NCBI GenBank assembly: GCA_032718475.1 | Contig: JAUCBJ010008239.1 | Span: 1 to 51,529, forward strand | Reading direction: 5' to 3' | Origin: Nemertoderma westbladi | Taxonomy: Eukaryota; Animalia; Xenacoelomorpha | Length of the DNA stretch: 51,529 nucleotides | Part shown: piece after piece, positions 1 through 51,529 of the stretch | How positions within the stretch are numbered: position 1 is the stretch's first letter | Layout: each line of letters opens with the position of its first letter | The notes under the pieces: generated by a model | Databases searched by the model: none | Told to the model about the DNA's origin: nothing | Seen by the model: the letters and a program-made list of their open reading frames with translations, nothing else | Program-made: the position numbers and the translations under genes

Positions 1-248
1 ACCAGATTTACCACCTCGTCGAATGATTGGGAACTAACTGACGTATTTCCGATTGCGTCATAGCACTTCCGTTTACGACGGATTATAAGTTCCGTCAGAG
101 CTTCTATATCTTGGCAAGTCAAAGACCAGTTAAGAAGCACTCCATCTTGCGTTTTATCATTTTTCTTTGGACTTTGTGTTGTTGTTGTATAACATCTATG
201 CAAGTTCCTATTCGCCAAAGTCCACTTCCGGTTTAATAAACGAAACAT
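1..248 (-). CDS. First coding exon (runs to the window edge) of an M3A oligopeptidase, neurolysin/thimet oligopeptidase-like, with a probable mitochondrial presequence
   Basis: Not in the ORF track; translated by hand from the ATG at 248: MFRLLNRKWTLANRNLHRCYTTTTQSPKKNDKTQDGVLLNWSLTCQDIEALTELIIRRKRKCYDAIGNTSVSSQSFDEVV. The LxWxLxxQxIExxTxxxIxxxKxxYDxxG pattern matches the THOP1/NLN N-terminus as I recall it (LRWDLSAQQIEERTRELIEQTKRVYDQVG). The leader is Arg-rich, lacks acidic residues and ends in RCY. Confidence 0.8.
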   Translation of the reverse strand, partial: MFRLLNRKWTLANRNLHRCYTTTTQSPKKNDKTQDGVLLNWSLTCQDIEALTELIIRRKRKCYDAIGNTSVSSQSFDEVVNL

Positions 249-324
249 ATTACCGTATTACTATTACAGTTACCGGTCCGGTACAATCTGAAAATTCTCA
301 AATTTTAGGTCAGTAGGTGGTGAG

Positions 325-1878
325 TAGGGCTCAACAGAAGCTTCGGCTTCGGTTCGGTTCGGGCCGAAGTTTGGCAATTTCGGTTCGGTTCGGCTTCTGC
401 AATTGATACTGCAGAAGCCAGGAGCAAACTTTGCTAATTATTCCAAGTATTACATTGACTGATTGAGCTAAGACCAGAAGACAGTAAGACTAATCAATCT
501 GTCCATCGTTGTACTAATTAATTTTGGGGTGCAAACGTTAAGCAGACACTGGTGCAGAGCAGACAGTAGGTACAGACAGTGGTGCAGACAGTGGTGCAGA
601 CAGTGATGCAGACAGTGGTGCAGACACCTGGTGCAGACAGTGGTGCAGTCGTGCAGCCACTGGTGCAGACAGTGGTGCAGACAGTTGTGCAGGCTTTGGT
701 ACAGACAGTGGTGCAGACAGTGGTGCAGACAGTGGTGCAGACACGTGGTGCAGACACCTGGTGCAGACAGTGGTGCAGACACTGGTGCAGACAGTGGTGT
801 AGACAGTGGTGCAGACAGCTGGTGCAGACAGTGGTGCAGACAGTAAAGGCTGAAAGGGGCGAGCAGGTTAGTAAAGGAGCAGTTTAGTAAAGGAGCAGGT
901 TTCAGAGGAGTATTGGGGGAACCAAAACAATAAACGTTATTGTTTTGGAGGCTAAGAATACCCAAGGGCCAAGAATACTCGCAGGCTAAGAATACTCGCG
1001 GACTAACAATTCCTGAGACCTTACTGTAGTTAGTCTGCACTGTCTGCACCACTGTCTGACTGTCTGCACCAGTGTCTGCACCACTGTCTGCAGCCACGTG
1101 TCTGCACCACTGTCTCCACCACTGTCTGCACCAGTGTCTGCACCAGTGCCTGCACCACTGTCTGCACGCTGCACCACTGTCTGCACACTGCCCACAGTCT
1201 GCACCACTGTCCGCACCAGGTGTCTGCACCACTGTCTGCACTGCACCACTGTCTGCTTAACGTTTACACCCTTAATTTTGGACTGAACTTCCATTTAAAT
1301 GGCATTATTTTTTTAATTGTTTTCAGTTTACTTGGGTAGTTTCAAAATTAGCTTAATTATACAGTAGTTTAGGTTAGGCTAAATAGGCCTATTGCCATTT
1401 TACTTTGTAGTACCTATTTTTTAATTAATCATAACTTTGATACATAATACCAAATACAGAAATATACCTACTACCTCATACTGTCATATAAATAGTACTA
1501 CCTGTACTTTTAGTGAGGTTTTCTAAATTTGATGTCACTACTGTACGGCTTACTACGGATGAAAATGTGGTGCATACAGTAGCAGTAAGTATACAGTAGT
1601 TTAGGTTAGTAATGCTGTACAGTAATGTAAATATTGTCATTTTATTTTGTAGTACTTATTTTTTTAATTAATCATAGCTTTCTTGCTAAGTCCGCAGACC
1701 AAATAGGTACCAGTCTGCCACTGCCAGTCAGCCAGTATAGTGACGTAAAGACGAATTTATGACCATAACTTGCTAACTTTCTGAACTTCGGTTCGGATTC
1801 GGTTCGGTTCGGCCCGAAGTTGGCCCTGCTTCGGTTCGGTTCGGTTCGGCACCATAAAGTGCCTTCTGTTGAACCCTA
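325..1878. mobile_element. hAT-like non-autonomous DNA transposon remnant
   Basis: 16-bp inverted termini TAGGGCTCAACAGAAG / CTTCTGTTGAACCCTA (1 mismatch) with subterminal (TTCGG)n clusters at both ends. No 8-bp TSD visible. Confidence 0.6.
527..1271. mobile_element. Foldback/Mutator-type non-autonomous element with modular TIRs
   Basis: Termini GGGTGCAAACGTTAAGCAGACA / TGTCTGCTTAACGTTTACACCC. Arrays of a 12-bp unit GTGGTGCAGACA in opposite orientations (541-843 and 1034-1257). Exact 9-bp TSD TTAATTTTG at 518-526 and 1272-1280. Confidence 0.85.
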
Positions 1879-2172
1879 AATACAACTGTACAATATACTG
1901 ATAATGATATACAACAACTGGTAGCCTAATAATAATAACACGAGGTAGAATAAAACGTCTGTCCTTATCTGATCTGACGGCATCTGATCCTATAACCAAT
2001 CAGGAGAAAGAGATATAATATTTACCTAACTGTCTGTTAAGTAAATAGCCAATAGGGGATCAGGTTTCACATTGCCGCTGTTATGTATCAGTATCATCAT
2101 ATGACATAGCAGTACTCAGTACTGGCATACCGGTTGCAGCCAATGCGCCAAGCATGCCAAGGCATGTTATTC

Positions 2173-2641
2173 GAGCCCGTGTAGCCAGGGGGGAGGGTTC
2201 GTTGGTTCGAACCAAGGTGTGTGTACACCTTGGTTTGAACGAACCGTCCTTTTGAGAAAAATGCCCTTTGTTTACGAGCACATGTTTGGGAAATGTTCCC
2301 TTTTATACTGACCTTTTGGAGAAATATTCCCCTTTTATATTCGTCTTTCCGTAAAAGTGCCCTTTCCGACAAAGCAAAATATGTTCAAGTTACATAGCAA
2401 CTTGAACAGTTACATAGGATTCACATTATCCCAGTGCCTGTGTGCTTTAAAAAAGTGCCCCGACATTTCGCATCGGGCTTCAGATCATCCAATCCCTCCC
2501 TCAACCGCCCTACTCATTTCCTACGTTAATAATATGGTCTGGCTAAACCAATGGATATTTTTAATTATTTAAACAAATTAAAAAAGTGCCCTTTTTGGTA
2601 AAAAAAAGAACCGACCTTTTAAAATCCTGGCTACGGGCCTG
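2173..2641. mobile_element. MITE with CAGGCCCGTAGCCAGG-type TIR (copy 1)
   Basis: Right end CCTGGCTACGGGCCTG, degenerate left end GCCCGTGTAGCCAGG, internal AAAAGTGCCCTTT repeats. Body is similar to 6121-6436 plus 7810-7871. Confidence 0.7.
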
Positions 2642-2937
2642 TTATTATATATTAAAAATGCGATATAGAATGAAGGATGGCGGGAATGAAAGTTGTGTGA
2701 TTGCCCCAGCAAAGATGGATAGTTTCAGATGTAAACAACTTTCGTAGATTTAGTTGGTGTTGAAACATTAAATATTTATTAGAAGGTTAATATTGTTGAA
2801 ATTCAATGATGGAAAATTGACATTATATTTAATGTGCCAGTCACTGTGCTTCGGAACATAACGCTTTGATATATATATATACTATACTATATATACTATA
2901 TATATATACTTTGATATATATACTTTTCATATTGTTC

Positions 2938-3905
2938 TCAAATTCTATTGAAGAAGATGCCCCCCCCCCCCCCCAGGATGTTGTATAGTCCTTCGGATGC
3001 CGAGTCGATGGATCCCAGTATTGATGCAGTGTTCCCAATTAGGATAGCGATGAGGATCCGCTGCAGTAGAAAACGGTGGGATCGGGGTTCCTGCGTCTGG
3101 GAGGCGATCCTCTTTCCCAGTTCCTGGAGAAACTCAGGACCAGGGCGGCCGAACGTCTCGAAGGCGACCAGGGTAAAATGGTAGCCCCGGTCGATGAGCT
3201 CCCGGCAATTGCCGATTTTATGGGCCTCCTGCTGCTCGGCTACGCAGCCGCCTTTGGTTTGACTCGTGTGGAGGTGGCTGGGAGCAAGCGGGTTGATCAC
3301 GGTGGCGTCCCAGGCCAGGGTCCGGCCTTGGCTCCAGGAAACCAAGGTTACTCCATCTACCTGCTTCCCGTCATTCCGGCAAAGACACGGCGGCTCCAAC
3401 ACTGACGGAACTCCACAGCTGGTTGATGATCGATCGCCGCCCAATGTCGTTCAGAATGCTGTGGTGGGCTTGGCGACCAGCGCTCTTCTGGCAGGAGAGT
3501 CCGTGGAGGCCATCGGAGTTCACCAGTTTACCGCAGCGGATGCAGCTGTGTGGCTCCGTCACCTTGCACCCCAGGTGGGTAGCCATGGAAATGCGGAGCT
3601 GGGCGTCGGTGAATTTAAGACCCAATAATGATATTGGGATCGCATCAATCCAGCAGCCAGGGATCACATCCTCCAGGGCATTCAAGGAGAGCAGAGCGCT
3701 GGACCTGGTCGTATTGCTCCAAGAATAGTGGGAAGTCGAAGCAAAAGTAAATGAGGCGGGGGATGGCGAAGGAGTTCTTTAGGAGGAAGAAGGCATGGTG
3801 ACTGTCTAAAAGAGACAGGCTGCCGCTCAGGGTTTGCAGGTTGGCCACCTTGGACTCCTTACAGCATTCCAAGGCTGAATTACCTATCGGGGCACCCAGC
3901 ATGGT
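2938..3905 (-). pseudogene. 3' fragment of a restriction-like-endonuclease non-LTR retrotransposon (CRE-like), frameshifted
   Basis: Split over three ORFs: CxxC...H...C finger (CIRCGKLVNSDGLHGLSC), H-rich RHxxxN-like motif (QAHHSILNDI), RLE motifs DGKQVDGVTLVSWSQGRTLAWDAT and VAFETFG. GC-rich relative to flanks, with a (TA)n tract beyond its 3' end. Confidence 0.75.
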
Positions 3906-4264
3906 TAGGTTTATTATTATGGTGAGGTTAGGTATTAAAAATAAAAACAATACAGCCTTTGCTGCAATATTGTAGTAATCTTTCTTATTAATACAGTAGT
4001 TATCAATATTGATAGTTAAAGTTAATTATATTAATTATAATTAATATTATTGAATAATAATACTTATTAATATATTACATTTAAAGTATTTATTGTTTGT
4101 TTGTTACGCTAAAGGGAAGGCAGGAAGGAAGGGGAATCGCAGTAGGCCTACTGCCGAATATGGCGAAACACTTAACATGCCCCATATTGCCCTGATTGCA
4201 AACTGATACAGCAGAGTTTATACCCAGACGATGACGGGATATGGGAAGGTGGATGGAAATTGTG

Positions 4265-4567
4265 GGAATCAATAAACGCTGTTGTTACCTTCCAATTGAA
4301 GGAAAAGAGCAGGTTACAGCGGCGGAAATTTCTACCCAAAACAATAAACGACGTTGTTACCTACAAATTGAGGGAAATGAGCAGGTCTCAGGGGCGGGCT
4401 TTTCTAACCAAAACAATAAAAATCGTTGATATCTACCATAATTGGGGGAAAGGAGCAGGTTACAGAAGCAGGCTTTTCTAACCAAAACAATAAACAATTT
4501 TGTTACCTACCAATTGAGGGAAAGGAGAATGTTACCGAGGCTGTCTTTTCTAACCAAAACAATAAAC
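4265..4567 (+). repeat. About four tandem ~72-bp modules of a dispersed repeat family
   Basis: Recurring GAGCAGGTTACAG...TTTTCTAACCAAAACAATAAA. The same module occurs near 895, 7150-7250, 7940, 9360-9460, 34625 and 38515. Confidence 0.7.
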
Positions 4568-5242
4568 AACCATCCGGCCACCTTCCCATCCATCCATCCA
4601 CCCACCCACCCACCTTCTTACTAACCGTCCGACTGACAGATCAACAGATCATCCCCCTCAAAAAATAAAGACATCGCGCAGCACGTGAATACAAAAATAT
4701 CCTACATGTGAAGTTTCCCAGACTGTTTGGGAAGATTGTCGAAAATACAAAAGTTCCCTTATGATAGTGAATGGGCCACATTCCTTTCCGGTGTGTTTAT
4801 TTTATCGCTGGGAAATGGAATCCTGTAGAACTCCACATGGCCACATTTGCATACACTGATTCCAAATACTGTACGTCCGTGTTTTATCCCGTGTAACCGT
4901 TTTGGTTTTATTGGCGTTATAAAACTTGAAACATACTGCATTCGTTTCGTACTTGTTCATACTGTACATATATGTATAAACTAATAGTATAAACCACAAC
5001 ACTACAAGGTGGAACAAGAGTCAGATACCATCAGATCAGATCAGATAAGGACAGATGTTTTAGCCATCCTATAACACCACAGGCCACGAGCTGCTCGGAA
5101 GGGTTGTTGGCACTGAGGAGTATCGCACCACGTTCCTAGAGGAGAAGGCCCAGGCAGCCAGGAGTTCGCCGCGGAGGTGAATCCGTCTGCGCGTACGCGG
5201 GCCTCGCGTTTGGCCTTGCCTGTCGGTGGCGGTTAATCACCC

Positions 5243-5992
5243 GTGTTGTATCCAACGCGCCAGAAGTCAAAGAATCTCCCCGCAGTCATGACTTTTGTGG
5301 ACTTCAAGAAGGCATTTGACTCCATCCATAGATGTAAAATGTTTGAAATCCAAAGAGCTTACGGAATACCAGATGTAATTGTTGCTGGCATTGGATTGTT
5401 ATATTGTGACACAGAAGCGCAGGTACTCGCACCAGATGAATCCAAGATGAGTTTTCTCAATCCTGGCTGGCGTACTGCAAGGTACTGTAACACATTGGCG
5501 CCATTACTATTCGTAATTGTACTGGATTACGCAATGAGGACGGCCACAAAGGGTGAAGATCTGGGATTCACACTTCAAGAACGCAGAAGCAGTAGATATC
5601 CGATAACTACAGTCACAGACACAGACTTTGCGGATGACATCGCCCTGCTCTCTAATACGCTAGCAGATGCACAGCTTCTACTAAATAAAATGGAGAGGGC
5701 TGCTAAGGAGGTTGGAATGCATATAAATGCTACCAAGACCGAATTCATGACCTTTAATGTTGATGGAAACTTGACAACCATTGATAATAATCCACTAAGG
5801 AAGGTCGACGAATTACAGTACCTTGGATCATGGATAGAGAGTAGCAAAAATGACATAGAAGTTAGGAAAGCAAAGGCTTGGGTAGCTCTATCAAAAATGG
5901 ATACCATCTGGAAATCAGATCTCTCCAGGCACCTGAAGACTAAGTTCTTTCGAGCCACAGTGGAAAGTGTAATTTTATACGGGGTTAAATAA
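5243..5992 (+). pseudogene. Reverse transcriptase fragment of a LINE (RTE-like)
   Basis: FVDFKKAFDSI, disrupted QGDxLAPLLF region, DFADDIALL, INATKTEFM, YLGSWI. Truncated at both ends. Confidence 0.85.
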
Positions 5993-6120
5993 TATAACTG
6001 GGGTTAAATAACTGGGAGCAAATCTTGGGATAGGAGTAGCGCCCACCCCCACCATCGGGTAGCAGCTATCGAAAGAGGAGCCTACGGGTCGCCTCCGGCT
6101 TCGGTCGACTGTTTGCTTTT

Positions 6121-7871
6121 GCAAGGGGGGGTTCGTTGGTTCGAACTAACCGCGCGCGCTTTTGAGAAAAGTGCCCTTTTATACATTTATAGGAACACAT
6201 GTTTGGGAAATGTGCCCTTTTTATAATCACCTTTTTGAGAAATATTATCCTTTTAATTATTATTCACCTACCGGTATTCGTAAAAGTGCCCTTTCCGGCA
6301 AAGCAAATATTAAAGTTACATTTAGCAGTTAAAACAGTTAGGGATCACATACTGTAATCCCAGTGCCAATGTGGTTTAAAAAATACCCCACGCATTTCGT
6401 ATCGGGCTTCAGATCATCCAATCCAATCCCCCCCCACCAGGCCCAGAGCCAGTATAAGGCGAAGGTAGGCCCCGCCTACCCAAACGTAGGTCTCGCCTAC
6501 TCAATTTTTTGTAAGAAATTTTTCTTCTTTATTACTAGAGACGGCGTCAAGACGCCGTTAAGCAAGTCGGAAGTCATCAATCAAATGTAAATTCCATCAA
6601 CAAGCTGTCATTGGTGTTATTTTACCATTGCGCCTATGGCGTTTTTTCGTTTATGTCTATTTTTCGAGCCCACGGCTCATGGACGAAATAGCGGAACATA
6701 CCAGGGACCTTAGAATCGTGGTATCTAGCCGCTGGGAAAATTTCATCAAAATCGTTAGAGTAGTTTTGGCTGTAGATCAGTCAGTCAGTCAGCCAGCCAG
6801 TCAGTCAGTCAGCCAGCCAGTCAGCCAACAATTCTTACTTACAGTAATCAAGTCCTACGACTTGCTAATAATTTTACATTTTTACACAACAAATTTCTGG
6901 TTCCATGCGCCTTCTTTAAACATTAGCCTTGTAGTAATCAAACACCTGAACACCGGTACATATTACACTCAGATTGTAAGTTACTTTCATTTTAATAATA
7001 CCTTCTGTAGGCCAACACTGTTACTACTACTACAGTACAGCAGGGCCTATTCCACCCTTACAGTCATCGAACACTGGTCCTGTAAGGTACGCAGCAAACT
7101 TCGCCCGCGTCCAATCTTCACCCGGAGCAATCTTCACCCACTAAACAATGATTGTTTTGGTGAGAAAAAGCTGTCTCTGTAACCTGATGCTTTCCTTCAA
7201 TTTGTAACAACATCGTTTATTGTTTTGCTTTGGGTTAGAAAAAACCGTCTCTGTAATCTATTCCTTTCCCTCAATTGGTAACTAAAATGGTTTCTAACAC
7301 AAATCTTATTGGGCGGGGCGAAGGTTGTAAGTGGGCAAAGGTTTTTACCCAACCATCCTGTAATGGTACATACAGTATTTTGCGCAGAATAGAATCTGCT
7401 TATGATGTAGCCACTGTAGGTACCTGTTGAGAGTGTTGTGTATTACCAATAAAAGGGATGTTTATCTGCAACACAGGCCTACATACCGAGTTCAATCCCA
7501 CTTGCCGGTGAATATTTTTGGTAGTAAGATTGGTAGTACGCCATTCAAGGAGACAGTTAATGCAGTAGTAGAATAGTACATAGACGCGGACCATCGCGAT
7601 TTCGCGCTTGTTTTGTTGTTTATGTTGTGCTTTGTACAGTATACTAATGATGAACTGATGGCGGACTCCATGTAGACCCTACTGTAGTTTTGCTTTCTAC
7701 CTACTGTATACAATTAAATCTATTATAAAATGTATCCAAATTAACATTTGCGCCTGCCTACCCTGATATTCCCTCGCCTACCCAACTAAAACCTCCTGGC
7801 TACGGGCTAATTAAAAAGTGCCCTTTTTGGAAAAAACGAACCGCCCTTATAAAATCCTGGCTACGGGCCTG
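6121..7871. mobile_element. Second copy of the 2173-2641 MITE, interrupted by a related-TIR element (about 6438-7809)
   Basis: 6121-6436 matches the first half of copy 1 and 7810-7871 matches its end. The inner element is bounded by CAGGCCCAGAGCCAG and CTGGCTACGGGCTA. Confidence 0.65.
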
Positions 7872-10800
7872 AATTAATATTGAAAAATTAGTGCCTAGAA
7901 GTAAAAATTTTATTGTAAACTGTGTTCCTAAATTTACTTTATTGTTTTGGTTAGAAAAGCCTGCCTTTACAGCATTAGGACCTGCTACTTTTCTTTAAAA
8001 GGTACGTTAAATTGTGAATATAGAAATTAAATTTTCGCGAAATTAAGTTAATATGTTAAAATAGGCTGAAATGATTGCATTGGTAATGTGTCCGGAACAA
8101 GTTACGATTCGTTGGGAAGTGGTACGGTACCTACTCCACTATCAGACTATCTGACTATAGACATGAAATAAAAGTTGCTGCATGAAGCAGTGAAGTGAAA
8201 GCAATAATAGGCCCTATTATTTTACTCCTGTACTCGTGTTGCTGTCAGGCTAGCAGTTACTGACAGTTACTGACTGACTGAAGCCGGCAGGCTGTAGGCG
8301 GTGCGGTACCGGTACCGACCGATTGGCTGATTGGGTGTTGCATTCTTCTCGGCCTATGCACTGAACACCTGCCCTGCCTGCCTGCCTACCTGCTGACCGG
8401 CCTACGGTACTGTTCTAGGCCTACCATAACCATACCATAACCATGGAAATCATGGAATGGGCTGTGCAGCTGTGAACACAAGCTGACAAGTAATTAAAAT
8501 TAGGCCTAATTTTTTATTTCTGTATTTGCCGAATTACAGAATTACGGTCTGACGGTCAGACGATAGTCTTTCATTTCATTTTCAGTCTTTCTGTCTTTAG
8601 GCCTAGTACTGTAGTAAAGCAAAAGCTGTAAAGGGGAATACTGGAATAGGCCTACAGGAATAAAATACTTAATCGAGCACCATTCAGCCATTGTACAGTT
8701 GTAAATAGGCCTACTGAAATAGGCCTATATACCGGTACCGTACTGATATAAATTGTTGCATATAATCTGATAATACCAGTCTGCCAGTAGCCTATACCAT
8801 ATCTGCATTCTGCATAGGCCTATACCAGTATACTGACAGACAACTGAACTCTGGAACTGATATAGCCAGATAGCTGGCCTGGCTGTCATGTACAGCTGTA
8901 CACGCGCAGACGCGTACAGTATGCTACCTGGCTACCGGTATGCAGTAGTACTGTTACTGTCTGACTGTAGTATGACTGTCAGACTGTATGAAATGAAGTA
9001 GCTACAGACAGACAAAAGTACCGGTAAGACCATGAACAGAACAGACAAGACAGGTGAAGTCGGATGGAGGTTCATTCTTTGTTCTTTCAGTAGACTGGGA
9101 TGACTGGCATTCATAGCAGGCTGTCAGGCTCAGAGGCTGTGGCCTGTAGGACATAGGAAGGGCCTAGCTGCCTAGTGCCTAGACAGCTAGGCTATCCTGT
9201 TTATGGAATAGAGGCATAGACCAACCCTGCAACCCCATTCCAGGTCCAGCATTCTGCCATTTCTGCAGACTGGTAGATTAGCAGATTACGGGATTAGACA
9301 GGTCGGATATCTGGTTATCGTTCATATGCGTACCGGTGGTTTTGTTACAGTGGTGGTGTTTTCTAACCAAAACAATAAACTAATCTCCATTACTTAATTA
9401 ACGGAAAGGAGCAGGTCAGCAGGTTACAGTGGTGGGCTTTTCTAACCAAACAATAAACAATATCTCAATAACATAGGGTATTTCATACTTATAGTCTTAT
9501 TTTTGCAATACGAAAATACCAACGGTACGGATATGACAGTATGAACTATAACTGACAGGTCCGTCCTGCCTGCCTTCTAACTGTCTAAACACCCAACCAA
9601 ATCTCAACAAACCACACAACACACAACCAGCTGACAAGATCACAATAAATCACAACCTGAACCTACCTTAATTTATCTCACATTTCCATCCTGCCATCGG
9701 CCTACCTAACTGCCTAAACTGCTGAACTGATTAATATCACACATTCACATTACTGCATTAATAGGCCTATCTTTCTCCATGAACCACAAATCAGCAAATG
9801 TATGTTTCTTTTTAGAATAGCGTAGGCTAACTCTACGGTATTTGTCAGTTTGTATTGTTATGCTGTTATGTATATTATAATGCAGTAATGTTTAATGTAT
9901 AAGTAGGCTATGTATAAGCAGATGAGTGTAATTTTTAAAGTGTTATAGAATTTAAAGATCATGCTTCTGATTTATCGAATTATAGTTTTTATTTAAAAAT
10001 TTGAGATCTGTGGTGCGTGATTCATAGTTCAGTCTGACAGTAGTAACTGATATACTGTCTAAATGTCAAAAAATAATAATTAATAATAAAAAATATAGAT
10101 AGTTTTGTGTTAAACACCATATAGGATATATATATTTTATATATTGATATGATATATATTTAACATATATTATAACATTTTCTATTGATTTTAAACACGT
10201 TTTAGAACGATTCCATACTTTTTAAATATAATTCAGATTTTTTTTAAATGTTCTAGAACAAAAAGTATTTGTTCTAGAACATAATTTTTTTTTAAAAATG
10301 AATAGCTAACATCTTCTGGAACATTTTATATACAAATAGTTGATATATTATTTTATTATTATTTTAATTTATATTATATAATTTTATATAACTAGCTACT
10401 ACAAAATATGTATTGAAGGAAGTAGGATGTCGGAACCAGTGTCGAAATTACTAGCTAAACCTACCGAAAACACTAGCTACCATAAATTTTGTATCTTACT
10501 TAACGAGGGGGCTTCAAGTACGTCCATTGATCAAATTGTAGCAAATTGAAATTTATAGAACTCTCCCCATATCCAAATATCAAATTGTTGTAAAAAAAAT
10601 CTTGCCCCCAGTCACCGCCCCCAGTTAACTCGATGGCATGACCTTGTATATAGCAGTATAGTGCGCCTTGACTGCAGTAGGCGTACTGAATTAGTGAAAT
10701 TTCAATCGCAGAGGCGTGCAGCTTACAATGTAGTATGCCAATTGAAAATTCATGAATAAATGTAGGCCCTGGGTACTGTGTTACACTAATTCAGCAATTA

Positions 10801-11817
10801 TAATTATGTAGGCCTAATAAATAATTGTAACGTTTGTCTTCTCATGCGTTTCTCTAGAATTAATAATTAATATTATAAGCCTTTTTTAAAGGTTTCAGCA
10901 TGTGCTAATTTTATAATGTTTTAATTTTACAATACAATACTGCAATAGGCCGATAACAGTATAATAGCCTACATTACGCAACTATATTGAATAAATTTCA
11001 TATAGTCTTATAAAGTAGTCAGTTGTAATATAAAGTGATCTGTTGTGACTTAGAGTTTTAAATATCTTTACTACTGTCTGACTGTACTATGAAAACCACG
11101 TGGTGAAGTACCGGTAGTCCTAATGTATCAATTTTTCAAACAAATATTATACCGGAACAATAATGCTGTATTTCATAATTCAAAGTAAAATACATTTATT
11201 TATATTTGGCCATATTTATTGTACACAATAACGAAGGAAATGTCCAGTTTGAAATTATTTATCATACCGATGATTTAAAAAGCTAATATAAATAAGATAG
11301 GCCTACATTACTTACTTAAAGTTACAATTACTAATACAGTCATACCAAAGCGTATATTATGCATAATTTGTAATAACGTAAAGAAAAAGGGTTGTTTTAA
11401 CGGTTGGCCTATTTATATGAGTTGGACGTTATTAACCTAGGTATGGAACTAGGCTATTAAGTTAGTTTGGGGAGTTGGGACAGAGGGAATACGTTTTTCT
11501 GCCTATCACATACCGGTATTAGTTTAGTGTTAGTATTAGAGTCCAGGAGTCAGGATGTTTGGCTAACTACTACACGACGGTACGAAACACGAATTATGAT
11601 ATAGTGATATACAAACTCAAACTGTGCAGTAAATGCTAGGACTAGTACCGATGGTACGGATACCTGGTACACTAATCAGCTACAGCAGTACAGGTACCAG
11701 GCTACCTGCAGACCTGTCCGCATGGAACGTTTACCGGTACGTTAGAAGCGTTTGGTGTCGGACGCCTGACTGGAATTTATCTTTTGTTGGGAAATTCGTC
11801 ACCTGCAAGAGTACAAT

Positions 11818-12063
11818 ATGGACAATGATAGCGGTATATTTAATGTAACAATCACTGAAGAGAATGCATGTAAAGCAAGTTGTTCCTCGGACTTTGACAT
11901 TTACGACACGGAGATAATAACACCGCTAAATGAACTCGATATTCGGTCCACTGATAATAACGGTTGTAAGAGTTCGTCGGAAGGTTCTCCAAACGGCAGC
12001 GCGATATCAACTGAAATAGAAAGCACGTGTATAGGTTCATCGGGCGATGCACGCAGAAATACG
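11818..12063 (+). CDS. CASP8AP2: FLASH/CASP8AP2-like gene, exon 1 (alternative phase-0 donor at 12079)
   Basis: ATG at 11818; acidic N-terminus with DFDIYD, resembling the LDIY/LDLY motif of FLASH. Phase-0 donors ACG|GTGGGT or GAG|GTATAC both fit exon 2. Confidence 0.6.
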
Positions 12064-12449
12064 GTGGGTAGAGGAGAGGTATACCGTAGTGTTGTGTTGG
12101 ATTTGGTTCAGAGTTTCAGATCAGATTTTATAAACAACATTTAACGGACCCTCTCACATTACTAACATTGCGTAATTTTATAATTAGTCTCAACATTTTC
12201 TTATGAGATACCTTGCCAGATTCTGTAGTTTACCTAGGCCGGTCTAAGTTTGAGTGTGATTTATCTAACTTAAATGGGTCTGAATTGAATAAATTGAACT
12301 TTGATGCAACCAACTATGGTAGATAATATAATTAGGTTTTTTTTTACAGAAGTTAAAGTAAATTATAATTGTATATAAATTATTGGGACGTCAATTTACT
12401 CATTTTGACCTGATTTCCGCTTCGCTCACAATTTCTATTTACTGTTTAG

Positions 12450-12571
12450 GAGGCGGAGCAACTTCGACAAGAAAACGAAGTTCTTAAGAAAAATTTGGTA
12501 GAACTTTATTACGCGGCTACAACGGAAATAGCAGAGCAAAGATCGAAAATCGCAGTGCTAGAACAATTACG
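12450..12571 (+). CDS. CASP8AP2: FLASH/CASP8AP2-like gene, exon 2 (N-terminal coiled coil, Lsm11-binding region in FLASH)
   Basis: Not in the ORF track. Acceptor TGTTTAG|GAG, donor TTACG|GTAAGT. Encodes EAEQLRQENEVLKKNLVELYYAATTEIAEQRSKIAVLEQLR, which aligns to FLASH [30 protein letters not shown] as I recall it. Ends in phase 2. Confidence 0.75.
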
Positions 12572-14726
12572 GTAAGTTTCTCGTCCATGGAACAATTACG
12601 GTAAGTTTCTCGCCCATGGAACAATTACGGTAAGTCCCTGTAACAATTAAGGTGAGTCCCTCGCCCTTGTCCGGAACAATTACGGTAAGTTCCTCGTGTC
12701 TGGAACAATTACGGTGAGTTCCTGTAACAATTACTTTAAGTTCCTCCTCCCTGGAACAATTACGGTAAGTTCCTCGTGAACCTCGTGTCTGGAACAATTT
12801 TGTTAAGTTTCTGGAACAATTACAGTAAGTTTCTGGAACAATTTCGTTAAGTTTCTGGAACAATTACGGTAAGTTCCACGTGCTTGGAACAATTACTGTA
12901 AGTCCCTCGTGTCTGGAACACTTACGGTAAGTTTCTGGAACAATTTCGTTAAGTTTCTGGAACAATTACTGTAAGTCCCTGCGTGAACCGCGTGTCTGGA
13001 ACAATTTCTTTAAGTTTCTGGAACAATTACGGTAAGTTCCTCGTGTCTGGAACAATTACGGTAAGTTCCTCGTGTCTGGAACAATTTCGTTAAGTTCCTG
13101 TAACAATTACGGTAAGTTCCTCCTCCCTGGAACAATTACGGTAAGTTCCTCGTGTCTGGAACAATTACGGTAAGTTCCTCGTGTCTGGAACAATTTCGTT
13201 AAGTTCCTGGAACAATTTCGTTAAGTTCCTGGAACAATTTCGTTAAGTTCCTGTAACAATTACGGTAAGTTCCTCGTCCCTGGAACAATTACGGTAAGTT
13301 CCTCGTGTCTGGAACAATTACGGTAAGTTCCTCGTGTCTGGAACAATTACGGTAAGTTCCTCGTGTCTGGAACAATTACGGTAAGTTCCTCGTGTCTGGA
13401 ACAATTACGGTAAGTTCGTCGTTCATGGAACAAATACGGTAAATCCCTCATCCATGGAACAATTACGGTAAGTTCCTCGTGTCTGGAACAATTACTGTAA
13501 GTTCCTGTAACAATTACGGTAAGTTCCTCCTCCCTGGAACAATTACGGTAAGTTCCTCGTGTCTGGAACAATTACGGTAAGTTCCTCGTGTCTGGAACAA
13601 TTTCGTTAAGTTCCTGGAACAATTTCGTTAAGTTCCTGGAACAATTTCGTTAAGTTCCTGGAACAATTTCGTTAAGTTCCTGTAACAATTACGGTAAGTT
13701 CCTCGTCCCTGGAACAATTACGGTAAGTTCCTCGTGTCTGGAACAATTACGGTAAGTTCCTCGTGTCTGGAACAATTACGGTAAGTTCCTCGTGTCTGGA
13801 ACAATTACGGTAAGTTCCTCGTGTCTGGAACAATTACGGTAAGTTCGTCGTTCATGGAACAAATACGGTAAATCCCTCATCCATGGAACAATTACGGTAA
13901 GTTCCTCGTGTCTGGAACAATTACTGTAAGTTCCTCGTGTCTGGAACAATTACGGTAAGTTCCTCGTGTCTGGAACAATTACGGTAAGTTCCTCGTGTCT
14001 GGAACAATTACGGTAAGTTCCTCGTGTCTGGAACAATTACGGTAAGTTCCTGGAACAATTTCGTTAAGTTCCTGTAACAATTACGGTAAGTTCCTCCTCC
14101 CTGGAACAATTACGGTAAGTTCCTCGTGTCTGGAACAATTACGGTAAGTTCCTCGTGTCTGGAACAATTACGGTAAGTTCCTCGTGTCTGGAACAATTAC
14201 GGTAAGTTCGTCGTTCATGGAACAAATACGGTAAATCCCTCATCCATGGAACAATTACGGTCAGTTCCGGTAATAATTACAGTAAGTTCCTCGTCCGGGA
14301 ATAATTACGGTAAGTTCCTGGAACAATTACAGTAAGTTCCTCGTGTCTGGAACAATTACGGTAAGTTCCGGTAACAATTACTGTAAGTTCCTCGTGTCTG
14401 GAACAATTACGGTAAGTTCCTCGTGTCTGGAACAATTTCGTTAAGTTCCTGGAACAATTTCGTTAAGTTCCTGTAACAATTACGGTAAGTTCCTCCTCCC
14501 TGGAACAATTACGGTAAGTTCCTCGTGTCTGGAACAATTACGGTAAGTTCCTCGTGTCTGGAACAATTACGGTAAGTTCCTCGTGTCTGGAACAATTACG
14601 GTAAGTTCCTCGTGTCTGGAACAATTACGGTAAGTTCGTCGTTCATGGAACAAATACGGTAAATCCCTCATCCATGGAACAATTACGGTCAGTTCCGGTA
14701 ATAATTACAGTAAGTTCCTCGTACGG
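12561..14726. repeat. Satellite of 29-bp and 22-bp units with higher-order structure (left part)
   Basis: Units GGAACAATTACGGTAAGTTCCTCGTGTCT and GGAACAATTTCGTTAAGTTCCT, roughly 80 units, each with an internal dyad GGAAC...GTTCC. Confidence 0.95.
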
Positions 14727-16646
14727 TAAATTGGAGAGATACGCCTATTCCTACTATCGGAAGAGACGGTAACAATACCTGCAATATCCTACTGTAAAGT
14801 TTGTAAATCAAATCATAAATCCGACCTTCTCACCAAAACAGTAAACCCCAAGTAAGCGAATATATTGCAGTATCGATCTCTTTTAACCGGTGAGGCAGAA
14901 AACAGTCTACGAGCAGACAAACTTCGATAAAACAAAATCCCGCGCAGCGAATCCTAAAATCAGGCTGACTCACTGACGGACTAAGAGGCTCGTATACTTT
15001 GCCGCGGTGTGATTTATATATGGTTGGGCAAAGGGACGCTAGCTAGGTACAGAGCAGATTTGGAGATGTCTAACTAGCGAGCAAAGTGCAGTAAGGACGA
15101 AAGTTAATTTTATATATTTCGAGGTGTAAATAATTTCTAACGCACGTGTGTTAATTCTGAACGGTCAAAGCAGTTTTGCTCCTTCACATATATAATTACT
15201 GGGTATGGTGTGCATTTTACGAATATTCTAATTTGTAACTTGTAGGTCCAATACTCACGAATGATAAGGTTCCTTCCCCTCTTGCGTATTTCCAGGACTC
15301 AAATTCAGGCATAAGGTTAATACTACGCCCAGAATTCGGCAATTTTAGGTACCAGGTCCCTGATACTAAGAAGAGATGTGTTAGTTTACTACTGTAGGCG
15401 TACGGGTACTAATAGCTATCCTGGCTCCTATCTAGAATTTTAGTCACCCAGGTAGTCCAGGTAACTTCCTATTAGGGCGTTGGCGGGGACACGGTAGATG
15501 TTAGTATATCCCTGATAGCCTCAATTTATTTGCGCCTAGCGTAAACTGCCCTACCGCCTGAACGGTACAATCCCAATTCAGGTGAAAACACAGCAACCCC
15601 TTTAGCCTACAAGTTCTGATGTAACGGACACCGTTGTACGGTAAATAGTCGCACACACACCTGTACTTAGCAAGAGTTAAGCGTACAGTTTGCTGCACCC
15701 TAACCAATGTGTATGCCTTGTACCGGTGTGCCTACGTCCTATCTGCGTACTAGTATCTGCTCTCTCTCTCTCTCCCCCCCGTAGGAATATGAAGGTCTAC
15801 TGCGGTTTTTCCTGAATCAAGACAGTACAGTCCCTATGATGTAATTTTAGGCTTGCAGCGTGTCACTACGTCTACCTTTGATCTTTTGGTCTTACACTTA
15901 GGTAGCAAGGATCGAACGCTGTCTAACCTTTCAGGCGATGGGCGAATAACTAGATGGTATTGCGGGTTGTCTCCCGTCTACATTCCCGTGATGTTCCCGT
16001 TCATTGCTGCGGCCCGATCTCTAGCTGGCCATCCTGTCCCTGAGTTTGTTCACCGTAGTGAAACCATATTAAAACAGATAGAAAAGGGCTGAGATGTGAC
16101 TAGTATTTCTGACTTTATTACAAAACATATAATAACTATTATACAATAAACAATGTAATCTGAAATAAGACAGAAAGCGAATGATGGAAATTGCAGTAGT
16201 GATTGAGAACTAATGAACGAATCGCACCTTTATATACTAAATTTGTGCCGCAATCAATCGAGAAAATTCTCGATTGTTCTATGGGTTCTAACAAGGTTTT
16301 AAAGATAGCTTATTGGTCCAGCTAATATATAACTTGCACGACATTGGTTACAATCAAATAACTACAGCCTTATTGGTACAGACAAATGCAATTAATTTGT
16401 AGCGGTTAATTTAAATGAGTTGAAATTCTGCACAAAAAATAATTCGCACTTACTAGGATTTGAACTCGATACCTACTATACTTATAATTTCCAACGCTCT
16501 ACCAACTGAGCTACTGAACCACTTGACCGATAGATGCATAATAGATAGAACCAATACTAATGAGAACTCAAAGCAATCTTTACAAAGTTAATTCGAATAA
16601 AATAAAATTTTGAAAATCCACGGCATTTAGGGAATATAATTCTATA
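14727..16646 (-). repeat. 3' LTR (1,920 bp)
   Basis: Direct repeat of 29774-31693 at a constant offset of 15,047. One substitution seen (15640 G vs 30687 A). Confidence 0.95.
16434..16520 (-). ncRNA. tRNA-derived Pol III-like unit inside the 3' LTR (U3)
   Basis: GGTTCAG-TAGCTCAGTTGGTAGAGC (A box/D arm)...GAGTTCAAATCC (B box)...TTTTTT terminator. Cloverleaf stems other than the D arm are poor. Confidence 0.55.
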
Positions 16647-16654
16647 CCGCTCCA
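16647..16654 (-). other. Short polypurine-tract candidate
   Basis: TGGAGCGG directly abuts the 3' LTR on the element strand. Confidence 0.5.
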
Positions 16655-17504
16655 TGAAAACAGGATATTATCGTGCATAAATATACGGTTTTCACCAATA
16701 ATCAATCAAACTATAGAATACTTAGGGCGTACTTACATATTTACAATTAAGTTTCAAACAATACTTCCTTTCTACGTAATGATTCGATACAAAATAATTA
16801 CAAATTCAAACTTTACGTATTTAAGGCTTTACTAAGTAAGTACAATATAAATCTAAATTAAATTCACCAATATAAATCTATTGCATCTCAAATATTGCAT
16901 AAATTCAAACAATTACAAATACAAATAAATGAAAACAATAAGAAAGGCTCGCGAGTCTTCCATCTACTATTGCATCTCAAATATTGCATAAATTCAAGTA
17001 ATTACAAATACTTTCGTACCTAAATGTAGATTGCATAAGTTTGGAATAATTACAAATATGAGTCTTTCTGAGCACAAAATTTTCTGTCTATAAAACTTTC
17101 TATTTCACTGTAAATACAAATACTGCTTATAAGATATAAATTGCATAATATTCGGAACAATATAAATTGCATAAGTTCAGAATAATATAAATTGCATAAG
17201 TTCGAAATAATCACGTAAATATAAGATATAAATTCTTACTAAATATAAATCTTACTAAATATAAGTCTTTACTTAAATATTAATATAAACTGCATAAGTT
17301 TAGAATAATATAAACCTTTGCATCTCAAATATGAAACATAAATCTTTCAAATATAAGTTCCTTCTAAATATAAACTTTCTAAATTTCATAAATTCGGAAC
17401 AATACAAATTGTATGAGTTTTCTAAATATAAAACATATAATTCAAAATAAATCACAAATCATAAGAAAGGCTCACGAGTCTTCCGTCCACCCTTGCCCTC
17501 CTTT

Positions 17505-18968
17505 TCATCGCTTAGTTGATCGAGCCCTGCCGCGTCCTCGAAAACTGCGCACAGGTGACTTTGCTCGCGATATGGGACTTGTGGGGCGAGTCACTGGTTT
17601 ACTTGGGACGTTGAGAGACGGTGCGACTATTTCCTCACAAATTCGTCTATTTGGCATCCCAAAACCTCGACCAATTCCTCGTGACCGATCAGTCGTCACT
17701 ACAGTTGGTAGAACGTCTGGGAACGCGTGAGAAGCGGACGACGCAGACCCAAGAGTAGCTTGCGCCCCCTGTTGATCAGCTGGTGTATGTCCCGATCCTC
17801 CTACTGGTTCTCTTGGAAGTGATACCGTATCCCGAGTAACTCGAATAGTCGGCTCAACTCCCTTGCGTTCTTCCACATTAATAATTTTCTTCAATTGTTG
17901 GCCCACTTTCTGGACCCGTATGATCCTACCCTGCCCGTCCTCCCGAGGGTGACGTGCAGACGGCGCAACCGGAGTGGCTGATATATTCGTCGCCTCTAGG
18001 ACCTCTTCTTCCTCGAATACGCTCGCTCGTATACGTTTATGGTAAAACGCGGCTCGGTACGCCCATGCGACGGTTAACCAAGCTCCTTTATTCCGCTTTT
18101 CGGTTCGGAAACGATCAAATTCACCATACGTGATACGATTTACGACTTTCTGAAAATTCCACGTGTTTTTGTTATCCGGGTGAATCTGTAACAGATACTC
18201 GCGCACCACTCGAAATCCGCTGTCGTGGGGCAAAATATCGACAACCTCGATAAGTTCGTCATACTGGGGCATAGCGGAGATATATCCTTCCGACATCATC
18301 GTCTGGGGATTTACCGCCCAAAATCCGAGATGCGCTCTCATCGGAAACCGTCTTCTTTGTGCCGATACATGTTCGTCGGCCAAATCTTCCCACTCATCAA
18401 ATAACTTCCTCACGAGTTTTACAGATTCATGTTCATAAGGTATGTCTCTTAGTTGGCATTCAGATGCTCGATGTCCCTTTATATTGCAGTAAGTACATTG
18501 AGCCATAAATCTCCAGCAAGTATAAAAGGTATGAGACCCTTGATCCCCACACCATCCACAGATTAGCTGAGTCGTAGTAATGTGCTTTCCACTGCACTTT
18601 GCCATATGATGTCCAGCGACGCCACATTTACTACACATCGTATTAGCAGGGTACCACACTCGTTCGTATATAAGATCTCCAATCGGTCGAGCGCTTCCTC
18701 CCATACTATAATCGTAATCATCTGGGTCTATGGGTTGGTAGGTTTCTGAAGGTTGTATACAAACTATAGCATCTGTTGCTTCAAGTTGTCGAATCTCCGT
18801 CTGAGATTTCTTCGGGAGGTTCCTTTCTATCTCAAGAAGTTCCTCTAAAGGATCGTCGGCGATCGTAGTAGTTACGTTGAAATCATCACCGAGGTGACCG
18901 ATAGGCGCGCGCGTCTGCCGTGATTCATCCGTAATTTCCACAATACGTTCTCCTTCATAAGGTAACAT
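17505..18968 (-). CDS. Retrotransposon accessory ORF3: triple CCHC zinc-knuckle protein with RG-rich tail (487 aa from first ATG)
   Basis: CSKCGVAGHHMAKC, CGWCGDQGSHTFYTC, CTYCNIKGHRASEC; C-terminal RSRGIGRG and RGRGRAR. No signal peptide or TM segment apparent. The frame is open back to about 19016. Confidence 0.8.
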   Translation of the reverse strand: MLPYEGERIVEITDESRQTRAPIGHLGDDFNVTTTIADDPLEELLEIERNLPKKSQTEIRQLEATDAIVCIQPSETYQPIDPDDYDYSMGGSARPIGDLIYERVWYPANTMCSKCGVAGHHMAKCSGKHITTTQLICGWCGDQGSHTFYTCWRFMAQCTYCNIKGHRASECQLRDIPYEHESVKLVRKLFDEWEDLADEHVSAQRRRFPMRAHLGFWAVNPQTMMSEGYISAMPQYDELIEVVDILPHDSGFRVVREYLLQIHPDNKNTWNFQKVVNRITYGEFDRFRTEKRNKGAWLTVAWAYRAAFYHKRIRASVFEEEEVLEATNISATPVAPSARHPREDGQGRIIRVQKVGQQLKKIINVEERKGVEPTIRVTRDTVSLPREPVGGSGHTPADQQGAQATLGSASSASHAFPDVLPTVVTTDRSRGIGRGFGMPNRRICEEIVAPSLNVPSKPVTRPTSPISRAKSPVRSFRGRGRARSTKR

Positions 18969-19621
18969 AGTTGTTGATGGTTCGAACACCTCGCCAATAT
19001 CGGTTCGGGATTTTCCTTATTCAAACGCATCGGAATCGCATTTCGTTGTTCGCGCATACAAGAACCGCATTGATAATAAAGTTTATAAACTGAAAATGCT
19101 TCTTTGGTTTCTCTATCGTCCCCTCGAGTTCGTCTGTAAAGATGCATTCCATCGAATTCATCACGTACCGCGGGCATAGGTTCGTGCGCCTTTAGGTATT
19201 GCATGGTATGATACAAACGACTAATTTCAGTATCGGGGTCTTCGCTAATGTCTCCCGTATCACACAAAGCATCGTACGGGTAAAGTTCGTTGAAGGTTTG
19301 GCGCAAACTTTCGATTCTTTCGTTCAATGCGTTTTGCCTTCTCTTTAATACATTCGAGTCATATTTAGTTCTCGCGAGTTTCGCTGTACTTTCCGATAAT
19401 TCTTTTATACCGAATATAGTATAATCCTTGGCTCCAAATCTTTCGAATGGCGCTGCTGCCTCCTCTTGGATATCATATCCCCACCTCGGCTCTCCTTGTA
19501 TCCCTTTCTCCATAATTAGAGGTGTAGTTACATAATCATTACTACTAGAGGGAATACAACAGAGTTTGTAGTTAGTTGTGAGGAGACGTGAGAGTTTCGT
19601 CTGCCCTTTGGGCTTCGACAA
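18872..19621 (-). CDS. Retrotransposon accessory ORF2, unknown function (first ATG 19513, 213 aa)
   Basis: Intact ORF with a helical/coiled segment (RRQNALNERIESLRQTF) and a possible CxxC...CxxH zinc site (CGSC...CSNH). Overlaps ORF3. Confidence 0.7.
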   Translation of the reverse strand: MSKPKGQTKLSRLLTTNYKLCCIPSSSNDYVTTPLIMEKGIQGEPRWGYDIQEEAAAPFERFGAKDYTIFGIKELSESTAKLARTKYDSNVLKRRQNALNERIESLRQTFNELYPYDALCDTGDISEDPDTEISRLYHTMQYLKAHEPMPAVRDEFDGMHLYRRTRGDDRETKEAFSVYKLYYQCGSCMREQRNAIPMRLNKENPEPILARCSNHQQLCYLMKENVLWKLRMNHGRRARLSVTSVMIST

Positions 19622-20174
19622 CGCTCTAACCTCCTACCCATAGCCTAAGATCTAGGGTTTCTTTAATGACACGCTGCTTCTTATCTAAAAATTTTTGCCG
19701 AAATAAAAACGAATTTGGGCTAAACTGGCTGTGAGTCTAAAATACTCACTTTTTGATCCCAAACTATTATCAGAAAATAAGCAGTCAAGAATTAGTAATA
19801 AATATAGGGGAGTCTATTTTGACGTAACTTATTGAAACAAGACCGTGTAAAATTTTAATTAAAATTTTAAGAAAGGCTCGCAAGTCTTCCTCTCTTGTTT
19901 CTCTAATTTTAAGTTCCACCCGACTGTACCCTGAAATCTATTCACTGGAGAAAATTTTAAAAATTTTTCAAATCCAAATGGATTGTCTAAAATTTCGAAA
20001 ATGTCTCAATATTGTGAGTTCCAAGTAGAATTCCATTTCTTATACCTACAAATCCCGCTCCTATGTGACACATAAGGGTACTACCCTCAATGTTCACATA
20101 TAAAGACAATGGAATTCTACCGCTGTCCTTAATACGGTGTACAGGTACGTGGAAATCTATTTGTAAACTCCTAA

Positions 20175-23100
20175 TTATTTACTAGTATTAGGTGGAGATT
20201 TGTAGTCTCCAGACTCGTTACGAGTCTCTTCAAGAAGTACGAGACGTTGAGTCGGTCTGTCTACTGTACGACCGTCAATTGTCCGTACTGTCACAGTTCT
20301 TGTCACTCCATCCATAGATGGATGTGTGGCTAAAATGACACCTGTTATCCAGAAGCGTCTTTTTAGATTCACTTCTGCCAACAGCACGTGATCTCCCGGC
20401 TTTAATGCGCGGGTGTTATTGTACCAGTTTGTTCTGGCAGAAATAGAGGGCAAATAATGGTTTTGCCATATTTCCCAGAATTTGTTAGCTAGTAATTGCG
20501 TGATTTTCCACGCTTTTCTCCCGTAACTATCGCTTTCCATTGGAATGGAAAGCGGCGTCAAAGTCGTCGGTGCCTGCATTAGCAGGTGTGCCGGTGTCAA
20601 AGCAAACTGGGATTGTTTGTCATCGGGTACTAATACTATTGGTCTAGTATTTAGTATTGCCTCGATTTCAACAAACAATGTTGTCAGTTGGTCGTCTGTT
20701 AATATGTGGTTTACTGGAATGACCTTTGCCATGGCTGTCTTTATAGATCTAATCAATCTCTCCCAGACTCCGCCTCTCCAAGGACTATCTGGAGGATTGA
20801 ACTTCCAAACAATCTTGTGAGGTTGCAGTTCGTTTGAGATTTGATCATGATCTAATTTCTTAAAGGCTCTAGCAATCTCATTCCGAGCACCAACAAAGTT
20901 TGTCCCTTGGTCTGAGTACAAGCATTTTACTAATCCGCGTCTAGCGATAAATCGCCGTAGTGCTAGTATAAACGCGTTGGTGGAAAGATCCATCACACGT
21001 TCAATGTGAACTGCCCTACTGGACATACATGTGAAAATCAGTCCCCAGCGTTTTACTAGTATACGTCCACGTTTAGTATGTATGGGACCAAAGCAATCAA
21101 TTCCAGTCTCTGTAAAAGGTGGTCTGAATGCTTGAAGTCGTGCTTGTGGTAGTTCACTCATTTCTTGGGTACCTATTCTAGAATGTACCTTTTTACAAAT
21201 AATACACGTACGTGTCACTGAACTTAATGCTTTACTGGGTCTAATTAATACAAATCTAGTACGTAAGTAGGAAAGACAGTGGTGTCTTCCAGCGTGTTTC
21301 AGATGTAAATGTGCGTCCAGTATCATTGCACGTTGTAGTTCGTGGTGTTGCGGTATTATTATTGGGTACCTAAAGTTCGTGTTAAAGTCAATGTTTTGAA
21401 GCCGAGATTTATGACAAATTAAGCCATTATAAATAATCGGACTCCAACTCAGTATCGGTGACGACTTGATTGGTTGACCTTGATTTATAGATGTGAATTC
21501 GCGCGCGAAATATCGCAGTTGGTAATGGCGAATTAATTTAATCTCACACCTGTCAATCTCAGCCAATGTAAGTCGACGTGTGAAGTCACGTTTGCCTTTA
21601 ACGTATTGTACAAAACGTACAATCCACGCTAATTTTCGGCAAGCGTTTGACCAAGAATCTGTTAGGTTTACAATACGGTCGACATAAGTATTTGTGACGT
21701 CATCAGGTAAGTCAATGGAGAACTTGGAAGGTTTCGAATTACTAGAAGGGCCCACGGGTCCGCCGGTAAGTATTCCCTTGTTGACTGTTGATCCGTCCGG
21801 GTCTACAAGTAATTTGTCCTTCTTTGTCTTCTTACCTTGATTGTCGGTACTTTGTAAGTCGATCGTTAATGGTGGTTTGAACTCTATGGGGTCAGCAGGT
21901 TTCGGTAAACTTATTTTTCTGCCGACATTAATCCCAGGTCTCACCACAGGTTGTAAGTTCGGTATGTCTCTTGAGCGCAAAGTAACACCTGTATTTACAT
22001 TAGCGTAGGTACTACCCACATCTGCAATACATGAGGTTTCACCATGCTTATGGTTGCCCAAGTGTGTCAAAATTGGTAGTTTGTCAATACAAGGCCGCTC
22101 CAATAGGGAAACTGCGGCTTTATTGTTAGTCAATACATTACTAGTGTCTAGTCGACTGTCTAGTAGTGTGTCTGGCGATACGTCTGGTAACGTATCTGGT
22201 TGTTTGTCACTAGAAGGCCGCTCCAATAGGGAAACTGCGGCTTTACTGTTTGTCAGTGTGTTACTAGCGTCTGGTGGGACATTTTGTGATATGTCTGGCA
22301 AAATGTCTGGTTGGCTGTCTAGTAACATGTCTGGTTGACCGTCTGGCGATATGTCTGGTGTAGAAAGGCTCGCAAGTCTTCCTCTCTTGACCTTTGAAGT
22401 TATATCCTTCCATTTCGCCTTCGGTTTTTTCTTGAGTTTCGCCGCCGTCGTCCTTTTCTTTGTCTTCCCCTTTTTTGGTTTCTTGATTTCGGCGTCCTTA
22501 GGAATGGTGTTGGACTTGTTGTCGTATAACGGAGGCCAATCTTGTGTCGATTTCTGCAAGAACTGGGGTCCGTGTTGCCAAAACTCTTTGTTCTCCGGTT
22601 TACAGAATTCCTCAGGCATCATTCCTCGCGACGCAATATCAGCTGGGTTTTGTGGTCCGGGACAATGTCGCCAATCCTCTTTTATCGAACGGTCTAGAAT
22701 CTCTGCGCGACGGTTAGCTACGAATGTCTTGAATTCGAGTGTGTCGTTGTTTATGTAAAATAAAACCAACGTCGCGTCAGTCCAATAAAATATCTGTAAA
22801 CTCGACTGTAGTTCTGTCTGTATGAGGTTCACGATGGTGGTTGACAGGGTCGCGGCTTGTAGCTCGGCTCGTGGTGTCGTCATATACTTAGTAGGCATGG
22901 TCTTAGCCTTGGAAGTAATGAGCGAAACATCGAACTCGTCTGATTCTACTTGTCTGCGCAAATACGCTGCCACACCAAACCCGTTGTCACTGGCGTCAGA
23001 AAAACAGTGTAGTTCCAAGTTGTCAGGAAATGTACTCTGTAATGGAAAGTAAACCCTGGGTATGGAATAATCCTCTAACGAAGACAATTCCGCCTCCCAG

Positions 23101-26100
23101 GTCTTCCATAAGTCCACTTGATCTGATGAGATCGGCTCGTCCCACGTTAGTCCATCCTTCCATATACTGCGCATATAAATGCGGGCTTGCAGTATTACTG
23201 GACTGATGAATCCTAACGGGTCGAACAATCGGCTCAACTTTGACAAGCATGATCTCTTGGTCAGTGTGTTTCCTTGACTGTCCAGTCTCACCTTCACTCG
23301 AAAGTTGTCTGTGTTTGGGTCCCAAAAGAGCCCCAACACCTTAGTCGTCGGTAGTGGTTCGAACTCTAGGTCTATGTCACCACCTCCACGCTCAGTAGTT
23401 CCGAATGAGTCAACTAATTCGGCACTGTTTGAGGCGAATTTGGTGAGGTTAAAACCTCCGCTCGCCAAGCAGTCCCGTAATTGATGTGCTACTGTTGTAG
23501 CACGTTCTACTGTGTCGCAACTCTGTAGTCCGTCATCAACGTAAAAGTCACGTTCTACAATTCTAATTATCTCTGGGTCATACAGATGTTTCTGATCTCT
23601 AGCGGCTTGCTTCAAGGCGTACATCGTACAATTCGGGCTGTCTCTGGCACCGAAAACGCGAACTTGCATTTGGTAAGTCGCTGGTGGTAGACTTAAGTCC
23701 CCTTCCGGATACCAGAGAAACCGCAAACTGTCTCTGTCTCGCTCTAACGCTTTCACTTGGTGAAACATCGCTTCAACGTCGCAAGTAAAGGCTACTTGAC
23801 GCTGACGGAAGCGCATAATCACCCCCATAAGATAATTATTCATGTTCGGTCCATCCATCAACTCACTATTGAGGGACATTCCCTCAAACAGAGCCGCACA
23901 GTCATTGACTACGCGTACTTTATCTGGTTTGTCGGGATGTCTCACATAGTGATGTGGCAAGTAGTACGTCTGGTCTGTCACTCGCTCCGGGTTAGTCATT
24001 CGGATAGCGTATCCCTTCGTCAAATACGTCTCCATCTGAGTGTTGTACTGCAGATGGGCTTTCTCGTCCTTTAATAGACGTTGTCGGATTGAGTGTAGAC
24101 GTCTTAAAGCCAGTGGGTAGTTATTTATAAGTTTAGGACTTTGGCTACGCCATAACATACCCACCTCGTAATGTCCGTCCTCCGTCTGTCGGATAGTATC
24201 CTCCATGATCTTTAGAGATTGTTTCTCCTGTTCCGACATACAAGGGTCGTAGCTACCAGGTTCAGCTGTATCTTGTTCTAACCACCTGATAGTCTTCTCC
24301 GTTAATTCTTTGTCCAAGGCGGCTTGTTCCAACTGATGAATTTTCAACGCGTCATCGTCGATATCGATGGGCACTGTTGAAGTTATTGGGGTAGGTAGAC
24401 TCGCAAGCCTATCATCTGTCGTCGATGGAATCTCTAGCTGATTCGTCTTCTCCCCAAGTTCTAAACTCACCTTGTGGATTAGCTGCTCCTTGTGACTTAT
24501 CATACTAGTTACACGTCTGTGATGTTTTGTCGACTGTAGCGTAGTATGGTTCACGTCGTGTGAAAAGGAATGAATTGAGTTTGTAGTCAATAAACTACAT
24601 GTACTCTGTACGTCGTCTTCCTCGTCACTTACGTCCAGTGTGCGCACAGGCGCTCGAGTATACCACCCTATCGGCGTTCTGCAGGCGTATGCGTTTCCTG
24701 CTACAACTGCCGATGGTCTGGTTTCCCACACCTGATGTAGGTTGAATTGGTCCGTCCCGATCAGCATTGCTACCGATCTATAATTGACAGGACATTCGGG
24801 TACACCAAGGTGTCTGAAATACTTACGGTCCTCCAGAGATTGTTCCGGCACTGGACCTAGTAGGTTACTAAAGTCCTTCGTGGCCGCAAAGGTTAGATCT
24901 CTAAAGGGCAACAAAGACCTCTCCCTCTCGCTGTGTTGCGATTTTGGAAGAAGAGAGTCTAAGTCCAACTTAACTCGTGTCACTGGTATTGCACGCTGTC
25001 CGTGCATACTACTTACTGTATAACTGACGTGCTTACCTTGTCTAAGATCTGTTACGACGTCAGCTATCTTTTCATCTACGTAACTGTGAGATGAGGCTGA
25101 GTCTAGAATCGCGTAAATCCTCTTACTCCCTTTTGTGCCAGTAACTTTAATCGGGATTACACTGAATCCCTTCAGTTGGTCAGTGGTCAGGAGCGCGATT
25201 GACGGTTGTTCGTCTCCATTTGAATATTCGTCGTCTTCTGATTCTTCGTCCGACGATCCGGATTGTTCTGAAAAGCAATCCTCTATATGGGTCACGAAAG
25301 TCGGAGTTGTTTTCGATTCCCGTTTTCGGTAAGCCGCATCACATCTCGCTGCTGCTTCCGGGTGTTCCCTGGCGAAGCGTTTCGTCGGCGTGTGGCTGTC
25401 TGTGTGGAGCAGACCGTCGTGGTTGCGTCCACAGGATGGACAAGTGTCGGTATTTGGGCAATCCTTACGGACGTGTCCGTGTTGCGTACACCGCCAACAA
25501 GAGTCCAGTGGCCGTATCTGCAGCCGTCGTTCTTCTGAGTTCAACTCGCGAAATTGTCGACAACCCCGTAACTTGTGACCAATATACCGCTTACCTAAAT
25601 GTTCGCAGTATTGGCAGCCGTTGAAGTCGGCGCTGAGTTGCTGTCTCGTCTGTTTTGTCCCAATGGGCGCAGATACTCTATTACCGTCTGAGAATTGTCG
25701 TGATTCCGTCGGTGTGGCGTAAGTGGCCGTCTTTGTGGATGTTGTCTGGGGTTTTTGTCGGTTGGAGGATGGCAGTGTGATCCCTTCTGCCACGATGTGC
25801 TGGTCGGTATAGTTAGATCGAGTTTCTACTACCGCCTCCCTGGATATTAAAAGGTACACATCTTCTAATTTCAGGAATCCTCCTCGCTCCTCTCGCTGAT
25901 ATTCGACCTTCCTCCACTCCCGACGAAGTCGATGGTGGAGTCGTCCTATTATCTTTAATAAAACGGTAGGGGTATTTCCGTAATCAAGTTGTCCAATTGA
26001 TCTTAAGGTAGTGATAGCGTTCTTGATTTCGTCAGCTAGTTTTAGTAAGTCGACGGGTTTAGTGATAGCCCCTCCCTTACAGAGTTCTTCTATTACTGAC

Positions 26101-28961
26101 CTGGCCATACTCACTGTACCTCCGTATATCGAAGTCAAACGATCGTACGCTAGTTCGAAAGCGTCTGGTACACCGACGAAAGTCTCCGCCAAACGTTTAG
26201 GTTCTCCTGACAACGTTTGGAGCAGGTAATTGAACTTCTCCCGTGATGTAAAGGCGCACACGGCGATCTGGGATTCGATATAGTCTACGAAGGTATGCCA
26301 GTGTTTTGAGCTACCGGAGAACTTCGGTGGTTGTTGTACCGGCAATCCCTGTCTGGCTGCGAATTTCGCTATCTCCTCGGCAACGTTCAGAGTTTCGCGT
26401 CCTTGGTTGGTAGTCTGGTTGATGTTCTCCCTTCTAGGCGCTTTTCCCTGATACGATGTGGGGTTTGAAGGTACCGGTCTTTGTGGTCCCTTCGGGTGTC
26501 TATTGTGTTCGAATTCGGAATTTCTCGAACTGTCGGTGTAACCTTCCTCCAGACGTTCCTCAATCCGGGCCAACTTGTTGACAATGTCGGCGAACTGTTG
26601 CGCACCGATCGCGCCCGCTGGTGGTAACGCCTTCTGTGTCGGTGTATTCTGTGGTGGATTATCTGCAAAAGAGTTGTCTGAACGCTCGCGTTTATATTCA
26701 TCGGCCGCCCCCGTTCTAAATACCTCGCGTTTCGGGTAATCCGATTCGCTCGAAGTACTACTATCATCTGGATATGGTGGTCGACGTGCTCGCGTTCGTT
26801 GCGTCGTTCGAATTCTAACGGCTCGTTTCGGAACATCGTCCACTGATCTCCGTTGTTCGGTAGGCTCACAAGTCTTCCTCGAAGTCGTAGATTGCGATGT
26901 AAACTGGTTGAACGGTCGCGTCTCCACTGTTCTCCGTTGTTCGGTAGGCTCACAAGTCTTCCTCGAAGTCGTAGATTGCGATGTAAACTGGTTGAACGGT
27001 CGCGTCTCCACTGTTCTCCGTTGTTCGGTAGGCTCACAAGTCTTCCTCGAAGTCGTAGATTGCGATGTAAACTGAACCGGTGGGCGAATGACAGCATTTG
27101 AAACCGCTGGCCTTGTTGGTCGAAACGTCATTGGGTAAGCGTAATGTGTAACGGGTTTTGGTGTCAAAGGTGGACTCACCTGTTTTGTCGTCAGTAGTGC
27201 AGGTCCGACTAATAAACTACTACGATCTGTAATCGGTGGGTTACTTACCTTGACTCTCGGAATAGGCGACGACGTTGCTCTTGGCGGTATAAACTCGTTC
27301 GGAATAACAAACCTGTGTTCCGTCGCACCATGGATAGGAGAAATATCACTACTACCCGCAATCGAAACAGGTTCCTTAGTCGTAACCGGTGCAAACATAT
27401 GAGTTACCTGTGGGAATCGTTGACACACGTCTTTTACTAATTGTCGTTCCCGTCCGGGTGCTCCTACGCTTCCTTCCTTCTTCCGTTCCTGAATTTGGCG
27501 ATGTCTTACCTCTAACTGGTCCAAATCATGTCCGTCGCGAGATCTCATCGATCGATCGCGGGCTAGAAGATCCAGATTTTCCTTAGTTTCGGCTAATTCT
27601 CTCGCCCTCTTCTCAAGTTCGAAACGAAGTTTAACTTCCTTTTCTCGTTGTTCCGTTTGTTGTTGTTGCGCCTCGAACTCTGCTTGTCGTATCGCTTGTT
27701 GGGCTTTTATTTGCCGTGTCTTCATCTCGACTCTGGCTTCCGAAACTACTCTTTGTCGCTCTAACTCTGCCGCAGCCGTTTGTCGCTCTAACTCTGCCGC
27801 AGCCGTTTGTCGCTCTAACTCTGCCGCAGCCGTTTGTCGCTCTAACTCGGCCGCTGCCGCTGCCGTTTGTCGCTCTAACTCGGCCGCTGCCGCTGCCGTT
27901 TGTCGCTCTAACTCGGCTGTTGCCGTTCGTTGCGCTAACTCGGCCGCTGCCGCTTGTTGGGCAATGTCCAACTCTAACCTTTCCATTTCGGCCGCTTCGA
28001 GTTCGGCTTGTTCCTGCAGATGAGAGATTCTCGCTACATTCGCAACACGTATTTTCTCTTCCTCTACTGCTGTTTGTATCATTAGAAGTTGAGCTTGTTC
28101 TTCTATCTCGTGTTGCTGTCTGTAGAACTGCTGCTGTTGTCGAGCAACTTCTGACGTGACTATACTTCCTTCGCAGATTTCGCTACGAATACTTACCAAT
28201 GATTGATTTAGTATTCCCGGTGCCGATTCGATTTGTGCGAATGAAGTTTCCCTCGTGTATTCCGGCACGGTTTCCAAATCGCCGACGTCTTCGCCGCACA
28301 TGCGTAAGTGGTCCGTCAGATGTTTCAATTGTCCATCCAGTCGGTACAATTCCTGTTCTTCCTCGGGTTGTAATAATTCGTCCGAAACTGACTCACCTAA
28401 CAACTGGTCCGCTTGTTCCTGTTGTATCTGTCTAATCGTCGACTTAAACTGAATCAGTTTCTCTCTAGTGATCATTAGTTTCTCGAGGATTCTAAGTTGA
28501 GTATCCATGTCCTGTCTCTGTCTAGCTAGATCTTGTAGGCCAACTAGATTATCTACGGACTTATATACTTTACTCTGTACTCTAACCTGGAGGGTGTAGA
28601 ACTCGAATCGAGACATCGGAGCGGTCAACCCGTCTAATATGCGTTGGCCTTCTCCAATACTCCTGGTTATATGCGCCATGTATCCTCCGACGCTTCTAAC
28701 CACACTTTCTGTGCTTCCTGCTGAACTTACCAATTCCGTTTCCCTGTATCTAGGTTGCGGAACAGTTAGAAAGTCCTCGGTCCTGCCGTCGCCTCGTACT
28801 ACGGCATCCGGTACTCCCGTTGGATGTACTGGTGACGCACACGGTGTAGGTTCGGTAGGCTCGCGAGTCTTCCCCTGTGGTTCTTCCGCTGCTGACTTAT
28901 CCGCGTCACATGAGTCATAGTCGGTTTGTGTATTTTTCGTATAGTCTTGTTTGTCACTCAT
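20175..28961 (-). CDS. gag-pol: BEL/Pao Gag-Pol polyprotein, 2,928 aa (Gag-PR-RT-RNaseH-IN)
   Basis: Gag PKFSGxxxxWxxF (DUF1759-type); three BEL knuckles (CQYC..H..C, CWRCTQHGHVRKDC, CPSCGRNHDGLLH); protease AILDSAS; RT YLPHH, CDVEAMFHQV, FYVDD; RNase H FSDAS, PRAELQAA, WTD, NPADIASRG; integrase HHCC, GIDCFGP, SDQGTNF, GGVWERLI. Confidence 0.97.
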   Translation of the reverse strand: MSDKQDYTKNTQTDYDSCDADKSAAEEPQGKTREPTEPTPCASPVHPTGVPDAVVRGDGRTEDFLTVPQPRYRETELVSSAGSTESVVRSVGGYMAHITRSIGEGQRILDGLTAPMSRFEFYTLQVRVQSKVYKSVDNLVGLQDLARQRQDMDTQLRILEKLMITREKLIQFKSTIRQIQQEQADQLLGESVSDELLQPEEEQELYRLDGQLKHLTDHLRMCGEDVGDLETVPEYTRETSFAQIESAPGILNQSLVSIRSEICEGSIVTSEVARQQQQFYRQQHEIEEQAQLLMIQTAVEEEKIRVANVARISHLQEQAELEAAEMERLELDIAQQAAAAELAQRTATAELERQTAAAAAELERQTAAAAAELERQTAAAELERQTAAAELERQTAAAELERQRVVSEARVEMKTRQIKAQQAIRQAEFEAQQQQTEQREKEVKLRFELEKRARELAETKENLDLLARDRSMRSRDGHDLDQLEVRHRQIQERKKEGSVGAPGRERQLVKDVCQRFPQVTHMFAPVTTKEPVSIAGSSDISPIHGATEHRFVIPNEFIPPRATSSPIPRVKVSNPPITDRSSLLVGPALLTTKQVSPPLTPKPVTHYAYPMTFRPTRPAVSNAVIRPPVQFTSQSTTSRKTCEPTEQRRTVETRPFNQFTSQSTTSRKTCEPTEQRRTVETRPFNQFTSQSTTSRKTCEPTEQRRSVDDVPKRAVRIRTTQRTRARRPPYPDDSSTSSESDYPKREVFRTGAADEYKRERSDNSFADNPPQNTPTQKALPPAGAIGAQQFADIVNKLARIEERLEEGYTDSSRNSEFEHNRHPKGPQRPVPSNPTSYQGKAPRRENINQTTNQGRETLNVAEEIAKFAARQGLPVQQPPKFSGSSKHWHTFVDYIESQIAVCAFTSREKFNYLLQTLSGEPKRLAETFVGVPDAFELAYDRLTSIYGGTVSMARSVIEELCKGGAITKPVDLLKLADEIKNAITTLRSIGQLDYGNTPTVLLKIIGRLHHRLRREWRKVEYQREERGGFLKLEDVYLLISREAVVETRSNYTDQHIVAEGITLPSSNRQKPQTTSTKTATYATPTESRQFSDGNRVSAPIGTKQTRQQLSADFNGCQYCEHLGKRYIGHKLRGCRQFRELNSEERRLQIRPLDSCWRCTQHGHVRKDCPNTDTCPSCGRNHDGLLHTDSHTPTKRFAREHPEAAARCDAAYRKRESKTTPTFVTHIEDCFSEQSGSSDEESEDDEYSNGDEQPSIALLTTDQLKGFSVIPIKVTGTKGSKRIYAILDSASSHSYVDEKIADVVTDLRQGKHVSYTVSSMHGQRAIPVTRVKLDLDSLLPKSQHSERERSLLPFRDLTFAATKDFSNLLGPVPEQSLEDRKYFRHLGVPECPVNYRSVAMLIGTDQFNLHQVWETRPSAVVAGNAYACRTPIGWYTRAPVRTLDVSDEEDDVQSTCSLLTTNSIHSFSHDVNHTTLQSTKHHRRVTSMISHKEQLIHKVSLELGEKTNQLEIPSTTDDRLASLPTPITSTVPIDIDDDALKIHQLEQAALDKELTEKTIRWLEQDTAEPGSYDPCMSEQEKQSLKIMEDTIRQTEDGHYEVGMLWRSQSPKLINNYPLALRRLHSIRQRLLKDEKAHLQYNTQMETYLTKGYAIRMTNPERVTDQTYYLPHHYVRHPDKPDKVRVVNDCAALFEGMSLNSELMDGPNMNNYLMGVIMRFRQRQVAFTCDVEAMFHQVKALERDRDSLRFLWYPEGDLSLPPATYQMQVRVFGARDSPNCTMYALKQAARDQKHLYDPEIIRIVERDFYVDDGLQSCDTVERATTVAHQLRDCLASGGFNLTKFASNSAELVDSFGTTERGGGDIDLEFEPLPTTKVLGLFWDPNTDNFRVKVRLDSQGNTLTKRSCLSKLSRLFDPLGFISPVILQARIYMRSIWKDGLTWDEPISSDQVDLWKTWEAELSSLEDYSIPRVYFPLQSTFPDNLELHCFSDASDNGFGVAAYLRRQVESDEFDVSLITSKAKTMPTKYMTTPRAELQAATLSTTIVNLIQTELQSSLQIFYWTDATLVLFYINNDTLEFKTFVANRRAEILDRSIKEDWRHCPGPQNPADIASRGMMPEEFCKPENKEFWQHGPQFLQKSTQDWPPLYDNKSNTIPKDAEIKKPKKGKTKKRTTAAKLKKKPKAKWKDITSKVKRGRLASLSTPDISPDGQPDMLLDSQPDILPDISQNVPPDASNTLTNSKAAVSLLERPSSDKQPDTLPDVSPDTLLDSRLDTSNVLTNNKAAVSLLERPCIDKLPILTHLGNHKHGETSCIADVGSTYANVNTGVTLRSRDIPNLQPVVRPGINVGRKISLPKPADPIEFKPPLTIDLQSTDNQGKKTKKDKLLVDPDGSTVNKGILTGGPVGPSSNSKPSKFSIDLPDDVTNTYVDRIVNLTDSWSNACRKLAWIVRFVQYVKGKRDFTRRLTLAEIDRCEIKLIRHYQLRYFAREFTSINQGQPIKSSPILSWSPIIYNGLICHKSRLQNIDFNTNFRYPIIIPQHHELQRAMILDAHLHLKHAGRHHCLSYLRTRFVLIRPSKALSSVTRTCIICKKVHSRIGTQEMSELPQARLQAFRPPFTETGIDCFGPIHTKRGRILVKRWGLIFTCMSSRAVHIERVMDLSTNAFILALRRFIARRGLVKCLYSDQGTNFVGARNEIARAFKKLDHDQISNELQPHKIVWKFNPPDSPWRGGVWERLIRSIKTAMAKVIPVNHILTDDQLTTLFVEIEAILNTRPIVLVPDDKQSQFALTPAHLLMQAPTTLTPLSIPMESDSYGRKAWKITQLLANKFWEIWQNHYLPSISARTNWYNNTRALKPGDHVLLAEVNLKRRFWITGVILATHPSMDGVTRTVTVRTIDGRTVDRPTQRLVLLEETRNESGDYKSPPNTSK

Positions 28962-29043
28962 TTCGGTAGTTGTAAGTCAAGTGAAGTGAGTGTCAAAGTA
29001 TCGAGTTTACCGTATTTGTATAAAACGGTACTAATTACAGTCA

Positions 29044-29168
29044 TATAAAATTAGCCTACCGGCCGATTTTATAGCAGATGGATAAAATTAGCCTAAACGG
29101 CCAATTTTACAGCAAATAAATGTCACGGAATAAGTATATAATAAAATTAGCCTAGCGGCCAATTTTAT
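29044..29168 (-). other. Three tandem hairpins in the 5' leader (packaging/dimerisation signal candidate)
   Basis: Three copies of ATAAAATTAGCC-(4-5 nt)-GGCCRATTTTA just upstream of the gag ATG. Confidence 0.55.
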
Positions 29169-29762
29169 AACAAATAAATCAGATAACGATATGCGTTATC
29201 AAAAGGTAAATTAAATACAATAATACGGACTAATTCAGCAATGAACAAAGAAATCGTACGGAATGCATAAATACTTGAGACAGTGGAACCCACAATAATT
29301 TTAACTAAATACGGTAATGCCTAACTTATTTATGCAACTTTTCGAACTCACCCACTCCAATAATTCTCCAGAAAAACAGATTCCCAGATACAAACCGAAC
29401 GTGAACCTTTCCGTTTTTTAACGTTGCGGACGAAACGCGATTTTCCCAACCAAAGTTGTTGAGTTATCTATCTCCCAAACTTGCTAAACACGGTCTTGCT
29501 CCCGTTACAGTCTAGAAAATGAGTTCTGAATCCTGAAAAACAAAAGAGTTAGGTTTTACTTTACGAAAAATTTTGTACCGGTACAATATGGTATTTAAAC
29601 CCTTTTAAACACCGGTATTCAATTCCAAAAAATATTTTACACGCGGTTCAAATCAAATTTTATTTCAAAAAATTAGCACTTAGCTAATCAAATACAAAAT
29701 TTTACCTCAAAATACAAAATTTTCAAATAACTTTAGTCCTACCGAACCGTAGTTCAGTAAAA

Positions 29763-29773
29763 CATATTCCTAC
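29763..29773 (-). other. Primer-binding-site position, non-tRNA type (GTAGGAATATG)
   Basis: Abuts the 5' LTR, lacks TGG, and is the exact reverse complement of LTR positions 30828-30838. Confidence 0.6.
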
Positions 29774-31254
29774 TAAATTGGAGAGATACGCCTATTCCTA
29801 CTATCGGAAGAGACGGTAACAATACCTGCAATATCCTACTGTAAAGTTTGTAAATCAAATCATAAATCCGACCTTCTCACCAAAACAGTAAACCCCAAGT
29901 AAGCGAATATATTGCAGTATCGATCTCTTTTAACCGGTGAGGCAGAAAACAGTCTACGAGCAGACAAACTTCGATAAAACAAAATCCCGCGCAGCGAATC
30001 CTAAAATCAGGCTGACTCACTGACGGACTAAGAGGCTCGTATACTTTGCCGCGGTGTGATTTATATATGGTTGGGCAAAGGGACGCTAGCTAGGTACAGA
30101 GCAGATTTGGAGATGTCTAACTAGCGAGCAAAGTGCAGTAAGGACGAAAGTTAATTTTATATATTTCGAGGTGTAAATAATTTCTAACGCACGTGTGTTA
30201 ATTCTGAACGGTCAAAGCAGTTTTGCTCCTTCACATATATAATTACTGGGTATGGTGTGCATTTTACGAATATTCTAATTTGTAACTTGTAGGTCCAATA
30301 CTCACGAATGATAAGGTTCCTTCCCCTCTTGCGTATTTCCAGGACTCAAATTCAGGCATAAGGTTAATACTACGCCCAGAATTCGGCAATTTTAGGTACC
30401 AGGTCCCTGATACTAAGAAGAGATGTGTTAGTTTACTACTGTAGGCGTACGGGTACTAATAGCTATCCTGGCTCCTATCTAGAATTTTAGTCACCCAGGT
30501 AGTCCAGGTAACTTCCTATTAGGGCGTTGGCGGGGACACGGTAGATGTTAGTATATCCCTGATAGCCTCAATTTATTTGCGCCTAGCGTAAACTGCCCTA
30601 CCGCCTGAACGGTACAATCCCAATTCAGGTGAAAACACAGCAACCCCTTTAGCCTACAAGTTCTGATGTAACGGACACCGTTGTACAGTAAATAGTCGCA
30701 CACACACCTGTACTTAGCAAGAGTTAAGCGTACAGTTTGCTGCACCCTAACCAATGTGTATGCCTTGTACCGGTGTGCCTACGTCCTATCTGCGTACTAG
30801 TATCTGCTCTCTCTCTCTCTCCCCCCCGTAGGAATATGAAGGTCTACTGCGGTTTTTCCTGAATCAAGACAGTACAGTCCCTATGATGTAATTTTAGGCT
30901 TGCAGCGTGTCACTACGTCTACCTTTGATCTTTTGGTCTTACACTTAGGTAGCAAGGATCGAACGCTGTCTAACCTTTCAGGCGATGGGCGAATAACTAG
31001 ATGGTATTGCGGGTTGTCTCCCGTCTACATTCCCGTGATGTTCCCGTTCATTGCTGCGGCCCGATCTCTAGCTGGCCATCCTGTCCCTGAGTTTGTTCAC
31101 CGTAGTGAAACCATATTAAAACAGATAGAAAAGGGCTGAGATGTGACTAGTATTTCTGACTTTATTACAAAACATATAATAACTATTATACAATAAACAA
31201 TGTAATCTGAAATAAGACAGAAAGCGAATGATGGAAATTGCAGTAGTGATTGAG

Positions 31255-31423
31255 AACTAATGAACGAATCGCACCTTTATATACTAAATTTGTGCCGCAA
31301 TCAATCGAGAAAATTCTCGATTGTTCTATGGGTTCTAACAAGGTTTTAAAGATAGCTTATTGGTCCAGCTAATATATAACTTGCACGACATTGGTTACAA
31401 TCAAATAACTACAGCCTTATTGG
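31255..31423 (-). promoter_or_regulatory. Candidate Pol II promoter in the LTR: three CCAAT boxes, TATA box, Inr
   Basis: CCAAT near 31422, 31393 and 31363, TATATAAAG at 31283-31275, TTAGTT at 31260-31255. An AATAAA lies about 95 nt downstream. Confidence 0.5.
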
Positions 31424-31480
31424 TACAGACAAATGCAATTAATTTGTAGCGGTTAATTTAAATGAGTTGAAATTCTGCAC

Positions 31481-31567
31481 AAAAAATAATTCGCACTTAC
31501 TAGGATTTGAACTCGATACCTACTATACTTATAATTTCCAACGCTCTACCAACTGAGCTACTGAACC
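31481..31567 (-). ncRNA. tRNA-derived Pol III-like unit inside the 5' LTR (U3)
   Basis: Same sequence as 16434-16520: A box, B box, T6. Confidence 0.55.
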
Positions 31568-31693
31568 ACTTGACCGATAGATGCATAATAGATAGAACCA
31601 ATACTAATGAGAACTCAAAGCAATCTTTACAAAGTTAATTCGAATAAAATAAAATTTTGAAAATCCACGGCATTTAGGGAATATAATTCTATA

Positions 31694-31794
31694 TACGGGA
31701 ATAATTACGGTAAGTTCCTGGAACAATTACAGTAAGTTCCTCGTCCCTGGAATAATTACGGTAAGTTTCTGAAACAATTACAGTAAGTTTCTGG
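31694..31794. repeat. Continuation of the 29/22-bp satellite after the retrotransposon
   Basis: Same GGAACAATTACRGTAAGTT units resume immediately after the TSD. Confidence 0.9.
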
Positions 31795-32171
31795 AGAGTT
31801 GGGTTCATTGCCATAAGCTGTTTAGAGAATATTGCTTTAGTTTACGTAACACAAAGTTAGAAGCGAGCTAATTTCGTAATATCTGATATACAAAATCATG
31901 TTTCTAGTAGTGTGCCTAATGGTGTCTCACACCCTGGTGTGTGTCGTAATCTCTTTGAAATGATACTTCTTATTTTTTTGAATACCGTAACTCAACCCCC
32001 GGTCATTGAAAATAAGAGATTATGATTGAACAATGAACAACCTTTGATATTATGACATAATTTTTATTTTTTATTTGTTTATTGTATATTGTTTATTTAT
32101 TTGTGAATTTATCGTGAATCGGATTTGATAATATGGATTAGGAGATTATTACGGTTGGTGGAATAGCCATA

Positions 32172-34359
32172 GCGGGTTTTACAATAATGGGCCATGTCGA
32201 ATAACGAGGGTGGGTTTTACAATAATGAGCCATGTCCAATAACGAGGGTGGGGATTACAATAATGGGCCATGTCCAATAACGAGGGTGGGGATTACAATA
32301 ATGGGCCATGTCCAATAACGAGGGTGGGTATTACAATAATGGGCCATGTCCAATAACGAGGGTGGGTATTACAATAATGAGCCATGTCCAATAACGAGGG
32401 CGGGTTTTACAATAATGAGCCATGTCCAATAACGAGGGCGGGTTTTACAATAATGAGCCATGTCCAATAACGAGGGTGGGGATTACAATAATGGGCCATG
32501 TCCAATAACGAGGGTGGGTATTACAATAATGAGCCATGTCCAATAACGAGGGCGGGTTTTACAATAATGAGCCATGTCCAATAACGAGGGTGGGTTTTAC
32601 AATAATGAGCCATGTCCAATAACGAGGGCGGGTTTTACAATAATGGGCCATGTCGAATAACGAGGGGGCGTTTTACAATAATGAGCCATGTCCAATAACG
32701 AGGGCGGGTTTTACAATAATGAGCCATGTCCAATAACGAGGGTGGGTTTTACAATAATGAGCCATGTCCAATAACGAGGGCGGGTTTTACAATAATGAGC
32801 CATGTCCAATAACGAGGGCGGGTTTTACAATAATGAGCCATGTCCAATAACGAGGGCGGGTTTTACAATAATGAGCCATGTCCAATAACGAGGGCGGGTT
32901 TTACAATAATGAGCCATGTCCAATAACGAGGGCGGGTTTTACAATAATGAGCCATGTCCAATAACGAGGGCGGGTTTTACAATAATGAGCCATGTCCAAT
33001 AACGAGGGCGGGTTTTACAATAATGAGCCATGTCCAATAACGAGGGCGGGTTTTACAATAATGAGCCATGTCCAATAACGAGGGCGGGTTTTACAATAAT
33101 GAGCCATGTCCAATAACGAGGGCGGGTTTTACAATAATGAGCCATGTCCAATAACGAGGGCGGACAATAATGAGCCATGTCCAATAACGAGGGCGGGTTT
33201 TACAATAATGAGCCATGTCCAATAACGAGGGCGGGTTTTACAATAATGAGCCATGTCCAATAACGAGGGCGGGTTTTACAATAATGAGCCATGTCCAATA
33301 ACGAGGGCGGGTTTTACAATAATGAGCCTTGTCCAATAACGAGGGCGGGTTTTACAATAATGAGCCATGTCCAATAGGTGGGTATTACAATAATGAGCCT
33401 TGTCCAATAACGAGGGCGGGTTTTACAATAATGAGCCATGTCCAATAGGTGGGTATTACAATAATGAGCCATGTCCAATAACGAGGGCCGGTTTTACAAT
33501 AATGAGCCATGTCCAATAACGAGGGGCGTTTTACAATAATGAGCCATGTCCAATAACGAGGGCGGGTTTTACAATAATGAGCCATGTCCAATAACGAGGG
33601 TGGGTATTACAATAATGAGCCATGTCCAATAAAGAGGGCGGGTTTTACAATAATGAGCCATGTCCAATAACGAGGGCGGGTTTTACAATAATGAGCCATG
33701 TCCAATAACGAGGGAGGGTTTTACAATAATGAGCCATGTCCAATAACGAGGGCGGGTTTTACAATAATGAGCCATGTCCAATAACGAGGGCGGGTTTTAC
33801 AATAATGAGCCATGTCCAATAACGAGGGTGGGGATTACAATAATGGGCCATGTCCAATAACGAGGGGCCGTTTTACAATAATGGGCCATGTCCAATAACG
33901 AGGGCGGGTTTTACAATAATGAGCCATGTCCAATAACGAGGGTGGGTTTTACAATAATGAGCCATGTCCAATAACGAGGGCGGGTTTCACAATAATGAGC
34001 CATGTCCAATGACGAGGGCGGGTTTTACAATAATGAGCCATGTCCAATAACGAGGGTGGGTTTTACAATAATGAGCCATGTCCAATAACGAGGGAGGGTT
34101 TTACAATAATGAGCCATGTCCAATAACGAGGGCGGGTTTTACAATAATGAGCCATGTCCAATAACGAGGGCGGGTTTTACAATAATGAGCCATGTCCAAT
34201 AACGAGGGCGGGTTTTACAATAATGAGCCATGTCCAATAAGTCCAATAACGAGGGTGGGGATTACAATAATGGGCCATGTCCAATAACGAGGGGCCGTTT
34301 TACAATAATGGGCCATGTCCAATAACGAGGGCGGGTTTTACAATAATGAGCCATGTCCA
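32172..34359. repeat. 38-bp tandem repeat, about 57 copies
   Basis: Unit TTTTACAATAATGAGCCATGTCCAATAACGAGGGCGGG with minor variants; no unique spacers. Confidence 0.97.
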
Positions 34360-34921
34360 TGGACGTGGTTCATTTTATCACTTTATTTTGCAGGACACCT
34401 GCGACATGATCCATTTTAATTATAATTTATTGGACAGTTAAATAAAAAGTAGGATATCGCAACAGCATAGTCGTAACAAAGATAGAGATGCAGAATGCCT
34501 CATTTCCTCTGATAGGGGGGGAAACTGGACGCAATAAAAATTCATCCCTCTCCAGGGGAAATTCGACGCAAATAACAGCTGATAACTCTCAATAATAAAA
34601 CTGTAACATGTTCTATTGTGTTTAGTTTATTGTTTTGGTTAAAATAACGTGCCACTGTAACCTGCTCCTTTCCCTAAATTGAGAATTTAACATTGAGGCG
34701 GGATATGAATTCGCCAAGGCGGTTTTTGCGTCAAGTTCCCCACCCCCCCCCCCCCCCCCCCGTCTCAATTTCCTACACTTACTATGCCTAATAATAAATT
34801 TTTTAAAACCCAAATTTTTGGACATTTTGGCTCATTTTTGCTTACAGTGATGTAAATTGGACCATGTCCAAAAAAATTAGAAAAATTCGGTCACATCAAT
34901 AATGAAATGATTGTCAATTTA

Positions 34922-35177
34922 ATTGAAAAATTATAGAGACCAAAAGTGACCAAAACAAAGTTAATTGACGTATATTACGGCCAACAGGCCTTTATTCAAC
35001 GTCTAAAGTCAGGTTTATTTATTTAAACACCGAACCGACGGACTGACAGCTGTCAGTCCGTCGGTTCGGTGTTTAAATAAATAAACCTGACTTTAGACGT
35101 TGAATAAAGGCCTGTTGGCCGTAATATACGTCAATTAACTTTGTTTTGGTCACTTTTGGTCTCTATAATTTTTCAAT
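34922..35177. repeat. Perfect spacer-less palindrome, 2 x 128 bp
   Basis: Centre GACTGACAG|CTGTCAGTC between 35049 and 35050. Arms are complementary out to 34922/35177. Confidence 0.95.
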
Positions 35178-35922
35178 ATGATTACATCAGTGACATGGGC
35201 ACACACCTTCCTTAAACGTATTGTCAATTTAACGAGACACTTCAAAAACTTAATACGCGTTTTTCTCGGAATGACAAAATGTGGACATTGCTGGTTGTGG
35301 TTCTAAGGGGTCGGTATTGACTTATATCATCAACATAATATGAAATGCATTGCATATCGTTCATCTATGTTTAAGTTAAATCCATTGGCTTCCAAACATG
35401 ACCATAATCTCATGTTTACATTTATCACATGGTTGAGTGTTCAAAAAATAAAATGTAATATAATTTTCTGTAGGACACTCTGTGTGTTATTGCGATATAT
35501 CTTTCTGAGATATTTTGGTGTTATTATTTGCTGTAACGACACCTGAAGATTTATTTATTTTATAATTATACAATATTGTATATATAAAGATAAACAATAA
35601 CAAACGGAAATATATAATAAAAGGAAATTTAATGTAAATTTACCGCAAGGCAATATATAAAACAGATAATGGAGTTAATGTAGTTCTTAATAATTATTAC
35701 GATTAATTAATAAATAATGAAATATTATGATTTATAATAATTAAATAGTAATTAAAATACCCCCAAATATTTCTCCAAAATCGTTCTAAAAAGGAAATTC
35801 GCGGGTTCTTGCTGGCCCTCTTGCATATCCAGATCCACACGAAACTACTCCAATAATATATTTGGCGGGGCCACAAATACATCCCTCTATTATTTTATAT
35901 TGTTTAATTTAATTAATCGCAG

Positions 35923-36154
35923 AAAAGTTAAAATACGAGAGGAACTGGATCAAACCTCTCAGATACTTACTGCCGGTGGTAACTCGGATACATCGAGACC
36001 GACAGACGTTGGCGACGGCTGTCGGCTAACTGCCGGTGGTAACTCGGATACATCGAGACCGACAGACGTTGGCGACGGCTGTCGGCTACAGTCGACGGAT
36101 GTCGATCGAATTAAACTAGCGATAGCGTCGGCAGCAGGGGACAGTCGAGCTCGG
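35923..36154 (+). CDS. CASP8AP2: FLASH/CASP8AP2-like gene, exon 3
   Basis: Acceptor AATCGCAG|A in phase 2 completes exon 2's CG to CGA, then KVKIREELDQ... Donor CGG|GTGAGT is phase 0. Contains a 60-bp in-frame duplication. Confidence 0.65.
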
Positions 36155-36612
36155 GTGAGTGACACACAGGTTGACAGGTACACTGTCGGCCAAAGTATAG
36201 ACCTGTCGCAAAGTATACCGGTCGCAAAGTACACCGGTCGCAAAGTATACCGGTGAGGTTTATGATGAATATGAAAATCATATCATAATATTTTTTTTCA
36301 ACTATTATTAAATTGTTTGTGATAAATTACCGTAATCTACCGTACATATTACATAAGGTATATAATAATTTAATTGTATAATGTCCATTAGACAATAAAA
36401 AATTTCATAAAAAATTAAAACCTTTTAATATGTACCGTTGGATATATACCGGTGCCGGTTTATGTTTAGAGTGCTTAAATTCCTAGTGTATCATCTTACA
36501 AGAAACCAATTTATTTGAATGTAAGATTGATGGCGTAGTGAGCCCGTATTTACCCGGATTAATAGCTAGATAGGTGAACCTCGTCCACAAACATTATAAC
36601 ATTTGGTTTTAG

Positions 36613-38373
36613 GTTGATGTTTGTCGGGAAAACAACCGCACGAGAGCTGATACGGTTCCTTGTTCTAGAGATGGGCGCGCGAAGCAGACTAGCATGCCGT
36701 CACCAAGGACACCACCAACCTCTCTCGGTAAACCATTTATCCATAGAAGTCGTCTTTCCAAATTCGCGAGGGACGACGGACAATCTCCTGATGTAATTAG
36801 TAGACCGGATGCCGTTGTGTCGAATTCTCCATCAACCGTCTCTGGGACGTCTCGTAATCCATTACATGCCGTTTTAAACTCGACGAACAAGATTAATAAA
36901 CACCAATCCCTACCGTTTTACCCACCTCCCCTACCCTTTACCCACCCAAATACCGCGCGTAGAATTAAATCTCCGGCTAAATCGAAAAAGAACCGAAGTA
37001 ACATCGGGGACCCGAGAACGCGTCGAATTATTCCGAAGAAACAACGGACTTCGCCAACCCTCCGGGAAACGGCGGTAATTATTCCGTCTTCGCTCGTTCC
37101 ATCAGATAAACGCGACTCCCTTAGCGGAAGTAGCGTCGGTTGTGCCCCGCTAGATGGCGCAACCGTAGATACAAACTATTCCTCTGGGGTGTCTGTCGCT
37201 GTAGATTGCGCGAAGTATAGCAATCCTTCGTCTGTGAAGACTTCATGTAGTCAGGCCATTCCACCACAAACTGAAAAACTTAAAACGAAAATTAAACTTA
37301 GCGATTATAGAACTCGGTCAATACAACGCCCACCTGCGTTGTCAGCTGATCGCATTCCTAAAACGTTGACCACAACAGAAACTGATTCCGCGTCAGGTGG
37401 TATATCTAGGAAGGACTCCTCTATTAATGCGAAAGACCCATCTAGTATTTCTGTGACGGATTCTACTATTATGGAGGCCAAAGATTCACCTAGTGCATTC
37501 AAGAGTGACCCACCATCAGTGGCCGTTGACTCCACGCATGTTATACTTAAAACAGATTCCGCTAAAGACTCTCAAACAGAATCGCTCATAGATTCCCATC
37601 AACTAGACCCCCCAAAGAACGCCCCTCCCCACCTAGACGACTCACATTATGTGACATTGTTCCAAAAACGAATGGCTCGTAAGATCAAACTGGTAGAGGG
37701 AATGCATAAAGAAACTCAGGCAACTTGTGGTAACATTATTGAACCAACAATGGAATCCTGTTGTCTCTCACCGATGGTATCCAGTTCCAATATGAACACA
37801 ACCTTGCGGACACCGACGTTAGGTTTAGTGTCCGCTACTTCCACACCCAACGCCCATTCTACTCCTGCGTCTCAACCCTCAAAGCCAGGAGTCGACAATA
37901 ATATGGGAACGGAAGTTCCAGGAACTCCAATAGTTGAGCCATTTTCTCTTCCCATAAACGACTCATTATTACATAACTCGGTTGAAACCGATAATTTAAT
38001 TCCAATTAGTTGTAGCGATTCTCCATGCCGATCCGATCCGGTTCGGAAGATTTCATTGTTGGATCACATTCGCTCTTCTATCGGAGTGCGAACCAACTTT
38101 ATATCCGGGGATTCCAGTGAGGGCCGCCGGTCTCTGTCGCCCGACGGCGGGCCCTATACGCCGCTTACACCTTCTAGAATCAAGAAAACCGCGCCCAAGA
38201 TGCGGATTACTAATACGTTAGTAGTTGCTGCTGATGTCACCCCTGGTGCTGCATCCGCATGCGTTAATGTGTCAGAAAACTCATCCAAAGAGTTATCAGA
38301 AGACGTTGATATGCCAAGTAATGTAAATAATGAAATTACGATTTCAAGTGACGAGAATGATACAACACAACAG
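36613..38373 (+). CDS. CASP8AP2: FLASH/CASP8AP2-like gene, exon 4 (587 aa, S/P/T-rich, disordered)
   Basis: Acceptor GGTTTTAG|GTT in frame with ORF 36694; donor CAG|GTACGG; phase 0 at both ends. Confidence 0.75.
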
Positions 38374-38852
38374 GTACGGTTTATTTCTTGTGAAATATTA
38401 TTATTATTTATTTTATAATTTAAATATTTTATATTCGCGCGAAATCGGATTCATTATCGCGAATATATTAAATTACGGGAGAGTAACGATGGCCTGTGCT
38501 AATGGAATTAATTTATTGTTTTGGTTAGAATTACAAGCCACCGCAACCTGCTACATAACTTTTAAAGAATTGCCGAAACCCTTTCAAATGAGCCAAAAAT
38601 AAAGAAAATTGGATAAAAAATGGTGGAGGAGTAGTAATTTGAAAAATGAAAAATATCATTCCAAGATAATAGCCTTCAAAGTTTAAACCTTCCCACCAGA
38701 ACTGGCTGTCTATGGTCTCGTTGGTTAATTATTTCTGGCATGATAGAAGCACATCACCGGGCAAAACTTTGGTTTCGCTAAGCGGTTTTCAGATTTGAAA
38801 TCCTCATTAAATTCTGCTTGAAATTAAGTTGCATCTGTGTGAATACTGAGCA

Positions 38853-40620
38853 ATAATAATAATAATAATAATAATAATATATATATTTATATAGCGCCTT
38901 TCTAGGCATATTTCAAGGCGCTTTTGAATAAAAATTAACAATACGGTAAAAAACAGTAAAAACATGTTGACATAAAAACATATATACAATAATGAGTTAA
39001 AATGAGTTAAAAAGGCGCATCATGGTACTCGCGTTGAAATAAAACAGTTTTCAGTTTCGATTTAAAAGTTGTCAATGTAGTGGCTGAGCGCACGTCATAA
39101 GGTAGTGAGTTCCAAACATGTGACCCGGCAGTGGAGAAGGCGCGCCTGCCATAGTTCTCTAGCGAGTACCGAGGGGTTACCAAAATATTACCCGCGCTCG
39201 AGCGTAATTCTCTACCGGGTGTGTATGGCGTCAATAAGTCGCTGAGATAGTGCGGTGCCAAGCCATTCAGACACTTATAGCACAACATTGCCAGTTTGAA
39301 TTCCACCCGTCTAATAATAGGGAGCCAATGAAGTCGTTTTAGAACGGGAGTTATGTGTTCTCGCTTCTTGACACTTTATAATAGTCGCGCGGCAGAGTTT
39401 TGTACATATTGCAGCTTTTTCATATATTTGGCAGGCAATCCATAATAAAGAGAATTATTATTATCCAATTTACTTGTAATGATAGCATGTATTAAGATTT
39501 CTAAGTCGGGTTTGCAGAGATATCGCTTGATTTTAGATAGGTTCCGAAGATGGTAGAACGAGTCTCGTACAACATTGGAGATTTGTTTTTTAAAGGTAAG
39601 GTGCGAGTCCATGATGAAACCTATATATCGTGCGTGATCGCTGTTAGATATAAAATCATTTCCAATATTAACTTTGTTGGGGGCAACTTGGTCACCAAAT
39701 CGAGACTGCAGTAAAAGTACCTCGGTTTTATCTGTATTCATTTTTTAAAAATGGTCCTTCATCCAAATTCTTACATCTCTGAGGCAATTTTCTGTAATGT
39801 TTACAGCATCCACATAATTTATAGGTTTGAATGATATATACAACTGCGTGTCGTCAGCATACAAATGGAGAGAAAGACCGTATTTTCTGATTACCTGTGA
39901 TAGTGAACGAGTATATATCGAAAAAAGTAGCGGACCAAGCACTGATCCTTGGGGTAATCCAAACTTAATATCTTGGTGCTTGGAATAAGACTCCCCAATC
40001 CTGACTCCTTGTGTTCGTCCATGGAGATAAGATGTGAACCAGTCCAATGCCGTCCCACAAACCCCAATACAATTATCCATGATATATATTAGTTTATTGT
40101 GATCGACAGTGTCAAATGCGGCACTTAAATCTAATAATATCAGAAGCACTGTTGAGCCACCATCGATTTCACGCAATATATCGTTGTTGACCTTCAATAA
40201 AGCAGTTTCAGTGCCATGGAACTGCCGGTAGGCACTCTGCATTGGCTCAGATAAGCCATGTAGATTCATATGTGTAATTAGCTGCTGTGCTACCGCCCTC
40301 TCAACTAGCTTCGATATAAATAATAAGTTAGATAATGGTCGAAAATTCTTAAATATTTCGGGATCCATGCTGACTTTCTTTAAAACCGGTGTGAGTATAG
40401 CCTCCTTTAGTAAATAGGGTACAGTCGCAGTTGTTATAGATAGATTTATTATCAATGTTATGATTGGCAGAAGCAGATCTATTGATAATTTGAGAACTCG
40501 TGTCGGCAATGGGTCGTGGGGGCTAGATTTCGATTTCGACTCTTTTATAAGAGTAGCAGTTTCATCCATTGACACCTTACGAAAGTCTGTGAGTATTTCA
40601 GGCGGAGTTGCATCATTTCA
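38853..40620 (-). pseudogene. 5'-truncated L2/CR1-group LINE (RT plus 3' tail) in intron 4
   Basis: DPLPT, NFRPLSNL, LDLSAAFDTVDH, GLPQGSVLGPLLF, YADDTQLY, QNSAARL. Frameshift near 39745, stop at 39376, (TTA)n tail near 38853-38880. Confidence 0.9.
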
Positions 40621-40627
40621 CATAGAT

Positions 40628-41024
40628 GGGTCGCCAGCATCAACGCCAGGGTCGCCCATAGTAACCGTCGGCTCAGGAGGGTCGCCCACAGTAACCGACG
40701 ACTCGGGAGGGTCGCCCGTAGCAACCGTCAACTCGCCCAGGTCGCCCGTAGCAACCGTCGACTCGGGAGGGTCGCCCGTAGCAACCATCGACTCGGGAGG
40801 GTCGCCCGTAGCAACCATCGACGCGGGAGGGTCGCCCGTAGCAACCGTCGACTCGGGAGGGTCGCCCGTAGCAACCATCGACTCGGGAGGGTCGCCCGTA
40901 GCAACCATCGACTCGGGAGGGTCGCCCGTAGCAACCATCGACTCGGGAGGGTCGCCCGTAGCAACCATCGACTCGGGAGGTTCGCCCGTAGCAACCGTCG
41001 ACTCGGGAGGGTCGCCCGTAGCAA
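40628..41024. repeat. GC-rich 30-bp minisatellite, about 13 copies
   Basis: Unit GGGTCGCCCGTAGCAACCRTCGACTCGGGA, at the 5' truncation point of the LINE. Confidence 0.95.
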
Positions 41025-41518
41025 TACCCCCCCCCCCCCCGTCTCTGTTATTTCCATTTAGGTCCAAAAATATAAATAAATTTTACCAAACCTCCCTGAC
41101 AGTGACACTACAAAATTAAAATTGTATGGAGAATAATCTGTATTAGGGAAGGAGGTAGACTTTGAATATACCTTTTATAAATACTATCTAATAGGCTCAC
41201 AGTAAATTAATAAGAGAAAAGTCATACAGAAAAGCAGAATTTAACAAGAAGATTAAATGTGGGAGATTTTATCTTTAGCCCCCGATCATTAGATGTTATT
41301 TATTCCCATAAGGGAAAACATTTCTTTATCAGGGAAGCTAAACCGGGAATTATCTTTACCCCTCAAACTCAAGAAACCGGTATGGTCAAATTTAGAGTAG
41401 AATGTACAATTACATGGCTCGCCCCTTATCTCCTCCAACCGGATTTTGTTGTGGTTCAGTGGGTACGATAACGTATCGAAAAGGGCTCACTGTTTTAATC
41501 GGCGGAAAAGTATTGGTG

Positions 41519-41869
41519 AAAAATATAAGACTTGAAAAATACCGCGAGTAATAATATCGAGAGTAAAAATATCGCGAGTAAAAATATCGAGAATAAAAAT
41601 ATCGAGACTTGAATAATATCGAGAGTAAAAATATCGCGAGTAAAAATATCGAGAATAAAAATATCGAGAGTAAAAATATCGCGAGTAAAAATATCGCGTG
41701 TTTAAAAATATAGAGAGTAAAAATATCGAGAGTAAAAATATCGAGAGTAAAAATATCGCGAGTAAAAATATCGAGAGTTAAAGTATTGCAAGTAAAAATA
41801 TTTTTACTCTCGATATTTTTTAAACTCGCGATATTTTTACTCGCGATACTTTTACTCGCAATACTTTTT
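41519..41869. repeat. 15-bp unit array with an inverted portion (foldback-like remnant)
   Basis: TAAAAATATCGMGAG repeated to about 41800, then the reverse complement from about 41800 to 41869. Confidence 0.8.
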
Positions 41870-42157
41870 AATTATAACCCTAGAATACGAAATATTAATT
41901 TTTCTTTATATTATATTTTATAATTTAACTTTCTTTGCCTTCTTCAAATCCAGTGAGCAGAAAGAGGGCGTTCTGCATCTTATGTTAAATCTTAAAATAA
42001 AAAATAAAATAAACATTAATTGAAAGAATGTATTATTGGCTAGTGAAAAAAAGCATTACTTTCTTTCATTATTTTTCAAAATTTGAGTAAGTAGGCACTT
42101 CTAATTTTTCAGGGTGTTGTTATTTAATTTAATACAATTTAATTACTTTATTTCCAG

Positions 42158-45100
42158 TCAAACGTTAAACAACCTGACTTCCTGACCGACGAATTGTCTA
42201 TTATCGAATCCGACTGTGACGAATTACAACTGTTGATGACCGAATCGGTTTGTGGATCTATAATCACCAACGATTCTCCTACTACCATTAGCCCTCTAAC
42301 AGGTACTCCTTGTGGGTCTCCTGTAACAATCCATGATGTTGTCTCGGTTCCTTCTTTGGAGAACTTATCTGAAGAATCATCAAGTACAAAGTTAGCGATA
42401 ACTCCAATAGAATCACCAGAATCACGGACTATAAGGAAACCATTTAAATTGCGTTTTAAAATGAAAACTGATAAGTATTTAACAGAAAAATACGAAACTG
42501 TTTCACCTCATACGTCTCGCATAACCAAAAATAGCATAGTATTGGAATTACCAAATTCATGTCATGAGGTATGTGAGAATGCGGTTTCTACTTTTGCGAG
42601 TGATACCAATGGTCAGTGCAGTGAAATTATTGCTGTAGATGAAAAGAGTCCCTGTGTTGAGAACAGTTGCTCAACAAATAAGTGCAATGTACTTCCTTTA
42701 GACACCAATAATGACCGACTAGATAATAGCGCCTTTACAGGCACAGAATTAGTACTAGAAGACTGTTTATCTTTAGATTTGCCGGAATATGATTTCTTTA
42801 ACAAGGAATGCGATCTAGAGGGTGGCGTTTCAAGTATACGATTTGACAACACCAGGCAGGGTGGGGCTGTAAAAGTTTGTTCTGGAGAGACTAATACCAG
42901 TTCTGACACTCTTAAGGCTGTTAGTCACCAGAATGTGAGGCGACTTGGTGGCAGTGGTTCGAAAATTAAAACATCGTCACCAGAAGTGATAAGACATCGT
43001 GATTCTAGTATAAAGAGCAGGGAGGGGAGCCATTGGAACTCCCCCATTAAAAGCGCTCGTAATTCACATATGAAAAGATATAACCGTGATCGATATTCTG
43101 ACAGACACGATAATGTAAGGGGTTGTAGGTCATCTAGTGATAGTCGAAGAGAGTCACGAACAGAAGGAAGATATACCAGAACAGATGCAGTAATGTCGAG
43201 ATTAGAGGGTAAACAGTTTATACCAGGGGGTAATAAGTCCAGAACAGAGGGAAGAGAGTCAAGAACCGAGAGGAGAGAGTCAAGAACAGGGGAAAATGAG
43301 TCAAGAACAGATGGAAGAAAGTCCAGAATAGGGGAAAATGAGTCAAGAACAGATGGAAGAAAGTCCAGAACAGATGGAAGAAATTCAAGAACAGAGGGAA
43401 GAGAGTCCAAAACAGAGGGAAGAAAGTCCAGACTAGAGGGAAGAGCTTCCTCAACAGAGCGAAGGGTACCCAGCACAAAAGGAAGCAAGTCAAGAACATG
43501 GGAAAGTGAATCAAGAACAGAGGTAAGAGAGTCCAGAACAGAGGAAAGAGCATCCAGCACAAAAGAAAGGAAGTCAAGAATAGGGGAAAGTGAGTCAAGA
43601 ACAGATGGAAGAAAGTCCAGAACAGAGGGAAGAGCTTCTCCAGCAGAGGGAAGGGTGCCCATCACAAAAGGAAGCGAGTCAAGAACATGGGAAAGTGAAT
43701 CAAGAACAGAGGTAAGAGAGTCCAGAACAGAGGGAAGACGGTCAAGAACAGGGGAAAGTGAGTCAAGAACAGAGGGAAGAGAGTCAAGAACAGAGGGAAG
43801 AGCGTCCCCAACAGAGGGAAGAGCTTCCCCAACAGAGGGAAGGGTGCCCAGCACAATAGGGAGCGAGTCAAGAACATGGGAAAGTGAATCAAAAACAGAG
43901 GTAAGAGAGTCCAGAACAGAGGGAAGAGCATCCAGCACAAAAGAAAGGGAGTCAAGAATAGGGGAAAGTGAGCCAAGAACAGATGGAAGAAAGTCCAGAA
44001 CAGAGGGAAGAGCTTCCCCATCAGAGGGAAGGGTGCCCAGCACAAAAGGAAGCGCATCAAGAACATGGGAAAGTGAATCAAAAACAGAGGTAAGAGAGTC
44101 CAGAACAGAGGGAAGAGAGTCAAGAACAGGGGAAAGTGAGTCAAGAACAGAGGGAAGAGAGTCAAGAACAGAGGGAAGAAAGTCCAGACTAGAGGGCAGA
44201 GCTTCCTCAACAGAGGGAAGGGTGCCCAGCACAAAAGGAAGCGAGTCAAGAACAGATGAAAGAGAGCCAAGAACAGAGAAAAGTGGGCCAAGTACAGAAG
44301 GGGGAGAGTCAATGACAAAGGGTAGTACACCCAGAATAGTGGAAGGGGAGTCCAGAACAGGGAGGAGAAAGTCCAGTACAGAAGGAAGAGATTTATTATC
44401 AGAGGTGCCAGTGCTGAGAACACAGGGAGGAGAGTCCAAAACAGAGGAGAAACAGTTTAGAGTAGAGATTAGATCACCAAGACCAGAGGGAAAAGAGTGG
44501 AAAGCAGGGGCATACAGCCTCCAAGGAGGAAAACATTCTCATAATATAGTTGGTCATGTACAATACAACCACAACAGTACATATTTTAAAAGTGATGACA
44601 ATCAAATTGCAATATCCCAAAAATCATATAAAGATGATTTATTTAGCACTGATAAAAGAAATAAGCTAACAACCCATTCTACAACAAAATACAGTGTTAG
44701 TGCAAAACATAACAATGATAGAAGCCATGTTCATCGTACTTTGCCTGGGAGTCGATCAACACTCAATAATACATTATTAGCACCTCAGTCATCAAACAAA
44801 TCCGTGACTAATAATATATTGCATAATGATTCGCGATTAGTAGTGGATGGTAACACAAATAATAATGAATCAAAGAACCATGTGGTAGACTCCTCCACCA
44901 ATCATAACACATTGTCCACCTTTGAGAAGTTGATTGGAAGTTATCAAACCTCGCCACCAGCGAATTGGGTCATTTCATTCTCAAGTAAAAAATCCTGCGG
45001 AGTTTCAAATCTCGAAACTAATGCAGTGGAACAGTCTACTTTTCCTCACATAACTAAGAATCCACCTCCTATACAAGGTGATGCAGTCTCACATGCAATG

Positions 45101-48100
45101 ATGGATGCCCCAATTCCACCACTTCCGTTACCAGATGCAGCTCCCCCACTTCCCTCCCAGCCATTATCGGCAACAATTATTATACCTCCTGAACCATTAA
45201 AACCTCTACCAGAAGAATTATCAACATCCCATGAACTATTACCTCATCAAGCTCAACCATTTCCAGGTTCCCCTGAACCATTAAAACCTTACACTGATCC
45301 ATGTCCAATACTTCAATCAGTAACTGAACAATTATCATCTCCGGTGGAATTGATGAGGCCTCACCTTGAAATACCACAACATTCTCCAAAACAAATTGTA
45401 GAATTCCAGGCACCGCTTGCTTTAGTACCTGTCCCTGGTCGCATAACAGAAATAGGCATATCTAGTCTTTCTAATGATCTAGTTACTCACAATGATCAAC
45501 ATGGGTCAAATACTACATGCGATAAACTCCCTTCATGGAACAAAAGTCCACAGCAAGGTAGTTGTACTAAAAGGGCACAGGTGTCTCCTTCTGAATCCGA
45601 AACCTTGGATTCTGTTTCTGAAAAAAGCACCCCCAGAAAGAGATTGGTTAAGAAGTTGTTAACTGACGCTCGTCTCTGTAAACCCAACTACCTCGATACT
45701 CTTAAGCTGCATTCATCATCTATAGATTTTAAACTTCCAAAGTTTTCGATTTCTATAGAAGATAATCTTTCCTTATGTATGGAGGAGAGAGGTTTCCCCA
45801 CCGAACTCAGCTGTTCTAATAACATAAATGGTAATTTGAAAGAGGTTCACACAGCTGAATCAGTTCCTAGTTCATCCCCACTCCCTGTTCCAGAAGCATC
45901 AAGTATAATTGAAACGCAATCAGCCACGGATATTCTGCAGACTTTAATTTCTGAAAACCCAGATTTATATCAAACAATTCCTCTAAAAACGTCAGATTCC
46001 TACAACACATTGCAACTGGTCGAGGTGGCATCTGAGGGAAATGTTACTTCTATTCAACTTGATGGCCATTCACCCTCTCAATGTGAATGTCCACAAGACA
46101 AGGAGAATGTACCAAATACTTGTAGTGGGGTAGTTAATACCATTTTGTCAAGAAGCAATGGGTCAGAAAATGTAAGAAAATCATCATTGCGTTCTAATAA
46201 ACGAAAGCAAACTAGTGTCCTTATTGTAAGTAATCAACGAAAGAAGTTGAGACGATCTAAAACTGATTCTACTGTGAATGCATCCACAGAAATGTATTGC
46301 GCAAGTAATAACTTGAGCACATTCCATTCCACTCAGCATGTGAGCTCTTTTATTGATCATCCATCCATGGAAACAATATGTATAGATTCCTTATCACACA
46401 CAAACAGGGGAAATATTGAACAGTTGGAAACACATTCCATGAAATCGAAAGTATCACAATATCTGTTAAATAGTTATGGTAAGTTTTCGGATAGTAGAGG
46501 CAATAAATGCATCAATAAAGTTGTCACTAATTCCAGTAGATCTTCACCTAAATCCAGAGAACTTATTAATCGTGGAACATTGTCATCACCTCCATCTCGT
46601 ATAATTCAACGGAAAAGGAAGAGACGGTCAGCAAAAAGGGAACGTGCTTCCAGGTCCCCTCGCCCAGAAGCACCTGGTGACTCTGATAACTCGAATGATA
46701 CAGTTATTCTTGATGTTTGTATAAAGAAAACTCCCGACAAACGCATTAACTCGCCAGATAAAACAACTTCAGCTGTAAAATCCAGCAAATCAAGTCTGGA
46801 ACATCGAAAATCTGCCGAAATGGTGTTCAATGTTCTGCGCACAATTGGAACTCAAACACCGGGGAAGTACAGCGGGGAATTACCGGATTGGCTGGAGGCG
46901 GTTGTCGCGAGCTCCCCAGTCCATCAGTTGTCTACAATCGATGAATGCTCAGATATGAGTTCTCAGTTGGATGCCTCAACCCAGACACCAAGGAAGGCCA
47001 CATGTGATTACAATAATCCTCATCTTTGGAGTCTCGACTCAGACGAATTTACAGATGGTATGAATACCAGCGAATTCCTTGACAAGACATTGAAGCACTC
47101 CAATTACGACTCACCTGCTAGCATGCTAAGTGATATAGGAAATTCGCCTGCTCCAATTAGCCTTTCCTCAATTGGGGTAGCTAAACATTTAAATGTTGCT
47201 GCAACTACAAATCAAACATCGCGAATTTCAACAAATAGTAGACATTGCAGTCCCCTGGTCTCTAATAATATTGTTACTAATACTGTAACAAAATTTCACC
47301 ATCCCCGTCATCCTATTTCCGTTGCGAGGGTTGTTGATTTTGACAGCCCTCCCATTGGAAAGTCTATGAACACTCCTGCGATCCCATGCGTACCCATCCC
47401 TTATGGGATCACATTTCCATCCAAACTTCAACCTTCTAATGAATTACCTCCACCAACTAACGCCTTTAATGTCCCATCTGCTACACATTTTACAACAATT
47501 GATCGCGCGGTGGGCTCGGATCTAGAACTTTCATTTCCTTTGACGACACCAACGAAATTCGGGCAGTCGCCACAACCAGTCGGGCCCCCATTAACCGGAC
47601 ACAATATATCAAACCAACCCCCAGCTGATAGTAATATCTATCATGATTTACTAAATATCATGTCACTTGCTCCAACCAATCATGGTGGTTTGTCTATTAC
47701 TACAGCGCAAAATGCAGGAGATAACAGTTTAATATGTTGTCGCTCAGTGACTCCATTGTGTAAAACTATACCTACAATAAGTTCGAGTCAACCACTAACG
47801 ACGGTCGACCAACATCACGCTGATAATTATCCCCAACAACAAACTGGTTCACACACATTTCTCACAAGCACCCCTCAATTAACTGTAAATATTCCATCCC
47901 TTTCTATTGTCCATCCAAGTAATAAGTGTATATCTGATGCCAGTAATCCGAGGCATACAACACAAGTCAATGAATGTTCAACTGCACCACCACCACAGGT
48001 AACTGAACCCATGATACCTCGAGCTGGAACCAGCAGAAACAGTTCTCAGTTTGGGAACATCTCACATTCCCAATCCGTTCAAACCGATTCCACTTCAACC

Positions 48101-48394
48101 CCTTGTCCCAGTCTATCCAGCATTCTCAGAGCCAAACGCATTTTCCCACATTTCAAAGGCAATGTATCCATGATCACTGAAGTTATCAATACTAATGATC
48201 CCACGGAGAAGACTACCTTACATACTCTCCTTCATTTAGATAGACTGTCGGACGAAGAAGCCGGTACAGTACTGACCAACCCTATGGCCCAACGTATAAT
48301 GGGTGCTATGGTGCAATGGCAAGCGGCCTCCCCTATTGGTCGAGCCAAACGGAATCTAACTCCAGTGTTCGGGGGTCATTCTGAATCTCCATAA
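42158..48394 (+). CDS. CASP8AP2: FLASH/CASP8AP2-like gene, terminal exon 5 (2,078 aa, low complexity, SRTEGRE repeats)
   Basis: Acceptor TTTATTTCCAG|TCA in frame with the 2,066-aa ORF; stop TAA at 48394; AATAAA near 48494. The gene name rests only on the exon 1-2 motifs. Confidence 0.75.
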   Translation, partial: SNVKQPDFLTDELSIIESDCDELQLLMTESVCGSIITNDSPTTISPLTGTPCGSPVTIHDVVSVPSLENLSEESSSTKLAITPIESPESRTIRKPFKLRFKMKTDKYLTEKYETVSPHTSRITKNSIVLELPNSCHEVCENAVSTFASDTNGQCSEIIAVDEKSPCVENSCSTNKCNVLPLDTNNDRLDNSAFTGTELVLEDCLSLDLPEYDFFNKECDLEGGVSSIRFDNTRQGGAVKVCSGETNTSSDTLKAVSHQNVRRLGGSGSKIKTSSPEVIRHRDSSIKSREGSHWNSPIKSARNSHMKRYNRDRYSDRHDNVRGCRSSSDSRRESRTEGRYTRTDAVMSRLEGKQFIPGGNKSRTEGRESRTERRESRTGENESRTDGRKSRIGENESRTDGRKSRTDGRNSRTEGRESKTEGRKSRLEGRASSTERRVPSTKGSKSRTWESESRTEVRESRTEERASSTKERKSRIGESESRTDGRKSRTEGRASPAEGRVPITKGSESRTWESESRTEVRESRTEGRRSRTGESESRTEGRESRTEGRASPTEGRASPTEGRVPSTIGSESRTWESESKTEVRESRTEGRASSTKERESRIGESEPRTDGRKSRTEGRASPSEGRVPSTKGSASRTWESESKTEVRESRTEGRESRTGESESRTEGRESRTEGRKSRLEGRASSTEGRVPSTKGSESRTDEREPRTEKSGPSTEGGESMTKGSTPRIVEGESRTGRRKSSTEGRDLLSEVPVLRTQGGESKTEEKQFRVEIRSPRPEGKEWKAGAYSLQGGKHSHNIVGHVQYNHNSTYFKSDDNQIAISQKSYKDDLFSTDKRNKLTTHSTTKYSVSAKHNNDRSHVHRTLPGSRSTLNNTLLAPQSSNKSVTNNILHNDSRLVVDGNTNNNESKNHVVDSSTNHNTLSTFEKLIGSYQTSPPANWVISFSSKKSCGVSNLETNAVEQSTFPHITKNPPPIQGDAVSHAMMDAPIPPLPLPDAAPPLPSQPLSATIIIPPEPLKPLPEELSTSHELLPHQAQPFPGSPEPLKPYTDPCPILQSVTEQLSSPVELMRPHLEIPQHSPKQIVEFQAPLALVPVPGRITEIGISSLSNDLVTHNDQHGSNTTCDKLPSWNKSPQQGSCTKRAQVSPSESETLDSVSEKSTPRKRLVKKLLTDARLCKPNYLDTLKLHSSSIDFKLPKFSISIEDNLSLCMEERGFPTELSCSNNINGNLKEVHTAESVPSSSPLPVPEASSIIETQSATDILQTLISENPDLYQTIPLKTSDSYNTLQLVEVASEGNVTSIQLDGHSPSQCECPQDKENVPNTCSGVVNTILSRSNGSENVRKSSLRSNKRKQTSVLIVSNQRKKLRRSKTDSTVNASTEMYCASNNLSTFHSTQHVSSFIDHPSMETICIDSLSHTNRGNIEQLETHSMKSKVSQYLLNSYGKFSDSRGNKCINKVVTNSSRSSPKSRELINRGTLSSPPSRIIQRKRKRRSAKRERASRSPRPEAPGDSDNSNDTVILDVCIKKTPDKRINSPDKTTSAVKSSKSSLEHRKSAEMVFNVLRTIGTQTPGKYSGELPDWLEAVVASSPVHQLSTIDECSDMSSQLDASTQTPRKATCDYNNPHLWSLDSDEFTDGMNTSEFLDKTLKHSNYDSPASMLSDIGNSPAPISLSSIGVAKHLNVAATTNQTSRISTNSRHCSPLVSNNIVTNTVTKFHHPRHPISVARVVDFDSPPIGKSMNTPAIPCVPIPYGITFPSKLQPSNELPPPTNAFNVPSATHFTTIDRAVGSDLELSFPLTTPTKFGQSPQPVGPPLTGHNISNQPPADSNIYHDLLNIMSLAPTNHGGLSITTAQNAGDNSLICCRSVTPLCKTIPTISSSQPLTTVDQHHADNYPQQQTGSHTFLTSTPQLTVNIPSLSIVHPSNKCISDASNPRHTTQVNECSTAPPPQVTEPMIPRAGTSRNSSQFGNISHSQSVQTDSTSTPCPSLSSILRAKRIFPHFKGNVSMITEVINTNDPTEKTTLHTLLHLDRLSDEEAGTVLTNPMAQRIMGAMVQWQAASPIGRAKRNLTPVFGGHSESP

Positions 48395-49869
48395 CGATAC
48401 CTCAAACAATAGTTCTGGAATTTCGTATTAGTTTTCGACAACTGTAACTGGTATTATTTATTATGCTTATATGCCTCGTTTATTTTCCAAAATAATAAAG
48501 TTTATAATTATTAAACGTTATCTATCTATATAATATTCAGAAAAAATTGAAAATAAGTGATGATTTTTTTTCGAAATATTCGCATAGATTACAGTTCAGT
48601 TAGCTAGGTCATGATACTGAACAAAAACAGTGAATTGGATAAGTTAAGATTTTCCATATATATTTGTGATTTTCCTCTATAATTTATTTTTGTAAATATT
48701 TGGTACCAGGTATATATTACTGTTTGAAATAATTATCAATACTTTTCTTTATGTTTATACAACGGGATATATTTTTAACCTCATAGTAAATGCGATGGGT
48801 GTATTAATTGTATCCATTTTTAAATGTGTGGGTTAATGTATATTTATATTAAATGTGTGCAGCGAATAACTTTACATGATTACAACACGAGACAGTTAAT
48901 TGGCCGGGTGAGATGCTCTATAGTCCAGTACAGGTTACTAAGTTGTAACTTGTAAGCATGGAGAGTGTTTTGCAGACACTATGTACTTCATTTTATTCCA
49001 ATATTGAAATGTCACAATTAAAAAAATATATATATAAAAAGTAAAAAAAAAAAATCTAAAAAGTACTATTTCTAAAAAAAATATTTGTTTTAGAAACTTA
49101 AAAAAAATATTTGTTTTAGAAACTTAAAAAAAAGTAACGTACTAATAGGAACCACCATTGGAGTGCGGGCGGGGGGGGGGGGGGGGGGGGGTATTATTTA
49201 CACCGTTCACTGATTGGATAGTTTAGGCGACGTTTCAATTGGAATACAAAATGATTTACAATTACAACAAATAAGAGCGAAAATTAAAGCAAATCTTCAA
49301 CAATATAGCTATTTTAAAAATACACTTTTATATTATTGCTATTATTTATAAATACACAGAAACTAATACTGGCTATCTTCAGTGCATACTGGTTGCTATT
49401 GTTTTGAGATACTATATACAATGTATTTGACCAATCATCATTAACTGTAGGTTTCTTATCAATTTCTTATTATATTATTGTATTCATATAATCTATAAAT
49501 ATATTATTGTACGTATAATAATTGTTTTGTTTTTGTACTCAGTTCTGAGTTCCCACGATATTATATATTACTAATAAATTGCTTAAAAGGCGAAGGGGTC
49601 CGTCCTTCAAAGTAATGTGTCTAACTTCATGAAATAATTGGGCTGGAATAATTAATGTTGTTTATATCCAAAATACTTATTTCAATGCTGAAAAATTAAA
49701 TTTCGGATAAATATTTTGGAATAGAATTTATTAACCATATAACAAACTAAGTGTTGGAGTAGTGAAATACTGCTTTGTGGAGAAAGGTCATCATCCGGGG
49801 GAGGGATCCCATTTAGTTTTAGTACATCATGTTGGAGCCTTCATTTTATGTTCTTTAAAGAGATTATAA

Positions 49870-50004
49870 CTTTTATTGGGCACAGCTTAACAAAGTCGGC
49901 AATAACGACCAGGTGGTACAAAGTCGGCAATAACGACCAGATGGGATCGAACTGGTGACCTCCGGGTTGGAAGTCTGACGCTCTAACCATTCAGCTAGCG
50001 GCTC
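49870..50004 (-). mobile_element. tRNA-derived SINE head
   Basis: GAGCCGCTAGCTGAATGGTTAGAGCG...CTTCCAA...AGTTCGATCCC (A/B boxes, TCC anticodon-like loop), followed by a 23-bp duplication. No intact acceptor stem. Confidence 0.6.
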
Positions 50005-51529
50005 AGGTAAAAGGTAGACCTGGAAATACTATCTGATACCTTGTATGTCCGCAATTTATCTCTTCAGTTCAGTTTTAATTGTTGGTGGAATCTAGTCTGT
50101 CCGTTGGTTGGTTGTCAGTCTGACTTACATTTTCACAGACAGATTGGCAGACCGATATTCCACGATAACTCGAGAACTAAAAGACATCTCTCTAAAATAT
50201 CAATTTATTAAATTGATAAATTATTTTAATAATATTTAAATAATTACATTATATCAACTTGTGTAAGGGGACTCCTCCAGTAAAGGTCACTAGTGGGATA
50301 TCTTTCGTAGGTTGTGTGTGTGATAATCGAAAGACCCTTACCCGATCCTTAGGTGATTCCCTAGTAGAATGCCGCCTACCTCCCTTCCCACGTGACTTCC
50401 GGTTTCGCTCAGGGAACCCGCTGTCGGTCCACAAGTAGCCTGTCGAGGATATATATGTGTTAGACCCCGGAATCAATGTAACAAATAAGAGGGTTCGGTT
50501 TGACTTACAATATGATGGCATTTACTAGGCAATAACTAATATCTAATAGCTATTAAAATTATTATATAGCAAATAATAGCTATTGCACGTACGGTGCGAA
50601 GTAGCGTAATACCAATAACACAATAATATACAACAGTAAAGTAATATAGGAGAGTTATAGGAAAGGTGACATTTAATGTAGAAATGCACCTAAGGAATGA
50701 AGTTGTTAATCAGAAACACAATATTATATACACCGCAATATTGACAATAATCACTACTAAACATCTGACTAATTTCTAATAATAATCCGAATAACACCTT
50801 CACCTGTTATACACCAAAATGTTAGCTACCCTCCCTCAGGCTCAGCCGTGAGTAGTTCCCAGTAAACCCCCAATCTATTAATAGTCTCTTTCATTGTTAT
50901 AAGCAATTGGTTACATTGACCTTACTGTACTATACCTCCTGCAGTACTTATTGTATCATTGTTCGGTTTGTCGATACACAATATCTAATAGTAGGTTTTG
51001 TGCCTCAATATGCGTTCACACCTTTCCTCAGTTCATCCACAGTTATTACCATTCTAATTATGTCGTCTATTGGTTTGGGATTACTCACTAACAACTTGTA
51101 AAACTTAATTAACTGCTAAAATTTATAAACATCCGTAATGTTGCTGCCCTATTGATATTTACAATCAACGTACGTACTGTAATATATAATTTACATTATG
51201 AGTGCATGAGGGAGGTGGGTCAATGACCGTAAAAGTGTGGGGGTATTACAATTTACCCACACAGTTGGATATCTTCGTCGTGCTGTATCTCTTGTGTTAG
51301 TTAACTGTATTATATATACATATACACCTATATTATAGAGTACATAATACATACCAGCTACTGTATAACATACTGTATATGCAATGCTGCATCATATACT
51401 GTACTGTATAAATCAAGCAAGTACGTTAACATAGGCCTCCAACAGACCTACTGTTTAACAAGACATTCTGTATTTTTTATTTATTTACACAATACAAGAT
51501 ATTAATGTGCATGCAATTCCAATTTAATT

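Follow-up and report, generated by a model that had tools for sequence, protein, structure and literature searches.

The window, i.e. the whole stretch of 51,529 nt that was analysed (Nemertoderma westbladi, contig JAUCBJ010008239.1, forward strand), carries a multi-exon gene whose second intron opens with a long tandem repeat of its own exon-intron junction, and a retroelement sits in the 3' end of this repeat. The features that matter for the discussion are listed below; a slash within a splice site marks the exon-intron border.

11818..12063, plus strand: exon 1, coding part, 82 codons from the ATG at 11818, donor ACG/GTGGGT; joint from run X4, frame checked
12450..12571, plus strand: exon 2, 40 codons plus 2 nt, coiled-coil-like peptide, with splice joints at both ends in X4 contig 11; the repeat derives from its final 11-17 nt
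12561..14726, plus strand: junction-spanning minisatellite, main part, 80 units with 46 exact pseudo-donors; units single and diverged towards the 5' edge, duplicated in blocks in the centre
12572..12577, plus strand: authentic 5' splice site GTAAGT in the first unit, where the X4 contig switches to exon 3
14722..14726, plus strand: left target-site duplication TACGG (5 bp), right copy at 31694-31698
14727..31693, minus strand: Pao/BEL LTR retroelement in the 3' end of the array, assigned from its LTRs and gag-pol domains
31694..31795, plus strand: four remnant satellite units severed by the insertion, 2 with ACG/GTAAGT and 2 with ACA/GTAAGT
35923..36154, plus strand: exon 3, acceptor from the X4 loose end, donor CGG/GTGAGT at 36155 predicted from the frame
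36613-38373 and 42158-48394, plus strand: probable further exons, from long ORFs and frame

The search for sequencing runs gave 4 runs from 3 studies, none of which is recorded as RNA; X4 is labelled 'DNA?'. X4 nevertheless behaves like an RNA library, in that the single-copy intron stretches 12248-12427 and 31714-32049 are not covered by it. Among the contigs aligned to 11600-12675, X4 contig 11 (227 nt) consists of 12035-12062, then 12449-12578, then 69 loose letters. Its first joint, from 12062 to 12449, skips 386 nt bounded by GT..AG. The loose letters correspond to the window from 35930 onwards, and letters 12572-12578 fit the first 7 letters of exon 3 with 2 listed differences. In this one contig of one run, exon 2 is spliced to exon 3, the first donor being joined to the acceptor at 35923 over a distance of 23,351 nt. 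An earlier reading, made from the sequence only, had taken 12450-12571 as an exon, and the splicing on both sides bears this out. No X4 contig continues beyond 12578 into the array, and there is no X4 contig depth after this position. X4 is the sole RNA-like run and is known as contigs; as contigs lose rare variants and nonsense-mediated decay (NMD) would remove decoy-spliced RNA, a minor use of downstream donors is possible. Reading past the first donor gives 82 + 41 = 123 codons and then TAA at 12573-12575, which agrees with the stop and the product of about 123 aa that the sequence-only reading had proposed, and all downstream donors lie 3' of this in-frame TAA. For X6 and X7, which come from other organisms of the X4 study, 0 contigs cover exons 1-2 at 80% likeness, a result that is uninformative on sister species.

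There are two further observations on the 5' part of the gene. At position 11818 an X4 contig (depth 52.5 of 52.5) is without one base, the A of the exon-1 ATG, and the frame then has no upstream ATG before the stop at 11673; X2 retains the ATG. Candidate causes are a start-loss allele, a non-AUG start or an unseen upstream exon. Another X4 contig (12035-12238) enters intron 1 at a depth of 36.5, as compared to 41.2 for the spliced form. Downstream of the weak GTGGGT donor, intron 1 has an in-frame stop (12142-12144) and an AATAAA (12288), and we regard the contig as a weak hint of intron retention or of an early-ending short isoform.

As to the identity of the host gene, the exon 2 peptide was presumed to be FLASH-like, and the claim of a FLASH-like N-terminal region was not confirmed in PDB, Pfam, two protein collections or the Atlas. 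Homologues of exon 2 were found neither in PDB and Pfam nor in the 5.8-billion set (longer lengths tried) and the 1.84-billion representatives, and the best Atlas value (0.89) is below lead level. Exon 1 has no match in PDB, no homologue was found for the last-exon region 1130-2083, and a Pfam search for a C-terminal SANT/Myb-like domain gave no match for the ORF of the last exon or for its 97 C-terminal aa, though a diverged domain or an extra exon could escape this search. FLASH/CASP8AP2 is described, in the part of PMC5636114 available to us, as having an N-terminal coiled coil with Lsm11-binding residues 100-139 and an upstream LDLY motif. Of the FLASH residues named in that part, 4 out of 10 match at one register, a score that 2115 of 20000 shuffles also reach. 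Exon 1 contains FDIY at residue 26, which is 64 residues ahead of the E107 equivalent as against 52 in human FLASH (same excerpt of PMC5636114). The assignment of the host gene to FLASH/CASP8AP2 is unproven, and the name of the gene does not affect the verdict on the array. The 2083-codon last ORF also contains a 21-bp coding repeat (43236-44391, 55 copies, higher-order period of 189 bp) that gives an Arg/Ser/Glu-rich repeat region.

The minisatellite was delimited by TRF to 12561-14696, with a period of 29 and 78.7 copies. Parsed on the common core, it contains 80 units up to 14726, of which 50 measure 29 bp, 25 measure 22 bp and the remaining 5 differ from both, and with the four-unit remnant the total is about 84 tandem units. 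The exact exon-2 donor ACG/GTAAGT is found in 47 of the 80 units, the true donor included, which leaves 46 exact pseudo-donors downstream; GTRAG sites number 58 across the 2.2-kb array (57 besides the true donor). The two length classes differ in their donors: ACG/GTAAGT occurs in 41 of the 50 units of 29 bp, so that most of these do carry the exon end with a consensus donor in tandem as originally read, and in 5 of the 25 units of 22 bp. The GT is lost (at the +1 G) in 16 of 80 units, and 15 of the 25 short units are without it. By exact match, the array has 39 copies of the 17-nt core (exon end plus GTAAGT), and the rest of the window has none. The unit itself is quasi-palindromic, and the array combines two unit lengths with higher-order blocks. 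Singletons are frequent among the first units (13 out of 17), whereas the centre of the array contains a duplicated block of 11 units.

Alignment of the units with exon 2 shows that the commonest unit resembles 17 nt of the exon, back to 12555, and the 29-bp unit is composed of the last 17 nt of exon 2 and the first 12 nt of intron 2. The array had been placed exactly at the end of exon 2; instead it begins inside the exon. Its derivation from the exon-2/intron-2 junction, on the other hand, is upheld by the unit alignment together with the spliced contig. None of the 7 other splice junctions of the host gene that were checked is repeated (0/7). As regards length variation between alleles, unit variants and the empty insertion site described below differ between samples, and no contig can span the array. 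An assembly artefact at the ends of the array was considered and ruled out, as exon 2 and the first units are continuous in X2 contig 8, and contigs of X1-X3 join the last units to the unique flank.

The original reading also let the array end at 14726. It is in fact split by a 17-kb retroelement, with four further units at 31694-31795. The LTRs of this element (14727-16646 and 29774-31693) are 1920-bp direct repeats with 1 mismatch. The ORF at 20175-28976 on the minus strand encodes a 2933-aa gag-pol with the Pfam domains Peptidase_A17 (2.5e-42), DUF5641, DUF1759 and Integrase_H2C2, and it is followed by two further ORFs, one at 18872-19633 (253 aa, no family) and the other at 17505-19016 (503 aa, weak zinc knuckles). 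With a Pao peptidase, a BEL-type gag-pol, two LTRs and a target-site duplication, the sequence of 14727-31693 identifies it as a Pao/BEL LTR retroelement, and the insertion is very young. It is like other Pao/BEL elements in Peptidase_A17, DUF1759, DUF5641, the integrase zinc finger, the LTRs and the 5-bp target-site duplication, and it differs from them in its TA..TA ends, its 1.9-kb LTRs and the two extra ORFs after pol. The ends of LTR elements are usually TG..CA.

The empty insertion site is seen in X1, X2 and X3, where the contig of the unique flank runs leftwards via the remnant units into satellite and not into LTR. X1 and X3 represent one sample and X2 another; this view comes from among the longest pieces listed, and a carrier allele is possible in these samples. 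Over 31696-32165 the X1 empty-site contig is identical to the window. Intron 2 measures 23,351 nt with the retroelement and 6,379 nt without it, so the 23-kb intron noted earlier is true of the allele in the window, but 17 kb of it is a recent insertion and about 6.4 kb remain without it.

Several other repeats were found in the window. In the DNA runs the first 240 bp of the LTR have a summed contig depth of about 1e5, in X4 of 1-3e4. The start of the LTR contains a tRNA/SINE-like stretch (about 31465-31530 and 16420-16485, minus strand) with A- and B-box-like motifs seen by eye; Rfam gave 0 matches over 11500-36000, and ARAGORN 0 tRNAs. The same intron has a second array at 32172-34359 (2.2 kb, 38-bp unit, 57.8 copies, 93% matches), in which there is no GTRAG, and a perfect 256-bp palindrome at 34922-35177 with two 128-nt arms that are 100% complementary and have no spacer, a candidate for a MITE-like element or an assembly fold-back. 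Broken LINE-type reverse-transcriptase fragments (RVT_1) are located at 39007-40617 on the minus strand and at 5237-5992 on the plus strand. Tandem arrays longer than 200 bp make up about 15% of the window.

Nothing suggests that the donors of the array are preferentially retained by selection. Over the 80 units the conservation of the donor nonamer is 0.928 as against 0.957 for the other 12 core positions, with the reservation that the units are related and the events not independent. A lone unit folds into a GGAAC/GTTCC hairpin of -5.2 kcal/mol (z +0.39), 123 of 200 shuffles being as good, and the fold at the first site is weaker (-1.2 kcal/mol), both of which had been foreseen from the sequence. 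In multi-unit folds the pairing partner of every donor, also of the first, becomes the exon copy of the unit that follows (for the first donor, unit 2), because the unit is quasi-palindromic. The predicted opening cost of the first donor is the lowest of the 47 identical sites, 1.67 vs. a median of 2.73 kcal/mol in one window setting and 2.17 vs. 3.89 kcal/mol in the other (0 of 46 lower). This gap of 1-2 kcal/mol should be seen against the predicted U1 pairing of about -9.3 kcal/mol per site. The masking observed in the array is 4.54, as compared to a mean of 4.48 in arrays of permuted units with the same donor, 45% of 400 such arrays being at least as high. Hairpin masking as a selected feature was ruled out by this control. 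Deletion of the array in silico lowers the opening cost of the first donor only from 2.17 to 2.00. Of the suggestion that the decoys are masked, what stands is that none of the 47 is as open as the first donor; permuted units mask equally, however, and the first donor itself pairs with unit 2. Its higher accessibility in the folding model may contribute to its choice.

The general features of the locus can be compared with repeats known from human and amphioxus genes. In the excerpts of PMC3087553 and PMC3902484 that were available, the amphioxus 'mirage' minisatellites are tandem copies of exon-intron boundaries with units of 10-160 bp, found in Adh3, the globins BflGb6/BflGb9, TnC and PGBD5. 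According to the same excerpts they leave splicing undisturbed and are characterized by concerted evolution, diverged edges, length variation, and splice signals in many, though not all, units. As far as these excerpts go, the present array resembles them in its boundary copies, in a splice signal present in many but not all units, in the contrast between a singleton edge and a duplicated centre, and in normal splicing; it differs in size, as the globin mirages described there have 3-6 units vs. about 84 here, and intron gain is not seen here.

The human case closest to ours is the 37-bp VNTR in intron 7 of F7, in which the first unit spans the exon/intron border and the donor is reiterated (Borensztajn et al. 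2006, PMC1557585, available part). The same layout is reported there for 6-16 (IFI6), intron 13 of CBS, LMNB2 and PDGFA. In this excerpt only the first donor is used in F7, LMNB2 and PDGF, and the first three in 6-16 and CBS. Mutagenesis of F7 indicated that the pseudo-sites are functional yet lose to the most upstream site without masking, and the authors report, in the same part, no structure specific to pseudo-sites. Set against that excerpt, the present locus is similar in its border-spanning first unit, its reiterated donor and its use of the donor lying most upstream. It is different in the number of pseudo-donors (46 exact and 57 GTRAG here, vs. 4-25 in the human cases, i.e. 4-8 in F7, 25 in 6-16 and 15-20 units in CBS), in the two unit lengths with higher-order blocks, the quasi-palindromic unit and the split by a retroelement, in the host, which is not a mammal, and in the kind of evidence, which is sequence and a spliced contig here and mutagenesis in F7. 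The first unit lies over a real exon-intron border, the signal recurs in 47 of 80 units, and the mRNA is spliced at the authentic site in one X4 contig. The array is real and large, and likely an ordinary member of a class of repeats that human and amphioxus genes are known to contain. The available part of PMC10078293 contains no junction-spanning case.

Taken together, we consider it highly probable that this is a junction-spanning minisatellite of which the first donor is used, the downstream donors being likely silent passengers of a likely neutral expansion. The seed would be a local tandem duplication of the exon-2/intron-2 junction, the direction being, we infer, from exon to array. Slippage and unequal exchange would then have amplified and homogenised the units, probably aided by the quasi-palindromic unit. 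The spliceosome likely picks the most upstream donor, which adjoins the defined exon and is transcribed first, as in human F7, and the slightly greater predicted accessibility of this site may assist. Rare transcripts spliced from downstream donors would carry the in-frame TAA and would likely be cleared by NMD. The Pao/BEL element would have entered the 3' end of the array later, in this haplotype. We read the pattern as a neutral signature because conservation is no higher at the donor positions than in the remainder of the unit, the GT is missing from 16 of 80 units, and a singleton edge stands against a duplicated centre. The second array of this intron, in which GTRAG is absent, and the share of the window taken up by arrays point the same way. 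Two findings speak against the neutral reading: the first donor is the most accessible of the 47 in the folding model, which is compatible with masking as a contributor, and 46 exact pseudo-donors exceed the 4-25 of the human cases listed in the excerpt of PMC1557585.

One could also imagine a length-dependent rheostat, in which splicing from downstream donors leads to the TAA and so to NMD or to a 123-aa N-terminal fragment, and in which array length and unit type tune the output. Every downstream donor does lie after the in-frame stop, 46 of them have exactly the sequence of the true donor, human 6-16 and CBS make use of their two nearest pseudo-sites (PMC1557585, available part), and NMD would conceal the products from the contigs. 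Nevertheless no X4 contig reaches unit 2, the donors are not preferentially conserved, and in F7 there is no competition from pseudo-sites with the sequence of the true one (same excerpt of PMC1557585). Leaky use by itself would not demonstrate regulation either, and we regard this possibility as unlikely. A more elaborate version, in which each donor pairs with the exon copy of the following unit and a FLASH-like gene is controlled by the array as by a length-tuned, NMD-coupled dial or a U1 sponge, with the polymorphic 17-kb retroelement giving alleles 3.7-fold apart in intron length, appears very doubtful to us.

The array could alternatively be a landing pad for U1 snRNP that keeps a long intron from being cleaved and polyadenylated prematurely. 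Telescripting is a known phenomenon in long genes (PMC7544216, available part), the array offers 58 GTRAG sites in 2.2 kb with a predicted U1 pairing of about -9.3 kcal/mol each, and the X4 contig that enters intron 1 hints that the gene can end or stall early. The need for such protection is less obvious in an intron of about 6.4 kb, its length without the young insertion, and the true donor alone already recruits U1. There is neither AATAAA nor ATTAAA in the array; the next such signal is at a distance of 1358 nt from the last main donor, where it lies inside the LTR, and of 1845 nt from the last remnant donor, so that the suppression of premature polyadenylation proposed in the sequence-only reading finds no canonical signal within these distances. 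Its other proposal, a U1-binding array that tunes splicing, is not favoured by donors that show no extra conservation (0.928 vs. 0.957) or by a masking equal to that of permuted units. Our literature search gave no junction-derived array described as a U1 pad; the nearest was a hypothesis on Xist Repeat A, which is without obvious U1 sites according to its authors (PMC7544216, available part). With no sign of selection on the donors, we consider this explanation highly improbable.

The question whether the satellite exists at other loci had been raised earlier. Within the window a search for the unit with up to 4 mismatches found, outside the array, only the 4 remnant units at 31697-31770; the minus strand gave no hit at all. 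An X2 contig over 12340-12620 links exon 2 with the first units. In the DNA runs the loose ends inside the satellite are of satellite type in 4 of the 4 listed near exon 2 and in 2 of the 2 among those listed at 31767. The summed contig depth over the satellite relative to the single-copy flank, which is not a copy number, is about 25x near exon 2 and about 3-45x near the remnant; by comparison, the LTR end reaches about 1e5 vs. 21-59 in the flank. Depth and loose ends fit one array of tens of units and not a dispersed family. That a dispersed satellite family landed here and supplied or matched the exon end by chance is highly improbable on a search for copies that spanned the window, given that the unit reproduces 17 nt of an in-frame coding exon in register with the used donor, that the loose ends are satellite only among those listed, and that the depth is tens-fold and not thousands-fold.

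A neutrally expanded minisatellite at a working splice junction would add one more case in which a spliceosome facing dozens of identical donors settles on the first one, in this instance against 46 exact copies and in a species other than those tested before. If regulated use of the decoys coupled to NMD were true, a splice site would have given rise to a dial that sets gene output by repeat length, and as such the array would be of wider interest.

Follow-up and report, generated by a model that had tools for sequence, protein, structure and literature searches.

The window, the whole stretch of 51,529 nucleotides that was analysed, raises the question of how an LTR retroelement that ends in TA and has no tRNA primer site starts its own DNA synthesis. 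The element was characterized as a recent, intact member of BEL/Pao with TA ends and no tRNA site, which is likely primed by its own RNA in the manner of Tf1.

Boundaries, age and coding capacity

The features that delimit the element and its coding part are as follows.

14722–31698, minus strand: BEL/Pao element including its target-site duplications (TSDs); 16,967 bp without them
29774–31693, minus strand: 5' LTR, 1,920 bp
14727–16646, minus strand: 3' LTR, 1,920 bp, TATAG...ATTTA
14722–14726, no strand: left copy of the TSD, TACGG
31694–31698, no strand: right copy of the TSD, TACGG
14269–14323, plus strand: unbroken satellite unit that corresponds to the insertion site
20175–28961, minus strand: gag-pol, a single open reading frame of 2,928 aa
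18872–19633, minus strand: accessory ORF2, 213 aa from the first ATG, in a different frame from ORF3 and overlapping it
17505–19016, minus strand: accessory ORF3, 487 aa from the first ATG
16656–17504, minus strand: 3' untranslated stretch rich in AT (25% GC) and containing decayed repeats
16647–16655, minus strand: short stretch resembling a polypurine tract (PPT), directly adjoining the 3' LTR

The two LTRs differ by a single substitution (15640/30687) over 1,920 bp, with no gaps, each LTR boundary being set by the point at which the copies begin to differ. The first-pass annotation had described a very young, intact 17-kb BEL/Pao element with one LTR–LTR substitution, and this description holds, the gag-pol and both 3' reading frames being open and the TSD present. 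It had also placed the boundaries by LTR identity, the TACGG duplication and an empty copy of the site in the satellite, which agree: satellite unit 14269–14323 agrees with the flanks at 50 of 50 letters and has a 5-nt core one letter off the TSD, and alternative spacings of 0–10 nt at this unit gave 5–19 mismatches. Among the contigs listed, at least three of run X3 exit the LTR exactly before 29774 and at least three exactly behind 31693, one of X5 exits at 31693 into the PPT side, and one of X4 exits 2 nt further in, at 29772. It could be argued from the one-letter difference of the empty unit and from this X4 contig that the boundaries are wrong or an assembly artefact that hides true TG...CA ends. 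This explanation is largely refuted and hardly credible, as the LTR divergence points, the TSD, the flank match and the contigs from separate studies are all concordant.

The LTRs had been called unusually long. They lie in the upper tail of the published BEL/Pao survey of 2011 (median 383 bp) and below its maximum of 2,427 bp, and the longest element in that survey is 22.8 kb (PMC3118150, supplement 9); size was therefore rejected as a novelty, even though 17 kb with 1.9-kb LTRs exceeds the 4.2–10 kb and 0.2–1.2 kb of the ICTV profile. The element family is high-copy.

The gag-pol product contains DUF1759, a zinc knuckle, a protease motif (DSAS), a reverse transcriptase (RT) motif (YVDD), Peptidase_A17, which holds the RNase H-region motifs, an integrase with HHCC and D-D-E motifs, and DUF5641. 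PF03564, PF05380 and PF18701 were above the cut-off and RVT_1 was weak (E 0.04). Affiliation to BEL/Pao is indicated by the order Gag-PR-RT-RH-IN with Pao-type domains, by the LTRs, PPT and 5-bp TSD, and by the RT–RNase H region, which is nearest to BEL/Pao proteins (39–44% identical to the best 120 listed, all of them carrying PF05380). No chromodomain was matched, and the Pao-type domains place the element outside the Tf1/sushi chromoviruses. ORF2 had no Pfam match under E 0.05. ORF3 contains three zinc-knuckle-like motifs, two of them canonical CCHC; it had no match among 6,863 candidates and none in the 79 loci of relatives described below, and its two knuckle-level matches were other retroelement proteins, with no family beyond them and Atlas scores below 0.9. 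ORF3 lacks a transmembrane stretch; the 19-residue hydropathy of the 3' frames peaked at 0.47 and 0.75, and zinc knuckles stand in place of the membrane anchor or fusogen of an env-bearing semotivirus.

Primer-binding site and its complement in the LTR

The following features, several of them predicted, bear on priming.

29763–29773, minus strand: putative 11-nt primer-binding site (PBS), directly behind the 5' LTR, 0 spacer, no TGG
30828–30838, minus strand: candidate self-primer, LTR nt 856–866, exact complement of the PBS
15781–15791, minus strand: second occurrence of the 11-nt primer sequence, within the 3' LTR, element nt 15903
29736–29763, minus strand: predicted hairpin of 12 bp immediately behind the PBS, in competition with a primer duplex extended by 12 bp
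29780–29786, minus strand: arm, in U5, of a second stem predicted at 7 bp; partner 30816–30822
30843–30854, minus strand: sequence upstream of the primer, able to pair with the leader that follows the PBS
30572–30577, minus strand: AATAAA downstream of the primer; self-priming would need a poly(A) site there
31276–31283, minus strand: TATA-like box, some 445 nt upstream of the primer

No tRNA primer site was found behind the 5' LTR, where the first TGG lies at +147. Belpaoviridae are tRNA-primed, with a replication described as poorly understood (ICTV profile, PMC8742986); the element lacks their 18-nt site for tRNA-Arg/Gly and was filed as a variant, not as a typical member. The missing tRNA primer site is a stronger feature than the TA ends. 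The earlier reading of the LTR ends had noted the latter correctly and had overlooked both this absence and the self-complementary site adjoining the LTR.

The published criterion for a self-primer, at least 10 bp starting 0–5 bp behind the LTR (PMC6317226), compares with 11 nt at offset 0 in this element, which was equalled in 22 of 5,000 Markov-shuffled LTRs at offsets 0–5. In the predicted fold of the 1,125-nt leader, ten of the eleven PBS–primer pairs had probabilities of 0.90–1.0 and the first pair 0.23. Additionally, a 1,033-nt X1 contig with another interior has its junction at precisely 29763, where the PBS ends on its far side.

Natural variants fall on this pairing. A variant at 30836 was seen in contigs, and since its partner in the duplex is 29765, a change there was foretold before looking; 29765 T>C was found, the only common one of three substitution sites listed in 171 nt. 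Its share of summed contig depth, a poor measure of frequency, was 26% in X1, 23% in X2, 31% in X3 and 24% in X4, and the two variants are unphased; in X3 the shares disagree, the 30836 variant making up 100% of one contig. Taken by itself, the PBS change gives a G-U wobble and is neutral (-13.7 vs -13.7 kcal/mol).

Relatives were sought in 79 loci, 62 of which had no readable LTR/PBS junction and were left out; a search of viral contigs gave 0 loci. An LTR complement of 11–15 nt was present in 9/13 non-tRNA loci with a locatable LTR, contiguous in one and formed only across a GT-AG LTR intron of 76–164 nt in the other eight, and in none of four tRNA-type loci. The non-tRNA loci L011, L017, L037 and L038 had no complement above control level. 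L023 was retested without a null, L079 was tested for a contiguous match only, and for L003, L006 and L060 the U5 end was placed by means of the complement itself. The letters of the complement differ among the nine relatives. Pairing is thus kept through sequence change in the unphased partner variants and in these relatives. The AATAAA downstream of the primer recurs in all five spliced relatives examined.

It is unlikely that the pairing between LTR and leader has a structural role (in dimerisation, in packaging or as a translation switch) and that a host tRNA fragment or other small RNA is the primer, a reading to which half-tRNA priming without TGG, published for Copia elements, lends some weight. 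The duplex stops exactly at the LTR boundary, the partner variant sits in the element's own LTR, and the nine relatives keep the complement in different letters, which one host RNA would not follow. Less probable still is a primer supplied in trans, as a separate short LTR transcript with its 3' end at nt 866, spliced in the relatives. The distant TATA box with an extra AATAAA, the pairing that can be extended upstream of the 11-mer and the relatives' complement that forms only across an intron would suit such a transcript; an uncut precursor would agree with the 7-bp stem that lies downstream of the 11-mer and with the fold of a single molecule, and nothing that would terminate a transcript was seen at nt 866.

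Under the preferred explanation, priming by the element's own RNA, the transcript would start upstream of nt 856 and fold back, pairing the 11-mer with the PBS. Cleavage behind nt 866, for which the element's RNase H is the probable enzyme if Tf1 is a guide, would leave a 3'-OH directly against the last base of the LTR, and minus-strand DNA would therefore begin at the LTR end itself. More tentatively, the cDNA may have blunt ends with no spacer at either side, and integrase may join the terminal A untrimmed, with a 5-bp stagger and with T or C tolerated before the A.

Several observations may weigh against self-priming. The one clear TATA box is some 445 nt away, upstream of the 11-mer, and a further AATAAA intervenes, whereas in Tf1 the initial 11 nt of the transcript are the primer. 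In the predicted folds the first pair is weak and the hairpin rivals the extended duplex, and four non-tRNA relatives have no complement above control level. At the sequence level, the unphased variants, the discordant X3 shares, the neutral wobble and the place of the element in the tree could also speak against it. Trees were built from BEL/Pao rows only, with no outgroup superfamily and no reference elements of the named clades (Pao, BEL, Tas, Suzu, Sinbad, Dan, Flow, Sailor); the first, from which six short-match loci and the duplicate L019 were left out, leaves the element's place at support 0.13–0.57, and in a later one it has its own long branch and is not grouped within the clade that holds the self-complementary relatives.

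TA ends and integrase specificity

TA...TA termini had been claimed at both LTRs. On the element (minus) strand both read TATAG...ATTTA, departing from the canonical TG...CA, and TA ends recur at other insertion sites. Other copies bear on these termini in two ways: the X3 contigs end at the same two positions, while the X4 exit at 29772 and one X1 contig with a CA-ended LTR on the same PBS deviate; several TA-ended length variants were also seen (all among the contigs listed). TA at the U5 end, with a TG start, was found in three of nine non-tRNA relatives, and a TA start at U3 in none of 14, so that the double change is particular to the element's lineage. The TA-ended L013, L023 and L030 keep 2–4-nt spacers, and TA therefore occurs without a need for blunt ends; L013 has a 5-bp TSD, and none was found at L057 and L070. 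Between PPT and TG the relatives carry 2–4 extra letters, and this element 0. That the TA ends are retained spacer letters is plausible at U5, where the relatives' spacer is TTA, and disfavoured at U3, where a substitution is preferred because TATAG differs from the relatives' TGTAG by one change.

An altered end specificity of the integrase had been proposed. The TA ends are real, and a complete switch from CA to TA, which would be compatible with self-priming, may be suggested by TA at both ends, by the lack of a TA start in the relatives and by the long branch. Nevertheless this switch is rather unlikely, given the CA-ended contig on the same PBS, the TA-ended length variants, the TG...TA relatives and the ordinary HHCC and D-D-E motifs; a PDB sequence search with the integrase gave no match. 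Because TA...TA ends are already published for the plant element AtRE1, three of nine non-tRNA relatives have a terminal TA and one contig of the family has a terminal CA, the specificity looks relaxed for the second-last base rather than switched. TA ends on their own are modest news.

A broader reading is possible, if doubtful: that the element represents a lineage of Belpaoviridae which has shed two constraints at once, set by host or enzyme, and has an internal, intron-less self-primer lying against the LTR end, blunt cDNA and no 3' processing, the spacer-less end point of a splice-built self-priming widespread in BEL/Pao of marine animals. Integration without 3' processing would leave both ends free to drift, here from CA to TA.

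Comparison with known systems

With Belpaoviridae (PMC8742986) the element shares the single gag-pol frame, the order PR-RT-RH-IN, the Pao-type Pfam domains, the PPT and the 5-bp TSD, and differs in the absent 18-nt tRNA-Arg/Gly PBS, the TA...TA ends and the two non-env 3' reading frames. A literature search found no report of non-tRNA priming in this family. Tf1, Tf2 and Tj1 of the Tf1/sushi group (Ty3/gypsy) and TAR, Houba and Osr-1 of Ty1/copia likewise have a PBS complementary to 11 nt of their own LTR, a second stem nearby and no tRNA site. They belong to other superfamilies. Tf1 is primed by the opening 11 nt of its RNA, and cutting by RNase H has been shown for it, whereas the start of the present transcript may lie upstream of the primer and most relatives would have to be spliced to form theirs. 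For Ty3/gypsy self-priming is published, for Ty1/copia it is proposed; if true here, it reaches a third LTR superfamily and bears on the question of an ancestral origin of hairpin priming (PMC3601003).

Mobile LTR elements with other non-TGCA ends are AtRE1 (TA...TA), TARE1 (TA...CA), Tos17 (TG...GA) and Zam-type errantiviruses (AGT...); these are plant or insect Gypsy elements, and a literature search found no such case in BEL/Pao. Elements of this kind would escape LTR finders that insist on TG...CA or on a tRNA PBS. Since the family is high-copy and offers variant pairs and both CA and TA ends, the origin of the primer and the tolerance of the ends are testable by observation.

One further feature lies in the U3 region.

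31481–31575, minus strand: tRNA-like stretch with A-box, B-box and T-run recognized by eye

ARAGORN and Rfam gave nothing credible on the LTR and left this stretch uncalled. In Helenus TRIMs (PMC10886601), too, the LTR contains tRNA-like promoter boxes for Pol III; these elements are short, non-autonomous and tRNA-primed, in contrast to the present boxes, seen by eye only, in the U3 of a coding element.

Boundaries, coding content and affiliation of the element

The BEL/Pao retrotransposon of the window (the element; minus strand, 16,967 bp) is large, yet within the size range published for BEL/Pao (PMC3118150, supplement 9). The features used below are the following.

14727-16646, minus strand, 3' LTR
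29774-31693, minus strand, 5' LTR
29763-29773, minus strand, 11 nt behind the 5' LTR, primer-binding site (PBS)
30828-30838, minus strand, LTR nt 856-866, candidate primer

The two LTR copies, of 1,920 bp each, differ by 1 substitution, as the first-pass annotation had recorded (divergence 0.05%, Poisson upper bound 0.29%). Both read TATAG...ATTTA on the element strand, and the TSD TACGG is present on both sides of the element. An uninterrupted satellite unit (14269-14323) matched 25 + 25 flank letters with 0 mismatches at 5-nt spacing, its 5-nt core differing from the TSD in 1 letter; ten alternative spacings gave 5-19 mismatches. The window was compared with public contigs of organism A from sequencing runs X1-X4 (three studies; X1 and X2 are one sample), the best-matching of which may stem from the organism of the window itself. 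Three X3 contigs departed from the LTR exactly behind 31693 and three exactly before 29774, so that the boundaries of other copies matched both LTR edges, but one X4 contig departed at 29772. LTR identity, TSD, empty-site unit and X3 exits thus agree on a real element with the TA...TA ends initially described. In these contigs its family showed very high summed depths and many listed variants, and is therefore abundant and polymorphic in organism A.

A single ORF of 2,928 aa contained DUF1759, Peptidase_A17 and DUF5641, all over their cut-offs. Its protease, RT, RNase H and integrase motifs follow a Gypsy-like order, and the HHCC and D-D-E of the integrase were intact. In-frame tandem repeats (22074-22357, 26839-27074, 27752-27957) enlarge gag-pol to this length, versus 1,616-2,302 aa in the relatives listed, and RNase H is separated from integrase by one long insert. 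Two more ORFs follow pol on its 3' side. ORF3 carries three zinc-knuckle-like motifs, lacks a membrane stretch and gave just two matches, at knuckle level, among 1.84 billion representatives; it is therefore not an env.

The Pao domain was present in all 120 relatives listed (39-44% identity to the element); those with a named host come from molluscs, echinoderms, corals, amphioxus and fish. A tree of 34 rows placed the element on a long branch of its own, outside both the pair of related loci L043/L049 (support 0.98) and the large clade that holds most relatives (0.998), but did not order it relative to locus L079 and row P0007.

Putative self-complementary primer site

As a BEL/Pao element it likely primes itself independently of tRNA, with natural variants that form a compensatory pair, and this is a better finding than its TA ends. 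According to the ICTV profile, BEL/Pao elements are primed by host tRNA at an 18-nt PBS for tRNA-Arg/Gly (PMC8742986), whereas the element lacks this site; no tRNA PBS was detected behind the 5' LTR, where the first TGG appears only at +147. The first 11 nt there are complementary to LTR nt 856-866 at every position, a match obtained with 22/5,000 shuffled LTRs, 1/200 shuffled leaders and 11/13,117 interior 11-mers. Folding of the 1,125-nt leader predicted pairing at probability 0.90-1.0 for 10 of these 11 nt and at 0.23 for the first, and a two-strand fold predicted an extra 7-bp stem beyond an internal loop.

A common variant was observed at 30836 (20% in X1, 24% in X4, 100% of one X3 contig), from which partner position 29765 was predicted before contigs were compared with the second stretch, that of the PBS. 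There, T>C at 29765 was the sole common substitution among 3 sites listed in 171 nt (26, 23, 31 and 24% in X1-X4); the shares at both positions come from unphased contigs, and those of X3 disagree. Duplex energies were -13.7 kcal/mol for the reference, -9.5 with the primer change alone, -13.7 with the PBS change alone and -15.6 with both. An X1 contig whose interior is different had its junction exactly at 29763. An X2 loose end (2 contigs, read by eye) extended the complement over LTR nt 838-851, and the window can form this extension with a bulge; the pairing RNA therefore probably reaches upstream of the 11-mer.

Among relatives without a tRNA primer site (non-tRNA loci), an 11-15-nt complement was found in 5/5 loci of a first set (0/200 shuffles each), and one of at least 11 nt in 5/9 of a second set (two repeated from the first; 4/9 were below). 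Loci with a tRNA site had none (0/2 and 0/3), and reverse-strand controls of the second set reached 10 at most. With the additional locus L023 (no null computed), the complement occurred in 9/13 non-tRNA loci. In eight of the nine (L003, L006, L009, L013, L016, L023, L057, L060) it forms only across a GT-AG intron of 76-164 nt in the LTR. AATAAA was located downstream of the primer in the window and in the 5/5 spliced loci examined, and was not found in L030. A spacer of 2-4 nt separates LTR end and PBS in 8/9 loci with the complement, and is absent from L060 (end inferred) and the window.

Beyond the observed complement, its position, the partner variants and the absent tRNA site and spacer, a pathway modelled on Tf1 can be proposed (PMC7175516): the RNA would fold back, pairing the 11-mer with the PBS, a cut after nt 866 would free a 3'-OH, and its extension would start the cDNA. 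Judged from sequence, such tRNA-independent self-priming is probable. Against it stand a clear TATA box about 445 nt upstream of the 11-mer, with AATAAA between, and a tree without a tie between the element and the self-complementary clade. By geometry, the cDNA ends would be blunt and joined without trimming. Blunt integration is a known mode. A link between blunt ends and drift towards TA is doubtful, and TA-ended relatives retain spacers.

PMC6317226, PMC4600332 and PMC6934838 describe self-priming for Tf1/sushi and Tcn1 and propose it for TAR/Houba/Osr-1; related literature includes PMC3601003, PMC3118150, PMC554778, PMC10886601 and PMC13524379. No published report of BEL/Pao self-priming or of non-canonical BEL/Pao ends was found in a coverage outside which lie most subscription journals and Repbase reports.

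Terminal dinucleotides

Among 79 related loci, the U3 start was readable in 14 and the U5 end in 12. U3 began with TG in 14/14; U5 ended in TA in 3/9 and CA in 6/9 non-tRNA loci, and in CA in 3/3 tRNA-type loci. L013 is TG...TA with a 5-bp TSD. Aligned with TGTAG of the relatives, TATAG of the element shows one change, and TA at both ends was observed in the element only, not in readable relatives. Within its own family, indel variants of the LTR end retained the TA finish, and one X1 contig was CA-ended with an unchanged PBS. The TA ends of the first-pass annotation are borne out; as to the altered integrase end specificity that it suggested, the CA-ended contig and TG...TA relatives speak against a switch, and with the terminal A constant and the preceding base variable, specificity appears relaxed. 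TA...TA ends have been published for AtRE1 (10.1101/137141), and taken alone those of the element are of moderate interest.

At the LTR end (29774-29815) the end/PBS junction was duplicated in tandem long ago, leaving a second PBS-like copy of 9 nt at 29793-29801. X1, X2 and X4 contigs join leader sequence straight to this inner copy, which indicates that shorter-ended subfamilies exist.

Other features of the LTR and window

One X3 contig over 29945-30646 (701 nt) had 91 differences from the window; X3 showed 92 T>C places clustered there, which read as A>G from the strand of the element. The contig therefore resembles LTR RNA hyperedited by ADAR and then returned to DNA, a reading that depends on the X3 run type, presumed to be DNA. 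U3 includes a tRNA-like stretch with a T-run (31481-31575, minus strand) and, read by eye, an A-box and a B-box. The summed X3 depth of 31292-31623 was 20-40 times that of the LTR middle; this stretch may be common to another repeat family.

Further features of the window are:

5237-5992, plus strand, RVT_1-matching fragment
34922-35177, perfect 128-bp inverted repeat without spacer
36613-38418, plus strand, open frame of 601 aa, no Pfam match
39745-40617, minus strand, RVT_1-matching fragment
42143-48394, plus strand, open frame of 2,083 aa, no Pfam match, with a 21-bp tandem repeat

The inverted repeat is either a fold-back element or a product of misassembly, the open frames probably belong to a host gene as large exons, and the RVT_1 fragments are likely LINE pieces. 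The element is embedded in a 22/29-bp satellite, followed by a 38-bp satellite, about 58 copies (12561-14696, 31698-31795, 32172-34359).

Follow-up and report, generated by a model that had tools for sequence, protein, structure and literature searches.

A 20-nucleotide motif recurs eleven times on one strand of a BEL/Pao LTR retrotransposon within the window (the whole stretch of DNA analysed, 51,529 nucleotides). The motif is real, element-specific and under selection, and it is probably an RNA hairpin signal whose mechanism is putative. We tentatively favour the reading that it is a multi-copy, protein-stabilised RNA hairpin, read by a zinc-knuckle protein of the element (ORF3 or Gag), that marks the RNA for export or packaging. 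The element and its parts are:

14727 to 31693, minus strand: BEL/Pao LTR retrotransposon, 16,967 bp, with a 5-bp target duplication
29774 to 31693, minus strand: 5′ LTR, 1920 bp, TA...TA ends, no motif copies
14727 to 16646, minus strand: 3′ LTR, one mismatch to the 5′ LTR
20175 to 28961, minus strand: gag-pol, one intact ORF of ~2930 aa with expanded linkers and three Gag Cys/His knuckles
18872 to 19513, minus strand: ORF2, a 213-aa orphan, helical in its N-terminal half, with Cys/His at its C-terminal end; overlaps ORF3
17505 to 18968, minus strand: ORF3, 487 aa, with three CCHC-type knuckles (aa 112-171), an orphan middle and a basic tail
30828 to 30838, minus strand: putative self-primer and inferred transcript start, 11 nt (LTR positions 856-866)
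29763 to 29773, minus strand: primer-binding position, exact complement of the LTR 11-mer

By its enzymes the element belongs to BEL/Pao, yet it is atypical. Its Pfam domains are DUF1759, Peptidase_A17, Integrase_H2C2 and DUF5641; PF05380 (the Pao peptidase family) is found in all 120 of the best listed RT/RNase H relatives (top identity ~44%); and, as in Belpaoviridae, a single gag-pol between the LTRs encodes protease, RT, RNase H and integrase in that order. According to the ICTV profile, Belpaoviridae genomes measure 4.2-10 kb with LTRs of 0.2-1.2 kb, and their primer site consists of 18 nt complementary to host tRNA-Arg or tRNA-Gly (PMC8742986). The element described here differs in being larger than that range (17.0 kb, with 1920-bp LTRs), in carrying two extra ORFs without an env-like match, and in having no tRNA-type primer site, as no TGG start follows the 5′ LTR. 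Extra ORFs in LTR elements are already known (PMC5408684, in excerpt). Priming is likely to be tRNA-independent, by the element's own RNA: complements in the LTR exist for 11 of its 13,117 internal 11-mers, the primer in a fold of 1.1 kb pairs with a probability of 0.9-1.0 at 10 of its 11 positions and is then followed by a 12-bp hairpin, and the arrangement agrees with the definition of a self-primer in the available excerpt of PMC6317226. Self-primed lineages include Tf1/sushi, Tcn1 and TAR/Houba (PMC6317226 and PMC4600332, both in excerpt). A stretch of each LTR (~16445-16520 and 31492-31567, minus strand) has a tRNA-derived look by eye, with A- and B-box-like sequences, and received no call from ARAGORN or Rfam.

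The single mismatch between the LTRs indicates a young insertion. It lies in a 22/29-bp satellite array (12561-14696 and 31698-31795), is bounded by the 5-bp target duplication, and has LTR termini of TA...TA instead of TG...CA (window positions 14727 and 31693). The family is abundant and polymorphic, with 17,248, 603 and 7,393 matching contigs in three studies of one organism, and 80-90% relatives occur among the same contigs; a sequencing run labelled as a second organism also holds near-identical pieces at low depth. Family variation was taken from contigs of 4 of the 9 listed sequencing runs; no RNA run was listed as containing the element. The 12 best-supported indels fall at 11 places, none of them within the three ORFs (82% of the stretch), and the gag-pol variants in the list divide into 20 synonymous and 9 non-synonymous changes (0.34 expected). 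Among the 40 listed of ~986 variable family places, none falls in a motif, where ~0.7 would be expected, too small a difference to be informative. Elsewhere in the window, 34922-35177 is a perfect 128-nt inverted repeat without a spacer, either a true palindrome or an assembly artefact; two plus-strand low-complexity ORFs (42143-48394, 2083 aa, with a 21-bp coding tandem repeat, and 36613-38418, 601 aa) have no Pfam match and are probably exons of a host gene; and 5237-5992 (plus strand) is an RVT_1 fragment (E 7e-17) of another retroelement, which contains no motif copy.

The eleven copies of the motif, referred to below by their first coordinate, are:

28854 to 28873, minus strand: copy 1, gag N-terminus; loop CGCG
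27027 to 27046, minus strand: copy 2a, within the 84-bp triplication; loop UGUG
26943 to 26962, minus strand: copy 2b, within the 84-bp triplication
26859 to 26878, minus strand: copy 2c, within the 84-bp triplication
24394 to 24413, minus strand: copy 3, variant in the protease-RT linker, with G·U at 6/15 and U-A at 3/18; loop UGCG
22363 to 22382, minus strand: copy 4, RNase H-integrase linker; loop UGCG
21745 to 21764, minus strand: copy 5 (new), integrase-side end of the RNase H-integrase linker; loop CGUG
19871 to 19890, minus strand: copy 6, non-coding, in the interval between pol and ORF2; loop UGCG
18900 to 18919, minus strand: copy 7 (new), ORF2/ORF3 overlap, with pair 8/13 altered on both sides; loop CGCG
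17465 to 17484, minus strand: copy 8, 20 nt past the ORF3 stop; loop CGUG
16942 to 16961, minus strand: copy 9, 3′ UTR; loop CGCG

An initial annotation of this DNA had reported nine copies at about seven independent loci. All nine are present where it placed them; eight match its consensus exactly on the minus strand, and 24394-24413 is the variant that it described. A symmetric pattern allowing up to two mismatches returns exactly these nine sites in 51.5 kb, against a mean of 0.05 in shuffled sequence. With 18900-18919 and 21745-21764 added the total rises to eleven, and the seven loci among the original nine become nine. The further particulars of that annotation also held: the 84-bp tandem triplication is found (2.8 copies), the 28 nucleotides shared by 22363 and 19871 resolve as 7+20+1, the coding copies are read as KT(R/C)EP and RLASL, and alignment to homologues places them in linkers. 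The count excludes a perfect hairpin at 21271-21290 whose loop differs (E 0.84-0.87) and a twelfth candidate at 24910, in which the loop is absent. Only one family of 12-mers recurs at three or more distant places, and it is the motif (3 of 3 such 12-mers). The LTRs, the leader and 34.5 kb of flank are free of copies, the first copy being situated ~90 nt into gag. Among the seven loci, identity is 0.83 within the 20 nucleotides and 0.25 and 0.26 in the 30-nt flanks; since identity drops to the random level immediately outside the motif, exactly this stretch has been kept.

Eight of the copies are coding and three are non-coding, and the motif is read in different frames as well as in non-coding DNA, which makes three reading contexts. 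Of 120 homologues, none aligns at the four gag copies and 5-10 align at the two original pol copies, and the linkers that hold the pol copies measure 325 aa (median 73) and 165 aa (median 70). That the copies lie in lineage-specific linkers of two to four times the usual length indicates that the motif arose with the expansion of this lineage's genome. It is well supported that the motif is a selected cis-acting signal, because it has sharp edges, three reading contexts, non-coding copies and no occurrence outside the element. A protein-level repeat or protease site is ruled out by the three reading contexts and the non-coding copies. A link to splice sites was rejected, as the copies have no consistent donor or acceptor in their vicinity, and a tRNA or a known Rfam RNA is likewise ruled out, Rfam giving no match up to E 1 in 14500-32000.

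We also searched for relatives of the motif. The strict motif has no match in viral contigs, where a search for RT/RNase H likewise returned no loci, and 26 single strict matches in metagenome contigs, none of which has a second copy or tblastn or blastn similarity to the element, were treated as chance. Six 16-nt variants of the motif had no match in the supplements of PMC3118150 (2.0 million characters, probably a fraction of its element sequences). Thus the viral contigs, the metagenome contigs and these supplements yielded no related element that has the motif. Within the family itself, 36 nt around copy 9 (16933-16968) are joined to sequence resembling ~17095-17102 in contigs of two runs; in some members the 3′ UTR that contains the motif may be rearranged or duplicated, although mapping in this repetitive region is ambiguous.

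Copies are spaced 0.5-2.5 kb apart, the one triplication aside. On an RNA of ~15.3 kb, with its start inferred from the self-primer and its end from the LTR poly(A) signal, the largest gap between copies is 2465 nt, which for nine loci gives P 0.006 under a uniform model and 0.01 if placement is limited to linkers. P becomes 0.05 when the internal region is taken by itself, and 0.03-0.14 with all eleven copies, so that even spacing is suggestive only.

The pairing potential of the motif was followed through the two new copies. The first, 18900-18919, was originally found by sequence alone (3 mismatches), and 21745-21764 by a covariance model, as a copy outside the training set (E 0.005). When a covariance model, a check proposed in the initial annotation, was trained on the seven original loci, its two best-ranked new sites across the window were these same copies, 18900 with 16.8 bits (E 0.005) and 21745 with 13.8 bits (E 0.05), both on the element sense strand; an identical alignment without structure gave one of them an E of 0.77 and did not return the other up to E 10. 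A descriptor free of stem sequence recovers 10 or 11 sense copies and none in the LTR or the 34.5 kb outside, with 0.05-0.09 in shuffles. Both new copies alter the two bases of pair 8/13 together (U-A to G-C and U-A to C-G), 21745 additionally alters 4/17 (A-U to G-C), and both retain the A·C at 6/15 and the YGYG loop. The stem changes in 21745 alter the protein and are therefore not codon noise. Over the nine loci, double-sided change affects 3 of 8 pairs and covariation is 0.229 versus 0.144±0.035 in shuffles (5 of 500), a test that is biased because 21745 was picked by a structure-aware model; once this copy is left out, covariation no longer exceeds that of shuffles (89 of 500). Eight of the nine loci have A·C at position 6/15 and one, 24394, has G·U, and a swap of A·C for G·U preserves wobble geometry (isostericity). 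On the transcribed strand all nine loci have guanine at loop positions 2 and 4, and every loop change is C to U on the sense strand, that of 24394 included. The listed family variants contain no excess of sense-strand C-to-T changes, so this polarity is not a simple mutation bias.

The main rival is a site in double-stranded DNA, a dyad of two 8-bp half-sites around a CpG-like core, at which dimeric ORF2 or a dimeric host factor would keep the long element active in transcription or free from silencing, as the VANDAL/VANC systems of plants do. The dyad is near-perfect, its sequence is highly invariant, and no folding is required. Three stem pairs are invariant, and the seven original loci agree at 12 of 20 positions, invariance that is more typical of a DNA site. 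Copy 24394 fits the opposite strand with 2 mismatches, as compared with 4 on the minus strand, and because A·C reverse-complements to G·U it is equally an inverted DNA site; its protein context (RLASLPTP versus RLASLSTP) suggests a direct rather than an inverted copy. A single-sequence model of ORF2 predicts two helices, 42-78 and 97-110, which by eye we take to resemble a helix-loop-helix; however, ORF2 has no helix-loop-helix match in Pfam, in PDB sequences or in a fold search with the low-confidence model. VANC motifs multiply by tandem duplication (PMC5735166, in excerpt), as the 84-bp triplication recalls, but they are dense and mainly non-coding, whereas 8 of the 11 copies here are coding. 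A protein reading bases in DNA would further not be expected to leave mirror-image double changes in two copies, or loop changes of a single polarity, and the 1920-bp LTR contains neither a copy nor a half-site. On balance we regard a DNA site as unlikely.

As for the hairpin proposed in the initial annotation, its pairing is kept, but on the element strand it is weak and shuffled sequences fold as well. The five consensus copies that were folded give -0.4 to -2.0 kcal/mol, a value matched by 124-171 of 200 shuffles; the weakness arises because 6/15 is A·C in eight of nine loci. With 40-nt flanks none of ten copies forms the sense hairpin at more than 50% probability, with 100-nt flanks two of ten do so, and for 21745 the probability in context is near 0. 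So weak a hairpin would need to be stabilised by its protein.

The motif might instead act through palindromic RNA-RNA contacts, forming extended duplexes between or within genomic RNAs that dimerise or compact the genome, as the PAL sequences of Ty1 do. The loop is self-complementary in 16 of 16 cells for eight loci when G·U is allowed, isolated self-duplexes reach -17 to -24 kcal/mol in seven of eight loci (the eighth has -8), and forced dimers have central pairs in 24 of 36 sense cases versus 16 of 36 antisense. In context, 24394 binds other copies at -12 to -24 kcal/mol; most pairs without it bind at only -2 to -15, largely the range of random sequence (mean -5.6, 5th percentile -13.2). 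With the compensatory changes peculiar to each of them, 18900 and 21745 no longer pair with most other copies, and selection for duplex strength should have repaired the A·C mismatch. Dimerisation of Ty1 is driven by PAL1 and PAL2 (PMC6844567, in excerpt), but these sit in the 5′ UTR. Contacts of this kind appear distinctly improbable as the explanation of the motif.

Still less probable, to the point of being very doubtful, is a hairpin on the opposite strand, in antisense RNA or minus-strand cDNA, where 6/15 would become an ordinary G·U. Antisense RNA does fold better, at -3.9 to -4.9 kcal/mol for consensus copies, and forms the hairpin in 5 of 10 contexts, but single-stranded DNA reaches only 0 to -1.7 kcal/mol, 24394 would break the core on that strand, and we know of no antisense transcript of the element. 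Least probable of all are functionless by-products of template switching or duplication during linker expansion: the copies do sit at insertion-tolerant places, three come from a tandem duplication, two share 28 nt and neighbours share a few 3′ flank bases, but flank identity is no higher than random as soon as the 20 nt end, degenerate copies still keep pairing, and no other 12-mer occurs at three distant places.

The protein-stabilised RNA hairpin needs a reader, and both candidates are encoded by the element, Gag and ORF3 having three Cys/His knuckles each. ORF3 also has a basic tail (net +11 over its last 37 aa) and contains 2 export-signal-like patterns, versus 5.0 in shuffles; its listed family variants, 3 synonymous and 4 non-synonymous, are uninformative. 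It has no homologue among near-length proteins, its two matches to cluster representatives are both knuckle-only and lead to unrelated Gag-like proteins, and its Atlas leads, to CCHC proteins, are below 0.9. ORF2 has no match in Pfam, PDB sequences or other protein searches, and a fold search with its low-confidence model gave none at E 0.001; the AlphaFold models of ORF3 (pLDDT 34) and ORF2 (pLDDT 40) are unusable. The two ORFs overlap by 145 nt (18872-19016), their frames being related by -1; a slippery-like heptamer stands where the overlap begins, a fold of -38.7 kcal/mol is predicted, and a fused ORF2-ORF3 protein made by frameshifting is possible.

Based on these observations we propose that the eleven copies would fold as weak hairpins in the element RNA and be stabilised by protein, with RNA and not DNA as the form that is read. 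The knuckles would hold the loop at G2 and G4, as those of HIV nucleocapsid do. ORF3 is the predicted reader, about twice as probable as Gag, on the ground that it and the motif are equally lineage-specific. Spaced at 2.5 kb or less, the sites would nucleate a coat on an RNA roughly double the usual size, and the 15-kb RNA would in this way carry marks along its whole length for export or packaging. A bolder version, in which ORF3 and eleven operator hairpins in coding linkers form a distributed counterpart of Rev/RRE that coats the 15-kb RNA and lets a retrotransposon double its genome size, seems to us rather unlikely. The dispersed cis-acting RNA signal suggested in the initial annotation thus gains from the compensatory changes in the two extra copies and the fixed loop guanines, and loses from poor folding energy and the lack of relatives. 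Knuckle-binding tetraloops, palindromic dimer sites and extra ORFs in LTR elements are each already known; literature searches that left out most subscription journals returned no report of a dispersed multi-copy motif in the coding linkers of an LTR retrotransposon. BEL/Pao replication is poorly understood and has been inferred from other families, and the only RNA signals in the Belpaoviridae profile are the primer site and the polypurine tract (PMC8742986). The motif and the orphan knuckle protein make up a small, directly testable protein-RNA pair. If the proposal is correct, recognition of a retroelement genome can spread through coding sequence rather than the leader, which suggests how a retrotransposon copes with an RNA of about twice the normal size.

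Several known systems resemble this arrangement in part. VANDAL/VANC of Arabidopsis shares an element-specific short motif in a single orientation, tandem duplication and an orphan protein encoded by the element, but it belongs to a DNA transposon and its motif is a 9-bp non-palindromic DNA sequence, dense and mainly non-coding (PMC5735166, in excerpt); the copies here do not form dense non-coding arrays. Cer1 CERV of C. elegans and HIV-1 Rev/RRE likewise join an extra, probably spliced, nucleic-acid-binding ORF to a long unspliced RNA that has to be exported; CERV, an accessory protein of an LTR retrotransposon, is needed for export of the genomic RNA and surrounds RNA fibrils (PMC10309623, in excerpt). 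As described in the same excerpt, CERV has a ring-forming domain with a Cys loop and is unrelated to ORF3, and a term search of PMC10309623 found no cis-element for it. The comparison with Rev/RRE, drawn in the initial annotation, fits only loosely. Rev multimerises on one structured region, which is confined to unspliced RNA, whereas we find eleven separate 20-mers, at least three of which lie 3′ of both candidate splice acceptors (19945 and 19542, pattern matches only) and would therefore also be present in a spliced ORF2/ORF3 message.

The retroviral packaging tetraloops bound by nucleocapsid include HIV-1 SL2 (GGUG) and SL3 (GGAG) and SL-C of the RSV micro-Psi, and MoMuLV has multiple UCUG sites. 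The RSV loop is UGCG. These signals share with the motif a four-base loop with fixed G2 and G4, several equivalent sites, and CCHC knuckle proteins supplied by the same element, and in SL2 and SL3 of HIV-1 it is the second and fourth G of the tetraloop to which the nucleocapsid knuckles bind (PMC7599994, in excerpt). Guanines occupy loop positions 2 and 4 in 9 of 9 loci here. The packaging tetraloops are, in contrast, clustered in the 5′ leader, while the motif is distributed over gag, pol, the extra ORFs and the 3′ UTR, and its stem, with the fixed A·C, is much weaker and not stable free of protein. The motif is therefore neither an RRE nor a classical packaging signal, and it may work like either.

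Follow-up and report, generated by a model that had tools for sequence, protein, structure and literature searches.

The question raised by this locus is what two open reading frames without envelope character are doing in the env position of a retrotransposon. The window analysed is the whole contig JAUCBJ010008239.1 of Nemertoderma westbladi (GCA_032718475.1; 51,529 nt), whose minus strand is the element's sense strand and carries all of the features described below apart from the unstranded target site duplication. The element is an intact BEL/Pao LTR retrotransposon of 16,967 bp (14727..31693) that lies inside a 29-bp satellite array and is flanked by a 5-bp target site duplication (14722..14726 and 31694-31698). 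Its 5′ LTR (29774..31693) and 3′ LTR (14727..16646) differ by one mismatch in 1,920 bases and end in TA..TA rather than TG..CA, with the identity between them stopping at both ends, and the purine tract preceding the 3′ LTR is short and weak. A single gag-pol frame of 2,928 aa (20175..28961), about 1,000 aa longer than the Gag-Pol of relatives, retains intact motifs in the order protease, reverse transcriptase (YVDD), RNase H and integrase. Membership of BEL/Pao rests on Pol: Pfam identifies DUF1759, Peptidase_A17 (E 2.5e-42), Integrase_H2C2 and DUF5641, Peptidase_A17 is present in all 120 of the best 120 of 797 matches, and the closest RT/RNase H matches, at about 44%, are elements of marine animals. 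In a tree with 97 relatives, built without reference elements or an outgroup, the element forms a long branch with weak supports, which assigns it to none of the named clades (Sinbad, Suzu, Tas, Bel, Pao, Dan, Flow). A search of pol against viral contigs gave no alignment. The element belongs to a young, multi-copy family.

Downstream of pol lie the two intact overlapping frames described in the initial annotation. ORF2 is open over 18872-19633 (253 codons stop to stop) and encodes 213 aa from an ATG at 19513 (18872..19513), and ORF3 is open over 17505-19016 (503 codons stop to stop) and encodes 487 aa from an ATG at 18968 (17505..18968). They occupy different frames, overlap by 97 nt and far exceed 179 codons, the longest open frame obtained when the same 2.1 kb was shuffled 1,000 times. 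The absence of a signal peptide or transmembrane helix is borne out by maximum 19-residue hydropathies of 0.75 for ORF3 and 0.07 for ORF2 and by N-termini that are not hydrophobic, and neither protein has a fusogen match in Pfam or the PDB. ORF3 has an acidic N-terminus, an array of three CCHC knuckles (codons 112-171; 18456..18635), a conserved middle domain and a low-complexity basic tail. The knuckles have the forms CX2CX4HX4C (112-125), CX2CX5HX4C (137-151) and CX2CX4HX4C (158-171), and Pfam zf-CCHC matches at E 0.003, below its curated cut-off. Gag carries its own three knuckles, the last ending in H, and ORF3 matches neither the element's own gag-pol nor 120 related Gag-Pol proteins, in agreement with the earlier view that the two arrays are separate. 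The tail had been called RG-rich and is better described as merely basic, with four RG pairs, no RGG and a net charge of +11 across the last 47 residues.

Searches of 5.8 billion proteins (near-length only, E 1e-3), viral and metagenome contigs and PDB sequences returned no homologue of ORF3, and those of 5.8 billion proteins (near-length only), viral contigs and PDB sequences returned none of ORF2; the best PDB E-value for either is 0.72. The likeness to CNBP or Air1/ZCCHC7 that had been proposed for ORF3 thus reduces to the three knuckles, as alignment-level homology is not found at E 1e-3 and the RG signature is weak. The ESM Atlas look-alikes of ORF3, a lead only, are all CCHC proteins from CCHC, DUF8363, AIR2 and HEXBP clusters (scores 0.77-0.88), and together with the knuckles they make RNA binding by ORF3 probable. 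ORF2 appears to be a soluble orphan. It does contain the CxxC..CxxH pattern noted earlier, as C149-x2-C152 ... C176-x2-H179-x3-C183 within a Cys/His cluster at codons 149-183, a putative zinc site. It also has two predicted helices, and its Atlas look-alikes carry GCM (0.79) or FLYWCH (0.77) domains at noise level. No DNA-binding family in Pfam matches ORF2, and a helix-loop-helix resemblance of residues 53-111, noted by eye against a remembered motif, was dropped for want of Pfam support. Single-sequence AlphaFold models of the two proteins (pLDDT 39 and 40) are too poor for fold assignment, and Foldseek with the very low-confidence ORF2 model gave no match under E 2.

Evidence that both frames are maintained comes from five public runs (X1-X5), whose contigs were aligned to the element, with variants taken as pooled contig differences, best-supported first, rather than as a tree-based dN/dS. 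Depth over ORF2/ORF3 is 28,000-54,000 in X1 and X2, against 31,000-86,000 over pol, and coverage is continuous in X1, X2 and X4. Outside the overlap, and among the best 40 of 84 variant sites, nine of nine variants in ORF2 are synonymous (expected fraction 0.31; p 3e-5), as are 20 of 25 in ORF3 (expected 0.31; p 7e-7), including 11 of the 12 listed in ORF3 codons 172-330. Read in the other two frames, the synonymous counts are 4 of 24 and 3 of 24, and within the ORF2/ORF3 overlap neither frame is under visible selection (2/5 and 1/5 synonymous). All 12 of the indels listed, out of 56, fall outside the coding frames (chance 3e-7), as do three of three in a second set (chance 0.002). An assembly frameshift between ORF2 and ORF3 was considered and discarded, there being no indel listed between them in four runs. 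Low-depth joints mark internal deletions in some copies (17640-19628, 18078-19571 and 18946-19354). The absence or decay in relatives that the initial annotation had held up as counter-evidence is not seen within the family, although 18 more distant relatives have no space for such genes. Taken together, ORF2 and ORF3 are integral non-env genes of the family under purifying selection among copies, and they are very probably real and translated proteins.

The variation also reveals a boundary at the start of ORF3 (18961..18967), where contigs have loose ends at 18961 in X1, X2, X3 and X4 and at 18967 in X3 and X5. Some contigs match ORF2 and continue into unlike sequence, others pass from unlike sequence into ORF3, and a 1,887-nt record of X3 matches the element at 18961-19454 only. 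Diverged contigs in X1, X2 and X4 match few pieces of the region, among them knuckles 2-3 (18433-18560, about 83%), and also keep a piece at ORF3 codons 325-345 and the repeated motif after the stop. This arrangement suggests that diverged versions are exchanged at a module boundary. Farther afield, ORF2 and ORF3 match none of 79 related loci, apart from weak knuckle matches. Knuckle-bearing long frames past the integrase of relatives were rejected as counterparts in five of seven cases, where they turned out to be the Gag-Pol of a permuted contig or of a copy that follows. In the remaining cases, L004 and L066, there was no match and the frames are located at or beyond the end of the 3′ LTR; L017 and L077 were outside this check.

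A probable route to expression of ORF2 is provided by a GT..AG intron of 9,807 nt (19545..29351) that holds all of gag-pol. Its joint, 29352-19544, links the 5′ leader to a point 31 nt upstream of the ORF2 ATG and is seen in one run, X3, at a depth of 210.9 with 30 letters on its short side. X3 is labelled 'DNA?'; its uneven depth and the lack of the joint in X1 and X2 lead us to infer that it is RNA. In X5, for which RNA is a guess and depth is below 10, no joint is listed. The initial annotation had suggested looking for a subgenomic spliced RNA with acceptors near 19931 or 20046; a joint of this kind is found, but the acceptor in the data is 19545/19544, a position that makes ATG 19513 the likely start of ORF2 in place of one near 19621. 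As for ORF3, there is no second acceptor with 10 of 15 pyrimidines within 18960-19200 and no canonical slippery heptamer for a -1 frameshift from ORF2, and 14 ATGs lie between the two start codons.

A candidate target for these proteins is a 17-nt repeated motif, (G)GAAGACTYGYGAGCCT, whose exact copies were counted on the 16-nt pattern. It yields four matches of 23 nt against 0.00 expected and is the sole dispersed 12-mer family from a de novo search. There are eight exact copies at six independent sites, all in the internal region and on the sense strand, with none in antisense, in the LTRs or in 34,563 flanking bases. They lie in the 3′ UTR (16945..16960), directly past the ORF3 stop (17468..17483; a contig joint at 17489-17935 nearby has a 29-letter short side), in the pol-ORF2 interval within the intron (19874..19889), where the linker between RNase H and integrase begins (22366..22381), in an 84-nt tandem repeat of gag that holds three copies and counts as one site (26862..27045), and near the gag start at codon 30 (28857..28872). 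The linker copy is read in a phase different from that of the gag copies, and as two reading phases are used and three copies are non-coding, the motif is kept as nucleotides. Six of the eight copies are inside the gag-pol intron and two remain in the spliced RNA. The motif is absent from all 79 related loci, so that it and ORF2/ORF3 co-occur in one lineage. Its core is palindromic with two CpGs, and its two variable positions change C to T only, which retains G-U pairing; self-pairing amounts to -13.1 kcal/mol in the all-C form and -0.8 in the double-T form, and taken by itself the motif forms no stable structure (z -0.3 to -1.2). Such a core would fit a DNA-binding dimer equally well.

The element also departs from convention in its predicted priming. 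The primer-binding position (29763..29773) lacks a TGG tRNA-type start, and the 11 nt directly after the 5′ LTR are the exact complement (11/11) of a candidate self-primer within the LTR (LTR position 856-866; 30828..30838, with its 3′ LTR copy at 15781-15791). Complementarity of 11 nt was reached in 15 of 20,000 simulated LTRs, the pairing probability is at least 0.9 for 10 of the 11 bases, and the pairing ranks top of the 10 LTR-site pairings compared, with the LTR cropped to 600-1100. An initiator-like TCATATT overlaps the first bases of the LTR complement. TGG after the LTR is likewise absent from all nine relatives that have a defined LTR end, and a tRNA primer site is evidently no general BEL/Pao feature; in the relatives L021 and L033, contiguous pairing by itself is not above controls. 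The complementarity predicts that the element likely primes itself rather than by means of a tRNA. Two other candidates were set aside: a tRNA-like stretch in U3 was negative in both ARAGORN and Rfam, and YAG|T sites in the LTRs of relatives, considered as transcription starts, are splice acceptors.

Our favoured reading, held tentatively, is that this BEL/Pao element carries two conserved non-env genes, splices to ORF2, and uses ORF3 in trans on its own RNA through the repeated motif. The spliced RNA would yield ORF2, a possible zinc-binding helper, and ORF3 would be made by re-initiation, from an internal start or through a second splice that escaped detection. The three zinc knuckles could then bind the motif in the element's own RNA, and ORF3 coating the motif-bearing unspliced RNA may favour its export, stability or packaging, like Rev at the RRE. 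The three roles suggested in the initial annotation, an RNA chaperone, an export factor or a silencing suppressor, fit the observations equally. A more ambitious and somewhat more doubtful proposal is a complete circuit in the style of complex retroviruses, in which a spliced accessory unit, a triple-knuckle protein reading a 17-nt address, exchangeable ORF2/ORF3 modules, tRNA-free priming and TA..TA ends would be combined.

Among the alternatives, it is unlikely that ORF2, with or without ORF3, acts at the DNA level on the palindromic motif as a VANC-like anti-silencing factor or transactivator that keeps the integrated element free of repressive marks. CCHC knuckles are usually single-strand binders, the eight motif copies share one orientation with zero in the LTR promoter, and ORF2 is without a DNA-binding family match, although its Cys/His cluster, two helices and noise-level GCM/FLYWCH look-alikes would suit such a role. 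The motif itself would suit it too, being element-specific, dispersed through the body, partly tandem and palindromic with a two-CpG core, and VANC targets are likewise described as element-specific and often tandem (PMC5735166). Less probable again is that ORF3 serves as a non-specific chaperone or second nucleocapsid that aids dimerisation or the self-priming fold, while RNA or Gag would recognise the motif as a signal for kissing or packaging: the self-primer must pair over 1,065 nt, the all-C core pairs with itself and knuckles are the classic nucleocapsid module, but Gag retains three knuckles of its own, signatures of self-priming occur in nine relatives that have no extra genes, and the double-T motif barely self-pairs. 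To the same low degree, ORF2/ORF3 might counter host small-RNA or RNA-decay pathways through host factors, for example as mimics of an Air/ZCCHC-type adaptor, with the motif unrelated. The AIR2-like clusters among the Atlas look-alikes point in this direction, as does the boundary at the ORF3 start, which suggests that diverged versions are swapped, as happens with genes in an arms race; yet the listed variation is purifying rather than diversifying, homology to a host adaptor was not found, and the motif is left unexplained. That the frames are captured host fragments or a functionless nested insertion, as the lack of a homologue in other BEL/Pao elements and the minor internal deletions might suggest, is largely refuted and very improbable given the synonymous excess, the frames free of listed indels, the dedicated splice, the knuckles kept in diverged versions, and the continuous depth and absence of shared DNA, inverted ends, own termini or the own target site duplication that the initial annotation had asked about.

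The reading in which ORF3 acts on the element's own RNA bears on how LTR retrotransposons pass unspliced RNA through nuclear surveillance or evade silencing without Rev-type genes, and specific recognition of the motif by ORF3 would constitute a new protein-RNA (or protein-DNA) pair. In the Rev/RRE, Rex/RxRE and Rem systems of complex retroviruses, an accessory protein with an arginine-rich segment is made from spliced RNA and the cis signal lies mostly in the gag-pol intron. The element would share this logic in its probable spliced accessory unit, its basic, arginine-rich segment and a candidate cis signal with six of eight copies in the gag-pol intron. Differences are that the RRE is a single large RNA fold and the candidate signal a short repeat dispersed along the element, that CCHC knuckles are absent from Rev, and that no sequence kinship was found. 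CNBP, HEXBP, Air1-Air2 and ZCCHC7 have tandem CCHC knuckles with short linkers, and in CNBP an RGG box; ORF3 differs in having only three knuckles, no RGG box and an unrelated conserved middle domain. VANDAL elements are plant DNA transposons. Arabidopsis VANC likewise pairs an element-encoded extra protein with short element-specific repeats (PMC5735166), the target here being a candidate. Family-specific non-envelope genes in the env position are also described, in the available parts of the sources, as the ORF3 of the bdelloid Vesta and Juno LTR retrotransposons (PMC5408684) and the extra ORFs of plant elements (PMC6317226); some of these encode GDSL esterases or DEDDy exonucleases and others are unassigned, their elements are not described there as BEL/Pao, and neither a protein with three CCHC knuckles nor a repeated cis motif is mentioned in those parts. 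The literature outside Repbase, GyDB, supplements and most subscription journals yielded no description of a CCHC gene downstream of pol in a BEL/Pao element, and none of self-priming in BEL/Pao. The ICTV profile of Belpaoviridae gives 4.2-10 kb, LTRs of 0.2-1.2 kb, gag, pol and env only, and an 18-nt tRNA-Arg/Gly primer site (PMC8742986). The element agrees with it in its LTRs, PR-RT-RH-IN order, DUF1759/Peptidase_A17/DUF5641, triple Gag knuckle and 5-bp target site duplication, and differs in its 17 kb, 1.92-kb LTRs and TA..TA ends; beyond the gag/pol/env-only gene set it has two non-env genes under selection and a repeated signal specific to its lineage, and the profile is also contradicted by the primer site, which is tRNA-free in this element and in nine relatives. 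Self-priming by post-5′-LTR bases complementary to the element's own LTR is described for Tf1/sushi, Tcn1 and TAR (PMC4600332, PMC6317226), which are Ty3/gypsy or Ty1/copia elements, whereas the pairing predicted here belongs to a BEL/Pao element, spans 11 nt and leaves 1,065 nt between the predicted primer and the LTR end.

Two open reading frames lie between pol and the 3′ LTR of this element, a BEL/Pao retrotransposon at 14727..31693 read on the minus strand. ORF2 (ATG at 19513, minus strand, 213 aa) and ORF3 (ATG at 18968, minus strand, 487 aa) overlap by 97 nt, and the longest frame in shuffles of this stretch is at most 179 codons. ORF3 has three CCHC knuckles (residues 112-171) and, besides these, a middle domain and a basic tail of low complexity, ORF2 carries a Cys/His cluster at residues 149-183, and neither has a hydrophobic stretch by hydropathy. 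These features bear out the initial annotation, which described two overlapping non-env frames after pol, a triple CCHC in ORF3, a possible Cys/His site in ORF2 and no signal peptide or TM helix; its "RG-tailed" ORF3 holds for the basic tail, in which four RG pairs occur, and fails for RGG, of which there is none. Protein searches returned no homologue of either frame, and in the ESM Atlas the neighbours of the ORF3 core are multi-CCHC clusters (0.77-0.88) and ORF2 has no reliable neighbour. ORF3 has no match in its own gag-pol or in 120 related Gag-Pol proteins, which gives no sign of a simple duplication of Gag. The general reading of the frames as non-env accessory genes of the element is supported, with candidate functions.

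Contigs of five public sequencing runs (X1-X5) contain the stretch. The summed contig depth of ORF2 and ORF3 in X1 and X2, a measure distinct from copy number, is 28,000-54,000 and of the same order as that of pol, which indicates that both regularly belong to a family of many copies; internal deletions occur in some copies at low depth. Synonymous counts were taken from 40 listed sites out of 84 that vary in 17440-19720, against an expectation of ~31% computed at the observed transition rate. Variants outside the overlap are synonymous in 9/9 cases in ORF2 (p 3e-5) and 20/25 in ORF3 (p 7e-7), with the strongest constraint in the ORF3 middle domain (11/12), and the same variants in wrong frames are synonymous in 4/24 and 3/24. 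Five listed sites in the overlap give no selection signal in either frame. No coding frame is hit by any of the three indels listed for 17440-19720 or by any of the 12 listed (of 56) for the element as a whole. The two alternatives raised initially thus find little support, since decay among copies is answered by this synonymous excess and indel placement, and no ends of a nested element were found at ORF2/ORF3. Three low-depth contigs from X1, X2 and X4 (X1 and X4 being one sample) match piecewise at knuckles 2-3 (~83%), codons 325-345 and 29 nt after the stop, which shows a diverged version in which the knuckles are kept.

A joint in X3 from 29352 to 19544 skips 9,807 nt spanning gag-pol. 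The skipped segment is bounded by GT..AG when read on the strand of the element, its donor and acceptor contexts are canonical, and the acceptor lies 31 nt upstream of the ORF2 ATG. The depth of the joint is 210.9 versus 200.8 for the unjoined contig, and it is absent among the joints listed for X1 and X2. X3 is labelled "DNA?" and its uneven depth suggests RNA; in either case a GT-AG joint records splicing. A splice joint of the kind anticipated earlier was thus found, with its acceptor at 19544 and not at the proposed 19931 or 20046. Upstream of the ORF3 start no strong acceptor and no slippery heptamer was found, and 14 ATGs lie between the ORF2 and ORF3 starts. Another strong acceptor occurs in the leader at 29533, upstream of the used donor, where an additional intron that begins within the LTR could possibly end, with no joint listed.

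Loose contig ends gather at the ORF3 start (18961-18967); four runs have ORF2 of this element continuing there into unlike sequence, and two have unlike sequence leading into its ORF3, so that the two genes look like separable modules swapped between subfamilies. X3 depth at 22671-24176 and 17149-18654 is up to ~10x that of gag, integrase and ORF2, which suggests a second, mosaic subfamily sharing only these segments. A metagenome-contig scan kept 79 BEL/Pao loci with 34-44% Pol identity (from the best 80 of 553), and the proposed search for homologues linked to BEL pol gave no match for ORF2 and weak matches alone for ORF3 (E 0.03 or worse) in these 79 relatives. The integrase end was placed in 64 of the 79 and the 3′ LTR start also in 18 of those; the distance between them is 119-450 nt in all 18, whereas it is 3,529 nt in this element. 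Together with the lack of matches, this short gap argues from sequence comparison that this lineage has gained ORF2 and ORF3. The literature searched gave no case of a CCHC gene downstream of pol in a BEL/Pao element, env alone being mentioned as an extra gene in the available sections of PMC3118150, PMC554778, PMC13524379, PMC2774666 and PMC8220671. Non-env third ORFs, likewise present here, are known from LTR elements of rotifers and plants according to the accessible part of PMC5408684.

The internal region of the element also contains eight copies of a 17-nt pattern, (G)GAAGACTYGYGAGCCT, located near the gag start, three times within the 84-nt gag repeat, in the RNase H-integrase linker, upstream of ORF2, directly downstream of the ORF3 stop codon and within the 3′ UTR. 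All eight are in sense orientation, with none in the LTRs or in the 34.6 kb outside the element and one weak antisense match (three mismatches) at 24395. Among 12-mer families it alone occupies at least four distant sites, a number that none of 20 shuffles equalled. Within gag-pol the motif falls in two reading phases, which indicates conservation at the nucleotide level. Its coding copies lie inside or border stretches that relatives are without, and it is absent from 79/79 relatives (from the best 80 of 553). It coincides with the 29-nt post-stop piece conserved in the diverged contigs, six of the eight copies lie in the intron, and the motif forms no stable hairpin alone in folding.

Besides two genes of nucleic-acid-binding type, the lineage has gained a dispersed, strand-oriented motif, and the simplest link would be that one gain reads the other. 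CCHC knuckles usually bind single strands; because of this, the fixed orientation and the marking of unspliced RNA by most copies, ORF3 is proposed to bind the motif in the element's own RNA, which may favour export, stability or packaging. This proposal, a link by co-occurrence in one lineage, is tentative and somewhat short of probable. The motif core is palindromic, and a VANC-like system (VANC is covered in the available part of PMC5735166) would instead act on the motif at the DNA level, an unlikely reading beside the fixed orientation. ORF3 acting as a chaperone, or in antagonism of host factors, appears slightly more doubtful still, each to the same degree.

The element hosting these genes has two 1,920-bp LTRs (14727-16646 and 29774-31693) that differ by one base in self-comparison of the window and are bordered by a 5-bp duplication, and it is inserted in a 29-bp satellite (12561-14726 and 31698-31795). 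On the basis of this single copy, its LTR ends are TA..TA instead of TG..CA (14727, 16646, 29774, 31693). A single minus-strand Gag-Pol frame of 2,928 aa with BEL/Pao domains lies between the LTRs, its protease, RT, RNase H and integrase motifs all intact. Its RT/RNase H region shares no more than 44% identity with any of 797 matches, the named sources among those listed being echinoderms, corals, amphioxus, fish and a snail. In a tree of 98 sequences that included no reference clades, its branch is long and its placement weak. The BEL/Pao family is described from animals only (PMC8742986). Gag-Pol exceeds 120 relatives (median 1,941 aa) by ~1,000 aa, with an N-terminal extension of coiled-coil-like and 84-nt repeats (26562-28961) and an insert that separates RNase H from integrase (about 21600-22360). 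LTR positions 110-225 (about 31470-31580, and in the 3′ LTR) hold A-box/B-box-like sequences and then a T run, resembling a degenerate tRNA or SINE head, and ARAGORN and Rfam were negative there. Elsewhere in the window, a 38-bp satellite of ~58 copies (32172-34359) adjoins the 29-bp satellite, a perfect 128-bp inverted repeat without spacer (34922-35177) is either a foldback element or an assembly artefact, and a non-LTR-type reverse transcriptase fragment lies at 5237-5992 (plus strand; RVT_1, E 7e-17). Two long, low-complexity plus-strand frames (42143-48394 and 36613-38418; 2,083 and 601 codons), one with ~50 copies of a 7-residue repeat, have no Pfam match and probably represent large host-gene exons.

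The 5′ LTR of this element is not followed by TGG, and the 11 nt after it (29763-29773) are exactly complementary to LTR positions 856-866 (30828-30838), a match with a chance of 15/20,000 that folding pairs across 1,065 nt. A purine run that follows the 11-nt segment in the LTR is able to pair with the U5 end. Judged by this complementarity, the element likely self-primes. TGG is likewise found in 0/9 distinct relatives with a defined LTR end, and own-LTR pairing is better than swapped, with permutation p values of 0.0004 in the set of ten elements and 0.004 in that of eight relatives. In seven of the nine (L004, L018, L021, L022, L033, L060 and L066), an 11-15-nt primer-site complement spans the exon-exon junction of a 76-186-nt GT..AG intron in the LTR (0-1 of 300 shuffles each; GTAAG donors in six), and L072 and L076 have a contiguous 10-11-nt LTR complement, as this element does. 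Self-priming is not tied to BEL/Pao in the available portions of PMC3601003 and PMC5445492. The primer site of this element departs from the ICTV profile of BEL/Pao, a departure common to the wider group, and its pairing geometry matches that of Tf1-type self-priming as set out in the accessible text of PMC4600332 and PMC6317226.

Follow-up and report, generated by a model that had tools for sequence, protein, structure and literature searches.

A 17-kb BEL/Pao retrotransposon with near-identical LTRs

The window, by which we mean the whole 51,529-nucleotide stretch of Nemertoderma westbladi DNA analyzed here, carries on its minus strand an entire LTR retrotransposon of 16,967 bp (17.0 kb). 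The 5' LTR (29774-31693, minus strand) and the 3' LTR (14727-16646, minus strand), both found by self-comparison, are each 1,920 bp long and match at 1,919 of 1,920 positions, with a single mismatch at 30687/15640; because the pair differs at one base, we consider the insertion to be very recent. The element is flanked by a target-site duplication, CCGTA, present upstream at 31694-31698 and downstream at 14722-14726 (both minus strand), and it lies within a 29-bp (22+7) satellite seen at 12500-14720 and 31696-31795. The edge of the 5' LTR agrees with loose contig ends at 31693, seen in both run X4 and run X5; run X5 is RNA by guess only, and its uncovered parts were excluded from the evidence. 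The LTRs have TA..TA ends (29774 and 31693) rather than TG..CA, nearly all of the relatives described below having TG..CA (L048 ends in TA), and there is no spacer to either the primer-binding site (PBS) or the polypurine tract position, where a purine-rich GGAGCGG (16647-16653, minus strand) directly precedes the 3' LTR.

An uninterrupted gag-pol open reading frame spans 20175-28961 (minus strand), with an open frame of 2,933 codons and the first ATG at 28961. It contains DUF1759, Peptidase_A17, integrase zinc finger and DUF5641 domains, the Pfam matches being PF05380 (E=2.5e-42), PF03564, PF18701 and PF17921; the Pao-type reverse transcriptase-RNase H and the BEL-type Gag and integrase domains follow a gypsy-like order, and a protein search returned 1,186 homologues. 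The closest proteins in two protein searches are 44-45% identical, with no relative above that level, and the named ones come from molluscs, echinoderms, cnidarians and fish. Two further open reading frames, which overlap each other, lie between pol and the 3' LTR (17505-19633, minus strand). The first, of 253 codons (18872-19633, minus strand), has no Pfam family, and the second, of 503 codons (17505-19016, minus strand), contains three CCHC-like zinc knuckles, although its zf-CCHC match (E=0.003) falls short of the cut-off and the further matches are leads with scores below 0.9. Pfam offers no support for an env-like identity of the 503-codon product, which with its knuckles and Arg/Ser-rich tail could be a nucleic-acid chaperone.

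The element is thus a young BEL/Pao retrotransposon, as the first-pass annotation had it; the domains of Pol, their order and the 1,186 homologues all bear this out, and membership by phylogeny rests on Pol. It resembles the Belpaoviridae in its single gag-pol reading frame, Peptidase_A17, DUF1759 and DUF5641 domains, integrase placed after reverse transcriptase-RNase H, paired LTRs and 5-bp duplication. The ICTV description gives that family an 18-nt PBS for host tRNA-Arg or tRNA-Gly, LTRs 0.2-1.2 kb long and a genome size of 4.2-10 kb (PMC8742986), whereas this element has no tRNA PBS, LTRs of 1.92 kb, a length of 17.0 kb, TA..TA ends and two extra 3' reading frames. According to PMC6238403, the Sailor lineage (Sinbad, Sparrow, Surcouf) and the Suzu clades are reported from molluscs, echinoderms, cnidarians and fish, the same host groups as the element's nearest named proteins; the likeness is one of hosts, and the best identity is only 44-45%.

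A primer-binding site complementary to the element's own LTR

The first 11 nucleotides behind the 5' LTR, GTAGGAATATG (29763-29773, minus strand), occupy the PBS position without any spacer and without TGG, so that the 18-nt tRNA-Arg or tRNA-Gly site of the ICTV type is absent there. ARAGORN found no tRNA genes, and Rfam gave chance matches only. The exact complement of the PBS, CATATTCCTAC, lies unsplit within the LTR at 30828-30838 (minus strand) and is the predicted self-primer, for which we infer a cut after C30828; its 3' end is AC, as it is in 15 of 17 related families. A further copy in the 3' LTR (15781-15791, minus strand) may serve as the template for rebuilding progeny LTRs. CATATTCCTAC is the longest complement of at least 8 nt between 29830-29750 and 31693-29500.

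When the LTR is shuffled with its dinucleotides preserved, such a complement arises at offset 0 in 2 of 5,000 sequences, and an 11-mer at any offset from 0 to 3 in 16 of 5,000. A more permissive null, open to any GT..AG splice and to offsets of 0-5, lets 6 of 60 shuffles reach 11 nt, and because of this the window alone is suggestive and not conclusive. The first-pass annotation had described a PBS lacking UGG that abuts the LTR and an exact 11-nt complement inside it, and we find both, at 29773-29763 and 30838-30828 respectively; its estimate that chance would account for the match at about 1e-3 or less is also right, given the two stricter shuffles.

Folding of the leader RNA, with three RNA starts and two ends giving six folds, predicts the 11-bp helix with a mean pair probability of 0.74-1.00 in five of the six and 0.00 in the longest. 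In those five folds where the 11-bp helix forms, the second duplex postulated earlier is also predicted, with a mean pair probability of 0.56-0.70; its 5' arm, GGAGAGA (30816-30822, minus strand), lies beside the predicted cut in a G7-AGAGA context, and its 3' arm is TCTCTCC (29780-29786, minus strand). We note too that U5 contains a partial duplicate of the LTR-end/PBS junction, TAGTAGGAATA (29793-29803, minus strand), which lies 28 nt upstream of the same letters at the junction itself and is predicted to form a local hairpin. Its role as a competitor for the primer was considered and dropped, the pair probability with the primer being 0.00 in all six folds.

Candidate promoter, RNA start and polyadenylation signals

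Three CCAAT boxes (31423, 31394 and 31363) and TATATAAA at 31283 make up a promoter-like segment at 31276-31425 (minus strand), and its arrangement makes a position near 31255 the best candidate for the RNA start. That such a promoter stands upstream of the primer had been recognized at the outset, and it is present where it was placed, the TATA motif being 445 nt upstream. The proposal that RNA starts at 30837-30838, making the primer the first 11 nt of the transcript, is in contrast unsupported: at about 30 nt upstream of position 30838 the window LTR lacks a TATA, and the relatives are mixed, with a TATA 120-135 nt upstream of the primer in three of ten, at 31 nt in one, and none found upstream in six. 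From these TATA positions, in the window and in the relatives, the primer is perhaps the 3' end of a longer 5' fragment.

Two AATAAA signals bear on the 3' end of the RNA. The downstream one (15525-15530, minus strand; 5' copy at 30577-30572) lies 251 nt behind the primer end, and the suggestion that it could define a compatible R region is helped by its position, which fits, and weakened by a stronger-looking rival at 16119-16114. This upstream signal (16114-16119, minus strand; 5' copy at 31166-31161) has a U-rich tract behind it, and the series CCAAT-TATA-AATAAA(31166)-U-rich looks like a complete, textbook U3-R arrangement, by which the RNA would terminate upstream of the primer; in this the relatives differ. 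In six of ten relatives the sole LTR AATAAA or ATTAAA lies 11-89 nt behind the primer end, with none before the primer, as the priming model requires. Bypass of the stronger-looking signal at 16119 is the main tension of that model.

Variation within the family

Contigs of four runs were aligned to 29400-31800. At 30836, the third base of the primer, a variant takes up 20% of the summed contig depth in X1, 24% in X2 and 94% in X4, and it would convert a U-A pair to a C-A mismatch unless PBS base 29765 also changes; no compensating PBS change appears among the 40 of 142 contig rows displayed, in which coverage of that base is uncertain. We regard this variant as weakly against the priming model or neutral, given the distal position of the base and possible solo LTRs. 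Runs X1 and X2 cover the LTR more deeply than the internal region. In X4, coverage of 31263-31667 is about tenfold that of the remaining LTR, and because of this the segment may be common to another repeat. Record 19 of X4 (29945-30646) has 91 other letters in 701, many of them T>C on the plus strand and hence A>G on the element sense, a pattern that suggests reverse transcription of an RNA hyper-edited from A to I.

Predicted splice-built complements in related elements

An alignment-based scan of metagenome contigs provided 80 BEL loci, the best 80 of 536. Direct repeats allowed the LTR end to be mapped in 12 of these, with 68 of 80 lacking a mappable end in this first test. Among the 12 mapped relatives, eight have a complement that spans a predicted intron, two have a contiguous complement, and two have TGG sites, which we take to be tRNA-Tyr-like, without a complement. 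In the eight spliced relatives the best complement is 10-15 nt long and runs across the exon-exon junction, the introns being 71-164 nt; although any GT..AG was permitted, the donor is GTAAG in all eight, the acceptors listed are pyrimidine-rich, and the observed length is reached by 0-11 of 300 shuffles. The two contiguous complements are 10-11 nt long (4 of 2,000 and 38 of 2,000 shuffles), and the best self-complement of the two TGG-site relatives is just 4-5 nt. Predicted pairing is greater for the spliced than the unspliced RNA in 8/8 spliced relatives, and is strong in four (0.68-0.97) and weak in four (0.01-0.25).

A wider scan, part of which used a 30-600 nt distance rule, adds L002, L003, L010, L024, L032, L034, L040, L046, L050, L052 and L058, bringing the spliced total to 19 loci in 15 families, with introns predicted from sequence. 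Matches of L001, L009 and L044 and the 5'-region match of L064 had an impossible geometry and were dropped before counting. A spliced match of at least 11 nt occurs in 11 of 70 sense 5' regions and in none of 70 antisense, and loci match their own 3' LTR in 9 of 31 cases, compared with 35 of 930 cross pairs, which include some kin. Contiguous matches, when scanned for without an anchor, showed no enrichment, with three sense and four antisense among 70. A junction motif search of the metagenome contigs yielded no match, and no BEL loci were found in the viral contigs. Contiguous 11-nt self-complements with the context of the group are also seen at L054:226-402 and L076:122-283, candidates without a mapped LTR end that were left out of the counts, and the L054 site, GTAGAAAATCT, resembles the window PBS.

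The complementarity foreseen in diverged relatives, with changed letters on both sides, is kept across 17 BEL families other than that of the window (15 spliced and two contiguous). Their PBS letters differ, starting with GT in 15 and AT in two, with A at position 6 in 15 and at position 7 in 13, and the PBS lies 0-4 nt behind the LTR, with no spacer in four of the 17. The window PBS has G, T, A and A at the corresponding positions and fits this group pattern. Because the PBS of the spliced relatives mirrors the spliced junction, the pairing is expected to occur at the RNA level. Plus-strand synthesis copies the primer into the PBS, as is established for tRNA-primed retroelements, and the two together point to the element's own RNA as the primer.

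A tree of reverse transcriptase-RNase H and integrase (828 columns, 25 of 64 aligned rows, picked by PBS type) places 16 of 16 self-complementary rows on one side of a branch, opposite three TGG-type rows, with the root assumed. The window element is on the self-priming side with support of 94/88, just below the star level of the tool, and under the same assumed root is the deepest row there; its branch is long (1.37) and its identity is only 38-46%. No GTAAG..AG intron splits the window primer, which is contiguous, and the splice-built alternatives that we tried in the window LTR reach 12-13 nt only with G-U pairs and weak sites, and we rejected them. Comparison of the primers (CATAT-TCCTAC in the window, CATTT|TCGAAC in L031) illustrates the likeness, and the most fitting reading of the window element is that it lacks the intron and is either a member of the group with predicted splice-built primers or its sister.

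A model for self-priming

Self-priming independent of tRNA, the central proposal of the first-pass annotation, is the likeliest reading, given the lack of a tRNA-type PBS and the complementarity kept in 17 other families. That this BEL/Pao element primes itself, counting delivery of the primer in cis and in trans together, we regard as quite likely, and we think it probable that the window element primes reverse transcription with a piece of its own LTR RNA cut free just after C30828. RNA would start at or upstream of 30838, with a start near 31255 from the CCAAT/TATA promoter preferred, and 30838-30828 would pair with the PBS while the second helix forms alongside. By analogy with Tf1, the RNase H of the element would then nick after ...AC, and the new 3'-OH would prime a strong-stop DNA of 1,054 nt; this DNA would begin at the last base of the LTR, which would explain the zero spacer. 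Transfer of the strong-stop DNA to the 3' LTR would span 15780 to about 15510, a step for which the RNA must be polyadenylated at the 15530 signal and not at 16119, and the upstream LTR would be rebuilt from the copy in the 3' LTR. Plus-strand copying of the primer would rewrite the PBS and keep the two complementary, and because of this rewriting the PBS of the relatives would mirror the spliced RNA and not the DNA.

The primer could instead act in trans, as a separate short LTR-derived RNA (from a solo LTR, the 3' LTR or a prematurely ended transcript, and spliced in the relatives) that is packaged and primes the genomic RNA. This would let the relatives keep the intron in their genomic RNA yet use a spliced primer, and it is in keeping with the weak cis pairing predicted in four of eight relatives and with the deeper coverage of the LTR than of internal sequence in runs X1 and X2. 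However, delivery in trans would still require a 3' end after ...AC, cis pairing across 1 kb is predicted at 0.74-1.00 in five of six window folds together with the adjoining second helix, and the Tf1 precedent, in the available part of PMC7175516, is in cis; we consider delivery in trans unlikely. The chance that the window match is an accident, with a mechanism unrelated to that of the spliced families, seems very small. The branch is long, identity is only 38-46%, and 6 of 60 shuffles reach the same length under the loosest null, but the match occurs in just 2 of 5,000 at the exact PBS position, and the window shares the GT start and the A6/A7 pattern of the group.

Retroelement leaders commonly form long-range pairings, and here the pairing might be a switch of the leader RNA, structural or regulatory in kind, acting in packaging, dimerisation or translation, with priming left to something else. 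This general background favors such a switch, as does the strong upstream poly(A) signal, which poorly suits the priming model, but the pairing in 17 families ends 0-4 nt from the LTR end and on a fixed AC/AT, just where priming must begin, and no alternative primer site is visible; we rate this reading as quite unlikely. A shade less probable still is priming by a host tRNA fragment or small RNA that ends in the same 11 bases, the LTR match being incidental or a copied relic. Half-tRNA primers without TGG do exist among copia elements, as the portion of PMC6317226 available to us records. Against this, 17 distinct PBS sequences occur among the relatives, and each matches the LTR of its own element, mostly across a splice junction, so that one host RNA would not explain them, and the window PBS follows the same pattern. 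We lean slightly toward a broader view, in which an old and large animal branch of BEL/Pao swapped its tRNA primer for a self-primer that is mostly assembled by the spliceosome from an LTR intron, so that splicing licenses reverse transcription, and in which the 17-kb element represents a deep intron-less lineage whose primer is internal and cut about 430 nt from the cap.

Relation to known self-priming systems

In Tf1, as described in the consulted parts of PMC7175516 and PMC5341516, the RNA's initial 11 bases anneal to the PBS, and the cut by RNase H falls between bases 11 and 12. The element has several traits in common with Tf1 and Tf2 of Schizosaccharomyces pombe and with the Tf1/sushi group of Ty3/gypsy elements (also Tj1 and Tcn1): a PBS adjoining the LTR that matches 11 nt of it, no tRNA site, and a predicted adjacent second helix. 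Its Pol, however, is of the BEL/Pao type and not that of the chromovirus-related Ty3/gypsy elements, and it is not a member of that group. It departs from Tf1 also in that a primer at the RNA 5' end is unsupported here, and probably does not apply in several relatives, and in its loop of 1,054 nt. In 15 related families, moreover, the primer is split by a predicted intron, for which the sections seen of the Tf1/sushi literature describe no counterpart.

Self-priming is described for Tf1/sushi and Tcn1 and, as a prediction, for TAR copia elements, as far as the available text of PMC6317226, PMC4600332 and PMC5006619 goes. The TAR lineage of plant Ty1/copia (Houba, Osr-1) is predicted from sequence to self-prime outside Tf1/sushi (PMC6317226, in the part at hand), and because of this the strategy appears to have arisen more than once; those are copia elements of plants, and the same part of that paper does not mention an intron-split primer. 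In the searchable, non-subscription literature we found no report of self-priming or of a splice-built primer in BEL/Pao, and a word search of the retrievable text of the BEL/Pao surveys PMC554778, PMC3118150 and PMC6238403 (likewise PMC2774666) returned no discussion of the PBS or of priming. By analogy, the mechanism is likely to work like that of Tf1, in an element outside its group.

In the ICTV account host tRNA is the primer throughout the family, and in the literature searched self-priming is confined to some gypsy and copia lineages. If it proves true, a BEL/Pao self-primer would add another independent origin of self-priming, one in animals, and would account for the PBS that LTR finders miss in many marine BEL elements. 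The splice-mirroring PBS of the relatives would then tie reverse transcription to host splicing, and would pose the puzzle of how the 3' repeat of one RNA can retain the intron. The occurrence of both intron-bearing and intron-less families, the window element among the latter, makes self-priming directly testable.

Other features of the window

Several further features of the element and its surroundings deserve mention. In U3, a tRNA-like A-box and B-box followed by a T6 run lie at 31485-31575 (minus strand), and also in the 3' LTR; ARAGORN makes no call there. We considered this stretch as an element-encoded primer and set it aside, its fold having a z of -0.13 against shuffles and its 8-nt match behind the PBS being of chance length. 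U3 further contains one of two strong acceptors, at 31207, and at 31500 a donor reading GTAAGT. A textbook branch point, pyrimidine tract and AG stand at 29533-29560 (minus strand), 240 nt behind the PBS, and a U5 donor joined to this acceptor would yield a Gag-Pol mRNA without the PBS.

Outside the element, a separate 38-bp array of about 58 copies occupies 32172-34359, and a perfect 128-nt inverted repeat without a spacer at 34922-35177 is either a real palindrome or an assembly artefact. Two low-complexity open frames without Pfam matches, of 2,083 and 601 codons, lie at 42143-48394 and 36613-38418 (both plus strand), one of them containing about 50 copies of a 7-residue repeat, and they are probably large exons of a host gene. 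At 5237-5992 (plus strand) there is a fragment that resembles, by eye, the reverse transcriptase of a non-LTR retrotransposon.
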